NCBI GenBank assembly: GCA_014905635.1
Contig: JABVCE010000005.1
Location: 124,001 to 188,000, forward strand
Length of the DNA: 64,000 nucleotides
Reading direction: 5' to 3'
Source of the DNA: Scenedesmus sp. PABB004
Lineage: Eukaryota
Shown one piece after another: positions 1 through 64,000 of the stretch. A program made the position numbers and the translations under genes. The notes beneath the pieces were generated by a model that was not told the DNA's origin, searched no databases, and saw nothing but the letters and a program-made list of their open reading frames with translations. Within the stretch, counting starts at the first letter, position 1; each line of letters opens with the position of its first letter.

Positions 1-684
1 GCGGGGCGGCCGCCTCGGGCGACGCCGCGCCGCCGCGCCGCAGGCGGCCGCCCGCCCTCCTCGCGCCGCGCCTGGTCGCGAGCGCGTCGGGGTCGGCCGC
101 CGTGTCGGCGCAGCGCCGCTTCTCGAGGCTGGACCGGCAGCTCCTGCGGGCGGGCGGGGGCGACGGCTCGGTCGGTCGGCGCGCGGCGCCGCGGCCGCCC
201 TGCCCGTAGGCGCGGCCGCCGCCCGCGACGCCCCGCGCGGCTGCCGCCGCCGGCGCCGCCGCCGCGCACCGCTTGGTGCCCTGGAAGCTCTGCAGCGTCT
301 CCAGCTTGCCGCACTGCTGGCAGAAGCGGTACAGCTGCGCGCCGCGCCCCTCGCACATCACCGCGTCGGCCTGCGCAGCGAGGCGGGGCGGGGCGCGGGG
401 CGCGGGGCGTGAGCGGGCGGCGATGGCGGCCAGGCGCCCCTGGCCGGCGCCGGCGCGCGGCGCGCGGTCGCCGCGCGCGCCTTGAGGTGCGCCGGGCAGA
501 CGCGCTTCTTGAGGCAGTACGCTCGTCCCACGGCCGTCAGGTCGACGGAGCAGCCCACGATCTTGCAGCGCTTGCTCGCGCACGGCGCTGGCGGCGCGGC
601 CCGGAGCGCCGCCGCCGCCGGCGAGGACGGCGGCGCCGCCGACCGCGCCCCCGCGCCGCTGCCGCTGGGCTCCGGGCTCGACAT
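1..684 (-). CDS. SBP-box (SQUAMOSA promoter-binding) transcription factor; 5' part only, runs off the window start
   Basis: Exons 684-481, 370-270 and 143-<1 splice to CKIVGCSVDL...YCLKKRVCPAHLKADAVMCEG...RFCQQCGKLETLQSFQGTKRSCRSSLEKRR, the SBP zinc-binding signature. Intron 1 has a GC donor. Confidence 0.9.
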
Positions 685-1632
685 CTTCAGCGTGGCGCCT
701 GGGCGCGCGGCGGAGAGGGCGGCGTGGGCGCCAGGGGCGGGCCAGCTGTCGCATGCAGGGGCCAGCGTTGTGCGCCGCCGTGGCGAGCCGCCACCCCCAG
801 CTGCGAGGCCAGCGATGGCGCGTGCGTGCCAACTGGCGGCGGCGCACCTGGGTCAGTGCGCGCCGCTCGCGAAACTGGTTCTGGCTAGCCCCCCCGCCGT
901 GCGCCGCGCCGCAGGCCGCCGCCGCTGGCAGGGCTGCGTCAAGCCCGTGCGCTGCTGGGGCGAGCGCCTGGCCAGCCCGGCGCCGCGCGGCCCGCTCGAG
1001 CTGTGCAGCCTCGGCCGCGACCGCGTGCGCGGGGCTGCGCAATCCGCGACCGCCAGGCGGCGCCTCGCAGGGGGGGACACTGGGAGCGGCGCCGGGGGGC
1101 GGGCTCGCTTGAGGAGGCCGCGCGGCGGGTCGAGCGCGAACTTGGGGGCGAACGAAAACTTCTGCCCAGCGCCAGCGCTCGAAAAGCCGCTCGCCCTGCA
1201 CAAAAGATTGGAAAGGTTCAAGTAGAGCTCAGTGCGACCGCACGATTGCGCTTCGGGGCTTTCTCAGCGCCATTCCCACTCTAGCCGCTCAACGCGCGCC
1301 ACGGCCCGCCAGAGCGGCTGTTTCAATGTGCCCAGCCTTTTGTGCGCTGTTGCGCGCCCGCGCAGGCCGCGCGCGCGCGCCCGCAGCTGACGCACAACCC
1401 CAAGGCGCTGCTCTGTACCCGGTTCCCTCATTTTTTGGGGTCGCCCTGGTCCGCACGCGCCAGGGAGACGTCAGGTCCCGCAGGCTACGCCCGGCGAACG
1501 TTTCAGCCGGCGAGGGGCCGTGCCCGGCGCACGGCGGCGTCGCTGCTGCACGCACCTTGCCGCCGCAAGCCCTGCGCGCCGCGCGCGGGGCGTACCGCGG
1601 CGCTGTGGCACGTACTGATCGCGCCACGCACG

Positions 1633-4600
1633 ATGGGCGCCGGCGCGCACCCGCCCGACGGCCGCATGGGCCGGGGGAGCGGCGCCGCGGCGCTCCTGCT
1701 GCTGCCCCTGCTGCTCGGGCTGGCCTCCGGCGCCACCACCGAGGCCTGGCGCTCGCGCACGGTGTACCAGGTCCTCACGGGTGCGCGCGGCGCCCGCGCC
1801 GACCGGCGCGGCCCGCCCCTGGGCAGCGGGCCCTGGCGCGGCGCGCGCGCGCGCGTGCGGCGCGTTCCGCGCGGGCCCGCCGCCGCCTGCGCGCGCCGCC
1901 GACGCCGCCGGGGCCGCCCGGGGCCCGCGCGCCCGCGCAGACCGCTTTGCCACCGACGTGTGCTGGGGCGCGAGCGGCGGCAACCCCAACCGCTACATGG
2001 GCGGCACGTTTGCGGGGCTGCGCAAGCGCATGGACTACATCAAGCACATGGTACGTGCCGGGAGGGAGGGAGAGGGGGATGCCTCGCCGAAACGGCCCGC
2101 CCCGCCCCGCGCCGCGTGTGGGCGGGCCGGGGCGCGGGGGCGGGCGCGGCGCACGGCGCTGCCCGCGCGCCGCGCCGGCCCCAACGCGCGCCGCGCCGCC
2201 CGCCGCAGGGCTTTGACGCGGTCTGGTGGTCGCCGGTCATGGCGCAAGGCACCGACGCCTTTGACATGAGTGAGCGCGCCGCGCCGCGCCGCGCGGCCGC
2301 CTGCTCCGGCGCGGCCGCCGCCAGCCCTGGGCCCCCGCGGCCCCGGCGGCCCCGGCCGTCGCCCCCGGCACTCACCTCTGCGCCCCCCCCCCTCCCGCAC
2401 CCGCTCACGCAGCCGGCTACGCGGGCTACTGGCCGGGCGACTTTTACGACATCAACCCCGCGTTTGGCACCAAGAGGGAGCTGGTGGAGCTCGTGGACGC
2501 GTACCACGCGGCCGGCATGTTTGTGCTGTTCGACCTGGTCATAAACCACGTCGGCTACGGCGTGTGGGAGTCCTACAGCCCCTTCAACAAAACAACAGAC
2601 TTCCACGACTGCAACGGCGCGTGCCGCGGACGCGGCCGGCAGCGCCGCCGGGCGCGCGCGGCGCGGCGCGCGGCGTGGCGTGGCGTGGCGTGGCGGGCGC
2701 CAGCCCACGCCCGCGTCGGCGCGTCCCGTGCACGCGCGCGCGCAGGCTGCTTCACGCTCAACTGCGAGCCCGACCCCGCGGGCGCGTTCTCAGCCGGCAA
2801 CGTGAGCATGCACTCGTTCGAGCACTGCAAGCTCTCGGGCCTGCCAGACCTCAACCACAGCGGTGCGCCCGCGCGCCGCCGCTGGGCGCCCTGCGCGCGC
2901 GCGACACGCCGCGGCCGGGCCGCCCCGCGGCCGGGCCGCCCCGCGCGCGCGCGCCGCCACGCGCGGCTGACGCCGCATCGCGCGCGCGCTGCGCGTGTGC
3001 TGTGTGTGCTGCGCACGCAGACGCGTCCATCCTGGAGCGCATGGTCGCATGGCAGACGTGGACGCAGAAGACCTTCAAGCCAGACGGCCTGCGCTACGAC
3101 GCGGCAACCAACTCCCTGCCCGTGCGCGCCCACGCTGCGCGCGCGCGGCGCAGCCGCGGCCGGGCCCCGCCCAGGCCGCGCAGCGCGCGGGGTTGGGGTC
3201 GACGGGCCGGCCGCCGCCCACGCGCCGCCGCCGCCCGCCGCCCGCCCGCCCGCCGCGCCCGCCCGCCGCCCGCCCCGCGCGCGCGCGCGCGCGCGCAGTC
3301 GTTTGTCGCCGCGCTGACGGAGGCCGCCAACGGGACGTGGACCATCGGCGAGCTCTTCCTGGAGGACCCCCTGGCTGAGAGCGACGCGTACATCGCGGCC
3401 TGGATCAAGCGCAAGCGCGGCGCGCACAGCGCGTTCAGCTTCCCCATGCAGCACGCGCTGCGCCTCGCCATCGGGGTGCGCGCGCGGCGCGGGGCGCGCC
3501 GCGCCGCGTGCCGCGCGCCGTGCCGCGCTGCGTGCTGACGCGCCGCGTGCGTGGCTGCGCCGCGCGCCGCGCGCCGCGCCGCAGGCGGCCAACCACAGCA
3601 TGGTGTGGCTCGCGGAGCAGCGCGTGGCGCACCTGCAGCGCTACGGACCGACCGTGCACGACCTGGGCGTGTTCATCGAGAACCACGACATGGAGCGCTG
3701 GCTCCACGACTTCCCAGACGTCAGCAGATACATGTGCGGCTGCGGCCGCGCCGCCGCCGCCCTCTGCGCTCCCGTCGCCCACTCCCCTCCCTCTCGCCTA
3801 GCTCCCCTCCCTCCTCGCCTCCCTGCCGCGCCCCCGCGCCCCGCGCGCCCTCCCCCCTCCGCAGGAACGGGCTGGCCTACGTGCTCTTTGCCGAGGGCAT
3901 CCCCTTCATTTACTACGGCGCGGAGCACGGCTTCACCGAGGAGCGCGCGCCGCTGTGGCCCACGCGCTTCCAGCACAACACGGGGCTGTGGCTCTTCATC
4001 CGCATCAGCGTTCACTACCGCCGCGCCGCGGAGGTCTGGGACGCGGGCATCGCGGCGACGGTGCACGCCGACAACCACACGCTCGTGCTGCGCCGCGGGC
4101 CGTTTGTGCTCGCGCTGACGTCGGCCGGCGAGCGCGGCGGCGGCCTGCGCGGCGCGTCGATCTCGCTGCCCCGCCTCGGCGGCGGCCTCGGCGGCAAGAC
4201 GCTGCGCAACATCTACGACCCAGAGGCACGCGCGGCCTGCCTGCGCGCGGGGCTCAGGGTTCAGGGCGGCGGCGCGCGGCGGGGCTTGGCGGAGGCCGAG
4301 GCTCACCCCGGCACGCGCCGCGCCGCGCGCCGCGCGCAGGACGTGCTGCGCGTCAGCGCCGGCGGCGTGGGCGTGTTTGTGCCGTCGGGGGACGGCCGGC
4401 CGCAGGTCTTCTACGACGGCCCCGTGGTTGAGCCGATGAGCCTCTACATCCCAACAAAGGTGTGTGTGGCCTGTGTGGCGCTGGTGACCGCGCGGCGCGA
4501 CGCACACGCGGCGCGCGGCGCGCGGCGCGCGGCGCGCCGCGGCCCGGCGCTGAGTGGCGGCGGCGCGGCCCTGCCCCGCGGCCGCGCGCGCGCTTGCAGG

Positions 4601-7600
4601 ACCCGTCGCTGCGGCTCAACCTGCTGTTCATCACCTTCCTCGCGCTGCTGCCCGCCGTGGTGCTGCTCGCGCTCGTGCTCGCGCACTGCTGGGCCGCCAT
4701 GGCGCTGCGCCCGGGCGGCTGGCGCGGGCTGCCCTGTTGCGGCTGCGCCGCGGCTCCGCCGCTGCACGGCGCGCCGAGCAGCTTTACCGACGGCAAGGCG
4801 TTTGCGGCGGAGGAGCCCTCCCAGAACGGCACGCGGCGGGGCGTGTGGCTGCCCCGCCTGCTGCGCAGCTCGGGGCGCAGCCGCGGCGGCGCTGACGGCG
4901 CCGCCGACGCGAGCGACGGCAGCGACCAGGTGGACGTGCACCTGGAGCCGCCCGTGTCGCGCAGCGTACTGCACGGCCAGCTGCACGCGATGTCCATCCG
5001 CCAGGCGCTCGCGGCCGGCAGCGTCGCGCACTCTGACCGGCGCGCCCCGAGCGCCCAGTCCGGGGCGTCGCTGCCGAGCCGGCTCGAGGCCTTCTCCGGC
5101 GCCAGCAACGTCTTCCGCCACGCCGGCCAGGTCTCGGCGATTGACCTCGCGCAAGGCCTCGTGCTCGAGGACGGCGAGCGGCTCTCCGCGTTTGCCGCCG
5201 CCGCGGGCGTCGCCGACAGCGACAGCGTGTCGTCGCGGCCCCCCAGCAGCATCCAGGTGCGCCGCGCGCGCGCGCGCCCGCGCGCGCGCGCAACCCACGC
5301 CCGCGCCGCCGCACGCCCGCGCCCTCACCGCGCCGCCGCCGCGCTCTCACAGCGCCGCGGCGCATCTGCGCGCGTGCGCTCGCAGATCGGCAGCCCCCGC
5401 GGCGGCCTGCCCGGCGGCGTCGGCGGCGGGCGGCTGAGCAGCATGACCATCATTGCCGGCCTCGCCGCCCGCCCAGACCGCGGCGCCGGCGGCGCCGCGT
5501 CGCCGCCGGCGCCGCCGCGCCCGCCCCCGGCGGCGCCCCGCGCCGCGCCCGCGCCCGCCGGCGGCGGCTCGGTCGCGGCGTCCACGTGGGCCAAGCTCGC
5601 GGGGCGGCTCTCGCCCGTCGGCAGCTCGGGCAGCGGGTCGCGGCGCTCGGGCGCCGGCGTCGGCGCGGCGGTGCCGCCGTTCGATGCCTTCTCCACGCCC
5701 ATCCTGCACGTCGCGCTTGAGTACAGCCTGCCGCACCTGGGGCTGACCAACCAGCTCATGTTTGGGGGGCTCGGCATGGTCGTCGACACCTTCCTCCGCG
5801 AGTGGCCCGGCCCGCTGTCCCTCATCGCACCGCTCTATCGCCCCTGCTACGAGCCCCTCCCCGGCGCGCCGCCGCCCGACGGCGCCGCCGGCGGCGGCGC
5901 CGACGCCGGCGCCGGCGCCGCGCCCGGCGGCTGGCGCGGGCTCGTGCCGACGGTGCTGCCGCCGGGCGCGGCGCCGCTGCTGGAGATGACCGTGGACGTC
6001 GCGGGGTGGCAGCTGCCGGTGGAGGTGTTCAAGCTCGAGGCGCCCGTGGCGCCCGGCGGCCCGCCGCGCACATATTACCTCGTCCAGGCGGAGCTCTTTG
6101 CGCGGCGCCGCCGCGGCGACATCTACGCGTTCACAGACGAGGACGAGATGCTCACCTGGCTCGCGGTGAGGCACGCGCACGCGCGTGCGCGCGCGGCTCA
6201 GGCAGTTGCGGCGCCGGCGCCGGCGGCGGCGGCGGACCTGGGGGCTCCGCGCGGCGCGCAAGGCCGCCGCGCCGGGCCGCCGCGCCAGGCCGCCGCGCCA
6301 GGCCGCCGCGCCAGGCCGCGCGCCGCGCGCCGCCCACCGCGCGCCGCCCACCGCCCGCTGCCCGCCCGCCCGCCCCGCAGGTGTTCAACCAGGCCGTCGC
6401 GGCGACGATCGTGGCGGAGGGCGTGACGGCGGTGCAGCTGCACGACTACCACGGCGGCCTCTCCCTCTGCTACATCCCGCAGCGCCTGCAGCCCGCCGTG
6501 CTCTACGTCGCGCACAACGCGCACTACACCGCCGCGTTCGCCATCCCCACGCCCGCGCGCCGCAACAAGGTCCGCGCCGCCGCGCCACGCGGCGCCGCCG
6601 CGACCGCCACGGCCACCCCGCCCCGCGCCATGCGCTACGCCGCGCCGCGCCCGAGCCCGAGCCCCGCCGCCGCCCACCGCCGCACGCGCCGCGCAGGTGT
6701 ACCAGCACCTGGGGCTGAACGCCGAGGCGCTCGCGCGCTTCGTTGAGCACAACGGCTGCCTCGACATGCTCGCCTGCGTCATACGCTACCTCCGCACCCG
6801 CCAGGAGGGGCGCGGCGCCGTCGCCGTGTCGCCCAGGCGCGCGCCGCCGCGCCCGCGCCCGCGCCGCCGCCCCGCGCCGCCGCCGCCCCGCGCCGCCGGG
6901 CGCGGCGCCCACACGCGCCGCCGCACGTGTGGCGCCGCAGGTACGCGAGCCAGATCGCCAACAAGCTGAGCGTGTTCTGGCAGCTCGCGCCCGCGGGGCG
7001 GCCGCGCCACATCGGCGGCGTGCTCAACGCGCTGAGCATGGCCGACAGCTTTGCGGCGAGCGGGCTCTCCACGGACGCGGTGCTCGCGGCCAAGGCGGAG
7101 GCCAAGGCGTGCCTGCAGGCCGCGTACGGCCTCGCCGTGGGCGACAACTACACGCTGCTCACCTTTGTGGGCCGCGTGACGCACCAGAAGGGCTGCGACA
7201 TCATCGCCGAGGCACGCGCACCACAGCACAGCGCAGCGCGGCGCAGCGGCCCGCGGGGCGCGCGGCGCGGCGGCCGGCGGGGCGCGCGGCGCGGTGGCCG
7301 GCGACTCGCGACCCCCTGCGCGGCGCCCTGAACGCCAGCACCGCCGCGCCTCGCGCCGCCCCGGCGCTCCGCAGGCCGCGCCGTACATTATGTCCCGCCA
7401 CCCCACGCTGCAGCTCGTGTTTGCGGGTGCGCGCGCGCGGCCGGGGCGCCGCCGCGGCGCGCAGCGCGCCGCACGCCACGCGCCGCGCGCCACGCGCGGC
7501 GCGCCCCGCCCTCATGCCTCGTCTCGCACCCCTCACCCCCTCTTGCAGGCCCCACCGGCGACAGCGTCGGCGCCGCGGCCGCGTCCAAGCTGGCCGCGCT

Positions 7601-10600
7601 GGCGGAGCGCTACCCAGACCGCATGTACTGCCCCCAGGCACGCCCGGGACCGGGGGAGGGGGGCAGTCCGCTACTGCGGACGCACGCGCCGCCGCGCGCC
7701 GCCGCGCGCACACGCGATGCCACCAAACCGCACTTCACACCCCCAACTAAATGTCTCACCAATACTCAACCACCACCCGCCCGCCACTCCGACCAACCAC
7801 GCCAACCACGCTGCAACAACAATAACAGGACTACTACGTCGCGGGGGACGAGAAGCACATGATCCTCTCCGCCACCGACTTTGCGCTCGCGCCGTCGCGG
7901 TTCGAGCCGTGCGGGCTCGTGGACATTGAGTTTGGGTGGAATGCGGGGCTCATCATCGGCCACGACACCGGCGGCCTCGGCAAGATGCCTGGGTGCGGAC
8001 CGCGAGCCGCGGACCGCGACGCGGCGGACCGCGGCGCGGACTGCGGCGCGGACCGCGGCGCAGACTGCTGCGCGCGGCGCGCGGCGCGCGGCGCGCGGCG
8101 GACCGCGGCGGACCGCGGCGGCATGCGCGGCCGGGGGCGGCGCACGCGCCGGGCGCGCCCCGCCGGCCGGCCGACCCGCGCCGCCGCCGTGTCGCGCCGC
8201 CGCAGCGTGTACTTTGACGCGCAGGCGAGCCACCTGTCGCACCTCGCGCGCAAGCTGGAGGAGGCGGTGGACGGCGCGATGCGCCTCACGCGCGAGCAGC
8301 GCGCCGCCATGGCGGGCGAGGCGCTCGCGCGGCGCTTCCCGGCGGACGCGATGATGGAGGCGTACGCCGGGCACTGGGCCCAGGTGCGGCGCCTTACCGG
8401 GGGCCGCAGGCAGTGCTCGCCCGCGCACGCGCGCCCGTCCGCGCCCGCCCGCCCACGCGCGCCCGCCCGCGCACACCCGCGCCGCGCCGCGCCGCGCCGC
8501 CGCGCCGCCGCAGATCCACGCCGCGCACTGCAGGGCCGCGCGCGCGCGCGCGCGCGCGCGCGTCGAGGCGCTGCACGACCACGCCGCGTTCTTCGCCTCC
8601 AAGTGGGCCCAGGTCAACCTCAAGGCCGCGCGCCCGCCCGCGACGAGCGTCGGCGTCGGCGGCGGCTGCGGCGCGAGCGACGCGGCCGAGGCGGTCGCCA
8701 AGGCCGGCAGCGCCGCCGGCAGCGCGGGCCCGCTCGGGGGCACGATCCGGCTCCACCCCGCGCCCGGCAGCGCCGCCGGCGGCGCCGCCGGCAGCGAGTA
8801 CGCCGCGTCGCACCTGCTCACCGTGGGCGGCCCGCCGCCGCCGCCGCGCTGGCGCGGCTGCCGGCCGCCGCCGTGGCTGCGCAGCTGGCCGGGCGCGGTG
8901 CGCCTGTCCAACTACCTGCTGGTCGTGCAGCACCACGCGGGGCTGGGCCCGGGCGTGATGCTCTGCACCTTCTTCCTCCTCGAGGCACGGGGGAGGGGGG
9001 GGGGGGGGGGGGGGGGAGGGGAGGGGGGATGGGGGAAGGCAGGGGACCCGCGCGACCAGCGCCCGCAGCGCCCGTGGTGGCTGCCGGCTGCAGCAGCAGC
9101 CGCAGTGCGTGTGCGTGCCTCCAATCTTGACCGCGCCTGCCCGCCGCCCCTGTCCCTGTCCCTGCCCCTGCCCTCCCCCCCCCCCTCCTCTCAGGCGATC
9201 CGCATCGACGAGTACCACCTGGTGCGCCGCCTGCCTGCCCACGGGGGGCAGCACGGCGCCAGCAACGCGCCAGCGCTGCGGCCGCGGCGGCCGCCGCGCC
9301 GCGCCGCGCCGCGCCGCCGCCTCCAAACCCTCACCCGGCTGCCGCCGGCCGCCGCCGCCCGCGTGCCCCCCCCCCCCCCGCAGTGCGGGCTGTACGCGAC
9401 GGTGCCGCGGAGCCTGAACCTCGCGACCGACCTGTTCCGCGTCCCCGTCACGCAGGGCCTGCTCGCCAAGCTCATGCTCTACTTCCTCGTCGCCTCGGGT
9501 GAGCGCGCCGGGCACGCAGCACACGCAGCACACGCAGCACACAGTACAGCACACGCACGCCGGGGGGCCGCACGCAGCAGCGCGCGGGCAAGACCGCCGC
9601 GCCCGCGCCCGCGCCCGCGCGTCCGCAGTGTGCGCGCCGTTCTGGTTCTGGGTCGCCGCGGTGCTGCGCCCGCGCGCGTACATCCGGCTCTCCTCGCTCG
9701 CCATGCTCGCCAGCTGGCTGCTCGTCTTTCTGGGCATCCGCTTCAGCGACCTGCTCGGCATCGTCGTCGTCCCCGTCGCGGCGGCGAGCCTCGTCGGCAG
9801 CCCGCTGCTCTCGCTCGGCTTCCTGGGCGAGGACGACGTCGAGGTCTCAGAGGTGGGGCGGGCGAGCAGGGTTTAGCTAAAGCTAAAGCCGCGCGGGCCG
9901 CTCGTCAGCGCGGCAGCAGCGCCGCGCGCCCGCCCTCTAGCCGCCCTGCCTCCCCCCTCCCCGACCCCTCACCGCCGCGTCGTCCGCCGCGCCCGCGTCC
10001 GCGTCCGCCGCGCCGCGTCGCCGCGCCCGCCGCGTCGCAGGTGGGGCGCCAGATGCTGGCGCTGTCCGAGGTGACCAAGTACTCGCTGCTCGCCCTGGGC
10101 ATGCTCTTTGCCTCGGTCGCGACCAACGCGGACCTGCACCAGGCCGCCGTCGGCGTGGGCATGTGCTGGAGCGGCGCCGTCGCGGCGTGGTTCTGGTACC
10201 CCGCCTCCCTCTCCGAGGCGTACCGCCACCTCGCGCTCACGTACAAGGGCCAGAAGCGCCTGCTCAAGCACCTCGCCTGCTTCTGGCTCACCCTCGTCTC
10301 CGCGGCGTGCGACTCGCTGTCCTTCATGCTCGTCGGCTTCATGGTCCTCCTCGTCAGCAAGAGCCTCGACGCCTTTGCCTCGTTCCAGGCGGTCGTGTTT
10401 GGCGGCTGCGCCGCCGCGGTGCTCTGGAACTTCCTGCTGCTCCGCAGCCGCACCGCCGAGCTCCGCCTCACGCGCACGCTGCTCGCCCTCGCGGCCATGC
10501 CCGGCTACGAGCTCGCCAAGGCCGCCCTCGTGCTGGGCCTCGGCTACGAGGGCACGGCGCCGGTCAACGGCGCCATCTCACGTGCGCGGAGCACCGCGCG

Positions 10601-11320
10601 GCGCACACCGGCCTGTGGCGCGGCCCGCCGCGCCGCCGCGCCGCCGCCGCGCCGCCGCGCCGACGCCCGCCCTGCGCCGCCCCGCCCCGCGCCGCGTGTG
10701 CAGCCGTGCTGCTGGGCGTGGCCGCGGCGCTGGCCACGGTCATGGGCGGCCGCGACAGCGTGCAGGGCCTGGTGCGCCGCAGCCGCGCGCGCCGCGCGCC
10801 GCCGCTGCCCCGCGCCGGCGTGCGTGCTGCGCACGCTGCGGGCGCCGCGGGCGCCGCCGAGCGCGCGCTCTCTCTCCCTCTCTCTCTCCCTCTCTCTCGC
10901 GCGCGCAGGTTGGCTTCCTGACGCTGCCGTCGCGTGAGGTGGTGTCCATGTGGCAGATCATCGCGATCATGCTCGGCGTCAGTGAGTCGCCGCGCCGCCA
11001 GGAGGCGCCCGCCGCCGCCCGCTGCTGCGCAGCGTGCACCGGTGGCGCGCAGCGGCCGGGGCGCCGCGCCCGCGCGCCGGGACCCGCTGCGCGCGCGTGC
11101 GGCGCGCCCACCAGCCCACCCGCCAACCCGCCTGCGCGCGCGCGCGCGCGCAGCCACGGCGCTGCTGCTGATCGGCATCTCCTACGCGGCGTCCATCCTC
11201 GGCGGTGCCACGAGCGCGACTGTGCTCCTGGTCATCGTCGCGGGGCTGGAGGTGCTGCGCGCGGCGTGCATGTGGGGCATCGCCCGCCGCTTCCCGGGGG
11301 AGAATCTCAGCGCGCCCTGA
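1633..11320 (+). CDS. Alpha-glucan synthase-like multidomain protein (signal peptide, GH13, TM, GT5, multi-TM); Ags1/Mok1-like architecture, ~1913 aa
   Basis: 27 exons: 1633-1780, 1941-2050, 2209-2269, 2413-2616, 2746-2862, 3021-3121, 3299-3475, 3585-3733, 3865-4225, 4340-4459, 4600-5256, 5386-6165, 6381-6569, 6697-6836, 6941-7211, 7375-7426, 7549-7637, 7829-7992, 8206-8383, 8514-8984, 9195-9221, 9384-9498, 9629-9852, 10041-10569, 10704-10771, 10909-10981, 11154-11320. Total 5742 nt with all phases compatible. GH13 motifs: YQVLTDRFA, DLVINH, LPDLN, GLRYDA, IGEL, FIENHD, GIPFIYYG. GT5 motifs: FGGLG, HDYH, HNA, FVGRVTHQKG, PSRFEPCGL, TGGL. Alternative start at 1666. Confidence 0.88.
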
Positions 11321-12292
11321 GCCTGCGCTGACGGCGGCGCGCCGCGTGGCGCGCCCCCGTGCCGTGGCGGTGGACTGGCTCGGTGCGCCTCTGTCGTGTG
11401 AACTCCCCAACCTGTGTGCCGCGCGCTGTGTGCTGGCGCGCGGCGCTGACCACGCACACTGCGTTCGTGGGCTGTGCCTGTGACTCTGTGTTCGCGAGCT
11501 GGCTTCAATCCTTGCCAACGCAAGACAAACGATTCCACCTCAGGGCTGGCTGTGTTGCGTGTGTGCGTCGTGGGCGCGCGCATCACGTCCACGCGAGGCA
11601 GGGGTGCGTCCGCACTGACAATTGCTTCTGCGTCCCAGTGCGGCCAGGCCGCGCCAGCAGCCAGGCAGCGCACCCTCGCATTGCGCCTGGGGTCAGAGTG
11701 GTCGGCCGAGCTGGTTCTGCGCGCAGGTTTCGTTGCCGGGGAGGGGAGGCGGCTCACAGAGCCCCTGGGCAGCCGTGCAGCCGTGCACGGGGCGGGGCTT
11801 GGTCAGGGTCCGGGTCTGCGGGAGCCAAGGAGAAAGTCAGGCAGGCATGGCTGCCACTTCAAATGACAATAAGAAGGGATCAGGGGGGAGGGTCGAACGG
11901 ACGTTGCGTCGGGCTCGGGCTCTCTCTCTGGGCGCGAGCAACGCATTGCTGCTCGCGCCGTGGGGCGCTGCGGGCAACCACAGGCTGGGTGCGGTGTGAG
12001 GCTGGCTGGCGCACGCAGCTGCCTGGCGGTGCTGGCTGAACACAGGCAGCAAGCTGCGGTGCTCACAGCTGCGGTGCAGGGGTCTGCGTTCGCGGCAGCA
12101 AGGGGTATGCGGCGTGCGCTAACAGAAAGGGGAGGAGGCTGTCAGACTGTCAAAGCGTGTGTGGCACGCGCGGGGCGACGGTGAGGGAGGGGAAGGGGTC
12201 CAATTGCAGGCCCGCCGCCAGCTGCGGCGAGCGCGTGTGAAAAACTCGAGGGGGCCCAACTGCGCGCCCGCGCCGCGCCGCCGCCGCGTCTC

Positions 12293-13261
12293 TCACAGGT
12301 CGGGCGCGGCGCCGCCGTACGCGCCCGCGCCGCTGAACGCGCGGCCCAGCGCGCTCAGCCAGTCAGGCGGCGCCGCGCCGCCGTCGTCGCTCGCGCGCTC
12401 GCGCCCCGCGCCCCAGCCGCCGCCGTCGTCGCGGCGCGCGGCGGCGGCCTGCCGCTGCTCCTGCTCGCGCCGCGCCGCCTCCCACTCGGCCCGCGCGGCC
12501 GCCGCCTCGGCCGCCAGCGCGCGCGCCTCGAGGCGCGCGAGGCCCTCGTCGCCGCCGCGGCCCGCGTCCGGCGCGTGGCCGAGGCCCCGCACGCCGCCCT
12601 CCTCCCTGCTGGGGACGTCTGGGTAGGGCCGGGGCGCGCCCTGGTCGCGCCCGCCGCCAAACGGGTTGCTCAGCACGCCCGGCGTGCGGCTGGCCCCGCG
12701 CGGCGCGTCCTCGGGGCGCGCACGCACGTCGGGCGCGGCCGGCGGCGCGCCCTGCGCGCCGGGGGGGGGGGGGGGGGCGGCGACGGCGGGCCCGGGGGCT
12801 GTCAGGCAACACTCCGACAGGCGCTGTGCACCCAACGCGCCCCGCGCCGCACCTCCGCAGCGAGCTCGGCCTTCAGCGCGTCCAGCCGGGCCGCCGCCTC
12901 GTCGCGGCTGCGCACGCCCATGGCCGTGCCCTGACCGCCGCCGCGCAGCGCGCCGGGCGGGTGAAAGTCGGGCGCCGACAGCTGCGCGCGGGCGGGGCGG
13001 CGCGGTCGACGGAGCGGCGCTGCCGGGCTGCTGGCGCTGGCCGCCAGCGGCCCGCGCGGCCGCACCATGACCGGCGCCGAGGGCGCGTCGGCCTCCTCCT
13101 CATCGCTGTCCGGCAGCGGCCGCCCGTGCACCGCGACGCGCACGCCGTGGCCGCCGCCGCCGCCGCGCGCGTGCTCCGCCGCCGCGCGGGCGATCTGCTG
13201 CCGCGCGTATGCGTCGCGCGCGTCCTCCGGCGCCTTGGCCGCGCGCGCGGCGGGCCTGCTG

Positions 13262-13301
<40 letters not shown>

Positions 13302-14008
13302 TGCCGCCGCCGCCGCCCAGGCCCAGCATGCCCATGATGCCTCGCCCCAGCGCTGCGACCACCTGCGGCGGCGCGCGGCGCATTGACGTCGGTGCCGGGC
13401 CTGCGGGCCGCGCAGCGCTCGCGCGGCGCCCACGGCCGCGGGCGCGCAGCGCGCGCGCGCTGCGCCCAGGCGCGGCGGCTCACGTCGCCCGCGTCTGGCG
13501 CGCGCATGGGGCGGCTGTCCGCGACGTGGAAGGGCGCGTGGCGTGCGAGCACCGCCTCCAGGTGCTCCAGCTCCTCGGCGGGCGTGCCTGCGGCGGCGGC
13601 GCGGGTCGCTCGCGAGCTGCGAGCTCGCGCGGCAGCGCGCCGCGCGCGCCGCGCGTGTGCGCGCGTGCCTTTGGGCAGCGTGACGGCGATGAAGGCCTGC
13701 GCGTCGGTGTCGTCCACGCCGGCGAAGATGAACGTCGGCGCGCCGTGCCGGTCGGCGGTGCGCAGCACGTGATTGACGGCGGTCACCGGCCAGCGCAGGC
13801 GCGCGCCCACGCTCGCGTCGAGGCGGCCGGGGCCACCGCCGCCGCCGCCGAGCGAGAGCACGAGCGGCGCATCGGCGGCGAGGCGCTCCTTGCGCCCCCG
13901 AGCGACGCGGGAGGCGGTCACGGGGCTGCTGGAGACGAACACGCGGCGTGCGCCGGCCTCCTTGAGCCGCGCCGCGTCGGCGTGCAGGCGCTCGAGCGTG
14001 CTGGCCAT
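12293..14008 (-). CDS. Hypothetical protein, spliced (about 4 exons)
   Basis: ATG at 14008 (MASTLERLHADAARLKEAG...PTFIFAGVDDTDAQAFIAVTLPK). Coding-like exons with GT/GC-AG boundaries end in ...YGGAAPDL* at 12293. No family recognised. Confidence 0.6.
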
Positions 14009-14328
14009 GGCCTGGGCTGGGCGGGCTCTCGCGGACGAAGATCGCGCGGGGGCGGCGGCGCGGGCGCTCTGGGCGGGCGGGGCCGGCGCGAGAGGTCCGC
14101 GGCCGCGGCGGGCGTGACGTCGTCGTCGCGCTTCAACGGCGCCGCTCGCGCGCAGGCACAACCGCTCACGGCTGCATGAACGCGCTCAGACCAGCCACGC
14201 GCGCGGAAAGGGGCGGGGCGCGCTGCCGCTGCAGCCGCCGCCACCCGCTGCACACCCCCGCGCCGGCGCTCGCCGCACATATGTGCGGCGAGGCCTGTAT
14301 ACAGGCCTTGCCGCCGCCGCCGCCGCCG

Positions 14329-14909
14329 CTACTTTTTGAGTCGCCGCGCCGCCTCCTCTGCCTCCTGCATCTTCTTCAGCTCCTGCGCAAACTCCTCCCG
14401 CATCTGGCGCGGCGGCGGCGGCGGCGCGTGAGCCGGCCGTGCGAGCCGCGAGCGTCGCTCGGTCGCTGCCGGCGCGCGTCTCGCTGCGCCGGGGGCGGTG
14501 CGGACGGCCCACCTTGGCGGTGTAGGTCTTGGCCTTGTCCATGATGCTCGACACGTGCTCGTCCAGCACCTTGCTGTGGTCCTTGCCTGCGCACGCGGGC
14601 GCGCGGGCGCGCGGGCGCGCGGCGTGGGCGCCCCGCGGGCGCACGCAGACACGGGCAGCCAGGCGGCGGCACCGCGGAAAAGCGGCGGCACCGCGGAAAA
14701 GCGGCGGCACCGCGGTCGGGCGGCGCGGCGGCGCGGGCGGCTGCGGGCGGCGGGCCGCGGCGGGCCGCGGCGGGCGCACTCTTCTCTGCGGCCTCCTTGG
14801 TCAGGCGGTGCGTGAAGACCGCGAAGCGCTGGAACCAGCGGCTGTTGGCCAGCGTCTCCACGAGGACCTGGTTGAGCATGTGATCCATGAGGCGCTTGAA
14901 GAACGCCAT
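14329..14909 (-). CDS. Small (~90 aa) conserved protein, possibly NCBP2-AS2-like/mitochondrial
   Basis: Three exons: MAFFKRLMDHMLNQVLVETLANSRWFQRFAVFTH...|KDHSKVLDEH...|MREEFAQELKK...LKK*. The LVExLAxS..xRxA pattern resembles the NCBP2-AS2 family (from recall). Confidence 0.65.
14663..14715 (+). repeat. 19-bp intronic tandem repeat GCGGCGGCACCGCGGAAAA, ~2.8 copies
   Basis: Directly visible. Confidence 0.85.
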
Positions 14910-15377
14910 GGCCGCCGCCGGCGCGGCGCGGCGGGCGCTGCGCCGCCGCGGCCGCTGCTGCTGCTGCGCCGGCGAGCGCCGGCTGGCCGGCGCTCTGCTA
15001 GCGCTCCCTCACGCCCGGCACTCCGGCCCGGCCCCGGGCGGCCCAGCGCCCGCGATTGGCGGGCGTGCGCTCGGCCCGCGAGGTCGCAGGCCGCGGAGGG
15101 CGCTGGAGGGCGGGCGCGGGCGGGCGGGGCGTCGGGATGCGGGGCGGGTGTGGCAGCACGCAATTGAAGTGGCGGGGGCAGGCCGACCGTGGCGCACGCG
15201 GCGGCAGCGGCGCAGGCGGCGCCGGAGCCCTGACGATGGCCGCTCGCGACGGGCTCCGCGGCGCCGGGCCCGCCAGGGCCTCCACGGTGGCGAGTGCTGC
15301 CTGCGTCGACGGCGCCGCCAGAGGATTGGAGAGTGTAGTAGTCTGCGAGGGAGCGGCTGGCCGGCAGCCCGCGCGGC

Positions 15378-16589
15378 TCAGCGGACGGCCGGCTCGCGCG
15401 CGTCGGCGCGGCGCCAGTCGCGCTGCGCGGCGCTCCAGGCGTAGCGCGCCTCGGCGCTCGCGGCGCGCCGCGCGGCAGAGTCGGGCTCCTGCGCCTCCAG
15501 CAGGAACGCCAGGCAGCGCCGCATGTCTGCGCCGTGCGCGGCCGACCTCGGCGGCCGGCCGGGGCGGCCGGAGCCGCCGCGCGACCCGCGGCACGCGGCG
15601 CACCGTCTGCAAACCAGGGCGGCTCGTGGCGCGGGCTGGTGCTCATCACTGACAGCAGCGCGTCGTCGGGGAGGGCGAGCAGGCGCTCAAAGCCCAGCGC
15701 CTCCCAGCTGGGCACCACGGGGTCGAACGCCGGCAGCACGAGCTGCTGCCGCGCGGCACACCACATGTTGACCAATCTGCTGCCACAGGAGCCCCTGGCG
15801 GCGGGCGGGCGGGCGGGCGGGCGGGCGGGCTTCGGCGGGCGGGCCGCGGGCGGCGCCGCCGCGCGGCGCCCCTGCGGCGTGCCTGCAGTGCTGCGCCGCA
15901 AAGCGCCGCGCCAGCTCCGGCCCGCGCGCCGCAAACGTCGAGGGGCGCGGCGTGTGGGTGGCGGTGTCGAGCGCCAGCGCACACGCGCGGGGCCGGCCGT
16001 CCGGCGCCGTGTTGGCGGCGCTGACGCAGCAAAGTGCGAGCTCCACGGTCACGTCAGGAAGTGCGGCCACCGCCGCCAGCAGCGCCTGCGCGGTCGCGGG
16101 GCCGAGGCCGCGCGGCTCGGCGAAGCCGCCCGCCATGAACAGCGCCGGCCGCCGCATCGCGCGCAGCAGCTGGCTGCCCAGCAGCGCGAGGTCGTCCGCT
16201 GCGAGGGCCGAGTCGAGGTGCGCTGCGGCGGTGCACGGGCGCGCGGGTGGCGGCGCCGTCGGCGCGCGGCGCGCGCGGCGGCGACGCTGTGCACAGCCGA
16301 CGCCTGCAGCTCGCGCACCCGCCCACACGAGCTTCGTCTCCCGGCACGCGGCGACCGCGATCACGCACGTCGTGGCGTCCTGCGAGCCCACGACCAGGCC
16401 GGGCAGCTGCGCCGCGTCGACGGCCGCGCACTCGCCCTGGAGCAGGCAGAGCGATGGCGCGTCCGGCGGCGGCGGCGAGCGCTCCGCGCTCTGCAGGAAT
16501 GCCGCGCACGCCGCCGCCAGCGTCGGGTGCTCCAGGACGGCGTCGAGCGAGAGAGCGTCGTCCACGGGCTCGCCCCCCACGGTGATCAT
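15378..16589 (-). CDS. NTAN1: Protein N-terminal asparagine amidohydrolase (N-degron pathway)
   Basis: Motifs LLQGE, VGSQDATTCVI, AHLD and STSPRHEPPWF. ATG at 16589, stop at 15378-15380. Confidence 0.88.
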
Positions 16590-17128
16590 TGCGGGGTGCG
16601 CGGCGGGCGCGGGCGCCGCCGGCGCTGCTGCTGCTGCTGCTGCGAGGGGCCCGTCTGGCGAGCGCGGGCTGCCTGGGCGCGGCCAACACGCTGACGGTGA
16701 GGGGGAGGACGCAGGCCGAGTTGCCGCGCGCCGGCGGCGCGGCGGTTCGGGGCTGCGCTTGCCGCTGCGCGAGCCGCGCGCCGCGCTGCGGTCTGGGTTG
16801 TTAAGCAGATGGCCAGGTGGCGCGGGGCCGCGTCCGGCGGCGCGCCACGCGCCGCACAAGGGTGGGCGCGGGCGGGCGGCCCGGCGCGCGGGCGCGCGCA
16901 GGCGTGCCGCCCGCGTGGGGCGCACTGCTGCGGCACACACCCCCGCGGCGCCGGGCCGGGCCGCGGCAGACAATGACAGTGCTGGCACGCCCCCGCCCCT
17001 CGTCGTCTAGAGCACACACGCACGCCGCTCCCCCCGCGCCGCCCCCGCTCGCCCCGCGCACGCCGCCGCGCCCGCGCGCCGCGGCCCCGCCGCGGCCGCG
17101 CGGGCGGGCGGGCGTGTGGGCCGCGCGC

Positions 17129-19076
17129 TCACTTGCTCGGCACCTTGGCGCCCGTGGTGGGCAGGCCGGCGGCGACCTTGAACGCGTCGTAGATGCCCCA
17201 CTGCGCGCGGGCACGGACAGCGCGGACGACGCGGCGGCCGCGTGAGCCCCGGCGCGCGCGCGCCGCCCCTGCTGGCCCCCTCCCGCGCCGCGCCGCGCCG
17301 CGCCGCCGGCGGCGCCAGCCCGCGCGCGCCCTCCGCAGCGCGCGCGCGCGTTCGCCTTGCCTGCAGGCCGGTGAGGGTGCCGATCATGATGATGCGCAGG
17401 CCGAGGCCGCGCGTGAAGAGGGCGTACCACCCCATCTGGCGCACGATGTCGCCCGCGGTCGCGCCCTTCTGCGCGTTGAGCTTGGACACCAGGTTGTCGG
17501 CGGGGTGGCTCACGACGGCGCAGAACACGCCCGCGATGTAGCCCGCCGCAAAGCTCACGGTCAGCTGCTCGCGCTTGGTGCACTGCTCGCGCGGCTTGGG
17601 CACCACGTACTTGTACAGCGCGACGACGGTGTTCTCAAACGCGCCAAACTTCATCATCGTGTAGGGAATCTGGCGGCACCACAGCGGCACGAGGCTCTTG
17701 AACAGCCTGCGGCGCGGGAGGCGCGCGCGCGGCGCGGCGCGGCGCGCGGGCGGCATGCAGCGTCGGGCGGCGTGCGGCGGCGTGCGGCGGTGTGCGGTGG
17801 CGGCGGGGTGGCCCGAGCGGACGCCGGGCGGCAAGCGCGCGGCGCGGCGCGGCGCGGCGCGGCGCGGCGCGGCGTGGCACGCACGTGCCGAAGCCCTCCT
17901 GCTGGATGAGCTTGGGCATGCCGTCGGAGAGGCCCTTGGCGAAGCCGGGGCGCGTCTGCACCGCGACCTTGACCGCCTCAAAGGGCGAGAGGGCCATGTC
18001 GGCAAAGAACTCGGCGCTCGCGCTGCCGGCGAGGAAGATGACGGTCTGGTACTTGGCCACCAGCTCCTCGCCCGCCATGTCCGCGTACGTCCTGCGCGGG
18101 CGCGGCAGGGCGGGAGGGAGCGAGCGCGGGAGGGAGCGAGGGAGGGAGTCAGCGAGGGCGGGCGGTCGCGGGGGGCGTGTGGGCGCGGGCGGCCGCCACG
18201 CGCCGGCGCGCGGCGCGGCGCGGGCAGGCTCAGGGGCAGGCGAGCGGTGGTGAGGGGGTGCGCAGCGCTAGGCAGCGCTAACGCGGGGCCTCACTTCTTG
18301 AAGTACTCGTACAGCCCAAACTTGAACGCGCCCTGCGCGCTGTAGCCGAGCAGCGTCGGCAGCCAACCGCGGAACAGCCCCGCCGCGCCCTGCTCCTTGA
18401 GCAGCACGCTGAAGCCGGTGCTGATGCCCTTGTACTTCCCGGGGTCGGTCTGGATGTTGCACTTGACCACGTCCAGCGGCGTCACGGCCGTGTGCGTCGC
18501 GCCGCCTGCGGAGCGCGGGCGCGCCGGCGTTCGAGGGCGGCGGCGGCGGTCAACGCGGGCGCGCCGTGGCCCGCGCGTCGCGATGCGGGGCCCCCCATGC
18601 CGCGCCCCCGGTCCCCCGGCGGGGCGCCGGCGCGCTGCTCGGGCGCTAGGGCTGCTGCTCGGGCGCTGCCGGGGCGGCGCGGGCGTGCGCCGCGCCCCCG
18701 CCGCGACGTGGGACGCTGCTGGGCCGCGGCCCGCCCCAGATCCGGCGCGATCGGGTCGCCCGGGCGCTCCTGCGCCGCGCCCGGGCGTGCCGGCCGGCCC
18801 GCCCCGGCCGCAACCGCCGCGCTCACAGCTCACGACGCCGCCCAGGGCGCAGGTCATGTAGTACTCCGGGCTGTACATCTTGATACCGCCCTCCGCGGGC
18901 GCGGGTGCGACGACCGTGCTGCTGCGCGCCAGGCTGTTGCCCATCGCGCTCGCGATCGCGGCCGGCAGGCTCGCGCCCGGCGCCTGCTGCTCGCGGTGCT
19001 TGCTGTTCATGCTCGCCAGCGCCGCGCCAAACGGGCTGGCGCCGCCCCAGAGGGCCGCGAGGGGCTGGGGCGCCAT
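17129..19076 (-). CDS. MPT: Mitochondrial phosphate carrier (SLC25A3/MIR1 family)
   Basis: YYMTCALGGVVSC, THTAVTPLDVVKC, GWLPTLLGYSAQGAFKFGLYEYFKK, SASAEFFADMALSPFEAVKV, PLWCRQIPYTMMKF, SHPADNLVSKLN, RIIMIGTLTGLQWGIYDAFKV. Confidence 0.95.
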
Positions 19077-19301
19077 CGCGGGGTGCTGCTGCTGCTGCGC
19101 GGCGGCGGCAGGGGGCGGGCTGCCGGGACGGCGCCGGAGCGAGCACGGACTGCTGCCGGGGCGGCGGGCGGCGTCGAGCTCGCGCAGTCGCGCTTGGTGC
19201 CCGGGCAGCTCGCCGGTCGGTGGGGCACAACCCGGCGTCAACACACTGCGCGGGCCGCGCGGGTGCGTTCACGGCGCCGCCAGCGCGATCGCGACGCGGC
19301 C

Positions 19302-22201
19302 ATGCTGCACCTGCGCGCCGCGCTGCGCTGCCGCGGCGCGCCGGCGACAGCGGCGGCGGCGGCGGCGGCGCGCCGGGCCTTCGCCCGGCTGCCGCGCCTG
19401 GAGGACCTGCCGGACGCGCACCTGCTGCCCACGGTGGGTGGCGCAGCGTGCTGGCCGGTGGCCGCCGGGCGCCGCACAGCGGCAGCGGCGCTCGCCGACG
19501 ACGAGCCCGCGGCGGCCCGCGCGCGCGCGTGCAGGTCGCGCTGGTGGGCCGGCCCAACGTGGGCAAGTCGGCGCTGTTCAACCGCCTCGTGCGCAAGCGC
19601 GACGCGCTGGTGCGCCGCCGCGCCACGCGCCCAGGCCGCCGCGGCTCGGTCGTCGCCTCGGCCCACCGCTGGCTCCCTCCGCCCGGCCGCGGCGGCCGCG
19701 CAGGTGTTTGACACGCCCGGCGGCCACGTGACGCGCGACTACCGGGAGGGCCTGGGCGGCCTGGCGGACCTGTCCTTCCGCGTCGTGGACACGTCGGGCC
19801 TCGAGCCCGGCGCGCCGGCACCGACGCTGCAGGGCCGCGCCGCGGCGCTCACGCGCGGCGTGCTGCGCGGCAGCAGCGTGGTGCTTATGCTGCTGGACGC
19901 GCGGTGCGGGGCGCGCGCGTGCGTGCGTGCGTGCGTGCGTGCGAGGCGCCGCGCGCGGCCCGGCGGCGCGCCGACGGGCGGCCCACCGCCACGCCCGCCG
20001 CGCGGCGCGCAGGCAGGGCGTGGTGGCGGCGGACGAGGCACTGCTGGCGTGGCTGCGCGTCAACAGCACCGCGCCGCTCATGCTTCTCGCAAACAAGGCC
20101 GACACCGCGGCCGGCAGCAGCAGTGAGCGGCGCGCCTGGGGACGAGCTGGGAGGCACGGCGCAGCAGCGGCGGCGCCGGGGCGGCGTGCGCGACTGCCGC
20201 GCCGCGCCGCGCCGCGCCGCGCCGCAGACCTGGATCAGGTTCAGGCCGACCTGGCGGGCCTGGGCGCCGACCCCGCCACGCCCATCAGCGCAACGAGCGG
20301 CGAGGGCATGGCCGACCTGTACAACCTGCTGCGGCCGATCGTGGACGCGGCGGAGCAGCAGCGGGGGCGGCCGCCGCCGGCGAGGCAGCCGGCGCGCGGC
20401 GCGGCGGCGCTGCCGGCGCGTGAGCCGGCGCCGGCGCAGCAGGCGCGCGACGAGGCGGCGGCTGCGTCCACGGCCGCGGCGGCGGAGGAGGCGGAGGTGG
20501 AGCGGCTGGTCGCGGAGGCGCTCGCCGCGCAGGGCAGCGACTCGGACGCGGACGCGGACGCCGGCGACGCGACGCGCGGCGCTGCTGCGACACGCAGCGC
20601 CCGCGCCGCAGCGCCAGACGGCGGCGGCGGCGGGGGCTCGCAGCTGCAGCAGCAGCAGGACGGCGAGGAGGACGAGGGGCGCAGCGACGAGGCCGCGGCG
20701 GCGGCGCTGGGCCCGCTGCGGCTCGCCATCCTGGGCCTGCCCAACGCGGGCAAGAGCACGCTCATGAATGCCCTGCTCGGCTACGAGCGCAGCCTCACGG
20801 GTGCGGCCGCGAGCACACGGCGCGGCGTTGCGCTGCGCGGGCGGCGCGCACACGTGTGCGCGCGCAGGTGCGGGGGCCGAGCCGTGCCCGCGCGTCGCCG
20901 CAGGCCCCGAGCCCGGGCTCACGCGCGACCCGACCACCGGCTGGCTGCGCCACGGCCGGTTGGACGTGCAGCTGGTCGACACGGCGGGCTGGAAGCGGGC
21001 CGGCGCGGCGCACCCGACGCAGGGCCCCACCGCGCCGCCGCCGGCGCAGGCGCAGGCGCAGGCGCCGCAGGGCGGCCGCGGCGGCGACGGCAATGGCGGC
21101 GAGCGCCCGCTGGCCAAGCAGCTGGCGGACGCTTCGCTCGCGCAGGCGCGGCGCGCGCTGGGCGCGGCGCACGTGGCGGTCCTGCTGCTGGACGCGCCGC
21201 GCCTGCTGGAGGTCGGCCAGGTGACGCGCGGCGCGCAGCCAGCGGCGCGCAGCCAGCGGCGCTCGGGGCCGCCGCGCGGCTGGGCCCGGCCGAGCCCCGA
21301 CCTGGCTGACGCCGGCCGCCGCTGGGCTGCCGCGGCAGGCGATCACGCGCCTGGAGCTGCAGCTCGCGGGCCTCGCGCTCGCGCAGGGCAAGGCGCTGGT
21401 GGTCGGCCTAAACAAGGCCGACGCCGTGCCGGGCGGCGCGCGCGGCGCCGAGGCGCTGCGGGAGCGCGTCACGGAGCTGCTCGAGGCGCGCTTCCTGCCC
21501 GCGGGGCGCCTGCCCGTGCTGGGCCTCAGCGCGCTGACCGGCGACGGCGCGGCCGCGCTGCTCGACGCCGCGGTCGCCGCGTACGCCGCCTGGAACCGCC
21601 GGTGGGGCGCGCCGCGGCGGCGCAGGGGCGGGCGGGGAGCGGCGGGCGGCGCGCGCCGGGCGCTGGAGCCCAGGCGCGGGCGGCGCGGCTGGCCCGGCCC
21701 GGCGCCAAACCCCGACCCCGCCGCCGCCGCGCCGCGCGCTGCGCGCGCCCGCCCCCGGCGGCGGCGCAGGGTGTCGTCGTGGAGGCTGCGCGCCGCGCTG
21801 GCCAAGCAGTCGCTGCGCTTCTACGGCAGCGGCGGCAGCGGCGCGCTGCTCGGCCGCGTCAAGTGGGCGGCGCAGCTCAAGGCGCGGCCGCCGACGTTTG
21901 TGCTGCTCCTGCGCGGCGCCGACGAGGTCGACGAGGGCGGGCAGCGCTTCCTCGCCAACGTGCTGCGCGCGAGCCTGCACCTGGAGGGCGTGCCGCTGCG
22001 CCTGTACCTGCGGTGAGCGCCGGGCCGCCGCGCGCGCCCGGCAGACGGCAGCGGGCAGCGGGCGCGCCCGCGGCGGGCGCGCAGCCAGCGGCCCCACGAG
22101 CGCCGACGCGCCGCCGCCGGCGCCGCCGCAGGTACAACAAGCGGCAGCGGCAGCCAGTAGCGGCGGCGCGGGGCCCGCAGCGCCGCGGCCGGCGGCGATG
22201 A
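19302..22201 (+). CDS. der: Ribosome biogenesis GTPase Der/EngA (organellar, probably mitochondrial)
   Basis: Two G domains: GRPNVGKS..TRD..DTSG..NKAD and GLPNAGKS..TRD..DTAG..NKAD. C-terminal KH-like QLKARPPTFV...LEGVPLRL. Arg/Ala-rich N-terminal presequence. Confidence 0.92.
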
Positions 22202-22348
22202 GCTCGAGCGGGCGACGCGCGGCTGGGGGCACAGCTCGAGCGGCCGCGCGCACGCGCGCGCGTGTGACGGCGATCCGCCCGGTTGCCCGCCGCGCCGCGC
22301 GCCCAGCCGGCGCGCGCCCGCGGCCGAGGCCCCGCGCAGCCTGCCGCG

Positions 22349-24795
22349 TCACAGGAAGCCCGTGCCGCGCGGGCGCAGGCGCGTCACGGGCGGCGGCGGC
22401 GCGCCGTCGGCGGCGGCATAGTCGTCCACCAGGTCTGCCAGGCAGGTCGCCGCTTCGTCAAAGCCGCCAGGGTCCATGTACTCCGTGTAGTGGTGCTGGA
22501 ACAGCCTGGGGGGCACATGCGGCGCGGCGCGGCGCGTGCGGGCGCGGCGCGCGGGCGCGGGGCGCGCGTGGGCGTGCGGGCGCGCGGGACGGCGTTTCGA
22601 GGAGGTGCCGCGAGCGGGTCAGGGAGGGCGGGGCGGCGGCGCGCCGTCCCACGCGCGGTGCGGAGCGCGGGCCGCACCGGCGGCTGTGGAGCTTGTGGAA
22701 GCGGGCGAGCAGGCTGGCAAAGGTGCCGCCGATGCCGGCGTTGTTGGAGAGGCAGAGCAGCGAGTAGGGCAGCCCCACCGGCGGCGCGGCGCAGTGCCCG
22801 AGCTTGAAGCCCTGCGCGGCGCGCGACGCGTGGGCGCGCGCGCGCCGCGCGCGCGCGGCCGCCGCCGCCGGGCCGCCCCGGGGCGGGCGCGCCGCTGGGC
22901 GGGCCGCCGCGCCGCGCGGCGCGGCGCGCACCTCCGTGTTCCAGTGCGCCATGCGCAGCCCGGGGCGCAGGCGCGCGAGGTTGCGGTTGGCGTCGCTGAG
23001 GCTCAGCGCGCCGCGCAGCATGAGCGCGGTCGCGAGGCTCGTGTGGGCCCGGGGGTCGGCCGAGAGCAGCTGGCTCTCGCGGGAGAAGGCGTCGCTGAAG
23101 AGCTGCGGAGGCAGGGCAGTGCGTGCGGGGGACCAGGGCAGGGGTGTGAAAGGCGGGCGGGCGGGTTGACGGCGCGCGCGCAGGCCAGCACAGCACAGCG
23201 CATGCACGGGCCTCGACCAAGCGCGCCTGGTCGACGCCGCGCGGCGCCGCCCGCGCGGCGAGGTCGCGCGGCGCCGCGAGCGGCGCGAGCGAGGAGAGCA
23301 GGAAGTGCATGCGCGGGAACGGCACCTGCGCGGCGGCGGACGCGGCGGGAGGGCGTTTGTGGCGTCGCCGCGCCACGCGCCGCGCCCCGCCGCGCGGGGC
23401 CCCTGGCCGACCCCTCCCCTCCCTCCCCTCCCTCTCCCGAGTCCCTAAACCTCTCGTACCAGGTTCATGGTGATGTCGTTGAGGTCGGTGTTGAGGCTGC
23501 CCTCGAAGCGCACGCTGCTGGTGAGGTGCAGCAGCAGGCTCGCCGCGATGCCGTTGACTGCGTCCCAGCTCGCCGCGCCGCCGCCGCGGCCGGGCGCGGC
23601 GGACGCGCCCGGCGCCGGCGCGGCGCCGCCGCCCCTGGCCGCGAGGCGCGCCGCGATGCCCTGCAGCGCCGCGTTCTCGACGGGCAACACGCAGCTCGCG
23701 GCGCCGACGAGCTGCGCCGCGGCGAGCGTGGCGTTGTAGGGCGACGTCACGACGTCGTCGTCGGCGGAGGGGAAGACGGGCGCGGAGAAGCGGAAGACGT
23801 CAGGGAACTCCTCCTGACGCACGCGGGCACACGCGCGGCGGGTTGAGAGCGTGCGTGCGTGCGTGCGGGCGGGCGGGCGGGCGGGCGGGCGGGCGGCAGC
23901 ACACATACGCAGCACGCGCGCGCGGGTCAGAGCCGGGCGCGGCGGCGGCAGGGGCCCAGATGCGCGCGGCGGCACGCACGCACACGCAAGCACGCGCAGG
24001 CACCCGCCCGCGCACCTGCATGAGGCGCAGCAGGTAGGTGCCCAGCCCGCTGCCGGTGCCGCCGCCGAGCGAGTGGAGCAGCAGGAAGCCCTGCAGGCTG
24101 TCGGCCGCCTCCGCCGCGGCGCGCAGCTGCTCCAGCAGGGGCTCGCGGTACTGCGCGCCGTAGCCGTGGTGCCCGTGCGCCCAGTTGTTGCCCGCGCCGC
24201 TCACGTCGTAGAGCAGCTGCTGCCCGTCAAACAGCTCCGCCAGCGGGCCCTGCGCGCCGCGGCGCGCGCGCAGCCGGCGGCCGATCGCGCGGTCGGCGCC
24301 GGGCCGCCCCGCAGCTGGCGCCCGCTTGCCCCGCCGCCGCTGGAACCCCCCGTCGCCGCTGCTCGCTGCCTCCGCCGCTCGCGCGGCCCCCGCCGCCCGC
24401 GCCGGCGCCACGCCTTGAGCATGCTCTGAATGACGCCCTCCTCCATGTCCACCACCACGGCGCGCGCCTTGAGCGTGCGGATGGGCCCCCCGCCCGGCGC
24501 GACCGGCAGGTTGCTGCGCGCGGGGCACACGCAGGGGCGCGCGCGGCGCGTCGGCCGCGGCGGCGGCGGCGGCGGGCCGTCGCGCGGCGGGCCATCGCGC
24601 GGCGGCGGGGGCGCGCGGCGCGCACATCGGCGGCTCGTGCCGCGCGTCGACGTTGCGGAAGAAGCTGCTGAGCGCGTCGTCGTAGAGGCCGGCGGGGTTG
24701 TACGCCGCGTGCTCGCGCAGCGCGAGCTCCCAGAAGCGGCAGCCGACCTGGTTGCCGCACTGCCCGACCTGCACCGTCACCAGCTCGCGCGGCAT
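22349..24795 (-). CDS. TUBE1: Epsilon-tubulin
   Basis: [102 protein letters not shown]. These are epsilon-type signatures. Confidence 0.95.
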
Positions 24796-25303
24796 GCCGC
24801 GCGCGGCGCGGCGGCACGCCGCCGGGAAGGACGAGGGGCGCGGGGGCCTCACATGGCGGCCGGTGGCGGCGGCGGCCGCCGCACGGCCGTGCGGCGGGGG
24901 CGCACCGGGCGCGCGAGCAGCGGCGGCAGCGGCAGCGGCGCGCGACGCAGCAGCGGCGGGGGGAGCCGGCGCAAAGGCCTGCCACTGGGCGAAGGTGTCG
25001 GGGGTGGGGAAGCGGAACCGGGCGCCAGCGCAAGCCCAGACAGCGGCAGAGCAGCGGACGCGGTTCAACTCAAACGCAGCAGCTCCCTCCACGCAGCTCG
25101 CGCCGCGGCGGCACTGCGCGCTGCCCGCTCATCGCACACCCCCGGCCAGAGACGCCGCACGCCCGCCCCGCCAGCACGCGGGCCGGCAACGCCAACAGCA
25201 GCGCCCGGCGCCGACCCCGCTCCCGCCGCCCGCGCCGCCGCCGCGCCGCCCCCGCGCCCCTGCGCTCGCGCTCGGTGTGGCGGGGCGCGCCGCGTGGGGC
25301 ACC

Positions 25304-26081
25304 ATGCTGGCGCCCAAGGTCATCAAGGACCTCACGCGCGAGCTGCAGCAGCTCGCGACGAGCGCGGAGGTGCAGGCGCTCGGCATCCGCGTCACGCTCA
25401 ACGACGCGGACGTGACCGACATCGCCGTCGAGCTGGACGGCCCGCCGGGCACGCCGTACGAGGGCGGCACGTTCCGCATGCAGCTGGCGCTGCCGCCCGA
25501 CTTCCCGTCGGAGCCGCCAAAGGGCTTCTTCACGACCAAGATCTGGCACCCCAACGTCTCCAAGAGCGGCGAGATCTGCGTCAACGTCCTCAAGCGCGAC
25601 TGGAAGCCCGACCTCGGTGCGCCGCCGGTCGCCCGCGCCGCGCCGCGCCGCGCCGCGCTCAGAGCGGCGGCCGACGCGCGCCGCCGCCGCCCCCCGTGTG
25701 TCCCCCCCCCACACACACGCACACGCACACACGCACACACACACACGCACACGCGCAGGCATCCGGCACGTGCTGCTCGTCATCCGCTGCCTGCTGATCG
25801 AGCCGTACCCCGAGTCGGCGCTGAACGAGGAGGCCGGCAAGGCGCTGCTGGAGGACTATGCGGCCTACGCGGCCCACGCGGCGCTCATGACCAGCCTGCA
25901 CGCCGGCGGCGCGGCCAAGCGCGGCGTGCCGCTCAGCAGCAGCGGCGCGCACAATGCGGGCAGCAGCGGCGCCGGCGGCGGCGGCGAGCCCGGCGGCGAG
26001 GGCTCGCCGGCGGTGAAAAAGGCGCGGCCGGAGGCGCGGCCGGCGCTCAGCAAGGCGCGGAAGAGCCTCAAGCGCTTGTGA
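25304..26081 (+). CDS. UBE2S: Ubiquitin-conjugating enzyme E2 S (UBC22-like, K11 chains)
   Basis: Exons 25304-25616 and 25759-26081. [53 protein letters not shown] and basic tail KARKSLKRL*. Confidence 0.95.
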
Positions 26082-26337
26082 CGCCGCGCGGGCGGCGCGG
26101 CGGGCGAGGGAGCGGACCCGCCGAGAGGGGGGCAGAGAGCGGGCGCGCGGCGGGCGTGAGGCGCGGGGCTCGCTGAGCTGGGGCCCTGCGCTGCGGCGCC
26201 GCGCGGCGCCGGGGACCGGGGTGGCGGCTGCAACACGCCGCGGCTGGGGCGGTCAGCGCGACGCGCGGCGGCCGTGTTACGCGCGCGCCACCGCCCAGCG
26301 AGCTCGAGGCAGCCGCGCCCGCGCGCCACCGCCGCGC

Positions 26338-28334
26338 TCAGGCCCCCGGCACAGCCTTTGGCGGCTCCGCCGCGCCGCCGTCGAGCGCGCCGGCGCGCGC
26401 CGCCGCGCGGTCGGCCGCGATCGCCGCGCGCACGCGCGCCACGCCGCCCGGGCCGAGCTCCGCGCGCACGCTCGGGCAGCAGGCGAGGCCGAGCGGCACC
26501 GCGCGCGTGCAGGTGTCGGTCGCGAGGCCGTTGATGGCGGTGAAAAACTCGGGCGCCTTGTAGTTGCCCGCCGCGCTGCCGCGCGCCATCTTGGCCGCGT
26601 ACTCGGCCGCGCTCTTGGTCAGGTAGTGGTACAGCGCCACGCGCGTGTGGCTCGGCGGGCTCTTGGGCCCCAGCACCTGCGCGTGCGACGCGGCGGCCGC
26701 GGCGGCCGCGGCGGCGGCGGCGGCGGCGGCGTCAGGGCGCGCGCGCGAGCAACGGCGCGCCAGGCGGGCGCCGCGCCGCGCCGCCCGCGCGCCGCGCACC
26801 GGCTGGCGCAGCTCGTTGACGGTCGTCGCGTTGGAGCGCGGCGCGTAGTAGACGCGGTGGGGGTCGTCGCCGACGGTCATGAGGTGCGCGGTGTTGGCGA
26901 TGACCTTGACGTGCGCGTTCTGCTCCTGCCCGGCGGGCAGGCACTGCCGGTAGTTGACCAGCACCCCGCCGCGCGGCCGCGACGCGTGGCCGCTGCTGCC
27001 AAAGACGAGCCAGTTGATGGCCAGCCCCCCGTACGCGTCGTACTCGCGCAGGAAGCCAGGCAGCCGCCCCGCGGGCGACCCGACGCCGCCGCCGCCGCCG
27101 CCGCCGCTCGCGCCGCCGCTGCCGCTCGCGCCGCTGCCGGCGCCGCTACTGCTCCCGGCGCCGCCGCTGGCGCTGCTGCCGGCGCCGGCGCCGGTGTCGT
27201 GGAGCACGATGAACTCGTCGGCGTCGATGAACCCCAGCCAGCGGTGGCGGTGGCGGAAGCGCGTGACGCAGTCGTCGTACGCCCACCACTGGCTGCTCGT
27301 GCGGAAGAGGTCCCGGTAGCGCGGCGTGCCGGTGAAGAAGGCATACTCGACAAACCCGCTCGCGAGGTGGTCCGCGATCGCGCCCGCGAGCGGCACCTGC
27401 GGCGCGGGCCGGTCGCGCGGCGCGGCGCGGCGCGGCGGTCAAACGCCGCCCCCTCCACTTCCGCCCCGCGCGGCCGCGCCCCGCAACGCCGCCCCGCGGC
27501 GCGCCGCCCCGCTGCACCCCCGCCGCGCCGCCCGGGCCCGCGTGCCGTGGAGTTGTTGTCGTAGATGTAGACCTTGCCGACGCCGAGCCAGCGGTGGTAC
27601 TCGAGCCACTCGCGCAGGTCACGCGCCTGGTTCTTGACGATCGCGCACAGCGCGACGTAGCCGTCCGGGAACTGGGCCGGCTGCGTGCGCTCGGGGATCC
27701 GCAGCACGCCGTGCCGCCCGAGCAGCGGGTTGGCGTGCTGCAGCTGCGCGTGGGTGAGGGTGACGTTGAGGTGCGCCGCCTGCTGCATCTGCTCCAGCAG
27801 CGAGATGACCTGCCCCTCCAGCGGCACGTCGTCGAGCAGCGGCAGCCGCAGCCGCAGCTGGTCGGGCGAGTACAGCGGCACGAGCGGCTCGGCCGGCACG
27901 TCGGCGCCCGGCGGCGGCCGCGGGATGGCGGGCAGCGCCGCCGCCGCGTCGGCGCCGGCCGCGAGCACGCGCCGCCGCGCCCGCCGCGCCTGCTGCGCCT
28001 GCTGCTGCTTGCCCGCCTGCTGCTGCTGCAGCTGCTGCTGCTGCTGATGCTGGTCCGCAGCGACGTCGGCGGCGCTGGCTGGCCTCAGCCAGGCGCCTGC
28101 CGACGCCGCCGCGGCCTGCAGCAGCCGCCCCACGCCCGGGCGCAGCGCGTGTGCCCAGTCCGCCTGCTGCTCCTGCTGCTGCTGCTGCTCATTGTGCCGC
28201 GGCGCCGCGCCCGGCGCCGCCGCCGCCGCGGCGCAGCAGAACGCGCAGAGCGCGGCGCACAGCAGCAGCGCCGCCGCGAGGCGGCGCCGCGCCCGCGCGC
28301 CCGCTACGAGGGGCCGCCGCGCCGCTGCTGGCAT
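26338..28334 (-). CDS. Type II membrane glycosyltransferase, GT92/GT2-like (GT-A fold)
   Basis: N-terminal hydrophobic anchor, YVALCAIVKNQARDLREWLEYHRWLGVGKVYIYDNNS, DxD motif WLGFIDADEFI, NWLVFGSSG and LYHYLTKS. Three exons. Confidence 0.85.
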
Positions 28335-28927
28335 GGCATGCTGCGGGCGCCGGGGTCCCGCCAGCGGGCCGGGGCCGCTGCGCGAGGCCTGCCAGGCCTG
28401 CGGCGCCGGCGCGGGCGCGGCGGCGGTGGGCTGCCGCGCCTGCGCAGGGGGCGCCGTGCTGCCCGCTGATGCGCTCTGTGATCAAGGCATGGCGCCGTGA
28501 AAGCGGTGGCCTGCCGCCTCGTCCGGTCAGTGCGCTGTGCGCGCGTCAGGGGCTGCGCGATGTGCGAGCCGCGGCAGCAGCGCTGCAGCGCTGCGCCCGC
28601 GCACCGGGCGGCCCCGCTCAGGAGCAATGGGAGCCTTTAGGGATGGTATTGACGCGCTGAGGGCAGGCGCGAAAGGCGCGCGTGTTTGGCGCTGGCGGGC
28701 GCGCTCGATGGCTCAATGGTCGTGGGAGTGGCGGGTTGCTGGGCTGAGATCGCAGGTCGAGCACCGCGCCCTGAAGCGACGCCAGGGCTCAGCAGCAGCG
28801 GCGCACGCGGCGGCGCAACGCTGCCCCGCCCGCCGCCGCGCGCCGCGCCCAGTCCGCGCTGGGCTGGGCCCGCCGCTGCACCAGCTGGTTCCAGGACTCA
28901 CTCCACGACTCACCACCGCGCCCCGGC

Positions 28928-30099
28928 ATGGTCGCCGGCGAGCGCGGCGCCGCAGCGGCGGCAGCGTGCCTGGCGGCGGCCTCCGTGGCGGCCATAGCCA
29001 TCGCTGCAGCGCCCAGCGCGACCACCTGGCTCCACGGCCTCCTGGCCGCCAGGTGCGCACGGGCGGCGGCGGCACGCGGGGCACGCGGCCGCCCGGGTGG
29101 CACGCTCGAGCGTGGCGCCCGCGCGCCGCCCGCCACAGCCACCGGCACCCGCTGCCCGAGGGCCTGGTCGCCGACGTCGGCGTGGTGCTGGGCTACGCGC
29201 TGCACAGGCGCGCGCCGCGCGCCATGTGGCGCAGGGCGCCCCGCGGCGGCGCCCGCGCGGCGGAGGGCGCGCGGGGGCGGTTGGGGCGGTTGGGGGTGCG
29301 GGGCGTGCCCGCTGTAGCGCGCGCCGACCCGCCGACGCCGCCGCGCCGCCGCCGCAGCAACGGCTCCTGCACGCGGCCGCTGCAGAGCCGCGTGGAGGTG
29401 GGCGTCGCGCTGTGGCGCGCGGGGCGCGCGCGCGTGCTGGTCTTCAGCGGCGCGCACCCCGGCGGCGGCGCGGTGGGCGGCCAGTCGGAGGCCAACGCAA
29501 TGGCCGACTACGCCCGAGCCCTGCTGCCGGAGCCGCCGCCGGACGACAGGCGCGCGCGTGGCGCTCGCGGCCGCCGGGCGCCACCCGCGGCCGCGCCAGC
29601 CGGCCGCCCCGCGCCGCCGCCCTGCGCTCGCAGCTGGCTGCTGGAGGAGGCCTCCACGTCGACGCGCACCAACGCGCTGCGCAGCCTGGAGCTCATCGCC
29701 GCGCGCGCGCAGAGACCGCCGGCGGCGGCGCAGGGGGAGCGGCAGCGGCATGCCGCGCAGCAACCGGCGGCGCAGGCGGGCGGGCAGCAGCCTGGGGAGG
29801 GCCGGCGGGAGCTGCAGGAGCAGCAGCAGCCGGAGCTGGAGCAGCAGCAGCAGCCGGAGCAGGCGCCCGTGCTGAGCGTGGTGCTGGTCACGAGCCCGTT
29901 TCACCAGCTGCGCGCGCTGCTCACGTTCCGGCGTGCCGCGGCGCAGGCGGGCGCGCGCGTCGCGCTCTGCGTCGCGGCCGCGCCGGTCGCCCGGCACGCG
30001 GGGTACGGGCACGCCGCGCTCGACGCGGCGGCAGACCAGCTCGATTTCTGGCGCGAGCTCGCGGCGCTGGCCTGGTACGGCGCGCGCGGCTGGCTGTAG
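28928..30099 (+). CDS. DUF218 (YdcF/ElyC/SanA-like) protein with N-terminal anchor
   Basis: DVGVVLGY, RVEVGVALW, VLVFSG, SEANAM, EEASTSTRTNA, LVTSPFHQLRA and RELAALAWY are the DUF218 motif set. Four exons. Confidence 0.88.
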
Positions 30100-30461
30100 G
30101 CCCTGGCTGTGAGCACGTGAGGCTTCACACGTGAGCTAACACTTGCACGCGCGCCGGTGGGCGCCTCACTGGAACGCCAGAACAGCACGCGCGAGGCAAC
30201 GGCAGCGCTTCGCCCAGCTGCCACACGACTGAGAAACGTTGGCACAACACTCCGCGCAACCCAGTCAGGCCGTCACAAACCGCCGTCACACAATCCGCCC
30301 ACGTGGCGCAGGCCGTGGCCTGCGCCGCTGGCCGGCGGCGCGCACGCGATCAGAGGGCGCCGCCGCCACCGCCGCCAGCCGCTGCCCCTCCCCACGCTGC
30401 TCCACGCCCCCGTACAGAACCAAAACTGCAGCCGCCGGCGCGTTTGGGGGCGCGCCCCGGC

Positions 30462-31384
30462 TCACGCGCTCTCCGAGGGCGCGCCCTCCGCCGGCGCGGG
30501 CGCCGCCGCGGCGTCGGGCGCGGGCGGCGCGTCGCCGGCCGGCGCGGCCGGCGCGGGCGCGGCGGCGGCGGGCGCCGCCTCGCCCGAGCTGTTGCCCGCC
30601 AGCGCGGCCGCGGCGGCCGCGCCCAGCACGGCCACGCCGACGCCGATCGCGAGGCCGCTGGGGCCGCCGGACGGCGCGGGCGCGTCGGGCGCCGACGCGC
30701 GCGCCTGCAGGCCAGCCGCCGGGCGCGCGGGCGCCTCCTCGACCGGCGCCGCGCGCGGCGGCGGCTCCACGACGGCCGGCGCGGAGGGCGCGACCACGAG
30801 CGCGGGCGCCTCCTTGAGCGGCGCGTCGGGCTTCGGCGCCGCCGGCGTCGGCAGCGCGTCGATGAGCGACTCCAGCGCGGCGGTGTCCGAGCCCTGCGGG
30901 CTCTTAAAGCCCTCGGGCAGCACCGCCAGCGCGGGCGAGGCCTGCGGCAGCAGCGTCGGCAGCGGCGGCGCCCCCGCGTCGGCGGCGCCGGCGGCGAGGC
31001 GAGCGGCGCGGCTCGCGCTCGATCCCGGTGTGGCGCACGACGGCCGCCAGGCCGAGCGCCCAGCCAGCGCCGGCGGCGCGAGCCAACCGCTGGACGGCTG
31101 AGCGAGGGGCGATCGGGCGCAGAGCGGCCCGCCGGGCGCGCCCCAGCGGCTGCCGGCCCGGCTCCGGCGCGGCGCGGCCGCCGAGGGCGACCCCGGGGCG
31201 CGCCCCTGCGAGCTCGCGCACGCACCACGACCCAGCTCGCGAGCGCTGCTGCCGCGAGCTGCTCGGGCTTCAGCGCCGAAGCGGCCACGACGAAGCTCCG
31301 ACGAGCGCGCGGGGTGACGCCAGCGCGAGAGGCGCGGCGCGAGACCGCGCCGCGCTGCAGGGAGGCGCGGGAGGCGAGGGCCAT
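30462..31384 (-). CDS. Putative thylakoid membrane protein (bipartite transit peptide, one TM)
   Basis: MALASRASLQRGAVSRRASRAGVTPRARRSFVVAASA (plastid transit) followed by LAAAALASWVV|ASPALA (A-x-A lumenal cleavage). Mature part is Pro/Ala-rich with TM LAIGVGVAVLGAAAAAALA. One inferred intron. Confidence 0.65.
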
Positions 31385-31568
31385 CTTGGTGTGCGAGGGT
31401 GGGCGTGCCGGGGGCCGCTGGCAGTGGGCGGAGGGCGCGGTCTGGTCGCGGCGCGCGCCGGGGCGAGCGGGCGGCGGGTGGGCGCGTTGCACCGCGGGCG
31501 GCGGCGGCGCTGAAGCACGCGCGTGTCGGCCGGCCGCGCGCGACGATGCCGCTCGCTCGGCGGCGCCG

Positions 31569-32369
31569 TCACTGCAGCTCCTTGAGCGTGATGATCTCGT
31601 CCAGCACGTTTTGCAGCGCCGCCGGGTTGTCCGCGAAGCGCGCGTCCTGCGGGCGCGGCGCCGGCGGGGGCTTGCCGCCCGGCGTCGCGCGGCGGGCTGG
31701 CGCCGCCGCGCCGCCGCGCTGGCCCCGCTGTCGCCGCCGTTGCCGCCGGCGCCGCCGTCACGGCACGCGCGCACATTGAGGCTGGGCACGAGCGCCATCG
31801 CGTCCTCGGCCGTCTCGGGCACCAGGTTGGCGAGGAGCGCCATCTCAAACTCGTGGATCGCCGCGCCCTGCACCACCCTGCGCGCGGCGGCGCACGTGGG
31901 CGCCAGCGCGGCGTCGCCGCGGGCGGTGGTGGTCGTACCGGGCCGCACCCCCGCGGCGGCGCAGGGGCCCGCCCCCCTCCCCCCTTCGCGCCGCTCTCAC
32001 TCGCGCACGCGCGCCACGGTGTCGGCGTTGGCCGTGTGCGCCTTTGCCTCAACGCGGTCGAGGTACTCCATGGCCTTGGCCGCGAGCGGCGGCGGGGCCC
32101 AGGTCTTGCTCGCACCCGCCTGCGCGTCCATGAAGCGCAGGAGCACGATCTTGGCCTCCTGGTTGGTCAGCGCGTTGCACGCGCCCAGCGCTGCGGCGCG
32201 GCGGCGGGCAGGAGGCGAGTTGCGTGAGGCGCGCCGCCCGCCGGCGCCCCGGCGCTGCTAGCTGTCGTCGATGCCGCCGCAGCGGCCGCGCCGCCACCGC
32301 CGCACCCTTGAGCTCGCCGGCCGTGAACTCCCCGTCCGGAAAGGCCTTGTTGGCGTGCTCGCCCTCCAT
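31569..32369 (-). CDS. RPB4: RNA polymerase II subunit RPB4-like
   Basis: ALTNQEAKIVL...AMEYL...IHEFEMALLANLVPETAEDAMALVPSL...LQNVLDEI fits the RPB4/HRDC pattern. Four exons. Confidence 0.82.
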
Positions 32370-32800
32370 GGCGCGGAGGGCGCGCCGCGGCGCCCGGGCG
32401 CCGCCGCGGCGCTCGCCGCCGGCCGCCGCCGCCGCTGCTGCTCCCGCCGCCGCTGCTGGGGGCCCGCTGCCCGCGCCGCGCCGGTGTCGGGGGCCCCAAC
32501 AAACAGGTGGCAGCTGCGGCGAGCAAGGGCGCACGGGGCAGGAGAGAGCGCAGCGAGAGAGAGGGCAGGGCAAGCGGCCGCTGCTGCTGCCGGCGGCGCG
32601 CGACGCGTGGCGGCGTGGTCGGGCGCCTGCGACTGGTTCTGCGATTGCATCTGGCGGGGCAGTCGGGCGTCCCACCGGTGATGCCGAATGGCGGGCTTTA
32701 GGCCCGCCCGCTTGGCTCGCGCCCGCTTGCCTGCAAGCCGCGCTCCGGCCCCCCTGACCGGCCCCAGCGGCTGCCGCGTGTGTGGCGACGCGGCACGCGC

Positions 32801-33556
32801 ATGGACGGGCAGCAGCGCCGGGGCGAGCTGCTGGTGGCGGCGGCGCTCGCCGGCACGGCAGCAGCGGGCCTGCTCTGGCGCGCCGCGCAGCCGCAGGTGA
32901 GCTGGTGGGCTGGTGGGGCCAGCCAGGTGCGCACCCGCGATCCCGACCTCACCGTGCCCCTCCCCGTGCAGGCCGCGGCTCGCTGGGCGGGCGGCGCCGC
33001 GCCGCACGAGCGCAGCTTCGAGGCGGCGCTGCGGAGCGCACCGCAGCAGGCGCAGCAGGAGGCGCAGCAGCAGCCGCAGCAGGCGCAGGAGGCACCAGCG
33101 TTCGACTGGGCGCAGAGCGTCGACGAGGTGCTCGTGGAGGCGCAGCTGCCACACGGTACGGCCGCGGAGGACGTGCGCGTCGAGTTTGGCGAGGCCCGCC
33201 TGGCCGTAGTCGTGCGTGGCGCGGCGCTGCTGGACGGCGCGCTGGGCGGCGCGGTGTCGCCGCGGCGCTGCAGCTGGACGCTCGGTGAGCCGGCTCGCGC
33301 GCCCGCACGCAGCGGCGCGCCTCTGGCGCGCGCCGTGCAGCATGGCGGTCTGCGCGAGCGCCGCCGCCGCCGCCACCGCGCAGCGGGCCCGCAGGACCGC
33401 CGCGTGCTGTCGGTGACGCTGACCAAGGCGCGGCAGCCCGACGGGCGCTTCAGCATGTGGGCCGGCCTGCTGCGCGAGGCGCCCGGGCCGGGCGGCGGCG
33501 CCGCCTCTGCAGCAGCGGTCGCGGTCGGTCCCCGGGACGGCGGCCAGGCGCGATGA
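32801..33556 (+). CDS. CS-domain (NudC/p23-like) protein with N-terminal hydrophobic segment
   Basis: FDWAQSVDEVLVEAQLP..TAAEDVRVEF....LAVVVRG..LLDGAL...V....CSWTL...LSVTLTK....W..LL is the CS-domain consensus. Confidence 0.82.
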   Translation: MDGQQRRGELLVAAALAGTAAAGLLWRAAQPQVSWWAGGASQVRTRDPDLTVPLPVQAAARWAGGAAPHERSFEAALRSAPQQAQQEAQQQPQQAQEAPAFDWAQSVDEVLVEAQLPHGTAAEDVRVEFGEARLAVVVRGAALLDGALGGAVSPRRCSWTLGEPARAPARSGAPLARAVQHGGLRERRRRRHRAAGPQDRRVLSVTLTKARQPDGRFSMWAGLLREAPGPGGGAASAAAVAVGPRDGGQAR

Positions 33557-33976
33557 GGGGGGCCGGTGGCAGCCGCGCCGCCGGGACGTGTTCATTTTGA
33601 CCAGCGCTGTCGCCGTGTGATCGAGGGGCGCGCTGTGTGTGGAGAAGTATTGCCGCGCGTGCTGCGACGCACTGCGTGTGTGCTCGACGTGGCGGAAGGC
33701 GACCTGAATCGCGCGCTCCGGCGACCCCGCAAGACCGCCGCGCGCAAACGCGGCGTGACAGCTCGGACGAACGCGAGCAGCCCGCGCTCCCCCGCCCACT
33801 CTGGACACTCACCGCGCGCACGCCCACTCGCGCGATAGCCCTCGCACCCGCCGACGCAGCGTCGTGGCCGATTGTTGAGCGCTGTCGACGCCGCCGCTGC
33901 TGCGCCCGCCGGCGCGCGGCGCAGGCTCGCGAGCTCGCGCCCAGATGCCATCCTGACAGCGCTCCCCGAGGAGAGG

Positions 33977-36900
33977 ATGCGGACGCAGGGCACCTGGCTG
34001 GGCGGCGCGCCGCCCGTGCGCACGGTGCTGCGCGTCAAGGGCGAGCCTGCCGCCGCCGACGCGGGGCGCGGCGCGCGGCTGGCGGCGCTGCGGTGCGTCG
34101 GTACACAGGTTGCATACGCATTTGACGCCGTGCTGGGCCCGGGCGCCCGCCAACGCGATGCATACGAGCTGCTTGCGGCGCCTGCGGTCGCCGAGCTGCT
34201 GCGCGGCGACCCCGGCGGCGACGGCGACGCGGTGTTGCTGGCGTTTGGGGCGCAAGGCAGCGGCAAGTCGCACACGCTCGGCGAGGGCGGCGAGGGCGGC
34301 GGCGGCCTCGCGGTCGCGGCGGCGCAGGCGCTCCTGCGCGGCCTCGCGCCGGTCCCCCGCCGCCGCTGGCGGCTCAGCGTCGGCCACGCGGGGCTCAGCG
34401 CGGGGCACGACGCGCTGCTGCGCGACCTGCTCGAGCCGCCGCCCGCCGCGCTCGAGGCGGCGGTCAGCCTGCGCGACGCCAGCGCGGCGGCGGCGATGCA
34501 GGGCTTGACGCGGTGGGAGCTCGAGGAGCCGGGCGACATTCTCCACGTCTACCGCTTCGCTCGCATGCACGCCGCGCACGCGCACGCCGGCGCGGCACGC
34601 GGCGCGCGCGGCGGCGGCCTGCACACGCTGCTCACGCTGCAGCTGGAGAGCTTCGACGACGCCGGCCGCCTGCAGCGGGCGCGGCAGCTCACGCTCGTGG
34701 AGCTCGCGGCGCCGGAGCCACGGGTGCGCGGTGCGGCGCCAGGCGTGGCTGCGCCCCCGAGCGCGGCGCGCCGCCGGCCGCCGACCGTGCGCGCCGCCCG
34801 CGGCCTGCCGTGCGTGCGCACGCAGGACGCGCTGCGCGGCCGCGCCTCGGCCGACGGGGCCGCCGCGCGCAGCCTGGCGCTCGCGTACGGAGCCCTTGGC
34901 AAGGTGCTGGCCGCCCTGCGCCACGGCGCGCCGGCGCCGGACCGCAGCGCCCACGGGGAGCGCGGCGCCGCGGCGGCGGCGGCGGCCGTCTCGGCGGCCG
35001 CGGCCGCGGCGATGGGCGCGCGGCCGCAGCTGCACCACGTCCCCTGGCGCGACAGCCCGCTCACGCGGTTGCTCCAGGAGGCGCTGCGCGACGCAGGCAG
35101 CATCACGCTGCTGGGCACCGTGTCGGCGGCGTGCGAGGCGCGGCCGCGCGGCGGCGCCGGGGCGCCGGCAAGGCGCGGCGCAGCAGGGGGCGCGCGAGCG
35201 CCCTCACACGCCCCGCCGCCCATGCCGCGGCCGCAGGCGGCCGCCGACACGCTGGCCACCATCAGCTGGGTCAGCCGCTTCTCCAGCGCGCCGTGCGCCC
35301 CCGACGGCGGCGGCGTGCTGGTCAGCTTTGCGTGGCGCGCGGTGGCTCACCCAGACGCCCCCGGCGGGTGAGGGCGCTGCGCTGCGCTGCGCGGCGCTGC
35401 GCCGCCTGCGCCGCCTGCGAGCTGGGTGCCGCGCTGCCGCCGGCCCAGGTACCTCCGCTTCCGGCCTGAGGAGGCAGTGGTGGGCCCGGCGGCGCCGAGC
35501 AGCCCGCGGCGGCGGGGCCGGCGGTGCGGCCAGCAGCATGAGCCGGAGCCCGGCGACTGGCCGTGGCCGGCCGATGAGCCGCGCTCGCCTGCGGGGCCGG
35601 GGAGGCCTGACTCGGCGGCGTCAGAGTTGGCGGCTGCGCCGCCGGCGCGGGGCTGCCAGCCGCCTGCGCCCGGGCCGGCTCGGTCGCCCGACAGCGCGCC
35701 CACGGCTGACTGGCACCAGCAGCAGCCTGGCGACGCTGACGCAGGCGAGCCGTCGGCCAACAAGCAGGCGCTGGGCGCGGAGCGGCAGCAGCAGCAGCAC
35801 GCGCCTGACCCCGACGCACAGGAGGGCGAGGCAGCGGCGTTCGGCGAGCTGCTGGGCGCGCTTCGCCGCGGCGGCGCCGCCAACCTGCGCGCCGAGGCGC
35901 TGCTGGAGCGGCTGCTGCAGGAGCTCGGTGCCGCGCGCGCGGCGCTGAGCACCGAGCGCGGTGAGGCCCGCGCGCTGCGTGCCACCCTGGCGGCTCTGGC
36001 TGCGGAGCACGCGGCCGCCGAGGCGGCCGGGCGCACGGCGCAGAGCGAGCTGCAGGATGCGCGCCAGCAGCTGGCCGCCGAGCGCCGTGCCCTGTCCGAG
36101 GCGGAGGGCGACCGTGACATGTTCCTGCGGCGCCTCAGGCAACTCGAGGCGGCGGAGCGCGGCAGCGAGGCCGGCGGCGGCGGGGCGGCGCCGCGCGCGG
36201 AGCTCGCCGCGCTCGCCGGCGCCAACGCGCAGCTGCGCGCGCAGCTGCAGGCGGCGAGCCAAGACCTGTCGCGCGCGAGCGAGGAGGCCGCGGGCGCCGC
36301 AGCTGCGGCGGGCGACGCAGCCGAGCGGCTGAGACACGAGGTCGAAGTGCTGCGGGGCGCGGCAGAGGTGGACTCCGCGCTGCGACAGGAGCTGGAGGAC
36401 GCAGTGGCAGAGGTGCGGCGCGCGCGCGGGCTGACCAGTGACGACGGACCCGCGCCGGCTGCAGCTGCCGCTGCTCACGCCGCCGCCGCCGCCGCCGCCG
36501 CCGGCTCCTGCTGCAGCTGCACCTCGCGCACGAGCGCGCGACGGGGCAGCTGACCTCTGAGCGCGCCGCCAACGCGGCGCTGGCTGCGCAGCACGCGGGG
36601 GCGCAGCGCGCGCTGGATGCGTCGGCTGCAGAGTCGCGGCAGGCCAGCGACCGGGCCGAGGCGGCCGAGGCGCAGCTGGCGCGCGTGCAGCAGCAGCATG
36701 CGGCCGCGCAGCAGCAGCTGTCCGCCCTGCACGCGCAGGTCAGCGCGCTGGAGGAGGCGACCGCACAGCACGCGCGCGCCGGCGCTGACAGCGGCAGCCA
36801 GGCGGGGGCGCAGGCGCGCCTGGAGGCCGAGCTGGGCCAGGCGCTGGCCGACTTTGAGGCTGGGCTGGATGCTGCGCTGCCTGCGCAGTGGCGCGCGCTG

Positions 36901-38970
36901 CGGGACGGCGCCGAGCCGCCCGCGGCGCACGATGCGCGGCTGCGCGCCGCGCTGCGAGCGCTGGCCGGCACCACCGACCAGGCGCCGGCGTGCGGGGTGG
37001 CGGCGGTGGGCGCCAAGCTGCGCGCCGCGCTGCACGCGCTGGCGCTCGCCGCTGCCGAGGCGGTGCGCGGCGGCGAGCAGGCGGCGCAGCGCGGCCGGCT
37101 GGTGGAGCTGCTCGAAGGCAACGTCGAGGAGCTGCGGCGGCTCGCGGCCACGCAGGCGGCCCGGCAGCAGCAGCTGGCGGCGCAGCTCGAAGCGGCGCAG
37201 CGCGACGCGGCCGACGCAGCCGCGACAGCGTCCGCGGCCGCGGCCGCGCTGCAGCAGCAGCTGGACGAGGCGCAGGCCGCGGTCGCCGCGCTGGACGAGG
37301 AGTTGCGGGTGCGGGCGCGCGCGCGCCCACGTGCCCGTGGCGGCGGCGCTTGAGCTCGCGCTCAGCGGCGCCCCCCGCACCCCCCGTGCACTCTGCAGGA
37401 GGCCCAGGCCGCGCTCGCCGCTAGCCAGCAGGGCGGCGCGGAGCGCGATGAGGCGCTGGACGCGCTGGCCGACGAGCTGGTGGAGGCCAGCGCAGCGCGC
37501 GACGCGGCTGACGCGGCGGCGCGGCACGCTGAGCAGCAGGTGTGGCTGGCGCTGCGATGCCGCGGCGCCGCGGTCGGGCTGGCGCGTGGGGCGCCGCGCC
37601 CGCCGCCTCTGCTCGTGGGGCGGCTCGCAACAGGCCGCGGCCGCCGTCGCCGCCGCTGCCGTGCGCGCACGCGCTCGCAGGCGCTCGCGCTGGCGGGCGA
37701 GCTGGAAGAGGCGCTGCTGCAGCTCCGCGTGCGCGAGCAGGTGCTGGACCAGGTCTGGGGCGAGCTGCGGGCGCCGGCGGCGGGCCCCTCGCCACGGCAG
37801 CCAGCGGCGCCACGCGCGTCAGCGGCGCTCGGGGCGCTCAAGGCGCGGCAGCAGGAGCGGGGCGGGCTGCGGCTGCGCCCGCGGCGCGCCGCGCTCGCCA
37901 CCGACGCGCCCGCCTCCCCGGGCGCGGGCCTGGCGCAGCGCGCAGTGCAGGCCGCGCGGCGGCGAAGCGCGGACGCGCAGTGCCCCGAGCACGGCGGCGG
38001 CGAGCCCGGCACGCCCGGCAGGCTGCAGGGCGCGGCGGCCGCAGCCGCCCCCGCCTGGCAGGCCGCCAGCGACGCGGGGTCAGCGCAGCTGCTGGTCGTC
38101 GCGGCGGTGCAGCGGCTGCGGGGCCAGGTGGAGGCTCTGCAGTCGGCGCTCGCGGCCGCTGACCGCGACGCGGCGCGGCAGGAGCAGCGCTTGCTGCAGG
38201 TGCAGTGCGAGCGGCTGGAGCGCGAGCTGGCGCTGAAGGCGGGCGAGGCGCAGCAGGCCAAGGTGGGCGGCGGGCAGGGGTGCGCCTGGCGCGCGGGCGC
38301 ACGCGCGCGCCGCACAGCCGCGCCGGCGGCACCCCGCCCACGCGCCGCCGCGTGCGCCGCCTCGCAGGAGCACGCCAAGCAGCTGCTGGGCTCGCTGCAG
38401 CAGGCCCAGGCCCAGGCGGCCGGCGACGCAGGGCGGCCAGTGGGCGAGCAGCAGCCGCAGGATCGGCCGGCGCGCACGCGGCCGAGCGACCCCGCCGGCC
38501 CTGCCACGCCCTCCGCGGCGCAGGCGGCGGCGCAGCGGAGCGCGGCGCACGCCGACGCGCAGCTGGGCGAGGCGCGGGGCCGCCTCGCGGGGGCCGGCGC
38601 GGCGCTGGCCGCGGAGCGGGCGGCGCGAGGCGCGGCCGAGGCGTCGCGCCAGCACCTGCAGGAGCGCGTGGCGGCGCTGCAGTTGCAGCTCGCGGGCGCG
38701 CACGGCGCGCTCGGCCGCGAGCTCGCCGCGGCCGCCGCGCAGCGCGAGGCGCTGGAGCTGCTGGGCTCGGGGCGCGACACCTGGCGGGCCGCCGCGCGGC
38801 GCGCCGAGGCGGCGGCCGCCGAGGCGCGCGCCGCGGCGGAGGCGTGGGCCGCCGAGCTCACGCGCGCGCGGGCCGAGCTGCTGGAGCTCCGCGCCGCCGG
38901 GGCCGGCAGGGACGGCGCGGCGCAGCGCCGCGTGCGAGAGGCGCTCGGCAGCGACGCGGCGGCCGCGTAG
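33977..38970 (+). CDS. Kinesin-like protein with degenerate motor domain and long coiled coil
   Basis: VRTVLRV, YAFDAVLGP, P-loop AFGAQGSGKSHT, LTLVELAAPE, HVPWRDSPLTRLLQEAL and DTLATI, followed by Ala/Gln/Glu/Leu-rich heptad exons to the stop at 38970. Start and internal exon boundaries are approximate. Confidence 0.75.
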
Positions 38971-39212
38971 GACCACGTAGAACCGTAACTTACGCGGCGG
39001 CCGCGTAGAACTTCGTGAAACCACGTGTTTTCAAGGCTCCCCTGCAGCGCCGCGGCGCGGCGTCACAATTCGAACGGCGCGTCTCGCAACAGCTGCGAGC
39101 TGTTGCGCTCCTTGCGCTCCTCCCACGCTCCTTCCGCGCACTGGGACTCTCCCACGCGGACAGCGCGACCGCCAGCGCGCCCCACGCGCCCACCTCCAGC
39201 CGGCGCGCTAAC

Positions 39213-42079
39213 ATGGACACGGGCGGGCCGCTGACGCGCAGCCGGGCCAAGGGGGCGGGTGGGTGGGGCCGCAGCGCCGTTTCACAGGCCTGGGCAGCCG
39301 CTGCAGCGCCGCCGCGGCGCAGGGAGGGCGGGGCGCGCTCGAGCGCTGCCGCCGCCGCGCCGCCCGCCGCGCAGGCCCCACTCCCAGCACGCGCGGCAAG
39401 GCCGCGCCCCGCTCCAGCCGCAAGGCGGCGCATTCGGTGCGCGGAGGACGGCCGGGCAGCCGCCGCTGCGCGGTGCCGCCGCCGCGGCTCGGCTCACTCG
39501 CTGCTGCCGCGCCGCACGCGCCGCAGGAGGACGGCGGCTGCGGCGAGCCCCAGGAGGCGGTGGTCCCCGACACCGTGGTGGCGGCGGCGCCGACCGCGAG
39601 CCCCGCGCCCGCGACGATCGCCGGCCTCACGCCCGTCGGCTGCGGCGGCGCGACGCCCGCGCCCGCGCACGTGCCCACGCCCGGCCCCTCGCCCGTGCAG
39701 CCGCTCAAGCTCGACGCGCTGTGGAGCCCCGCGCCGGACGCCGCGGGCCGCGCCGGCAGCGCGGGCCTCGCCAGCGCGGGCCTGCGCGACGGCGCGCCCG
39801 ACGACGGCGCGCCCGACCTGGCCGCGATGTTCATTTCCACGCCCGGCGGCCCGCCGGCGGGCGGCGCAGACGCGCACGCGAGCCCCGTGGCGGGCCTGGT
39901 GTCGGGCGAGCCGGCGGCGGGGCCCGCGGCGCCCAGCCCGCCCGCGCCGTTTGCCGGCCTCGCCGCGCTCGCGGAGCCCGCGGCCGTGGGCGAGCCCGCG
40001 CCCGCGGCGCCCGGCAGCGAGGCGAGCGCCCTGGGCTTTGGCAGCCCCGCGGCCATGGCGGACGCGGCGGTGGCGGAGCTCGACGACGCGCCGTCGGCGC
40101 CGTCGCTGCCGCTGAGCCCGGCGCCGCCGCCGCCGCCGGCGGCCACGCCGGCCCGCTCGGCGCGGCGCACGCCCGGCCGCGGCAGCGCGACGCCCGCCGC
40201 GGCCAGCCCCGCGCCGGCGGGCGGCGCCGCCATGCCGGCCAGCCCCTTCCCCGAGGACGACGGGGAGCTGCCGCCGGCGGAGGAGGTCTACTCGGACGAG
40301 GAGGCGCTGCTGGCGGAGGCCGCGGCGGAGGGCCTCGTGCCGCCGCCGCCCGCGGCGCCCCCCGCGGCGCCCGCGGCCGTCGCCGCCGCGCCCGCCCCGG
40401 GCGCGGCGGCGGCGGAGGAGGAGGAGGAGCTGAGCGACGAGGAGCTGCTGCCGCCGACGAGCGACGCGGACGACGAGCTGCTGGACGACCTGGACCTGGT
40501 CAGCGAGGACGGCGCGGCCAGCGAGGACGGCGAGGGCGCGGGCAGCGACCCGGGCGCGGCCATGGCGAGCGAGGGCGAGGCGGCGGGGCGGCAGAGCCCG
40601 GGCAGCGAGGACGCCGCCATGGACGAGGGCAGCCCCGCGCCCGCCGCGCCCAGCCCGCCCGCGGCCAAGGCGCCGACGCCGGCCAAGGCGCCGACGCCAG
40701 CCAAGGCGCCGACGCCGGCCAAGGCGCCGACGCCCGCCGCCAAGGCGCCGACGCCAGCCAAGGCGCCGACGCCGGCCAAGGCGCCGACGCCCGCCGCCAA
40801 GGCGCCCACGCCGGCCAAGGCGCCGACGCCCGCCGCCAAGGCGCCCACGCCGGCCAAGGCGCCGACGCCGGCCAAGGCGCCGACGCCCGCCGCCAAGGCG
40901 CCCACGCCCGCCAAGACGCCCACGCCGGCGGCGGCCAGCCCCGCGGCGGCGGGCTCCGCGCGCCGCACCGCGGGCGCCGCCACCGCCACGACCGCGCCGC
41001 GGTCGGCGCTGGCCGCGTCGGCACGCAGCAGCGCCGCGCACGTCGTGGTGCCGGGGCCCAGCCCCGCGCGCAGCGCGGCGCGCGCCGGCGGCCGGCCCGC
41101 GCCCGGCGCCGGCGGCGCGAGCCCGGGGCACACGCCCTTCCCCAGCAAGGCCCGCGCGGCGGCCGCGGGCGCGGCCGCGGAGCGCGCCGCCGCGGCGCCG
41201 CCGTCGGGCCGGGCGGCGGCGGCGGCTGTCAGCCGCAAGAAGGCCCTCGCCACCGCGGCCGCGCACAGCGCGCTGCAGGCGTACGCCGCCGCGAGCGCGG
41301 CCGAGGCGGCGGCGGGCGGGCCCAGCCCTGGCCCGCGGGGGCGCAGCCCCGTTGGGGCTGTGCCGCCGCCGCCGTCGCGCCTGCTCGCGCCGACCGCCGC
41401 GTCGGCGGCCAAGGCGCGCCGCAGCGCGACGCCCGAGGCCGGCGACCCCGCGCCCGCGCCCGCGCCGCGGCCGCGGCTCGCGAGCAAGGTGGTGGTGCCC
41501 AGCCCCAAGGCGCCCGCCGCGGCCGAGCCGAGCCTCAAGGCCCTCAAGCGCAGCATCCGGGAGAAGACCGCCGCGCGCGCGGCGGCGTCGCTGGCCGAGG
41601 CCGGCGCACCGGGCGTGGTGCGCGCGCGCGGCGCGTGGGCCGCCCGCCGCGCCCGCTGCGGCAGCCCCGCCCGCCGCCCACCGCCCGCCACCACTGCGCG
41701 CCCGCCCGCCCGCCGCCAGGCGGCAGACGTGGGCGAGGCGCGGCGCGGCGCGCGGCCGCAGGCGGCCAAGCCGCGCAAGGCGGCGCCGGCGGAGCTGGAG
41801 TATGACGATGACGACGACGACGACGACGACGAGGCCGGCGCCGACCAGGACGCGGGCGCCGCGGGCGCGCTCGCCGACTGCCTCGCGGGCCTGCGCGTGG
41901 GCGGCGCACGCGCCGGCCCGCTGCGCGGCGTCCCCGCGCCGGCGGGCAAGCACATCGTGTTTGACGACGGCGGCGCGGCGCGCGAGACGCCCGCCAGCAA
42001 GCTGCGCGCGGCGCCGCGGCACATCGTCTTTGACGACGACGGCCGCCCCATGCCCGCGCCGCTGCCTCGCTGGCGCTGA
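39213..42079 (+). CDS. Disordered Pro/Ala-rich protein with AKAPTP repeats, acidic tracts and two C-terminal (K/R)HIVFDD motifs
   Basis: ATG 39213 (MDTGGPLTRSRAK), exons 39213-39258, 39375-39436 and 39527 onward, in the frame of the 938-aa ORF. Stop at 42079. Confidence 0.75.
40663..40928 (+). repeat. Coding minisatellite, 18/21-bp unit (GCCAAGGCGCCGACGCCG), 14 copies encoding (A)AKAPTP
   Basis: Directly visible tandem array. Confidence 0.95.
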
Positions 42080-42540
42080 GCGCCGCCGGGGCGCCGCAGC
42101 GGCGCGGTGTGCAGTGTGCAGCTCCCTTGCCAAGCTGTGCAGACGATGGATGGGCCTTTTTTGGTGCACGAGCGCGCACGTGCGCGCGCTGTGCAGGCTT
42201 TAGCTGCTAGGGCAGGTGTCTTGTGGGACAGGACAGGGCAGGCAGGCAGCTGGAGCGGCGGGAGAGGGGGCGGGGCCCTTAAGGGGGGGGGAGGGGCTGG
42301 CCGCCGCACGCCGCGGTGCTGGCTGCGCGCTGGCACTGCAGCGGCGGGGACGCGCGCGTGCTGCACGTTGCAGCCGACAACTCCCGAGTAACAGTGCGCC
42401 CGCCGGCGCCCCGCCCCCCGCCTTCCTGGACTAGCGCGACGCCCCCTCTGCCTCTGCCTGCCTGACTGCCCCGCGACCAGTGCAGTGCTCGGCGCCGACT
42501 CGCCGCAAGACCGACCGACTCCCCTGCGCCGCGCGCGCGC

Positions 42541-44409
42541 TTACGGCGCCGCGTCGCCGCCGGGCGGCGGGCGCGCGTGCGCCCGGTGATGCTCCGCCAG
42601 CAGGTGCCGATACTCCGCCGCGCACGCGTGCCGCCGCGCCTGCCGCGGGTGTGTCGCGGCGCCGTGGCGGCCCGGCGGCGCGTGCCCGGCGCCCGCCGGC
42701 GCCGGGCCCGCGAGCGCGCGCAGCGCCTCGTCCGCGGCCGCCGCGGGCGGCGGCTCCTGCGCCGGCGGCGCGCCGCACGGCCACGCCTGCAGCACCCAGG
42801 GCGACGCGGCCTCGCGGAACGCGCGGCGCGCCGTCCCGCGCGCCGTCTTGACCTCGCTGTGGCTCAGCAGCAGCGGGTGCAGCGCGAGCAGCCAGTCGGG
42901 CCCCGCGAGCCGCGCGTCGTCGTCGACGTACACCCACGCCGTCTGCCGGCAGGGCCCGTGCAGCGCGTCAAAGGTCGGCCGGTCGCTCGGCGTGAGCGAG
43001 GCAAAGGAGTGCGGGAAGGGCAGGCCCAGCAGGGCGGCGTCAACAAAGAAGAGGTTCACGCCCTCGTCGTCAACAGCCACGAGGCTGTAGTTGAACGCGG
43101 CCGCGATGCTGCACACGCGGCGCCGCGCGAGAGGGGAGGCGAGGGGGGGTCGCGTGGGTGGACGTGGGTGGGTGTGCGGATGAGGGCAAGCGCGTGGCGC
43201 GGGGCCGGAGCGGCGGCGACCCCCGGCGCGCACCGCTCCATGGCGAGGCCGCTGGCGCCGTAGTAGCACGACACCGTGTCCGTCCACATCTCCTCGGGCG
43301 AGTACAGCACCGCGTACGACTGGTTGGGCGCAAAGTTGCTGCGCAGCGCGCAGGGCAGGCACCGCGCGCGCGGCGGCGGCGGCGCGCGGCGGCGTCGCGC
43401 GGGGCAGGGCGCGCGGCAGGGCGGCGCCGGAGGGCGCCGGCCCTGCCCTGCCGCGCCCGCGCCGCGCCCGCGCCGCGCCCGCGTCGCGCCCGCGCTGCGC
43501 GCCCGCTCACCGGTTGTACTCCACCGCAATCTGGCGCGGCCGGTAGCCAGCCGCCAGCACAGCGCGCAGCAGGCTGGGCGCGGCGGCGCGGCGCGGTCGG
43601 GTCGCTGACGGCGGTCGGCGGTCGTGTCGCTGCGCCGCGCATGCGCCGCGCCGCGCCGCGCCGCGCCGCGCCGCACTAGGGCGTGTTGAGGTCCACGTCG
43701 ACGGTGAGGTGGTCAAACGCGCGGGGCACGCCGTACTTGCCAAACAGCGACGCGATGTTCTCTGCAGCGCACCGGCCGGCCGGCGGTGTCGGCAAGCAGC
43801 AGCGGCGCGGCCGCCCTCGCGGCGCCGCGCGCCGCGCGCACCGGCTGTGAGGAAGTGTTTGTGGAGGTTTATGAGCGGGTCCTCGTGCCCGCCGTCGAGC
43901 AGCAGGCCCTTCCAGCCCTTCTTGCGCAGCGCGCGCGTCGTACACTCGCTGCATGACTCGACTCCGAACTCGACGTAGGTCCTGCCCGGCGGCGGCGGCG
44001 GCGGCACGGCGGGCGCCGGGCGCGGCGCGTCGGGCGCGGCGCGTCGGCCGAGGCGCGGCGCGTCGGGCGCGGCGCGTCGGGCGGCGCACGGCGCGGCGGC
44101 GAGCGGCGGCGCGGCGCACTTGGTGGGCGCGCCGACGCACGAGGATATGAATTCGATGAGCCCGTCCTCGCCGTACTGGGAGTAGACCTTGGCCTCCTTG
44201 CTGCCGGCCAGGAAGCCCGACGCGAGGCAGTGGAAAGCCGGCGTCGCGGACGCGCGCACGGCGGGCGCGTCGCGGTGGGCGGGGTACCAGGCGAAGAGCT
44301 CGGCCGTCACGCCACCGGGAGGCGGGGAGGGGGCCGGCGGCGCCGCGGCCGCGGCCGCCAGCAGCGTGGCGAGCCGCAGCAGCAGCCCCGGCCCGCGCCG
44401 CCCCGCCAT
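42541..44409 (-). CDS. Secretory-pathway FkbM-like SAM-dependent methyltransferase
   Basis: Signal/anchor LLLRLATLLAAAAAA, then VYSQYGEDGLIEFI, YVEFGV, GWKGLLLDG, FLTAENIASLFGKYGVP..FDHLTVDVD, YRPRQIAVEYN, YYGASGLAM and GVNLFFV. Confidence 0.82.
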
Positions 44410-45031
44410 CCCGCCCGCTGATGCTCCCTGCCGGCCCTCAAGGCGAGGGAGCAGCGGCGTGTGGCGGCCCAGGCGCTGCGCCGCGCCAGCAGGCGTGGGC
44501 CGGCGGCGCGCGGCCGCTGCTGCTGCGGCGCGATTGCGGCGGCGCGGGACTGCGGCGCTCTGATCCGCCAAGCCGGACGCGGGATGCTGTCGCGATTGAG
44601 AGGAGGAGGCGCCCGACCGGTGCGCACGCGTCGCAACGCTGCGGCGGCTCAACCGCGTTGCACCGCCCGACACTGCGCCCCGCCGCGCCCTGCCCCGCGA
44701 AACGCCACCACGCATCCACAACTCCAACTCCCAGCAGCCAGTGACCTCGCCACGCGCCTCGGGGCGCCAACACCCGACAGCGGGCTCTAGCGCCGCCGCG
44801 CGCTGGCGGCGCAGCACGCGGCGGGCGGCACGGCAACGGCGGCGGCGGCGGTCGCGCCGTCGTGTTGCGCCGAGCCGGCAGCCCCGGCCGGCGCCACACA
44901 CGCCGAGCAACGCCGCCGCACAACCGCGCCGTTGCACCGCCCGACGCCGCGCCGCGACCCGCGCCGCCAGGCCAGCCGCCCACACCGGCTGCGCGCGCGA
45001 TCCGCGCCGCGCGCCATCAGGCGCGCCCGCG

Positions 45032-48000
45032 ATGTCTGCGGAGCACCAGCAGCAGCAGCAGGCGGGCGCAGCGCCCCCCGCGCCCGCGGCCGCGCCGGTT
45101 GCTGCCGGGGCCGCGCCGGGCGCCGTGGGCTACCAGCTGGCGTACGTGCAGCTGCCGGGCGGCTCGGGGCAGCCCTTCCTCCAGCCCATCGTGCTCGCGG
45201 GCGGCCAGGTCGCGGGCGTGGCGGGCATGGGCGGCCTGGGCGTGCAGGGCCTGGCGCAGCTGGTGCAGGGGCAGCAGCTGGCCTCGGCGGCGCTGGCGCA
45301 GAGCGCGCGCGCGGCCGCGCCGGGCGGCGGCAGCAGCGGCGGCAGCGGCGGGGGCGGCCTCGACGCCGCGATGCGCGCCGCCCTGGCCGCGCCGGCGGCC
45401 GCGGGCAGGGCCGCCGGCGACGTGGCCGCCGCCGGCGGCGCCGCGAGCGCCGCGGCCGCGTCGCCGGCGGCGAGCGCCGCGGAGAGCGCGGCGCTGCTGG
45501 CGGCGGCGTTCCAGGCGCCCCCGGGCGGCGGCAAGGCCAAGGCGGCCAAGGCCGGCGAGCCGGGCGCCGGCGGCGCCAAGCGCGCGGGCGACGCGGCCGC
45601 GGCGGCGACGGCCGCGGCGTCGCGCGTGCCGGCGGCGGCAGAGGCGGCGATCGCGGCCTGCGAGGCGGCCGCCGCGGCCACGGCGGCGCGCACGCCCGAC
45701 GCTCCGCTGCCGCCGCCGGGCGGGGCGGCCACGGGCGCGCCCGCCGGCGCGCCGGCACAGCCGCCGGACGCCGCTGCCGCGCAGCAGCCCTCGGCGCCGG
45801 CCGACGCGCAGCAGCAGCAGCAGCAGCTGCTGCTGCTGCAGCAGCAGCAGGCGGCGGCGCTGCTGCTGCTGGACTCGGAGCCAGACGACGAGCCGCCGGG
45901 CGGCGGCGGCGGCGGCGGCGTCGGCGAGCCGACCGCGCGCGAGCGGCGGCTGCGGCAGCGCGCCGTGTTCAACCTGCGGCGCAAGTACGCGGAGCTCACG
46001 GCGCAGGTCGAGGCGGCGCTGTGCGAGGTGGGCGGGGCCGGCGCCGCCGCCCGGGGCTGCCGCGCGGCGGCCGCACGGCGGGGGCTGCCCGCGCGCCCCG
46101 CGCCCCGCGCGCGCGCACGGCGCCACCGCCCACGCACCCGCCTCGCCCGCGCGCCGCCGCGCAGGCGCGCGCGATGGTGGCATGGAAGGCCGCGCCGCGC
46201 GCGCCGCGCGCGCCCGCGCTGGAGGAGCCCGAGCGCAAGCTGCTCGCCGCGAGCCGCGCGCGGCGGCTGTCCGAGGTCGCGGCCAAGCCCTGCCTTGGGC
46301 TCATCAAAGCGCTCATGGCACACAAGGTGCGCCGCTGCGCGCTGCGGGGCGGGGCGCGGCCCCCGCGCGGCCCCCGCGCGGCGCGGCGCGCTCCCGCGCC
46401 CGCCCGCCCCCGCGCGCCGGCGCCGACGCCCGTGCGCCGCACGCGCCGGCGTGCCCCCGCCGCCCCCTCTGCACCGCCGCCCGCGGGGCCCGCAGTTTGC
46501 GTTTCCCTTCAACAGCCCCGTCGACCTGGCCGTGTACCGCGACTACGCCGACCACGTGGCCACGCCGATGGACTTTGGGACGATGAAGGCGCGCGCAGAG
46601 GCGGGCGGGTACGCGGAGCCCGCGCAGGTGCGCCGCCGCCATGGCACGCGCCGCCGCCACCGCCGCCGCGCTCCGCGCCGCGCTCCGCGCCGCGCTCCAC
46701 GCCCGAGCCGCGTCCCCCGCGCCCGCGTCCCCCGCGCCCGCCTCTGCGCGCGCTGCCGGGCCAGGTGTATGACGACGCGCTGCGCGTGTTTGGCAACGCG
46801 CGCACGTACAACCAGCCGACCGAGGACGTGTACTACATGGCGACCGTGCTCGAGGTGCGGCGCGCGCGCGGTGTGTGGGCGCGTGTGGGCGCGCGTGTGG
46901 GTGTGTGGGCGTGTGGGCGTGGGGGCGTGTGGGCGTGGTGGCGTGTGGGCGTGGCGCCGCGTCGCGGGCACGGGGCGCGGGCACAGGGCGCGGGCCCACG
47001 CCGCCCCGCGCGGCGGCGTGCGCGGCGGCCGGCCCGCAGGAGTACTTCCAGGAGCGCTGGAGCAAGCTGGTGCTGCCCAAGCTGCAGGACGAGGCCAAGG
47101 CGGCGCGCGCGGAGGAGGACGCGCTGCGCGCACGCAAGGCCGCGGCGGCGCGCGCCGCGACCGAGGCGGCGGCGCAGGAGGCGGCGTGCCGGCTCGTGGC
47201 GCACCTCGACGAGCTGCACGAGACGCTCGGCGCGCTGCGCGTGCAGGCGGCGCTGTGCTGCGAGCCGCTGGCGGCGGGCGCGCGCGCGGGCCTGGCGGCG
47301 GGCCTGGAGGCGCTGCCGCTGAAGCAGCTCGAGGCGGCGCTCGGCCTCGTGCTGCCGCGCCTCGCGGCGGGGCTGGAGGGCCGCGGCGGCGAGGTGGGGG
47401 GCCGCCGCCGCGCCGCACACTCCGCGCGCGCCGCGCGGCGGCCGCCTGCGCCCGCCGCGCTCACCCGCCCCCGCTGCGGCACACGTGCGCGCGCGCCGGC
47501 GCCGCCGCAGGGCAAGCTGGAGGTGGAGGTGGACCTGGCGCGCTGCAGCGCGCTGGAGCTGCGCCAGCTGCAGCACTTTGTGGCGGCGTGCCAGCAGGCC
47601 AACAACGCGACCGGGCTGCAGCAGGCGGCGGCGGCGGCGCCCGCGGGCGAGCCCGCCGGCGCGGCCGCGGCCGGCAACCCCACGGCGCAGCCGGCAGCCA
47701 ACGGCGCGGCGCAGCCGGCGGGCGCGGCGCCGCCGGCGGGCGCCAAGGGCGAGCCCGGCAAGCCGGCGCCCGCACTGCCGCCGCTGGCGGCACCGCCGGC
47801 ATACGGCCCGCAGCCGCAGGCAGCGGACGGCGGCGCCGCGCCCAACGGGGTGGCGGCGCCCGCCGCGCCGGGCGGCGGCGCCGGCGGCGCCGGCGGCGCG
47901 CGGAGCATGAGCGGCTTTCCGGTGGTGTGCGTGCACGAGGCCTCGCTCAGCGAGCGCGCGGGCATCGTGTGGCCGGGGCAGGTCGTGGGCGCGGGGCTCA

Positions 48001-48867
48001 AGGCGCGCTCGCGCGTGCTGCTGCCGGGGCAGGCGGACGTGCCGCCCGCGCCGCCGCTGGCGCACGCGGCCCTCAACAAGCAGGGCGGGCACGCCGGCGC
48101 CAAGCGGCGCTCGTCAGGTGAGGGCGCGCGGAGGAGGGGGAGGCGCCGGGCGGCTGCGGCGGCTGCGGCGGCGCGCCTCCGCGGCGCGGCCGCTCACGGC
48201 CCCGCCCCGCCCCGCCGCCGCACGCCGCAGACACGGGCATGGCGCGCCCGCCGCTGCCGCCGGCGGCGCGCGGCAGCCGCCTCGCGCTGGGGCCGGGCGC
48301 GGGCCTGGGCGGGGCGGCGCGCCCGCCGGCGGCGCGCTCCCGCCCGGCTCGCCGTTTGCGGGGCCGGCGGCGACCATGGTGCCGCCCGCCGCCGCCGACA
48401 GCACGCCGCCCGTGGCGCACCACCACGGCGCGCCGCCCGCGCCGTCGCCGCGCCGGCTGGTGATGGCCAGCAGCAGCACGGACCTGCAGCAGCAGGGCCA
48501 GGCGCAGGGCGAGGACAGCGGGCAGCAGGGCGCCGCGGCGGCGGCGCGCGGGCGCAGCCCGGACGCCGCCGGCGCCAAGCGCAGCGCCAGTCGCAGCCGC
48601 AGCCCCAGCAGCAGCCACGGGCGCGCGCCCGACGACAGCGCTGGCGGCGCGCGGCAGCGGCTGCGCAGCAGCAGCAGCGACGGCGGCGCCGGCGACGACG
48701 CGGGCGGCAGCCGCGAGCGCACGCAGAGCGCCGCGCCGGCGGCCGGCGGGGGCGGCGGCAGCGACGCGCGGCGCGACGCGTCGGCGGGCGGGGAGAGCGA
48801 GCTGGACGACGAGTTTGTGGACGCGCGGGGCGGCAGCGACAGCGAGATGGCGGACGCCGCCATGTGA
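45032..48867 (+). CDS. Bromodomain + extra-terminal (BET/GTE-like) protein
   Basis: Bromodomain LMAHKFAFPFNSPVD...DYADHVATPMDFGTMK...DDALRVFGNARTYN...VYYMA. ET domain LAAGLEALPLKQLEAALGLV...EVEVDLARCSALELRQLQHFV. Confidence 0.88.
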
Positions 48868-49485
48868 AAGTGGGGCGCCGGGCCGGGGGCGCCGCCGCGG
48901 CAACGCACGACCGCCTGACAGGCCACTCCGCGCGCGTTACAGCGGCCGCCGCGGCAACCTCCGGCCGTGCGAGGGAGGCGGGCAGCGCGCCGCGCCCCGT
49001 CCCGCGGCGCGCGGGGCCGCGCAGCGCAGCGCAGCTCGCCGCGTCCCCATGTAGATGTACACGATTGATGGTTGTACAGCGCAGCTCAAGCGACACCCCA
49101 GCCGACGGCGCCGCCGCCCGACCCAGAGCGCATGCAGCGTGCCCCGTCCGTCCGTCCGCCCGTCCGTCGTCCGTCGTCAAGCCGTGGCGGACCGCCAGTC
49201 AATGAATGGGCCGCAGGAGCGGCGCCGCGGGCGCGCCTCGGCACGGGCGTCAAGTGCGTCGTCGCAGTCTCTTTGCGCGCGCCGCCGCGCGCCGGTCAGC
49301 CCCTGACCGATGGCAACGACGGCCCCCGTCGCGGTTCTCGCGCGCCAAAAACGTGAAACAACAACGCTCCAGACGACGACGACGGCGACGGCGGGGCGCG
49401 CGCGCGTGCAGGCCCCGCCGCGCCGCTGCCCCGCCCCGCCCGCTCGCGCACGGCCGCCACAGGCGCCGGCAGCCGCTGGCGGCGG

Positions 49486-50133
49486 CTACCGGCGCCGGTG
49501 GTGCTGCTGGTGGTGCTGCTGCGGGCCGCCGACCTCGACCGCGTGGCGGTGAAAGCGGGGCGGCGGGTGCTGCTGCTGCTGCTGCTGCCCGAGCGCTGCG
49601 TAGCCCGGCGAGGCCGCGGCCGCGAAGCCCCGGAGCCCCGGGCTGTTCGGGCTCCCCGGCTCGCTCGAGCCCGTCGAGGGGCTGCTGTAGCCGCTGCTGC
49701 TGCTGCTCCTGCGGGCGAGGGGCGGGCGAAGATGCGCATCAGCGCCCGCCCAAGCGCAGGCCAGCCCCGCCGCGCCCCGGCAGCCGCGCGGGCTGCGAGC
49801 CGGGCGTGTGTTTTGTAATACGGCGGTGCCAGCCAGCCCCCGGGAGCGCGCGGCGCGCCGCGCGAGCGGCCTTCCGCCCCGCGGTGTTGAGCGCCGCTTG
49901 TTGAGGCCGCGCCCGCCGGGCCGCCCGCGCGCCGGCAGCGGCCCCGGGCGGCACGAGGCAGCCGCCGCGCACCGCTTGGCGGCGCCCGCGCGGTGGGCGT
50001 AGAAGTGTCTGCCAAAGCACGCTTGGGAGCAGAACGCGGGGGCCTCGCTGCACGCCGCGCCGTCCTTGAGGCACTCCACGCACTGCATGACCGCCGCGGA
50101 GCAGCACAGCGCGCACGTCGCGCTGGGCGGCAT
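49486..50133 (-). CDS. Putative small protein with zf-C6H2/MYND-like zinc finger; 3' end uncertain
   Basis: MPPSATCALCCSAAVMQCVECLKDG...PAFCSQACFGRHFYAHR resembles the methionine aminopeptidase 1 N-terminal finger. The downstream sequence is not protein-like. A minus-strand TGTAA lies at 48937-48941. Confidence 0.5.
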   Translation of the reverse strand: MPPSATCALCCSAAVMQCVECLKDGAACSEAPAFCSQACFGRHFYAHRAGAAKRCAAAASCRPGPLPARGRPGGRGLNKRRSTPRGGRPLARRAARSRGLAGTAVLQNTRPARSPRGCRGAAGLACAWAGADAHLRPPLARRSSSSSGYSSPSTGSSEPGSPNSPGLRGFAAAASPGYAALGQQQQQQHPPPRFHRHAVEVGGPQQHHQQHHRRR

Positions 50134-50987
50134 GCTGGAGAGCCTGGGAGAGCTCGCTAGGGATGCCTCGCGCTGGAGCGTGCTCGCGGGGGGACGGCCG
50201 GAAGCGAACGCGGGCGTGGAGTGGCAGCGCAGCGCAGGGCGGTGCCTGGAGGCGACGGGCGAGGCAACTCGCGGCCCGTGCGCGGTCCCGCGCCAGGGCG
50301 TGGGCGTGGGGGCCGTGCCGCGGCTGCCGGCACGCACGGGAGCCATCCAGCGTCACGGTCAGGCACGCCCGCGGACAGCCCGAAGGCGCCGTGCCGCGCG
50401 CGCGACCGTCCCGCGCGGCGTCGGCCCACCGCCTCGCCGCCGCACCGCCCGGCGCGCGGCGCGCCTGGGGACGCTGCTGCTAGAGGAGCTGCCCCGCACG
50501 GCCTGGATGTCACGGCGACGCCGGAGCGGGCTGCGCGCGCCCCGGTGGGCAGCTGGCCTGGGCTGACCAGCGGCCGCGCGCCCAAGGCCGTGCTCGCCGC
50601 CGGCAGCCGGCAGCCAGTCAGCCCACCCTCCTCGGTCAGGAGGGCAGCCGCACCACCCTGGAGCAGCGCACGCACGAGCTGCGCCGCGGCCCGGCCTGCG
50701 CCTGCGCTGGCGGCGACCAGCGCCCGAGACGTCGAGCTCGCCGCCGCTGCGCGGCGTTGCCGCGCGCCGGCTCAACGCGCGCGCCCGATCACGCGGCCTC
50801 GGCTCCGTCCACCGCGACCGCCCTTGGCGCCCATCGACCGGCCCCGGCGAACCACCAGCCGGCGCCAACTGACTCGCCCGCCCCCGCCCCCGCCCGCGCT
50901 CCGCGCTCCGCCCGACGCGCCGCGACGCACTCCGCGCGTGTCCCTCCCCCTACACGGCAGCTTGCCAGGCCGGCGCGAGGCCCCACC

Positions 50988-53169
50988 ATGCACGCCGCCC
51001 GGGCAAGCGCCTTGGTGCTCCTGGCGCTCTGTGAGTGCCGCGATCCGGCGGCGCCGCGGGTCGCGCAATCTGCAGCGGGTTGCCGCGACGCCAGCGGCGC
51101 CCGCGCGGGGCTGCGCGCACGCGGCAGCGCGGCGCGGTCACCCCGCATGCGCGCCAGCCGCGTTGCGCTCGCTCAGGGCCCCGCCAGGCGGCGGGCCGCC
51201 GGCTGCAGCTGGCTCATGGCCTGAAGACAGCGTGGCGCCTGCCTGCGGGCCCGCGCGAGGCCGCACGAGCCGGGTCACTAGTCGTTGGCGAGCAGCAGCA
51301 GCTCGCCAACCACCGCACCATGCACGCCAGCTCCCGCCCAGCTGCCCCCGCGCGCGGCGCGGCCCAGAGACCGCGCCGCCGCGCCGCCGCCGCTCACCGC
51401 CGCCGCTCACCACCGCGCCGCGCCGCGCGCCGCCCCGCCCGCCGCAGGCGCCGCCGCCACGGCGCAGGCGCAGCTGCCGGCGGGCATCATTCCCATCCCC
51501 GACCCGCCCGCCGCGCCGGTGCCGGCCGCACTGACCGCGGCCGCCCCGCCCGCCATCGCGGCCGGCTACCCGGCGGCCGGCGCCACGGCGGCCTACCCCG
51601 CCGCGGCCTACCCCGCTGCGGCCGCTGCGCCCGCCGCCTACCCGCCGCCGCCGCGGCGCCGGCGGCGGCCTACCCGGCCGTCCCCGCCGCCGCCGCGGCC
51701 GCGCCCGCGGCGGCTGCGGCCTACCCCGCCGCCGCGGCGCCGGCGGCGGCGGCGGCCTACCCCGCGGCCGCCTTCCCCGCCGCGCCCGCCGTCGCCGCGC
51801 CCGTGGGCACGCCCCTCGGCGCGTACGGCGACCCGCTCGCCGCCGCGGGCTACGCGGGCGCGGCGCTGCCCGTCGCGCCGCCGCCGCTCGCGGCGCCGGG
51901 CGGCTTTGCGGGCGCCTTCCCCGGCGCGCTCGCCGCGGCGCCGCTGCCACGGGCGAGAGTGTCGTCTCGGTGCCCCCCGTCGGCGCGCTGCCCGCGGCCA
52001 ACCCGCTCGCGGGCCTGGCGGGGCCGACGCTGCCCGCGGGGCTGCTGCCCGGCTTTGGCGGCCTGCCCGGCGCGGCGGCGGTGCCCGCGCCGCCGCCGCG
52101 CGCGCGCCCCCGCGCCGCCGGCGCCGCCCATCCCCACGGGCGCGAGCTTCAAGCCCCAGTGGGACGACCTCAAGGACTTCACCGAGAGCGACGTCATCGT
52201 GAGCCCAGGGGGCGCGGCGGGGCGGCGGGGCGGGGCGCAGGGCAGCGGCGCGACGCGGGGCGCGCCGCACACGGCGGCGCCGGCGCTGACGCTCACGCCC
52301 GCGCGCCGCCCGCGCGGCGTGCGTGCGCAGGTGTCGTTCAACGTCGCCAACACGCCGGAGCAGATCTTTTGGAACCAGAAGCGCGTGCGCGAGGGCATGG
52401 CCAAGGCGGGCGGCATCCTGCCCAACGCGCTCTCCTACTACCAGGCGAGCACACCACCACCACCACCACCACCACCCGCACCGCACGGGGGCGCCGCGCC
52501 GCCCTGCCTGCGCGCATTGTTTTTGGAGGGAGGGGGGGGGGCTTTTGTGCCTCGCGCGCCGCGCGCGCGCCGCCGCCCGGCGTCGCCGCCGCCTCACCCG
52601 CCGCGTCCGCGCCCGCCCGGCCGCGGGCGCAGGTGCTGCCGAGCACGGACGAGTTCGGCCGCCCCTTCACGACGGTGCGCTTTGTCGCGCAGAACCGCAA
52701 CGCCGAGCTCGCGTCCAACCTGCTCGCGAGCCTGAACGACGAGAAGACGCAGACCAACCTCAAGAACCGCATCGAGGAGCTCAACCTGGACATCATCGGC
52801 GACAGCATGAAGGCGCAGACGCCGACCGACTTCAAGGCCGCGCAGCGCGGCGGCACCGGCGCGCTGCCGAGCGCGGCGATGATGGACACGAGCGGCGGGC
52901 TCAACGGCGTCGCCGCCGCGGGCGCGGGCGCGGGCGCGGCGGGGCCGGGGCTCGGCGGGCCGGGGCTCGCCGGGCCGGGCGCGCCGCTGCTGCCCGGCAC
53001 CGCGGCGGCGGGCGGCGCAAACAGCACCGCCGGCCTGCCGGGCGCGGGGTCGGGCGGCATGGCGAGCACGCTCGCGGCGCGGCGCGCGGCCGCCAACGGC
53101 GCGGGCGCGGCGACCGCGGGCGCGGCGGCGCTGCCGCTGCTGCTCGCGGCGTGCGCGCTCCTGCTGTGA
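50988..53169 (+). CDS. Putative GPI-anchored Pro/Ala-rich surface protein with ~100-aa globular domain; exon 2 has apparent frameshifts
   Basis: Signal peptide MHAARASALVLLALCAAATAQAQ, AAYPAAA repeats, domain SDVIVSFNVANTPEQ...LDIIGDSMKA, and C-terminal ANGAGAATAGAAALPLLLAACALLL*. Exons 50988-51030, 51448-52198, 52331-52444, 52633-53169. Confidence 0.72.
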
Positions 53170-53671
53170 GGCGGCCGGGCGCGCGCTGGCGCGGCTGCAG
53201 CGATGCAGCCGCGGCGGCGCGGCGGCGGGGGCGCCGCGAACAGCGAACGAACCCTGGCGCGGCGCGGGAGCGCGCGCGCGGCGCCGCGCATAGCATGCGC
53301 GCGGCGCGCACGCGCGGCGACACACAGCAGCCGCGCACACAGTGTGCGCGCCGCGCTGCATCTCATGCTCTGGCGGCCGCGCGCGGGCCCCCCGCGGGCC
53401 AGCCCCAGGGTGCGCAACGGCACCCAGGCCAGGACGCAGCACTGCATGCGCACGCCGGGTGGGTGTGTATTTCGTAACGCGGCAGAGGGGGCGGCGTGCA
53501 AGCCGTCAATTGAGGCCGCGGGCGCGCGTCGCGCGCGCGTGTGCGTGTGCGTTGGGTGGCGGCGGCGGCCGTCGTGCCCCGCACATGACCTAGGTTAGGC
53601 AGGCGTTGGGAGCGCAAGGCATCATACTCACTGGTTGCAGCGGCGATCGCTGCCTTTGTGCGTGGCCGCGG

Positions 53672-53676
53672 TGTAA
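53672..53676 (+). promoter_or_regulatory. TGTAA chlorophyte polyadenylation signal
   Basis: TGTAA ~500 bp downstream of the 53169 stop. The motif is rare in this GC-rich window. Confidence 0.5.
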
Positions 53677-54226
53677 GCAACCGCGCCCGTCGAGACTGCG
53701 CGCGAGGGCTGGCAGTGCTGGCGCGCTGGCGCCGCCGCAGACACGAGCGCTGGCCGCGGCCAGCTGGTCAGAGGTCTGCCGATTGAGCCGCGAGCTTGCC
53801 CAGATCCAGAGCCGCCGCACGTTGCACACAGCGCACGCCCGCGGCCAGCCAGCCCCGCGTGCGCCGGCAGCAATCACCCCTCTCAACAGCACACGCCTCT
53901 GACGGCCGGGCGGCACCCCCGCCAGGCCGCTCAGCTGATGGAGGCAGAGTCCTGCACGGCTCGTCCCGCTTGAAAGTCGCCGCCCCCGCCCGCCCAGCGT
54001 CACGGCCCATCACGCCCCCAGCATCGTGCATTGAGTGTTGTGAGTGTTGTGCGTGTCGCACGCTGCAGCGGTGCCGCGGCCGTGCACCCGCAGCCTCGCG
54101 GCGGCGCGTGTGACGCGGCCGCGCGGCATCCGCCCAAACCCCCCTGCCTGGTGTCGGGGACGCGGCAACAGCTGGCATCATCTGAGATCAATCAAACAAT
54201 GCGCCCGCCCGCCCGCCCGCCCACAC

Positions 54227-56166
54227 TCACAGCAGCGCCAGCGCGGCGAGCAGCAGCGCGAGCGGCGCAGCGCCCGCCGCGCCGGCGGCGCGCGCGCCGT
54301 TGCCCGTGGGCGCCGCGGGCGCCGCCGCGCCTGCGACCGCGCCGGGCAGGAACGAGGCGTTGAAGCCGCCCGGCAGCGCGCCGGGCATCGCGCCGGGCAT
54401 CGCGGCAGCGGCGGCGCCGCCGTCGTTGACCGCGCTGCCGACGCGGATGGAGCCGGGCACGATGCTGAGCCCCGTGCGCGCGGCGGCGTTGGCGATGAAT
54501 CCGCGCATCACGTCGGCCTGCAGCAGCACGTTCTGCTGGCGCGTGCGGTCGGCGTCGACGTTGTTCTTGAACAGCAGCGCCAGCTGTGTGTGTGTGTGTG
54601 GGCGGGGGGGGGGGGTGCGGCGGGGCGGGGCGGGGCGGGGCGGGGCGGGCGGGGCGGCGGGGCGGGGCGGGGCGGGGCGGGCGGGGCGGGGCGGGGCGGG
54701 GCGGGGCGGGGCGGGGCGGGGGGGGGGGGGGCGGGGCGGGGCGGGGCGGGCGGGGCGGGCGGGGCGGGGGGGCGGGGCGGGGCGGGGCAGGACGGGGAGG
54801 GCGGAGGTCGGAGGCGCGGAGGGCAGGAGCAGTGGGGCGAGGCAGAGGGAGAGAGAGAAAGAGAGAGCGTCGAGGGCGGGCGGCGGCGCGCGCGCGCGGG
54901 AGCGGCGCACGTCGAGCGAGGGCTGGCCGTTGGGGTTGTTGATCGTGCGGGTCTGGTAGACGAAGATACGGTCCGGCGGCGTCTGCGTCGCGTTGGCAAA
55001 GAGCGCGCGCAGCGCGTCGCCGCGTGCTGCGACCGCCTGCTCCGGCGCGGCGATGATCATGTGGGCCAGCAGGTCGCTGCAGGGGGCAGGGGGTGGAGGG
55101 GGCGTGGGAGGGGGGCAGGCGTGGGAGGGCGGCACGGCGCGCCGCGCGGGCGGGCGGGCGGGCCCGGCCGCGGCGAGCGCGCGCGGCCGCGGCGCGCGCC
55201 TGCTGCCGATGGCGTTGCCGACCGAAGGCGTGTAGCGGTTCCCCCACGCGCCGCCGCCCGCGCCCGCAAACACGCTGTCGCTCGGCGCCGGCGCGGCGCC
55301 ACCGAGCGCGCCGCCGAGCGCGCCCGCGCCGGGGCCCACGGGCGCGGGCGCCATCACGGGCGCGGGCGCGGGCGCGAGGCTGCTCAGGTCGCTCTCGGGC
55401 GTGGGGTTCTGGGCCTCGATCGCGGCGCGCACCGCCGCGGGCGCGTACCTGTGGCGCGCGGCGGGCGCGCGGCGGGCGCGTCGGCGGGCGCGACACGGAG
55501 CGCGGCGCGCGGGGCGCGAGCGCGGCCCTCCGCCTCCCCCGCGCGGGATCTCTCACTTGGCGTCGCTGAAGACGTTGGTGCCGGTCGGGTCGGGCGGCGG
55601 CGCGTCGGCGGTGAACGCGCCAAAGTTGTTTGCCGGCGGCAGCGCGGGCGGCGCGGGCGCGGCGGCCACGACGGGCTCCTCCTCGATGGTCGGCAGCGGC
55701 ACGTAGCCGTCCTTCTGCCACGCGGTGTTGACCGCCGGCGCCGGCGCGGGCGCCGCCGCGAGCGGCGCGGCCGCGACGCCCGCGAGCGGCCGCGTGCCCA
55801 GCGGCGGCGCCGCGGCGGCGGGCAACGCGGGCGCTGCGGCGGGGTCGGCGGCCGCCGCCGGCGCGGCCGGCTCGGCGGCGGCAGCGACGGCGGCCGGCAG
55901 GGCGGCGCGGCCGGCCGGCACGGCGGGCTCCGCGGGGGCGGTTGCCGCCGCCGCGGCCGGGCCCGCCGGCAGCGCTCCCAGCTGCGCCGTGCCGGGGACG
56001 GCGCCTGCGCGCGGTGCGGCGGCGCGTGAGCCCGGTCGCTGGCGAGCGCGGCTGGCAGCAGGTCGGCCAGCGTTCTGCGCCGGCCGAAGCAACACGCGGG
56101 GCCTCCATTGCGAGGCGCACCTGCGGCCAGGCAGACCAGCACCAGCAGCGCGCCCAGGGCCCTCAT
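54227..56166 (-). CDS. Putative GPI-anchored Pro/Ala-rich surface protein, paralogue of 50988-53169
   Basis: Signal peptide MRALGALLVLVCLAAGAVPGTAQ, AP-rich (AGP-like) stalk, domain SDLLAHMIIAAPEQ...LSIVPGSIRV, and C-terminal GNGARAAGAAGAAPLALLLAALALL*. Five exons; the junctions checked are phase-compatible. Confidence 0.8.
54601..54790 (+). repeat. (GGGGC)n microsatellite within an intron
   Basis: ~190 bp of GGGGC/GGGC units, preceded by (TG)n. Confidence 0.95.
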
Positions 56167-56607
56167 GCTGCTGATTTCGTGGCGAGAGCGCGTGATTGGC
56201 TACTGGGAGTGCTTCGGCGCAGCGGCGTGAGCTGCGGACGCCCAACGACCGTGCGGTTGGAGCGCGCGGGCGCGCACGTCGGTTGGAGGGCTTGCTGGCG
56301 CGCGCTGACCGTGCACGGCTCTCGCGATTGAAACCGCGGAGGCGAGATTGGGCTCTGAGCGCGGGGGTGACAACGGCGGCGCGGCGGCACCCGGGCGCGC
56401 GCCGGGGTGACGCCTGGAGTCGGAGGGACAGATCAAAGTCCTGTTGCTTCTTCGTTTCCGCGGGGGAAACACGCAAGAGAGATGGCACCAGCTGGTGTGG
56501 CTGCAGCCACAAATGCGCCGCCGGCAGCATCGCTGGGGGTGCCGCCGCATCGCAATGCGGCCGGCACACGATGCTCGGTCGTGCTCTTGTTTGATGAGCC
56601 GTCTGCA

Positions 56608-56661
56608 CACACAGCCTGCACACAGCCTGCACACAGCCTGCACACAGCCTGCACACAGCCT
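56608..56661 (+). repeat. 11-bp tandem repeat CACACAGCCTG, 5 copies
   Basis: Directly visible, intergenic. Confidence 0.95.
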
Positions 56662-57079
56662 ACGCCGTTCGTTGAGGCCGCCCGCCGCCTGCGCGCGCGC
56701 GCGGCCCCACCGGCTGCACTCTCCGCCGCCAGCCCTGACCGCGGTGCGCGCGGCCCCGCCCCGCTCACCCACCTGCCTCACCCCGCCACTGCCGCCGCCC
56801 CCTCTGCCCCCTAGCAGAGGTAAAACATGCATTGCTGCAGGATCTAGCGACACCCTACAAAGTTTGTTCGCTGCGCGCGGGCCTTTGCGCAGTTGCGCCA
56901 CAACGCTGGGGTGGTTGCGGCTGACACGGCCCGCTCACGCGGGCCGATGGCAAGCCGGCAAGGCTGCTCCGCTGCGCACACCGCTCCCCCGCTGCCGCCG
57001 CGCTGCCACGGCGCCGGTGGCGCGCACGGGGCGCGCCGCCGGGCATGGGCGCCACGCGCGAGCACCTGGAGCCCCCCGC

Positions 57080-58993
57080 TCACAGCAGCAGCGCGGCGCC
57101 CAGCAGCAGGGGCATCACCACCGCGCCGGCGCCTGCGATGGCGCTGCCGGCCGCCGACGCGGCCGCCTGGCGCCTGGCCAGCAGGCCGCCGCTGCCGCCG
57201 CTGCCGCCCATGCCGCCGCCCATGGCGCCTCCGGGGGCGCCGAGCGTGCCAGAGCCGCCGAGCGTGCCGGAGCCGCCGAGCGTGCCGGCGCCGCCGAGGC
57301 CGCCGCCGAGCGCGCCGCCGCCGCCGAGCGTGCCGGCGCCGCCGAGGCCGCCGCCCATCGCGCCGCCGCCGCCCATGGGGTCCGCCGGGCCCGCCGCGAG
57401 GCTGCCGAGGCCGGAGCCGGCGCCGCCGGTGGTGTCGGCGCTCGCGGCGTTGGGGTCGGAGCTCATGCCGGGCGCCTCAAAGCCGGGGGGCGTGGGGTTG
57501 GGCGTCTGAGCGCCCGAGATGGAGCCGTCGTAGGGCAGCGGGCCGCCGGGCACGGCGGGCATGCCAGGCATGCCGGGCACGGCCGCGGGCAGCGCGCCGG
57601 GCGCGGCGGGGAAGCCGGGCAGGGCGCCGGGCAGGCCCGCGGGCGCGGCGCCGGGCAGGCCCGCGGGCGCGGCGCCGGGGAGGCCGGCGGGGGCGGCGCC
57701 GGGGAGGCCCGCGGGCGCGGTGGGGGCGGCGCCCAGGGTCGGGCCGCCCATGGGCAGCGTGGTCAGCGCCATGGGGTCGGCGCTCGCAGGGATGAGGGCG
57801 CCTGCGCGGCGGCGGGGCGCAGCGAGCGCTGGGTGAGCCGGCGGTGGTGCGAGCTCCGGCGGCGGTGACCGTGGAGCCCGGCCCGCGCGGCGCCCGGCCG
57901 GCCGCGCGACTCACCAGACGCGCCCAGGGGGCCGGGGGCGGCCGCGGCCGGGCCGGGGCCCAGCGGTGCGGCGGCGGCCGGGCCGGCGCCCAGCGGTGCG
58001 GCGGCGGCCGGGCCGGCGCCCAGGGGAGCGACGCCGGCAGTCGGGGGGCCGAGGGGAGCGGCGCCCGCGGCCGGGCCGGGGCCCAGCGGCGCGGCGGCGG
58101 CCGGGCCAGGGCCCAGCGGTGCGGCCGCGGCCGGGGCGGGGTCGGCCGGGAGGGGGTGATGCCGGCAGGGCCGGCGGGGCCTGCGGGGCGCGCGGGGCGG
58201 GGGCGCGCGTCAGGGCCGTGCAGGCCGTGCGGCTGGTGCCGCCCCTGCTGCCCGTGCTGCGCCGCCCCCAGGCAGCGCGAGCGCGGGCCAGCTCAGGCCG
58301 CGACGCCAGCACTCACCGGCAGCGGGGCCGGCAGCGGCGGGGCCGGCCGCAGCGGGGCCGGCCGCGGCGGGGCCGGCCGCGGCGGGGCCCGCGCCCACGC
58401 CGCCCGTGGGCAGCAGGCTGGCCTCGCCCGCGGCGGGCTTGGCCGGGGGCGCGGTGGCCGCCGGGCCAGCGGCGGGGGCGGGCTTGGCGGCGGCCGCGTC
58501 CGGCACCGCCGCGGCGGCGCCCGCGGTCGGCAGCAGCGGCGCGCCGACCGGCGCCGAGGGGATGGGAATCTGCGCCGTCACGCACGCGCCTGCGGGCGGC
58601 AACGCAACGGTCGGGTCAGGCTGCTGCGGCGGGGGGGGGCCGGGGTCAGGCTGCTGCGGCGGGGGGCCGGGGCACTCGCTGCGCCAGGCGTCACCGGCCG
58701 CCGCTGTCGCCGGTGCTGGCCGGCCGGGCGCAGGTGCCGGCGCGCTCGCCCGGCTCGACGGGAGTGGCGAGCCGGCTGCGAGCTGGCTCGCCACGCGCGT
58801 GGGGAGGCTGCCGTGCTCCGGTGCCGGCGTCGCGCTGCTCGGGCGCAATGCCACGCGCCAGGCTGCGCGCTGCGCGGCCCTGGCGCCCCGGCGCACGGCG
58901 CTGCGCCGAGCGGCGGGCGCCTTGGGCCTCCCCGCGGCGCGACTCACTCAGCAGGCACAGCGCCAGCGCGCTGCTCATGAAGGCCGCCCGCAT
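57080..58993 (-). CDS. Putative GPI-anchored Gly/Pro/Ala-repeat surface protein; one apparent 1-nt frameshift
   Basis: Signal peptide MRAAFMSSALALCLLSACVTAQ, repeats GPAAA, APLGPGPAAA, PAGLPGAA and GGSGTL, and C-terminal VVMPLLLGAALLL*. Exon 58180-57915 is 266 nt, one base short of frame. Confidence 0.72.
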
Positions 58994-59618
58994 GGTGGCG
59001 TGCAGGGCCGTCAGCTGGCCAGTGCCTGCGGCGAGAGCGCGCACAATTAAGGCGGCGCTCGGTCTATGGCAGCGCCGCGGCGCGCGCGGCGTCGGCACGA
59101 GCAACAGTTGGCCCGGTCGTTGGGGCCTGCTGCCCACACCCTGGCCGCTGCGCGTGCGGCTGTGGGCAATACGGAGGCACCGGAACGCAACGCGACCTCT
59201 CGCGCCGCGGCCCGCCGCACACCTGAGTTGGGAGCCCGCGGCGCGCAGCTGCTCGCGCTGCCGGTGTGCTTGTCAGTGGCAGCGTTCCGAGGGATCACCA
59301 ATGGCAAGGGGGATCACAAACCGCGGCCGGGCCGCGGCGGGGGCACCGCTCGTGCGACGGCAGGCGGGAACCCGGCGGGCGCTGGCGGGCGCTGGTGCCA
59401 CTCGCTCGCGCCACCGGCGTGCTGCCACAGCCTGTGTCGCGCCTCACCACAGCGCGAGCGGCCCGCGCTGGCGCCCCGCTGCCTGCACAGCAGCAGCAGT
59501 TGACCCGCTGACGCCGCCTGGCGGCGGGCCGGCCGCTCTTGCGCGGCAGCGGTGGCGGCCCAGCGGAGAGTCGCTGCAGGCTACGGAGGAGCGGGTGCGC
59601 GCACGGGCCGCCAGCGCC

Positions 59619-59866
59619 GCGCCGCCAGCTCTCGCGCCGATCGCACACGCACGCGCGCCGCTGGCCTGGCCCGCCGGTTGGTGGGCCTCCCTGGCGCGGC
59701 CAGCAACTCCCCGGCAGCTGCCCGGGAGCTTGCATGGCGCCTGGCGAGCGTGCCGGCGCCACCCAGCCGGCCGCCCGGGACCAGGCGCGCGCTGCGCCGG
59801 GCGCGGCCGCTGCTGGTCCGCCGCGCTGGTCGCGAAGGCTCGGGCGCCCGCCTGGCAGCTGCTGAG
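59619..59866 (+). repeat. ~250-bp repeat, copy A (inverted relative to 61976-62223)
   Basis: For example GGCCTCCCTGGCGCGGCCAGCAACTCCCCGGCAGCTGCCCGGGAGCTTGCATGGCGCCTGGCGAGCGTGCCGGCGCC matches the reverse complement of copy B exactly. Scattered substitutions elsewhere. Confidence 0.93.
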
Positions 59867-59918
59867 CTCAGGCGCGCGCACACGCACTCCACGTGGACGC
59901 CAGCGCACTGACGTGGAT

Positions 59919-59923
59919 TTACA
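59919..59923 (-). promoter_or_regulatory. TGTAA polyadenylation signal for the 60247-61497 gene
   Basis: TTACA on the + strand, ~325 bp past the stop codon. Confidence 0.5.
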
Positions 59924-60246
59924 GTGCCACACACGCTCGCGGTGTGCTGGAGTGCAGTGGCGGCGTCCCGCGCATCCCGGCCGTCAGAGTGGGCGGACAG
60001 TCATGCAGCCCAGGTTTTGTTGTGTGCACGTCTGCACTCGCACGCGGTGCGGCGCGCGCGGCCCCGCCACCGTGCCTGGCTGTTTGCAGCCTGCTCGCCT
60101 GCCGGCGGCGGCGCGCACGCGCGCGCGCCTCCCGGGACGGCCGCCCCACGTCGCCGCACACCTGCTGCCTACAGCCTACCTAAACGCCTTGCCCCACAGC
60201 CGCCTGTCTACGCGCGCGTGGGCCGCGGGCCGCGCGGGCCTGGGCC

Positions 60247-61497
60247 TCACAGCAGCAGCGCGCCCGCCGCGAGCGCGAGCGCGCCGGCCAGGCCCTTGGC
60301 CAGGTGCGCGCCGGCCGCGCTGTTCATCGCGCTCGAGCGCCGCTGCCGCAGCGCCTGCGCGGTGTCGGCGCCGCCCATGGCCATGCTGCCCATGCCGAGC
60401 GTGCCGGCGCCGCCGCCGAGGCTGCCGCCGGCGACGCCCATGCCCATAGGGTCCATCGGGTTCGCCGTGAGGCTGCCGAGGCCGGAGCCGGCGCCGCCGG
60501 TGGTGGAGGCAAACACGCTGTCCCCCTCGGCGCCGGCGGCGACGCTGCCGGCGGGGGTGACGCCGGGGATGGCGGTTGCGCCGCCTGCGCGCGGGACGGG
60601 GCCGGGCGGGCGGGCCGGCGGGCGGTCAGGGGGGAGGGCGCGCGGGCGGGCGCGGGGCGCGGCCGCCTCCGGGCGGCGCGTGCGCGCGGGCCCCCGCGCC
60701 GCCGCGCCTCACCGTGGCCCATGACGCCGTCACCGGGCAGGCTGGTGGGCAGCGGGGGAAGGCCGCGGGCAGCGCGCCAGGCGCCGCGCCGCCAAAGGCG
60801 CCGAACCCAGGCGCCGCGGGGAACGCGCCGGGCAGGGGCAGCGCGCCGGGCGCGCCCGGCATGAGCGGGCCGGCCGTGGCGGCGGCGGGGAACGCGGCGG
60901 GGCCGGGCAGCAGCGGCGCCATGCCGGGCTGCGGGAAGGCGCCCGCCGCGGCCTGCGGCGCCGCCAGCGGCGCGGCGAACGGCGGCAGCGCGCCAGGCAG
61001 GGGCGCGGCGGGCAGCGGCGCGCCGTACGCGGCCGCGTCCGGCGCCAGGGGCAGCGCCGCGGGCCTGCCGGCCACGGGCTTGAAGCTCAAGGGGTCGGTC
61101 GCCGCCGCCGCGGGCATCATCTCCGGCAGCGCGGGCATGGCCGGCATGGCCGGCAGCGCGGGCATCGCAGGCAGGAAGAGGCTGCTGCTGTCCGCGGGCC
61201 CGGCGGCGCCCGTGGGCAGCAGCAGGCCCGCCATCTGGGGCGCCGCCTCGGGCTTGAGCACCACCTCCACCTTGGCCGCCTTCGTGTCGGCGCCCAGGGC
61301 CGCCTGCGCCAGCAGCACTGCGGGGCGCGATGCGAAAGGGGGCGATCAGCGTCGGCCAGCCCCAACCGACCAGGGTGCCGGCGAGAGCCTCTCTCGCGCG
61401 CGGGCCAAAAGGAGCACGCGCGTGCTTCTGAGACCCCTGGCGCCCGCGCCTCACCTAGCAGCACCGCGGCCAGGGCGCGGGAGAGGTTTGGCGCCAT
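60247..61497 (-). CDS. Putative GPI-anchored Pro/Ala/Gly-rich surface protein, paralogue of 57080-58993; one apparent 1-nt frameshift
   Basis: Signal peptide MAPNLSRALAAVLLVLLAQAALG. Shares TTGGAGSGLGSL..xPxDPMG...LGGxAGTLG with its neighbour. C-terminal LAGALALAAGALLL*. Exon 61317-60713 is 605 nt, one base short of frame. Confidence 0.72.
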
Positions 61498-61975
61498 GGC
61501 GCGACGCTGGCCGGGCTGCCGGGGCGGCTTGGGCGGCGCAGGCACCTGGAGGTAGCGTGTGCAGAGCAGGGGAGGCGTGAGCCGCAGCGCGGGCGGGCGT
61601 TGGCGCGCGTTCGGGGAGGCGGGCGGCCCGCCAGGCTGCAGCCGCCCCACCCGCTGCTGCGCCGCTGCTCGGCCGCTCGCGGCGCGAGCGCGCGGAGAGC
61701 TGAGCGCTGCGACCGCGCGGCACTGCGACCGCGCGGCGGCCTGCAAGGCGCGCCCGCGGCGCGAGCGAGCGGCGGGCGAAGCGCGCAGGTCGCGCGCGAC
61801 TCACTGCCGGCACGCGCGCTGGTGCTGGATGGCCTTGAACACGCAGGAAGAGTGTGGGGCGGCGGGGCGAGCTCGATCAGGCAACCGCAGCGGGCGGCGG
61901 GCGCTGGGCGGGCGCCCGCCAGCCGTGTGACAGGCCGTTGGCCGCCCACCGAGGATGCCGCGCACCACCGAGCTG

Positions 61976-62223
61976 CTCGGCAGCTGCCAGGGGGTCTTTC
62001 GAGCCTTCACGACCAGCGCGGTGGACCAGCGCCGGCCGCGCCCGGCGCAGCGCACGCCTGGTCCCGGGCGGCCGGCTGGGCGGCGCCGGCACGCTCGCCA
62101 GGCGCCATGCAAGCTCCCGGGCAGCTGCCGGGGAGTTGCTGGCCGCGCCAGGGAGGCCCACCAGCCGGCGGGCTAGGCCAGCGGCGCGCGCGCGTGTGCG
62201 ATCGGCGCGAGAGCTGGCGGCGC
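61976..62223 (-). repeat. ~250-bp repeat, copy B (inverted)
   Basis: Reverse complement of 59619-59866. Confidence 0.93.
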
Positions 62224-62428
62224 CGCGAGCCGCGCCGGCGCGGCCCGCCCGTGCGCGCATTGCCCACACGCCGCCTGCGAGCTCAGGTGTGCCCAGCCGC
62301 GTTTACAGCTCTGTAGACGCGCGCACCACCATGGCGACAAACTCCCTTTGAGGTGTCAAAAGCACACAAAATCGGCACGCGGCAGGAAAAACTCTACGCC
62401 CGCCGGCAGCCCGGCGTCGGCGCCGCGG

Positions 62429-63301
62429 TTACAGCCGGCCCTGCTGACGCCGCGCCTGCTGCCAGAGCAGGCCGTACGCGCCCGTCACCTCCTCCCACCA
62501 GCGCTCCTCCTCCGCGCTCATCTCGGCGGCAGCGTCCGGCGGCGCGCCCTCGCGCTCCGCTGCGCCGGCGCCGCCGCCGCCGCCGCCGCGCTGCCCCGCC
62601 TCGGCCAGGAACGCCGCGAGCTCCGCCGCGGTCGCTGCGTCGAGGCGCGGCAGGCGCGTGAGCAGGCGCGTGCGGCGCGCGGGCGGGCCGTCGCCCGCAG
62701 GCTCCCACGCGTCCTCCTCCTCGTCGTCATCGTCGAGGCTGGCGTCGATGCCGGCGCAGAGCAGCGCCTCGCGCACGTCCGCCCACTCGTCGGGGCCCGC
62801 CCAGAACCCCTCCGCCAGCGCCGCGGGCGCGGGCGCCGGCGCCGGCGGCTGCTGCTCGCGCCCGGCGGCGCCGCCGCCGGGGCGGCGCTCCAGCAGGCGC
62901 AGCAGGTCGAGCAGGCGCTGGCTCAGCGCGACGTCGCCCTCGTCCGCGCCGTGCGCGCGCAGCACGCCGACCGCAAGCGCCAGCGAGTCGCTGTCCAGCA
63001 CGCGCAGCTCGCCCAGCAGCGCCGCGCGGCCGAGCTCGTCGACGCTCGCGAGCGGCGAGCCCGCGGCGCTGCCGGGCGGCGTCGCCGCCGCCGCCAGGAT
63101 GGCCGCCGCCGTCGCGAGCCGCGCGGCCTCGTCGCGGCCGCCCGCCACCGCGTCGCGCGCGTCGGGGAGCGCCGCCACGCCGCGGCGCCGCTGCCCGGAC
63201 CGGCACGCCGCCGCCCCGCCCGCGGCGCGCCGCGCGCCGCCGAGCGAGGCCGCTGCTGCCGCCGGCCGCGTCGCCGCCGGCGCGCGCGCGTGCGGCGCCA
63301 T
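62429..63301 (-). CDS. Hypothetical single-exon protein (~290 aa), possible organellar transit peptide
   Basis: ATG 63301 (MAPHARAPAATR...), coding-like composition, acidic tract DDDDEEED, ends EERWWEEVTGAYGLLWQQARRQQGRL*. The TAA stop overlaps a TGTAA. Confidence 0.6.
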   Translation of the reverse strand: MAPHARAPAATRPAAAAASLGGARRAAGGAAACRSGQRRRGVAALPDARDAVAGGRDEAARLATAAAILAAAATPPGSAAGSPLASVDELGRAALLGELRVLDSDSLALAVGVLRAHGADEGDVALSQRLLDLLRLLERRPGGGAAGREQQPPAPAPAPAALAEGFWAGPDEWADVREALLCAGIDASLDDDDEEEDAWEPAGDGPPARRTRLLTRLPRLDAATAAELAAFLAEAGQRGGGGGGAGAAEREGAPPDAAAEMSAEEERWWEEVTGAYGLLWQQARRQQGRL

Positions 63302-63724
63302 GCCGCGCTCGCGGTCCGGCGGACGGCCTTCCGCCCGGAGGCGCGTGCGGCGCCGCCGCAGGCGAGCGTGCGGCGCTGCTGACCGGGCGCGCGGGAGCAG
63401 CGGCGCCGCCGCTGCCGCGCGCGCGTGCGGCCGGTGTGCGAGCGGGAGGCGCGCTGCGCTAGGCCATTGGTGGCGTGGCGATGCGGGGAGAGCTTGGCAG
63501 AAGGGGATTGTGAGCGGGGAGAGCCAGCAGAAGCAGCAGCTCGAAAGCCAACCTCCCAGTGCCCCAACCCCGACGGTTGCGGCTTTGCCGCGCGTTCCCA
63601 GCCGACTGAAAGAAGCACGTCGGGTCCTCGTTCGTGCGCCGAACGGCAGCAGGCGGCTCACCTCGCTCACCAGCTCCCCATCACCGCCGCCCGCCCCCGC
63701 GAGGAGGCGCGCCACCCGCCCGCA

Positions 63725-64000
63725 ATGGGCCTTAGCAAGGCCGAGGTGCTGGCGGCCCTGGACGCCGCCGGCGTGGCGTACAGCGTGCACGAGCACGCGG
63801 CGGTGGCCACCGCCGATGCGCAGGCGCGGCCAGGGGCGCGGGCGGCGCCCGGCGCGCGCCCATTGCCCGGGCTAACGCTCCCCCGCCCTGCCATGAACGA
63901 CAGGAGCAGGCGCTGAAGGGCGTGGAGGGGCTGGTGACCAAGAACCTGTTCCTGCGGGTGCGGCAGCGGCCGCCGCTGCCGCGCGCCGCCGCGCGCCGGC
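63725..64000 (+). CDS. YbaK/PrdX (ProX) aminoacyl-tRNA deacylase domain protein, possibly the N-terminus of prolyl-tRNA synthetase; partial
   Basis: Exons 63725-63823 and 63904-63957: MGLSKAEVLAALDAAGVAYSVHEHAAVATADAQEQALKGVEGLVTKNLFLR, with the H..V.T and KNLFL motifs. Confidence 0.85.

Follow-up and report, generated by a model that had tools for sequence, protein, structure and literature searches.

Alpha-1,3-glucan synthases (Ags) are regarded as a fungal speciality and as an antifungal target, and an apparent gene with their module order in the green alga Scenedesmus sp. PABB004 raises the question of whether it is a single gene, whether it came from a fungus and what its product would do. 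We analyzed a 64,000-nt stretch of this genome, hereafter the window, in which tblastn found one copy of the Ags-like gene. The full coding span occupies positions 1633..11320 of the + strand, on which all features described below also lie, and its stop codon is at 11318-11320. The span is defined by an exact letter match, in 26 exons, to a deposited protein of 1955 aa ("mok12 [Scenedesmus sp. PABB004]", here P0001) and by an independent gene model. A sequence-only reading of this DNA had proposed the order signal peptide, GH13, transmembrane (TM) helix, linker, GT5 and multipass membrane domain, and this order was borne out by the P0001 map and by domain searches. Several lines of evidence, presented below, make it quite probable that the locus is a single real nuclear gene of Scenedesmus sp. 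PABB004 encoding an Ags-type membrane enzyme with three modules that belongs to an old algal branch. The novelty in green algae claimed by the same reading holds for the literature, in which our search found no paper on such an Ags-like enzyme in algae, but NCBI already contains the protein under an automatic name, "mok12".

At the N-terminus, a Kyte-Doolittle scan identified a hydrophobic stretch at residues 15-36 (1675..1740), a putative signal peptide, which the PDB alignment pairs with the leader sequence of a secreted amylase from a fungus. The GH13 alpha-amylase-type ectodomain that follows (residues 37-555, exons 1-9, 1741..4602) was recognized by Pfam (PF00128, E 8.4e-35), by PDB matches and by its position in a tree. 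In the alignment to PDB entry 6sau (E 8.1e-57) the motifs DlviNH, GlRyD, GElf and NHD are aligned and the catalytic Asp/Glu/Asp positions are retained; the algal module thus carries NHD and other canonical amylase motifs, whereas Penicillium Ags has NQD. The best PDB matches are the fungal amylases 6sau, 3vm7 and TAKA-amylase 2guy (E 8e-57 to 1e-37), which differ from the algal protein in having no fused TM helix, GT5 or membrane domain. The single TM helix (residues 559-581, 4612..4680) comes straight after GH13 and is the highest hydropathy peak of the protein (2.96). A TM helix was found at the equivalent place in five of the six GH13-bearing algal-type proteins scanned, the exception being P0002. 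P0001 has no large extracellular region between the GH13 core, which ends at residue 555, and the TM helix, which starts at 559-562; fungal Ags, in contrast, have some 450-600 aa there (455-611 aa in the 10 fungal-clade proteins scanned; in P0031, for example, GH13 ends at 525 and the TM helix lies at 1069). The helix leads into a low-complexity linker (residues 582-892, 4681..5742) that is presumably cytosolic and has no conservation in the multiple alignment.

In the GH13 tree the algal modules fall in a 13-row group (support 100) together with stand-alone eukaryotic alpha-amylase-like proteins, their neighbours being the Stemphylium CBM20 protein P0163, the chytrid P0166 and EukProt P0160 and P0161; the tree was built without CAZy subfamily references, and its groups were named post hoc, after the tree had been seen. 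A single clade of algal and fungal-Ags GH13 was rejected (dlnL 104, AU p 2e-6). The earlier reading of a fungal-type Ags architecture needs correction for this GH13 lineage and for the missing spacer of about 500 aa. The algal and the fungal enzymes probably acquired their GH13 modules in separate events.

While its GH13 is not of the Ags lineage, the algal protein resembles fungal Ags (Ags1/Mok1 of S. pombe, AgsA/B of Aspergillus and Penicillium Ags, P0007) in module order, in a GT5 that belongs to a shared eukaryotic clade, in a remotely homologous membrane domain and in an E-x-L/I-x-x-P ending. The algal proteins are smaller, at about 1500-1950 aa versus 2200-2450 aa. The GT5 (GT-B) glucosyltransferase domain, residues 893-1445 (5743..8666), was delimited by the jackhmmer domain map, Pfam and motifs. 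Pfam places Glycos_transf_1 at residues 1211-1331, and the orthologue P0006 matches Glyco_transf_5 (E 1.2e-9); HDYH, GRxTxQKG, PSRFEPCGL and TGGLG align with E. coli GS, and the fold of an orthologue's GT5 model matches GBSS and GS. The score of this domain against Ags-type GT5 is about 183 bits (33-35% identity to proteins of 2200-2450 aa), versus 70 bits against E. coli GS and 50 bits against GBSS, which places it much nearer to the Ags type than to glycogen or starch synthases; the earlier view had set it apart from plastid starch synthase. The Ags-type motifs noticed at that stage recur across a 42-sequence alignment. One motif differs: the algal GT5 has PSRFEPCGL, as does glycogen synthase, whereas fungal Ags has PSRDEPFGL. 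GlgA, GBSS and SSIV share the GT-B fold and catalytic motifs with the algal domain but are soluble and carry neither GH13 nor a membrane domain, unlike the multi-domain, membrane-embedded algal protein.

The GT5 tree comprised 79 eukaryotic Ags-like rows and 12 bacterial GlgA as the root, with plastid starch synthases left out. All 79 eukaryotic rows, the algal GT5 among them, form one clade to the exclusion of the GlgA outgroup (support 100, stem 1.27). Within it the 13 algal-type rows make up a clade of their own (support 99), outside a group of 62 rows (support 98) that consists of the fungal proteins and a set we call clade B, which includes the EukProt transcriptome protein P0066, the JGI metagenome proteins P0058 and P0159, and P0030, P0075 and P0051.

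GT5 is connected to the membrane domain by a bridge (8667..8888, inside exon 8514-8984) in which the alignment reveals a conserved F(F/Y)AxxW stretch. The C-terminal multipass membrane domain (approximately residues 1520-1955, 8889..11317) has a predicted MFS fold and ends in ENLSAP. A sequence-to-profile search of this domain with jackhmmer recovered 23 of 158 proteins, all of them algal-type, with no link to fungal Ags; the best blastp match of the C-terminal part had an E value of only 0.043, and Pfam searches at E<=10 with three membrane-domain proteins and one window exon returned zero family matches. Comparison by hhalign with the tails of 14 fungal-length Ags gave a probability of 95.9% (E 6e-9) over 332 collinear columns that extend to both C-termini at 15% identity, and the named Penicillium Ags is included in the match. 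The score was 78.8, versus 20.0 with the template reversed, 25.4 with the query reversed and no more than 31.2 in 20 block-shuffles, and the probability in these controls was at most 4.9%. Judged by these profile alignments, the membrane domains of the algal protein and of fungal Ags are remotely homologous. A terminal E-x-[LIVM]-x-x-P is found in 14 of the 23 algal-type matches (the other nine include short fragments and P0019, in which the membrane tail is incomplete) and in 16 of 63 other long-tailed GT5 matches, Penicillium Ags among these. ENLSAP had been described as a fungal-like ending; ExLxxP does recur in the 42-sequence alignment, and in the window the stop follows directly.

The AF2 model of the membrane domain alone, which represents a 54%-identical fragment rather than the window's own protein, has a pLDDT of 90.0 and a pTM of 0.88, and a model of GT5 plus membrane domain has values of 86.4 and 0.83. 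The membrane model matched 87 chains at Z>=8, including the MFS proteins Spns1 (Z 29.2, rmsd 3.8 A, 377 residues aligned), VAChT (29.1) and VMAT2 (28.9), and its best Foldseek match was VGLUT2 (E 1.8e-6), with Foldseek TM scores of 0.6-0.66 for its matches. The domain is predicted to adopt a 12-TM MFS fold. Its likeness to MFS transporters (Spns1, VMAT2, VAChT, FLVCR, NorA and LtaA; Z 23-29 over about 350-380 residues) is one of predicted fold only and not of shared function, with sequence identities of 6-13%.

These modules can be assembled into a working scheme. The signal peptide would place the active-looking alpha-amylase-type GH13 outside the membrane, the single TM helix would cross it, and the disordered linker and GT5 would reside in the cytosol, followed by the 12-helix-type membrane domain with its predicted major-facilitator fold. 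GT5 would synthesize an alpha-glucan from nucleotide-glucose, the presumed sugar donor; the membrane domain would deliver this glucan, whole or as short pieces, to the exterior, where GH13 would join or trim the pieces by transglycosylation. The linkage of the product could be alpha-1,3, alpha-1,4 or mixed. According to PMC12305055, a make-export-remodel scheme of this kind has been put forward for Ags1 of fission yeast.

The gene might instead be real and yet make no wall or extracellular glucan, for example with GH13 facing an internal lumen, or with a weakened GT5 and an MFS-like domain that carries small malto-oligosaccharides; we consider this improbable, though it survives better than the other alternatives. 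One argument for it concerns the N-terminal K-x-G-G-L motif, whose Lys has a role in nucleotide-sugar binding. This residue is kept in the bacterial GlgA analyzed and in Penicillium Ags but is replaced by M, T or Q in the algal proteins, and for that reason donor use or activity may be different. The remaining catalytic motifs of GT5, however, are intact and invariant in nine of nine algal proteins. A GH13 of ordinary amylase type and an MFS fold, typical of small-solute carriers, would also fit this reading, as proteins with such a fold generally transport small solutes, not long polymers, through an alternating-access mechanism, and we know of no wall chemistry for the Ags-like gene of Scenedesmus. 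Set against this is the retention of the three-module fusion in two green-algal classes and family-wide, which points to a coupled make-export-remodel function.

The 25 introns of the deposited model range from 104 to 215 nt (median 143), with GT donors in 20 and the rarer GC type in five. A dynamic programme that used coding potential and splice signals, and no homologue, arrived at the identical start and stop and at 26 exons, with five splice choices differing from the deposited model. The intron between GH13 and the TM helix (4460..4599, 140 nt, GT-AG, gtgtgt...cag) is exact in both models, as the sequence-only reading had placed it; exon 3865-4459 ends in ...IPTK and the next exon begins DPSLRLNLLFITFLALLPAVVLLALVLA. 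The support for this join consists of one predicted 140-nt intron and the conservation of the join in other gene models. That the link hangs on one predicted intron, that GC donors are present, that long open frames occur in every frame of such GC-rich DNA, and that the models of two algal relatives each lack one module would all fit a chimeric model, in which the annotation and our own gene model wrongly joined two or three separate genes, one for a secreted alpha-amylase and the rest for a glucan synthase and a transporter.

We nonetheless regard a chimera as very unlikely. The linker-GT5 and GT5-membrane junctions are independent of splice calls because each lies inside a single exon: exon 5386-6165, 100% identical to P0001, spans the linker and the N-terminal half of GT5, and exon 8514-8984 is a single open frame from the conserved post-GT5 "FFASKW" into the hydrophobic helix with which the membrane domain begins, as expected from the stop-free junction reported earlier. 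Without splicing, the frame of exon 3865-4459 remains free of stops to 5437 (ORF 3539..5437), and a separate amylase gene would therefore have no nearby stop. GH13, GT5 and membrane domain also occur together in separately annotated proteins of Tetradesmus obliquus (in a model without TM1), Micractinium tetrahymenae and Elliptochloris bilobata, and P0011 and P0014, like the Micractinium and Elliptochloris proteins, combine GH13, TM, GT5 and membrane domain in a single chain. The contigs that carry these relatives are 1.6-8.8 Mb long. The pairing of GT5 with the membrane domain is common to the whole family. The Scenedesmus NREL 46B-D3 model has no GH13; this and the Tetradesmus model indicate that some algal models are incomplete or different.

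The single spliced gene proposed in the earlier reading stands, although its count of 27 exons and about 1913 aa departs from the 26 exons and 1955 aa of the deposited model. A candidate extra GC-AG intron of 114 nt (4226..4339) can be removed in frame, and its donor, gcacgc, is the same as at two annotated introns. Its removal would delete 38 aa, all of which are missing from the Tetradesmus orthologue. Splicing here is plausible from these comparisons and would bring the gene to 27 exons and 1917 aa, near the earlier count.

By phylogeny, the algal proteins constitute their own deep, old branch of the Ags-like family and not a recent fungal import. The description of the protein as fungal-type, in the sense of derived from fungi, is not supported, given the position of the algal GT5 clade outside clade B and the fungal group. 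The genomic context is algal: exons near the gene encode SBP-domain, tubulin, kinesin, E2 and mitochondrial-carrier proteins, SBP being a plant and green-algal domain, and GC content is 72-83% over the first 16 kb of the window, the Ags-like gene included. These algal-type neighbours make contamination unlikely, as the first reading had held on the strength of host-style introns. Fungal contamination, or a horizontal transfer by which the alga recently took up an AGS gene from Dikarya, would account for an architecture otherwise known from fungi and for fungal amylases as the top PDB matches of GH13, but is extremely improbable given an algal clade that does not fall within the clade containing Penicillium, 25 short GC-rich introns typical of the window, the neighbouring SBP-domain gene, the absence of the fungal spacer, and the location of P0001 on a 1.63-Mb contig with orthologues in four other chlorophyte assemblies on contigs of 0.15-8.8 Mb.

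A broader reading, which we hold tentatively and at slightly less than even confidence, is that core chlorophytes possess an ancient, non-fungal lineage of GT5-plus-MFS-fold synthase/exporters that gained its ordinary alpha-amylase as outer module independently of fungi. The "fungal" Ags architecture would then be one of several convergent assemblies built on a common eukaryotic GT5-MFS core, and the algal product an undescribed extracellular or wall alpha-glucan. From the algal branch one would expect wall or slime alpha-glucan in Scenedesmus, Tetradesmus, Micractinium and Elliptochloris, which would bear on the harvesting, digestibility and symbiosis of much-used microalgae. Little is understood of the Ags membrane domain and of the export step, and a PDB search found no Ags structure; the algal branch offers a simpler natural machine for comparison, with a canonical amylase, no spacer and a confidently predicted MFS-fold domain. 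If the broader reading is true, the MFS fold would imply that Ags-type glucan is exported by an alternating-access carrier and not by a channel like that of cellulose synthase. Aureobasidium Ags2, which by description has the same family and build but belongs to the fungal clade, is reportedly required for pullulan synthesis (PMC11449735, PMC11640504), and Ags-type enzymes would therefore not be bound to pure alpha-1,3 wall glucan.

In clade B, GT5 is paired with a membrane tail that is homologous to that of fungal Ags (hhalign 95.5-100%). Its GT5 is closer to the fungal than to the algal clade, and it lacks the terminal E-x-[LIVM]-x-x-P motif. Three of its members, P0058, P0066 and P0159, have an amylase-type GH13 and short GH13-GT5 spacing, as in the algae. 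The comparisons suggest that the GT5-MFS pair is the conserved core of the family and that GH13 modules were added to it more than once; in P0051 and P0077, both of clade B, GH13 is placed after the membrane domain.

A homologue-free gene model, obtained by dynamic programming over splice sites with a self-trained codon table, defines one gene on the + strand with an ATG at 1633, a stop codon at 11318-11320 and 26 exons. The exon at 5386-6165 is 100% identical to the deposited protein "mok12 [Scenedesmus sp. PABB004]" (P0001; 1955 aa, on a contig of 1,630,490 bases), whose sequence is reproduced exactly by 26 exons of the window. The deposited and homologue-free models disagree at five splice choices only, and the window holds a single copy of this gene, whose architecture resembles that of the fungal alpha-1,3-glucan synthases (Ags). 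The sequence-only reading had proposed 27 exons and a protein of ~1913 aa. An extra in-frame GC-AG intron at 4226-4339 is a candidate; its removal would eliminate 38 residues that are absent from the Tetradesmus orthologue and bring the gene to 27 exons and 1917 aa, in near agreement with that count. The junction that the same reading had named between the glycoside hydrolase (GH13) domain and the transmembrane (TM) helix is exact: ...IPTK / intron 4460-4599 / DPSLRLNLLFITFLALLPAVVLLALVLA. The other two joins do not depend on splice prediction, because each lies within one exon: 5386-6165 joins the linker to the glycosyltransferase (GT5) domain, and 8514-8984 connects the conserved stretch after GT5 with the first hydrophobic membrane-domain helix.

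The 25 introns of the deposited model are 104-215 nt long (median 143), with GT donors in 20 and GC donors in five. The GC-donor introns start at 2617, 6837, 7212, 7638 and 8985, and the candidate at 4226 is also of this type; three of these six sites read GAG/gcacgc. The GC donors are either a genuine feature of this alga, whose DNA is very rich in GC, or the result of a flaw in the gene model.

Pfam scanning of single exons was too weak to be useful (a family was reached by 1 of 24 exon translations), and the deposited protein was therefore scanned instead. Its matches were Alpha-amylase (residues 46-383, E 8.4e-35) and Glycos_transf_1 (residues 1211-1331); Glyco_transf_5 was reached in the Elliptochloris orthologue (E 1.2e-9), and no Pfam family was found in the membrane domain. 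The hydropathy profile shows a leader at 15-36, an isolated and very strong helix at 556-592 and, between ~1580 and 1944, several clustered helices. In the PDB, the GH13 domain comes closest to alpha-amylases secreted by fungi (6sau, E 8.1e-57; TAKA-amylase 2guy, 1.1e-37), and the alignment retains the four amylase regions (DlviNH, GlRyD, GElf, NHD) with the Asp/Glu/Asp positions filled. The GT5 domain scores just ~70-75 bits against E. coli glycogen synthase, with which it aligns at HDYH, GRxTxQKG, PSRFEPCGL (identical) and TGGLG. The lysine of K-x-G-G-L, which we take to be a sugar-nucleotide binding residue, is kept in the Penicillium Ags and in all 10 of the GlgA N-termini from bacteria in which the motif is seen; the algal proteins have M, T or Q at this position.

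Word-index searches returned five named chlorophyte proteins, the window's own included. The other four are from Tetradesmus obliquus (1513 aa), Scenedesmus sp. NREL 46B-D3 (P0005; 1192 aa, without GH13), Micractinium tetrahymenae (1642 aa) and Elliptochloris bilobata (1752 aa). P0005 carries repeated "STGAFIL" units at residues ~780-850, ahead of the membrane domain; this run and the missing GH13 part probably reflect a gene-model or assembly problem. The same searches yielded one named fungal enzyme, an N-terminally cut alpha-1,3-glucan synthase of 2264 aa from Penicillium chermesinum. An exhaustive HMMER search with P0005 as the query recovered 2494 proteins at E<=1e-3, of which 104 reached E<=1e-30. 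Matches in two stretches came from about a dozen proteins of algal type; below them ranked proteins of 2200-2450 aa whose GT5 lies at ~1230-1650 (E ~1e-49, 33-35% identity). When domains were mapped on 158 proteins, 142 carried GT5, 42 carried GH13 and 23 carried the algal membrane domain.

The GT5 phylogeny comprised 91 rows, which did not include plastid starch synthases, and was rooted on 12 bacterial GlgA from named genomes. In these quick trees, which carry SH-aLRT support only and include four unstable long-branch rows, all 79 rows from eukaryotes fall into a single clade (support 100, stem 1.27). Within it the algal-type proteins stand apart (13 rows, support 99), and the remaining 62 rows (support 98) consist of the clade containing the Penicillium Ags (33 rows, support 100) and 29 rows of other eukaryotic GT5-membrane proteins, which we call clade B. 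One clade B member (P0066) comes from a EukProt transcriptome, and two (P0058 and P0159) come from JGI metagenomes, where they are labelled "glycosidase/glycogen synthase". The placement inside the eukaryotic clade agrees with the earlier proposal that the GT5 domain is Ags-like. An origin by fungal contamination, against which the earlier reading had also argued, or by recent fungal import was rejected on the algal-type neighbours, the introns, the GT5 tree position and the scale of the contigs, which is megabase for three of the four named orthologues (that of Scenedesmus NREL 46B-D3 is 0.15 Mb). The alternative of a plastid starch synthase was rejected on the presence of a signal peptide and a TM helix, with GlgA as the outgroup.

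The membrane domain is remotely related to that of fungal Ags. Neither blastp nor jackhmmer linked the two, and the relationship was detected by hhalign only. A profile of 11 algal tails matched one of 14 fungal-length tails with a probability of 95.9% (E 6e-9, score 78.8) over 332 collinear columns that reach both C-termini. Control scores were 20.0 with the template reversed, 25.4 with the query reversed and no higher than 31.2 for 20 block-shuffled templates, all with probabilities <=4.9%. The two groups have a C-terminal ending in common, which together with the profile match supports the Ags affinity claimed for this domain. The terminal E-x-[LIVM]-x-x-P is found in 14 of 23 algal-type proteins (the other nine are short fragments, except P0019, in which the membrane tail is cut short) and in 16 of 63 other long-tailed GT5 proteins, the Penicillium Ags among them. 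Clade B tails matched the fungal tail profile in all five subgroups (95.5-100%); against the algal tail profile, subgroup B1 reached 61% and the other four <=13%.

Predicted structures give the membrane domain the fold of major-facilitator (MFS) transporters. We folded P0010, a membrane-domain-only fragment of 433 aa with 54% identity to the window's protein over that part, and obtained a model with pLDDT 90.0 and pTM 0.88. Against 48,161 representative chains, all top matches of this model were major-facilitator transporters, with 87 chains at Z>=8: Spns1 (Z 29.2, rmsd 3.8 A, 377 aligned), VAChT (29.1), VMAT2 (28.9) and FLVCR2 (27.9), with the lipoteichoic-acid flippase LtaA at 23.3. These values are far higher than the stated background of ~13-14 for helical bundles. 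Foldseek was concordant (VGLUT2, E 1.8e-6, TM 0.63; also G6PT1, sialin and FLVCR). A second model, of the algal-type protein P0012 (GT5 and membrane domain, 1001 aa, 42-row alignment), had pLDDT 86.4 and pTM 0.83; the GT5 portion of this model resembles GBSS and glycogen synthases in fold (6gng, E 1.7e-18). Queries with an algal and a fungal-length protein found no Ags chain in the copy of the PDB searched, and a literature search found no title or abstract that describes the Ags membrane domain as MFS.

The GH13 domain probably has a different history. The sequence-only reading had treated it as part of a fungal-type architecture, but it does not group with the GH13 of fungal Ags. A GH13 tree of 36 rows puts the five domains from algae inside a 13-row group (support 100), together with three clade B proteins and with amylase-like proteins that stand alone (one with CBM20 from Stemphylium, one from a chytrid, two from EukProt and one more), and the GH13 domains of the fungal-Ags type form a separate clade. 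Forcing the algal and fungal-Ags domains into one clade cost 104 log-likelihood units (AU p 2e-6), and forcing all GT5-linked GH13 domains together cost 120 (p 8e-7), for groups that were named post hoc from the same tree and with the fungal Ags GH13 on a long stem. The spacing differs as well: 455-611 residues separate the GH13 core from the TM helix in 10 fungal-clade proteins, whereas the algal proteins have 7-80. A permuted architecture is seen in P0051, P0077 and P0037, in which GT5 comes first, a membrane domain with homology to the tail of fungal Ags (98.8%) follows and GH13 stands at the C-terminal end. Since clade B tails match the fungal profile even in this GH13-last subgroup, GT5 plus the membrane domain looks, from sequence comparison, like the constant core of the family, to which GH13 modules would have been attached more than once.

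The predicted topology puts GH13 outside, a single helix across the membrane, the linker and GT5 inside, and an MFS-like domain with both ends inside. By analogy, this arrangement fits the working model outlined for fission-yeast Ags1, in which GT5 starts from a primer to make chains that are extruded by the membrane domain and then joined by GH13 on the outside (PMC12305055). The MFS fold of the model suggests that export may be of the carrier type and involve short chains. Because an ordinary amylase that has all its catalytic residues forms the outer module and GT5 keeps the PSRFEPCGL motif of glycogen synthase, an alpha-1,4 or mixed product is, judging from these motifs, as open as alpha-1,3. 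Ags-family enzymes have also been tied to pullulan in Aureobasidium, in the accounts of PMC11449735 and PMC11640504.

The earlier view that such an enzyme is uncharacterised in green algae holds to the extent that a literature search found no paper on a green-algal Ags-like enzyme, a search in which the comma in "alpha-1,3" and noise from genus names may hide papers. The main text of a Scenedesmus maternal-wall proteomics paper mentions neither mok12 nor amylase nor glucan. The gene itself is already in NCBI, under the automatic fission-yeast name "mok12".

G+C content is 72-83% in 1-kb steps across positions 1-16000, and this extreme composition leaves long stop-free frames in all frames of both strands, so that lists of open reading frames are by themselves nearly useless in the window; the true frame is marked by third-position GC near 100%. 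No Rfam families were found in the window. Pfam matches to exon-sized open frames across the window include an N-terminal asparagine amidohydrolase (15774-16223, -), a mitochondrial carrier (17361-18506, -), an EngA-like GTPase (21336-22010, +), tubulin (22683-24831, -), a ubiquitin-conjugating E2 (25262-25678, +), GT92 (26356-27426, -), DUF218 (29632-30096, +) and kinesin (33947-35140, +), none with an obvious tie to glucan metabolism. Several long frames at 35.7-63.2 kb that score strongly as coding lack a Pfam match at E<=1e-4; the frame at 39506-42064 (+) is among them, and one such frame encodes 853 aa. On the other side of the synthase gene, an exon with a SQUAMOSA-promoter-binding (SBP) domain (5-481, -; E 1.2e-7) lies head to head with it, ~0.9-1.1 kb from the ATG at 1633, and the two genes may have a divergent promoter in common.
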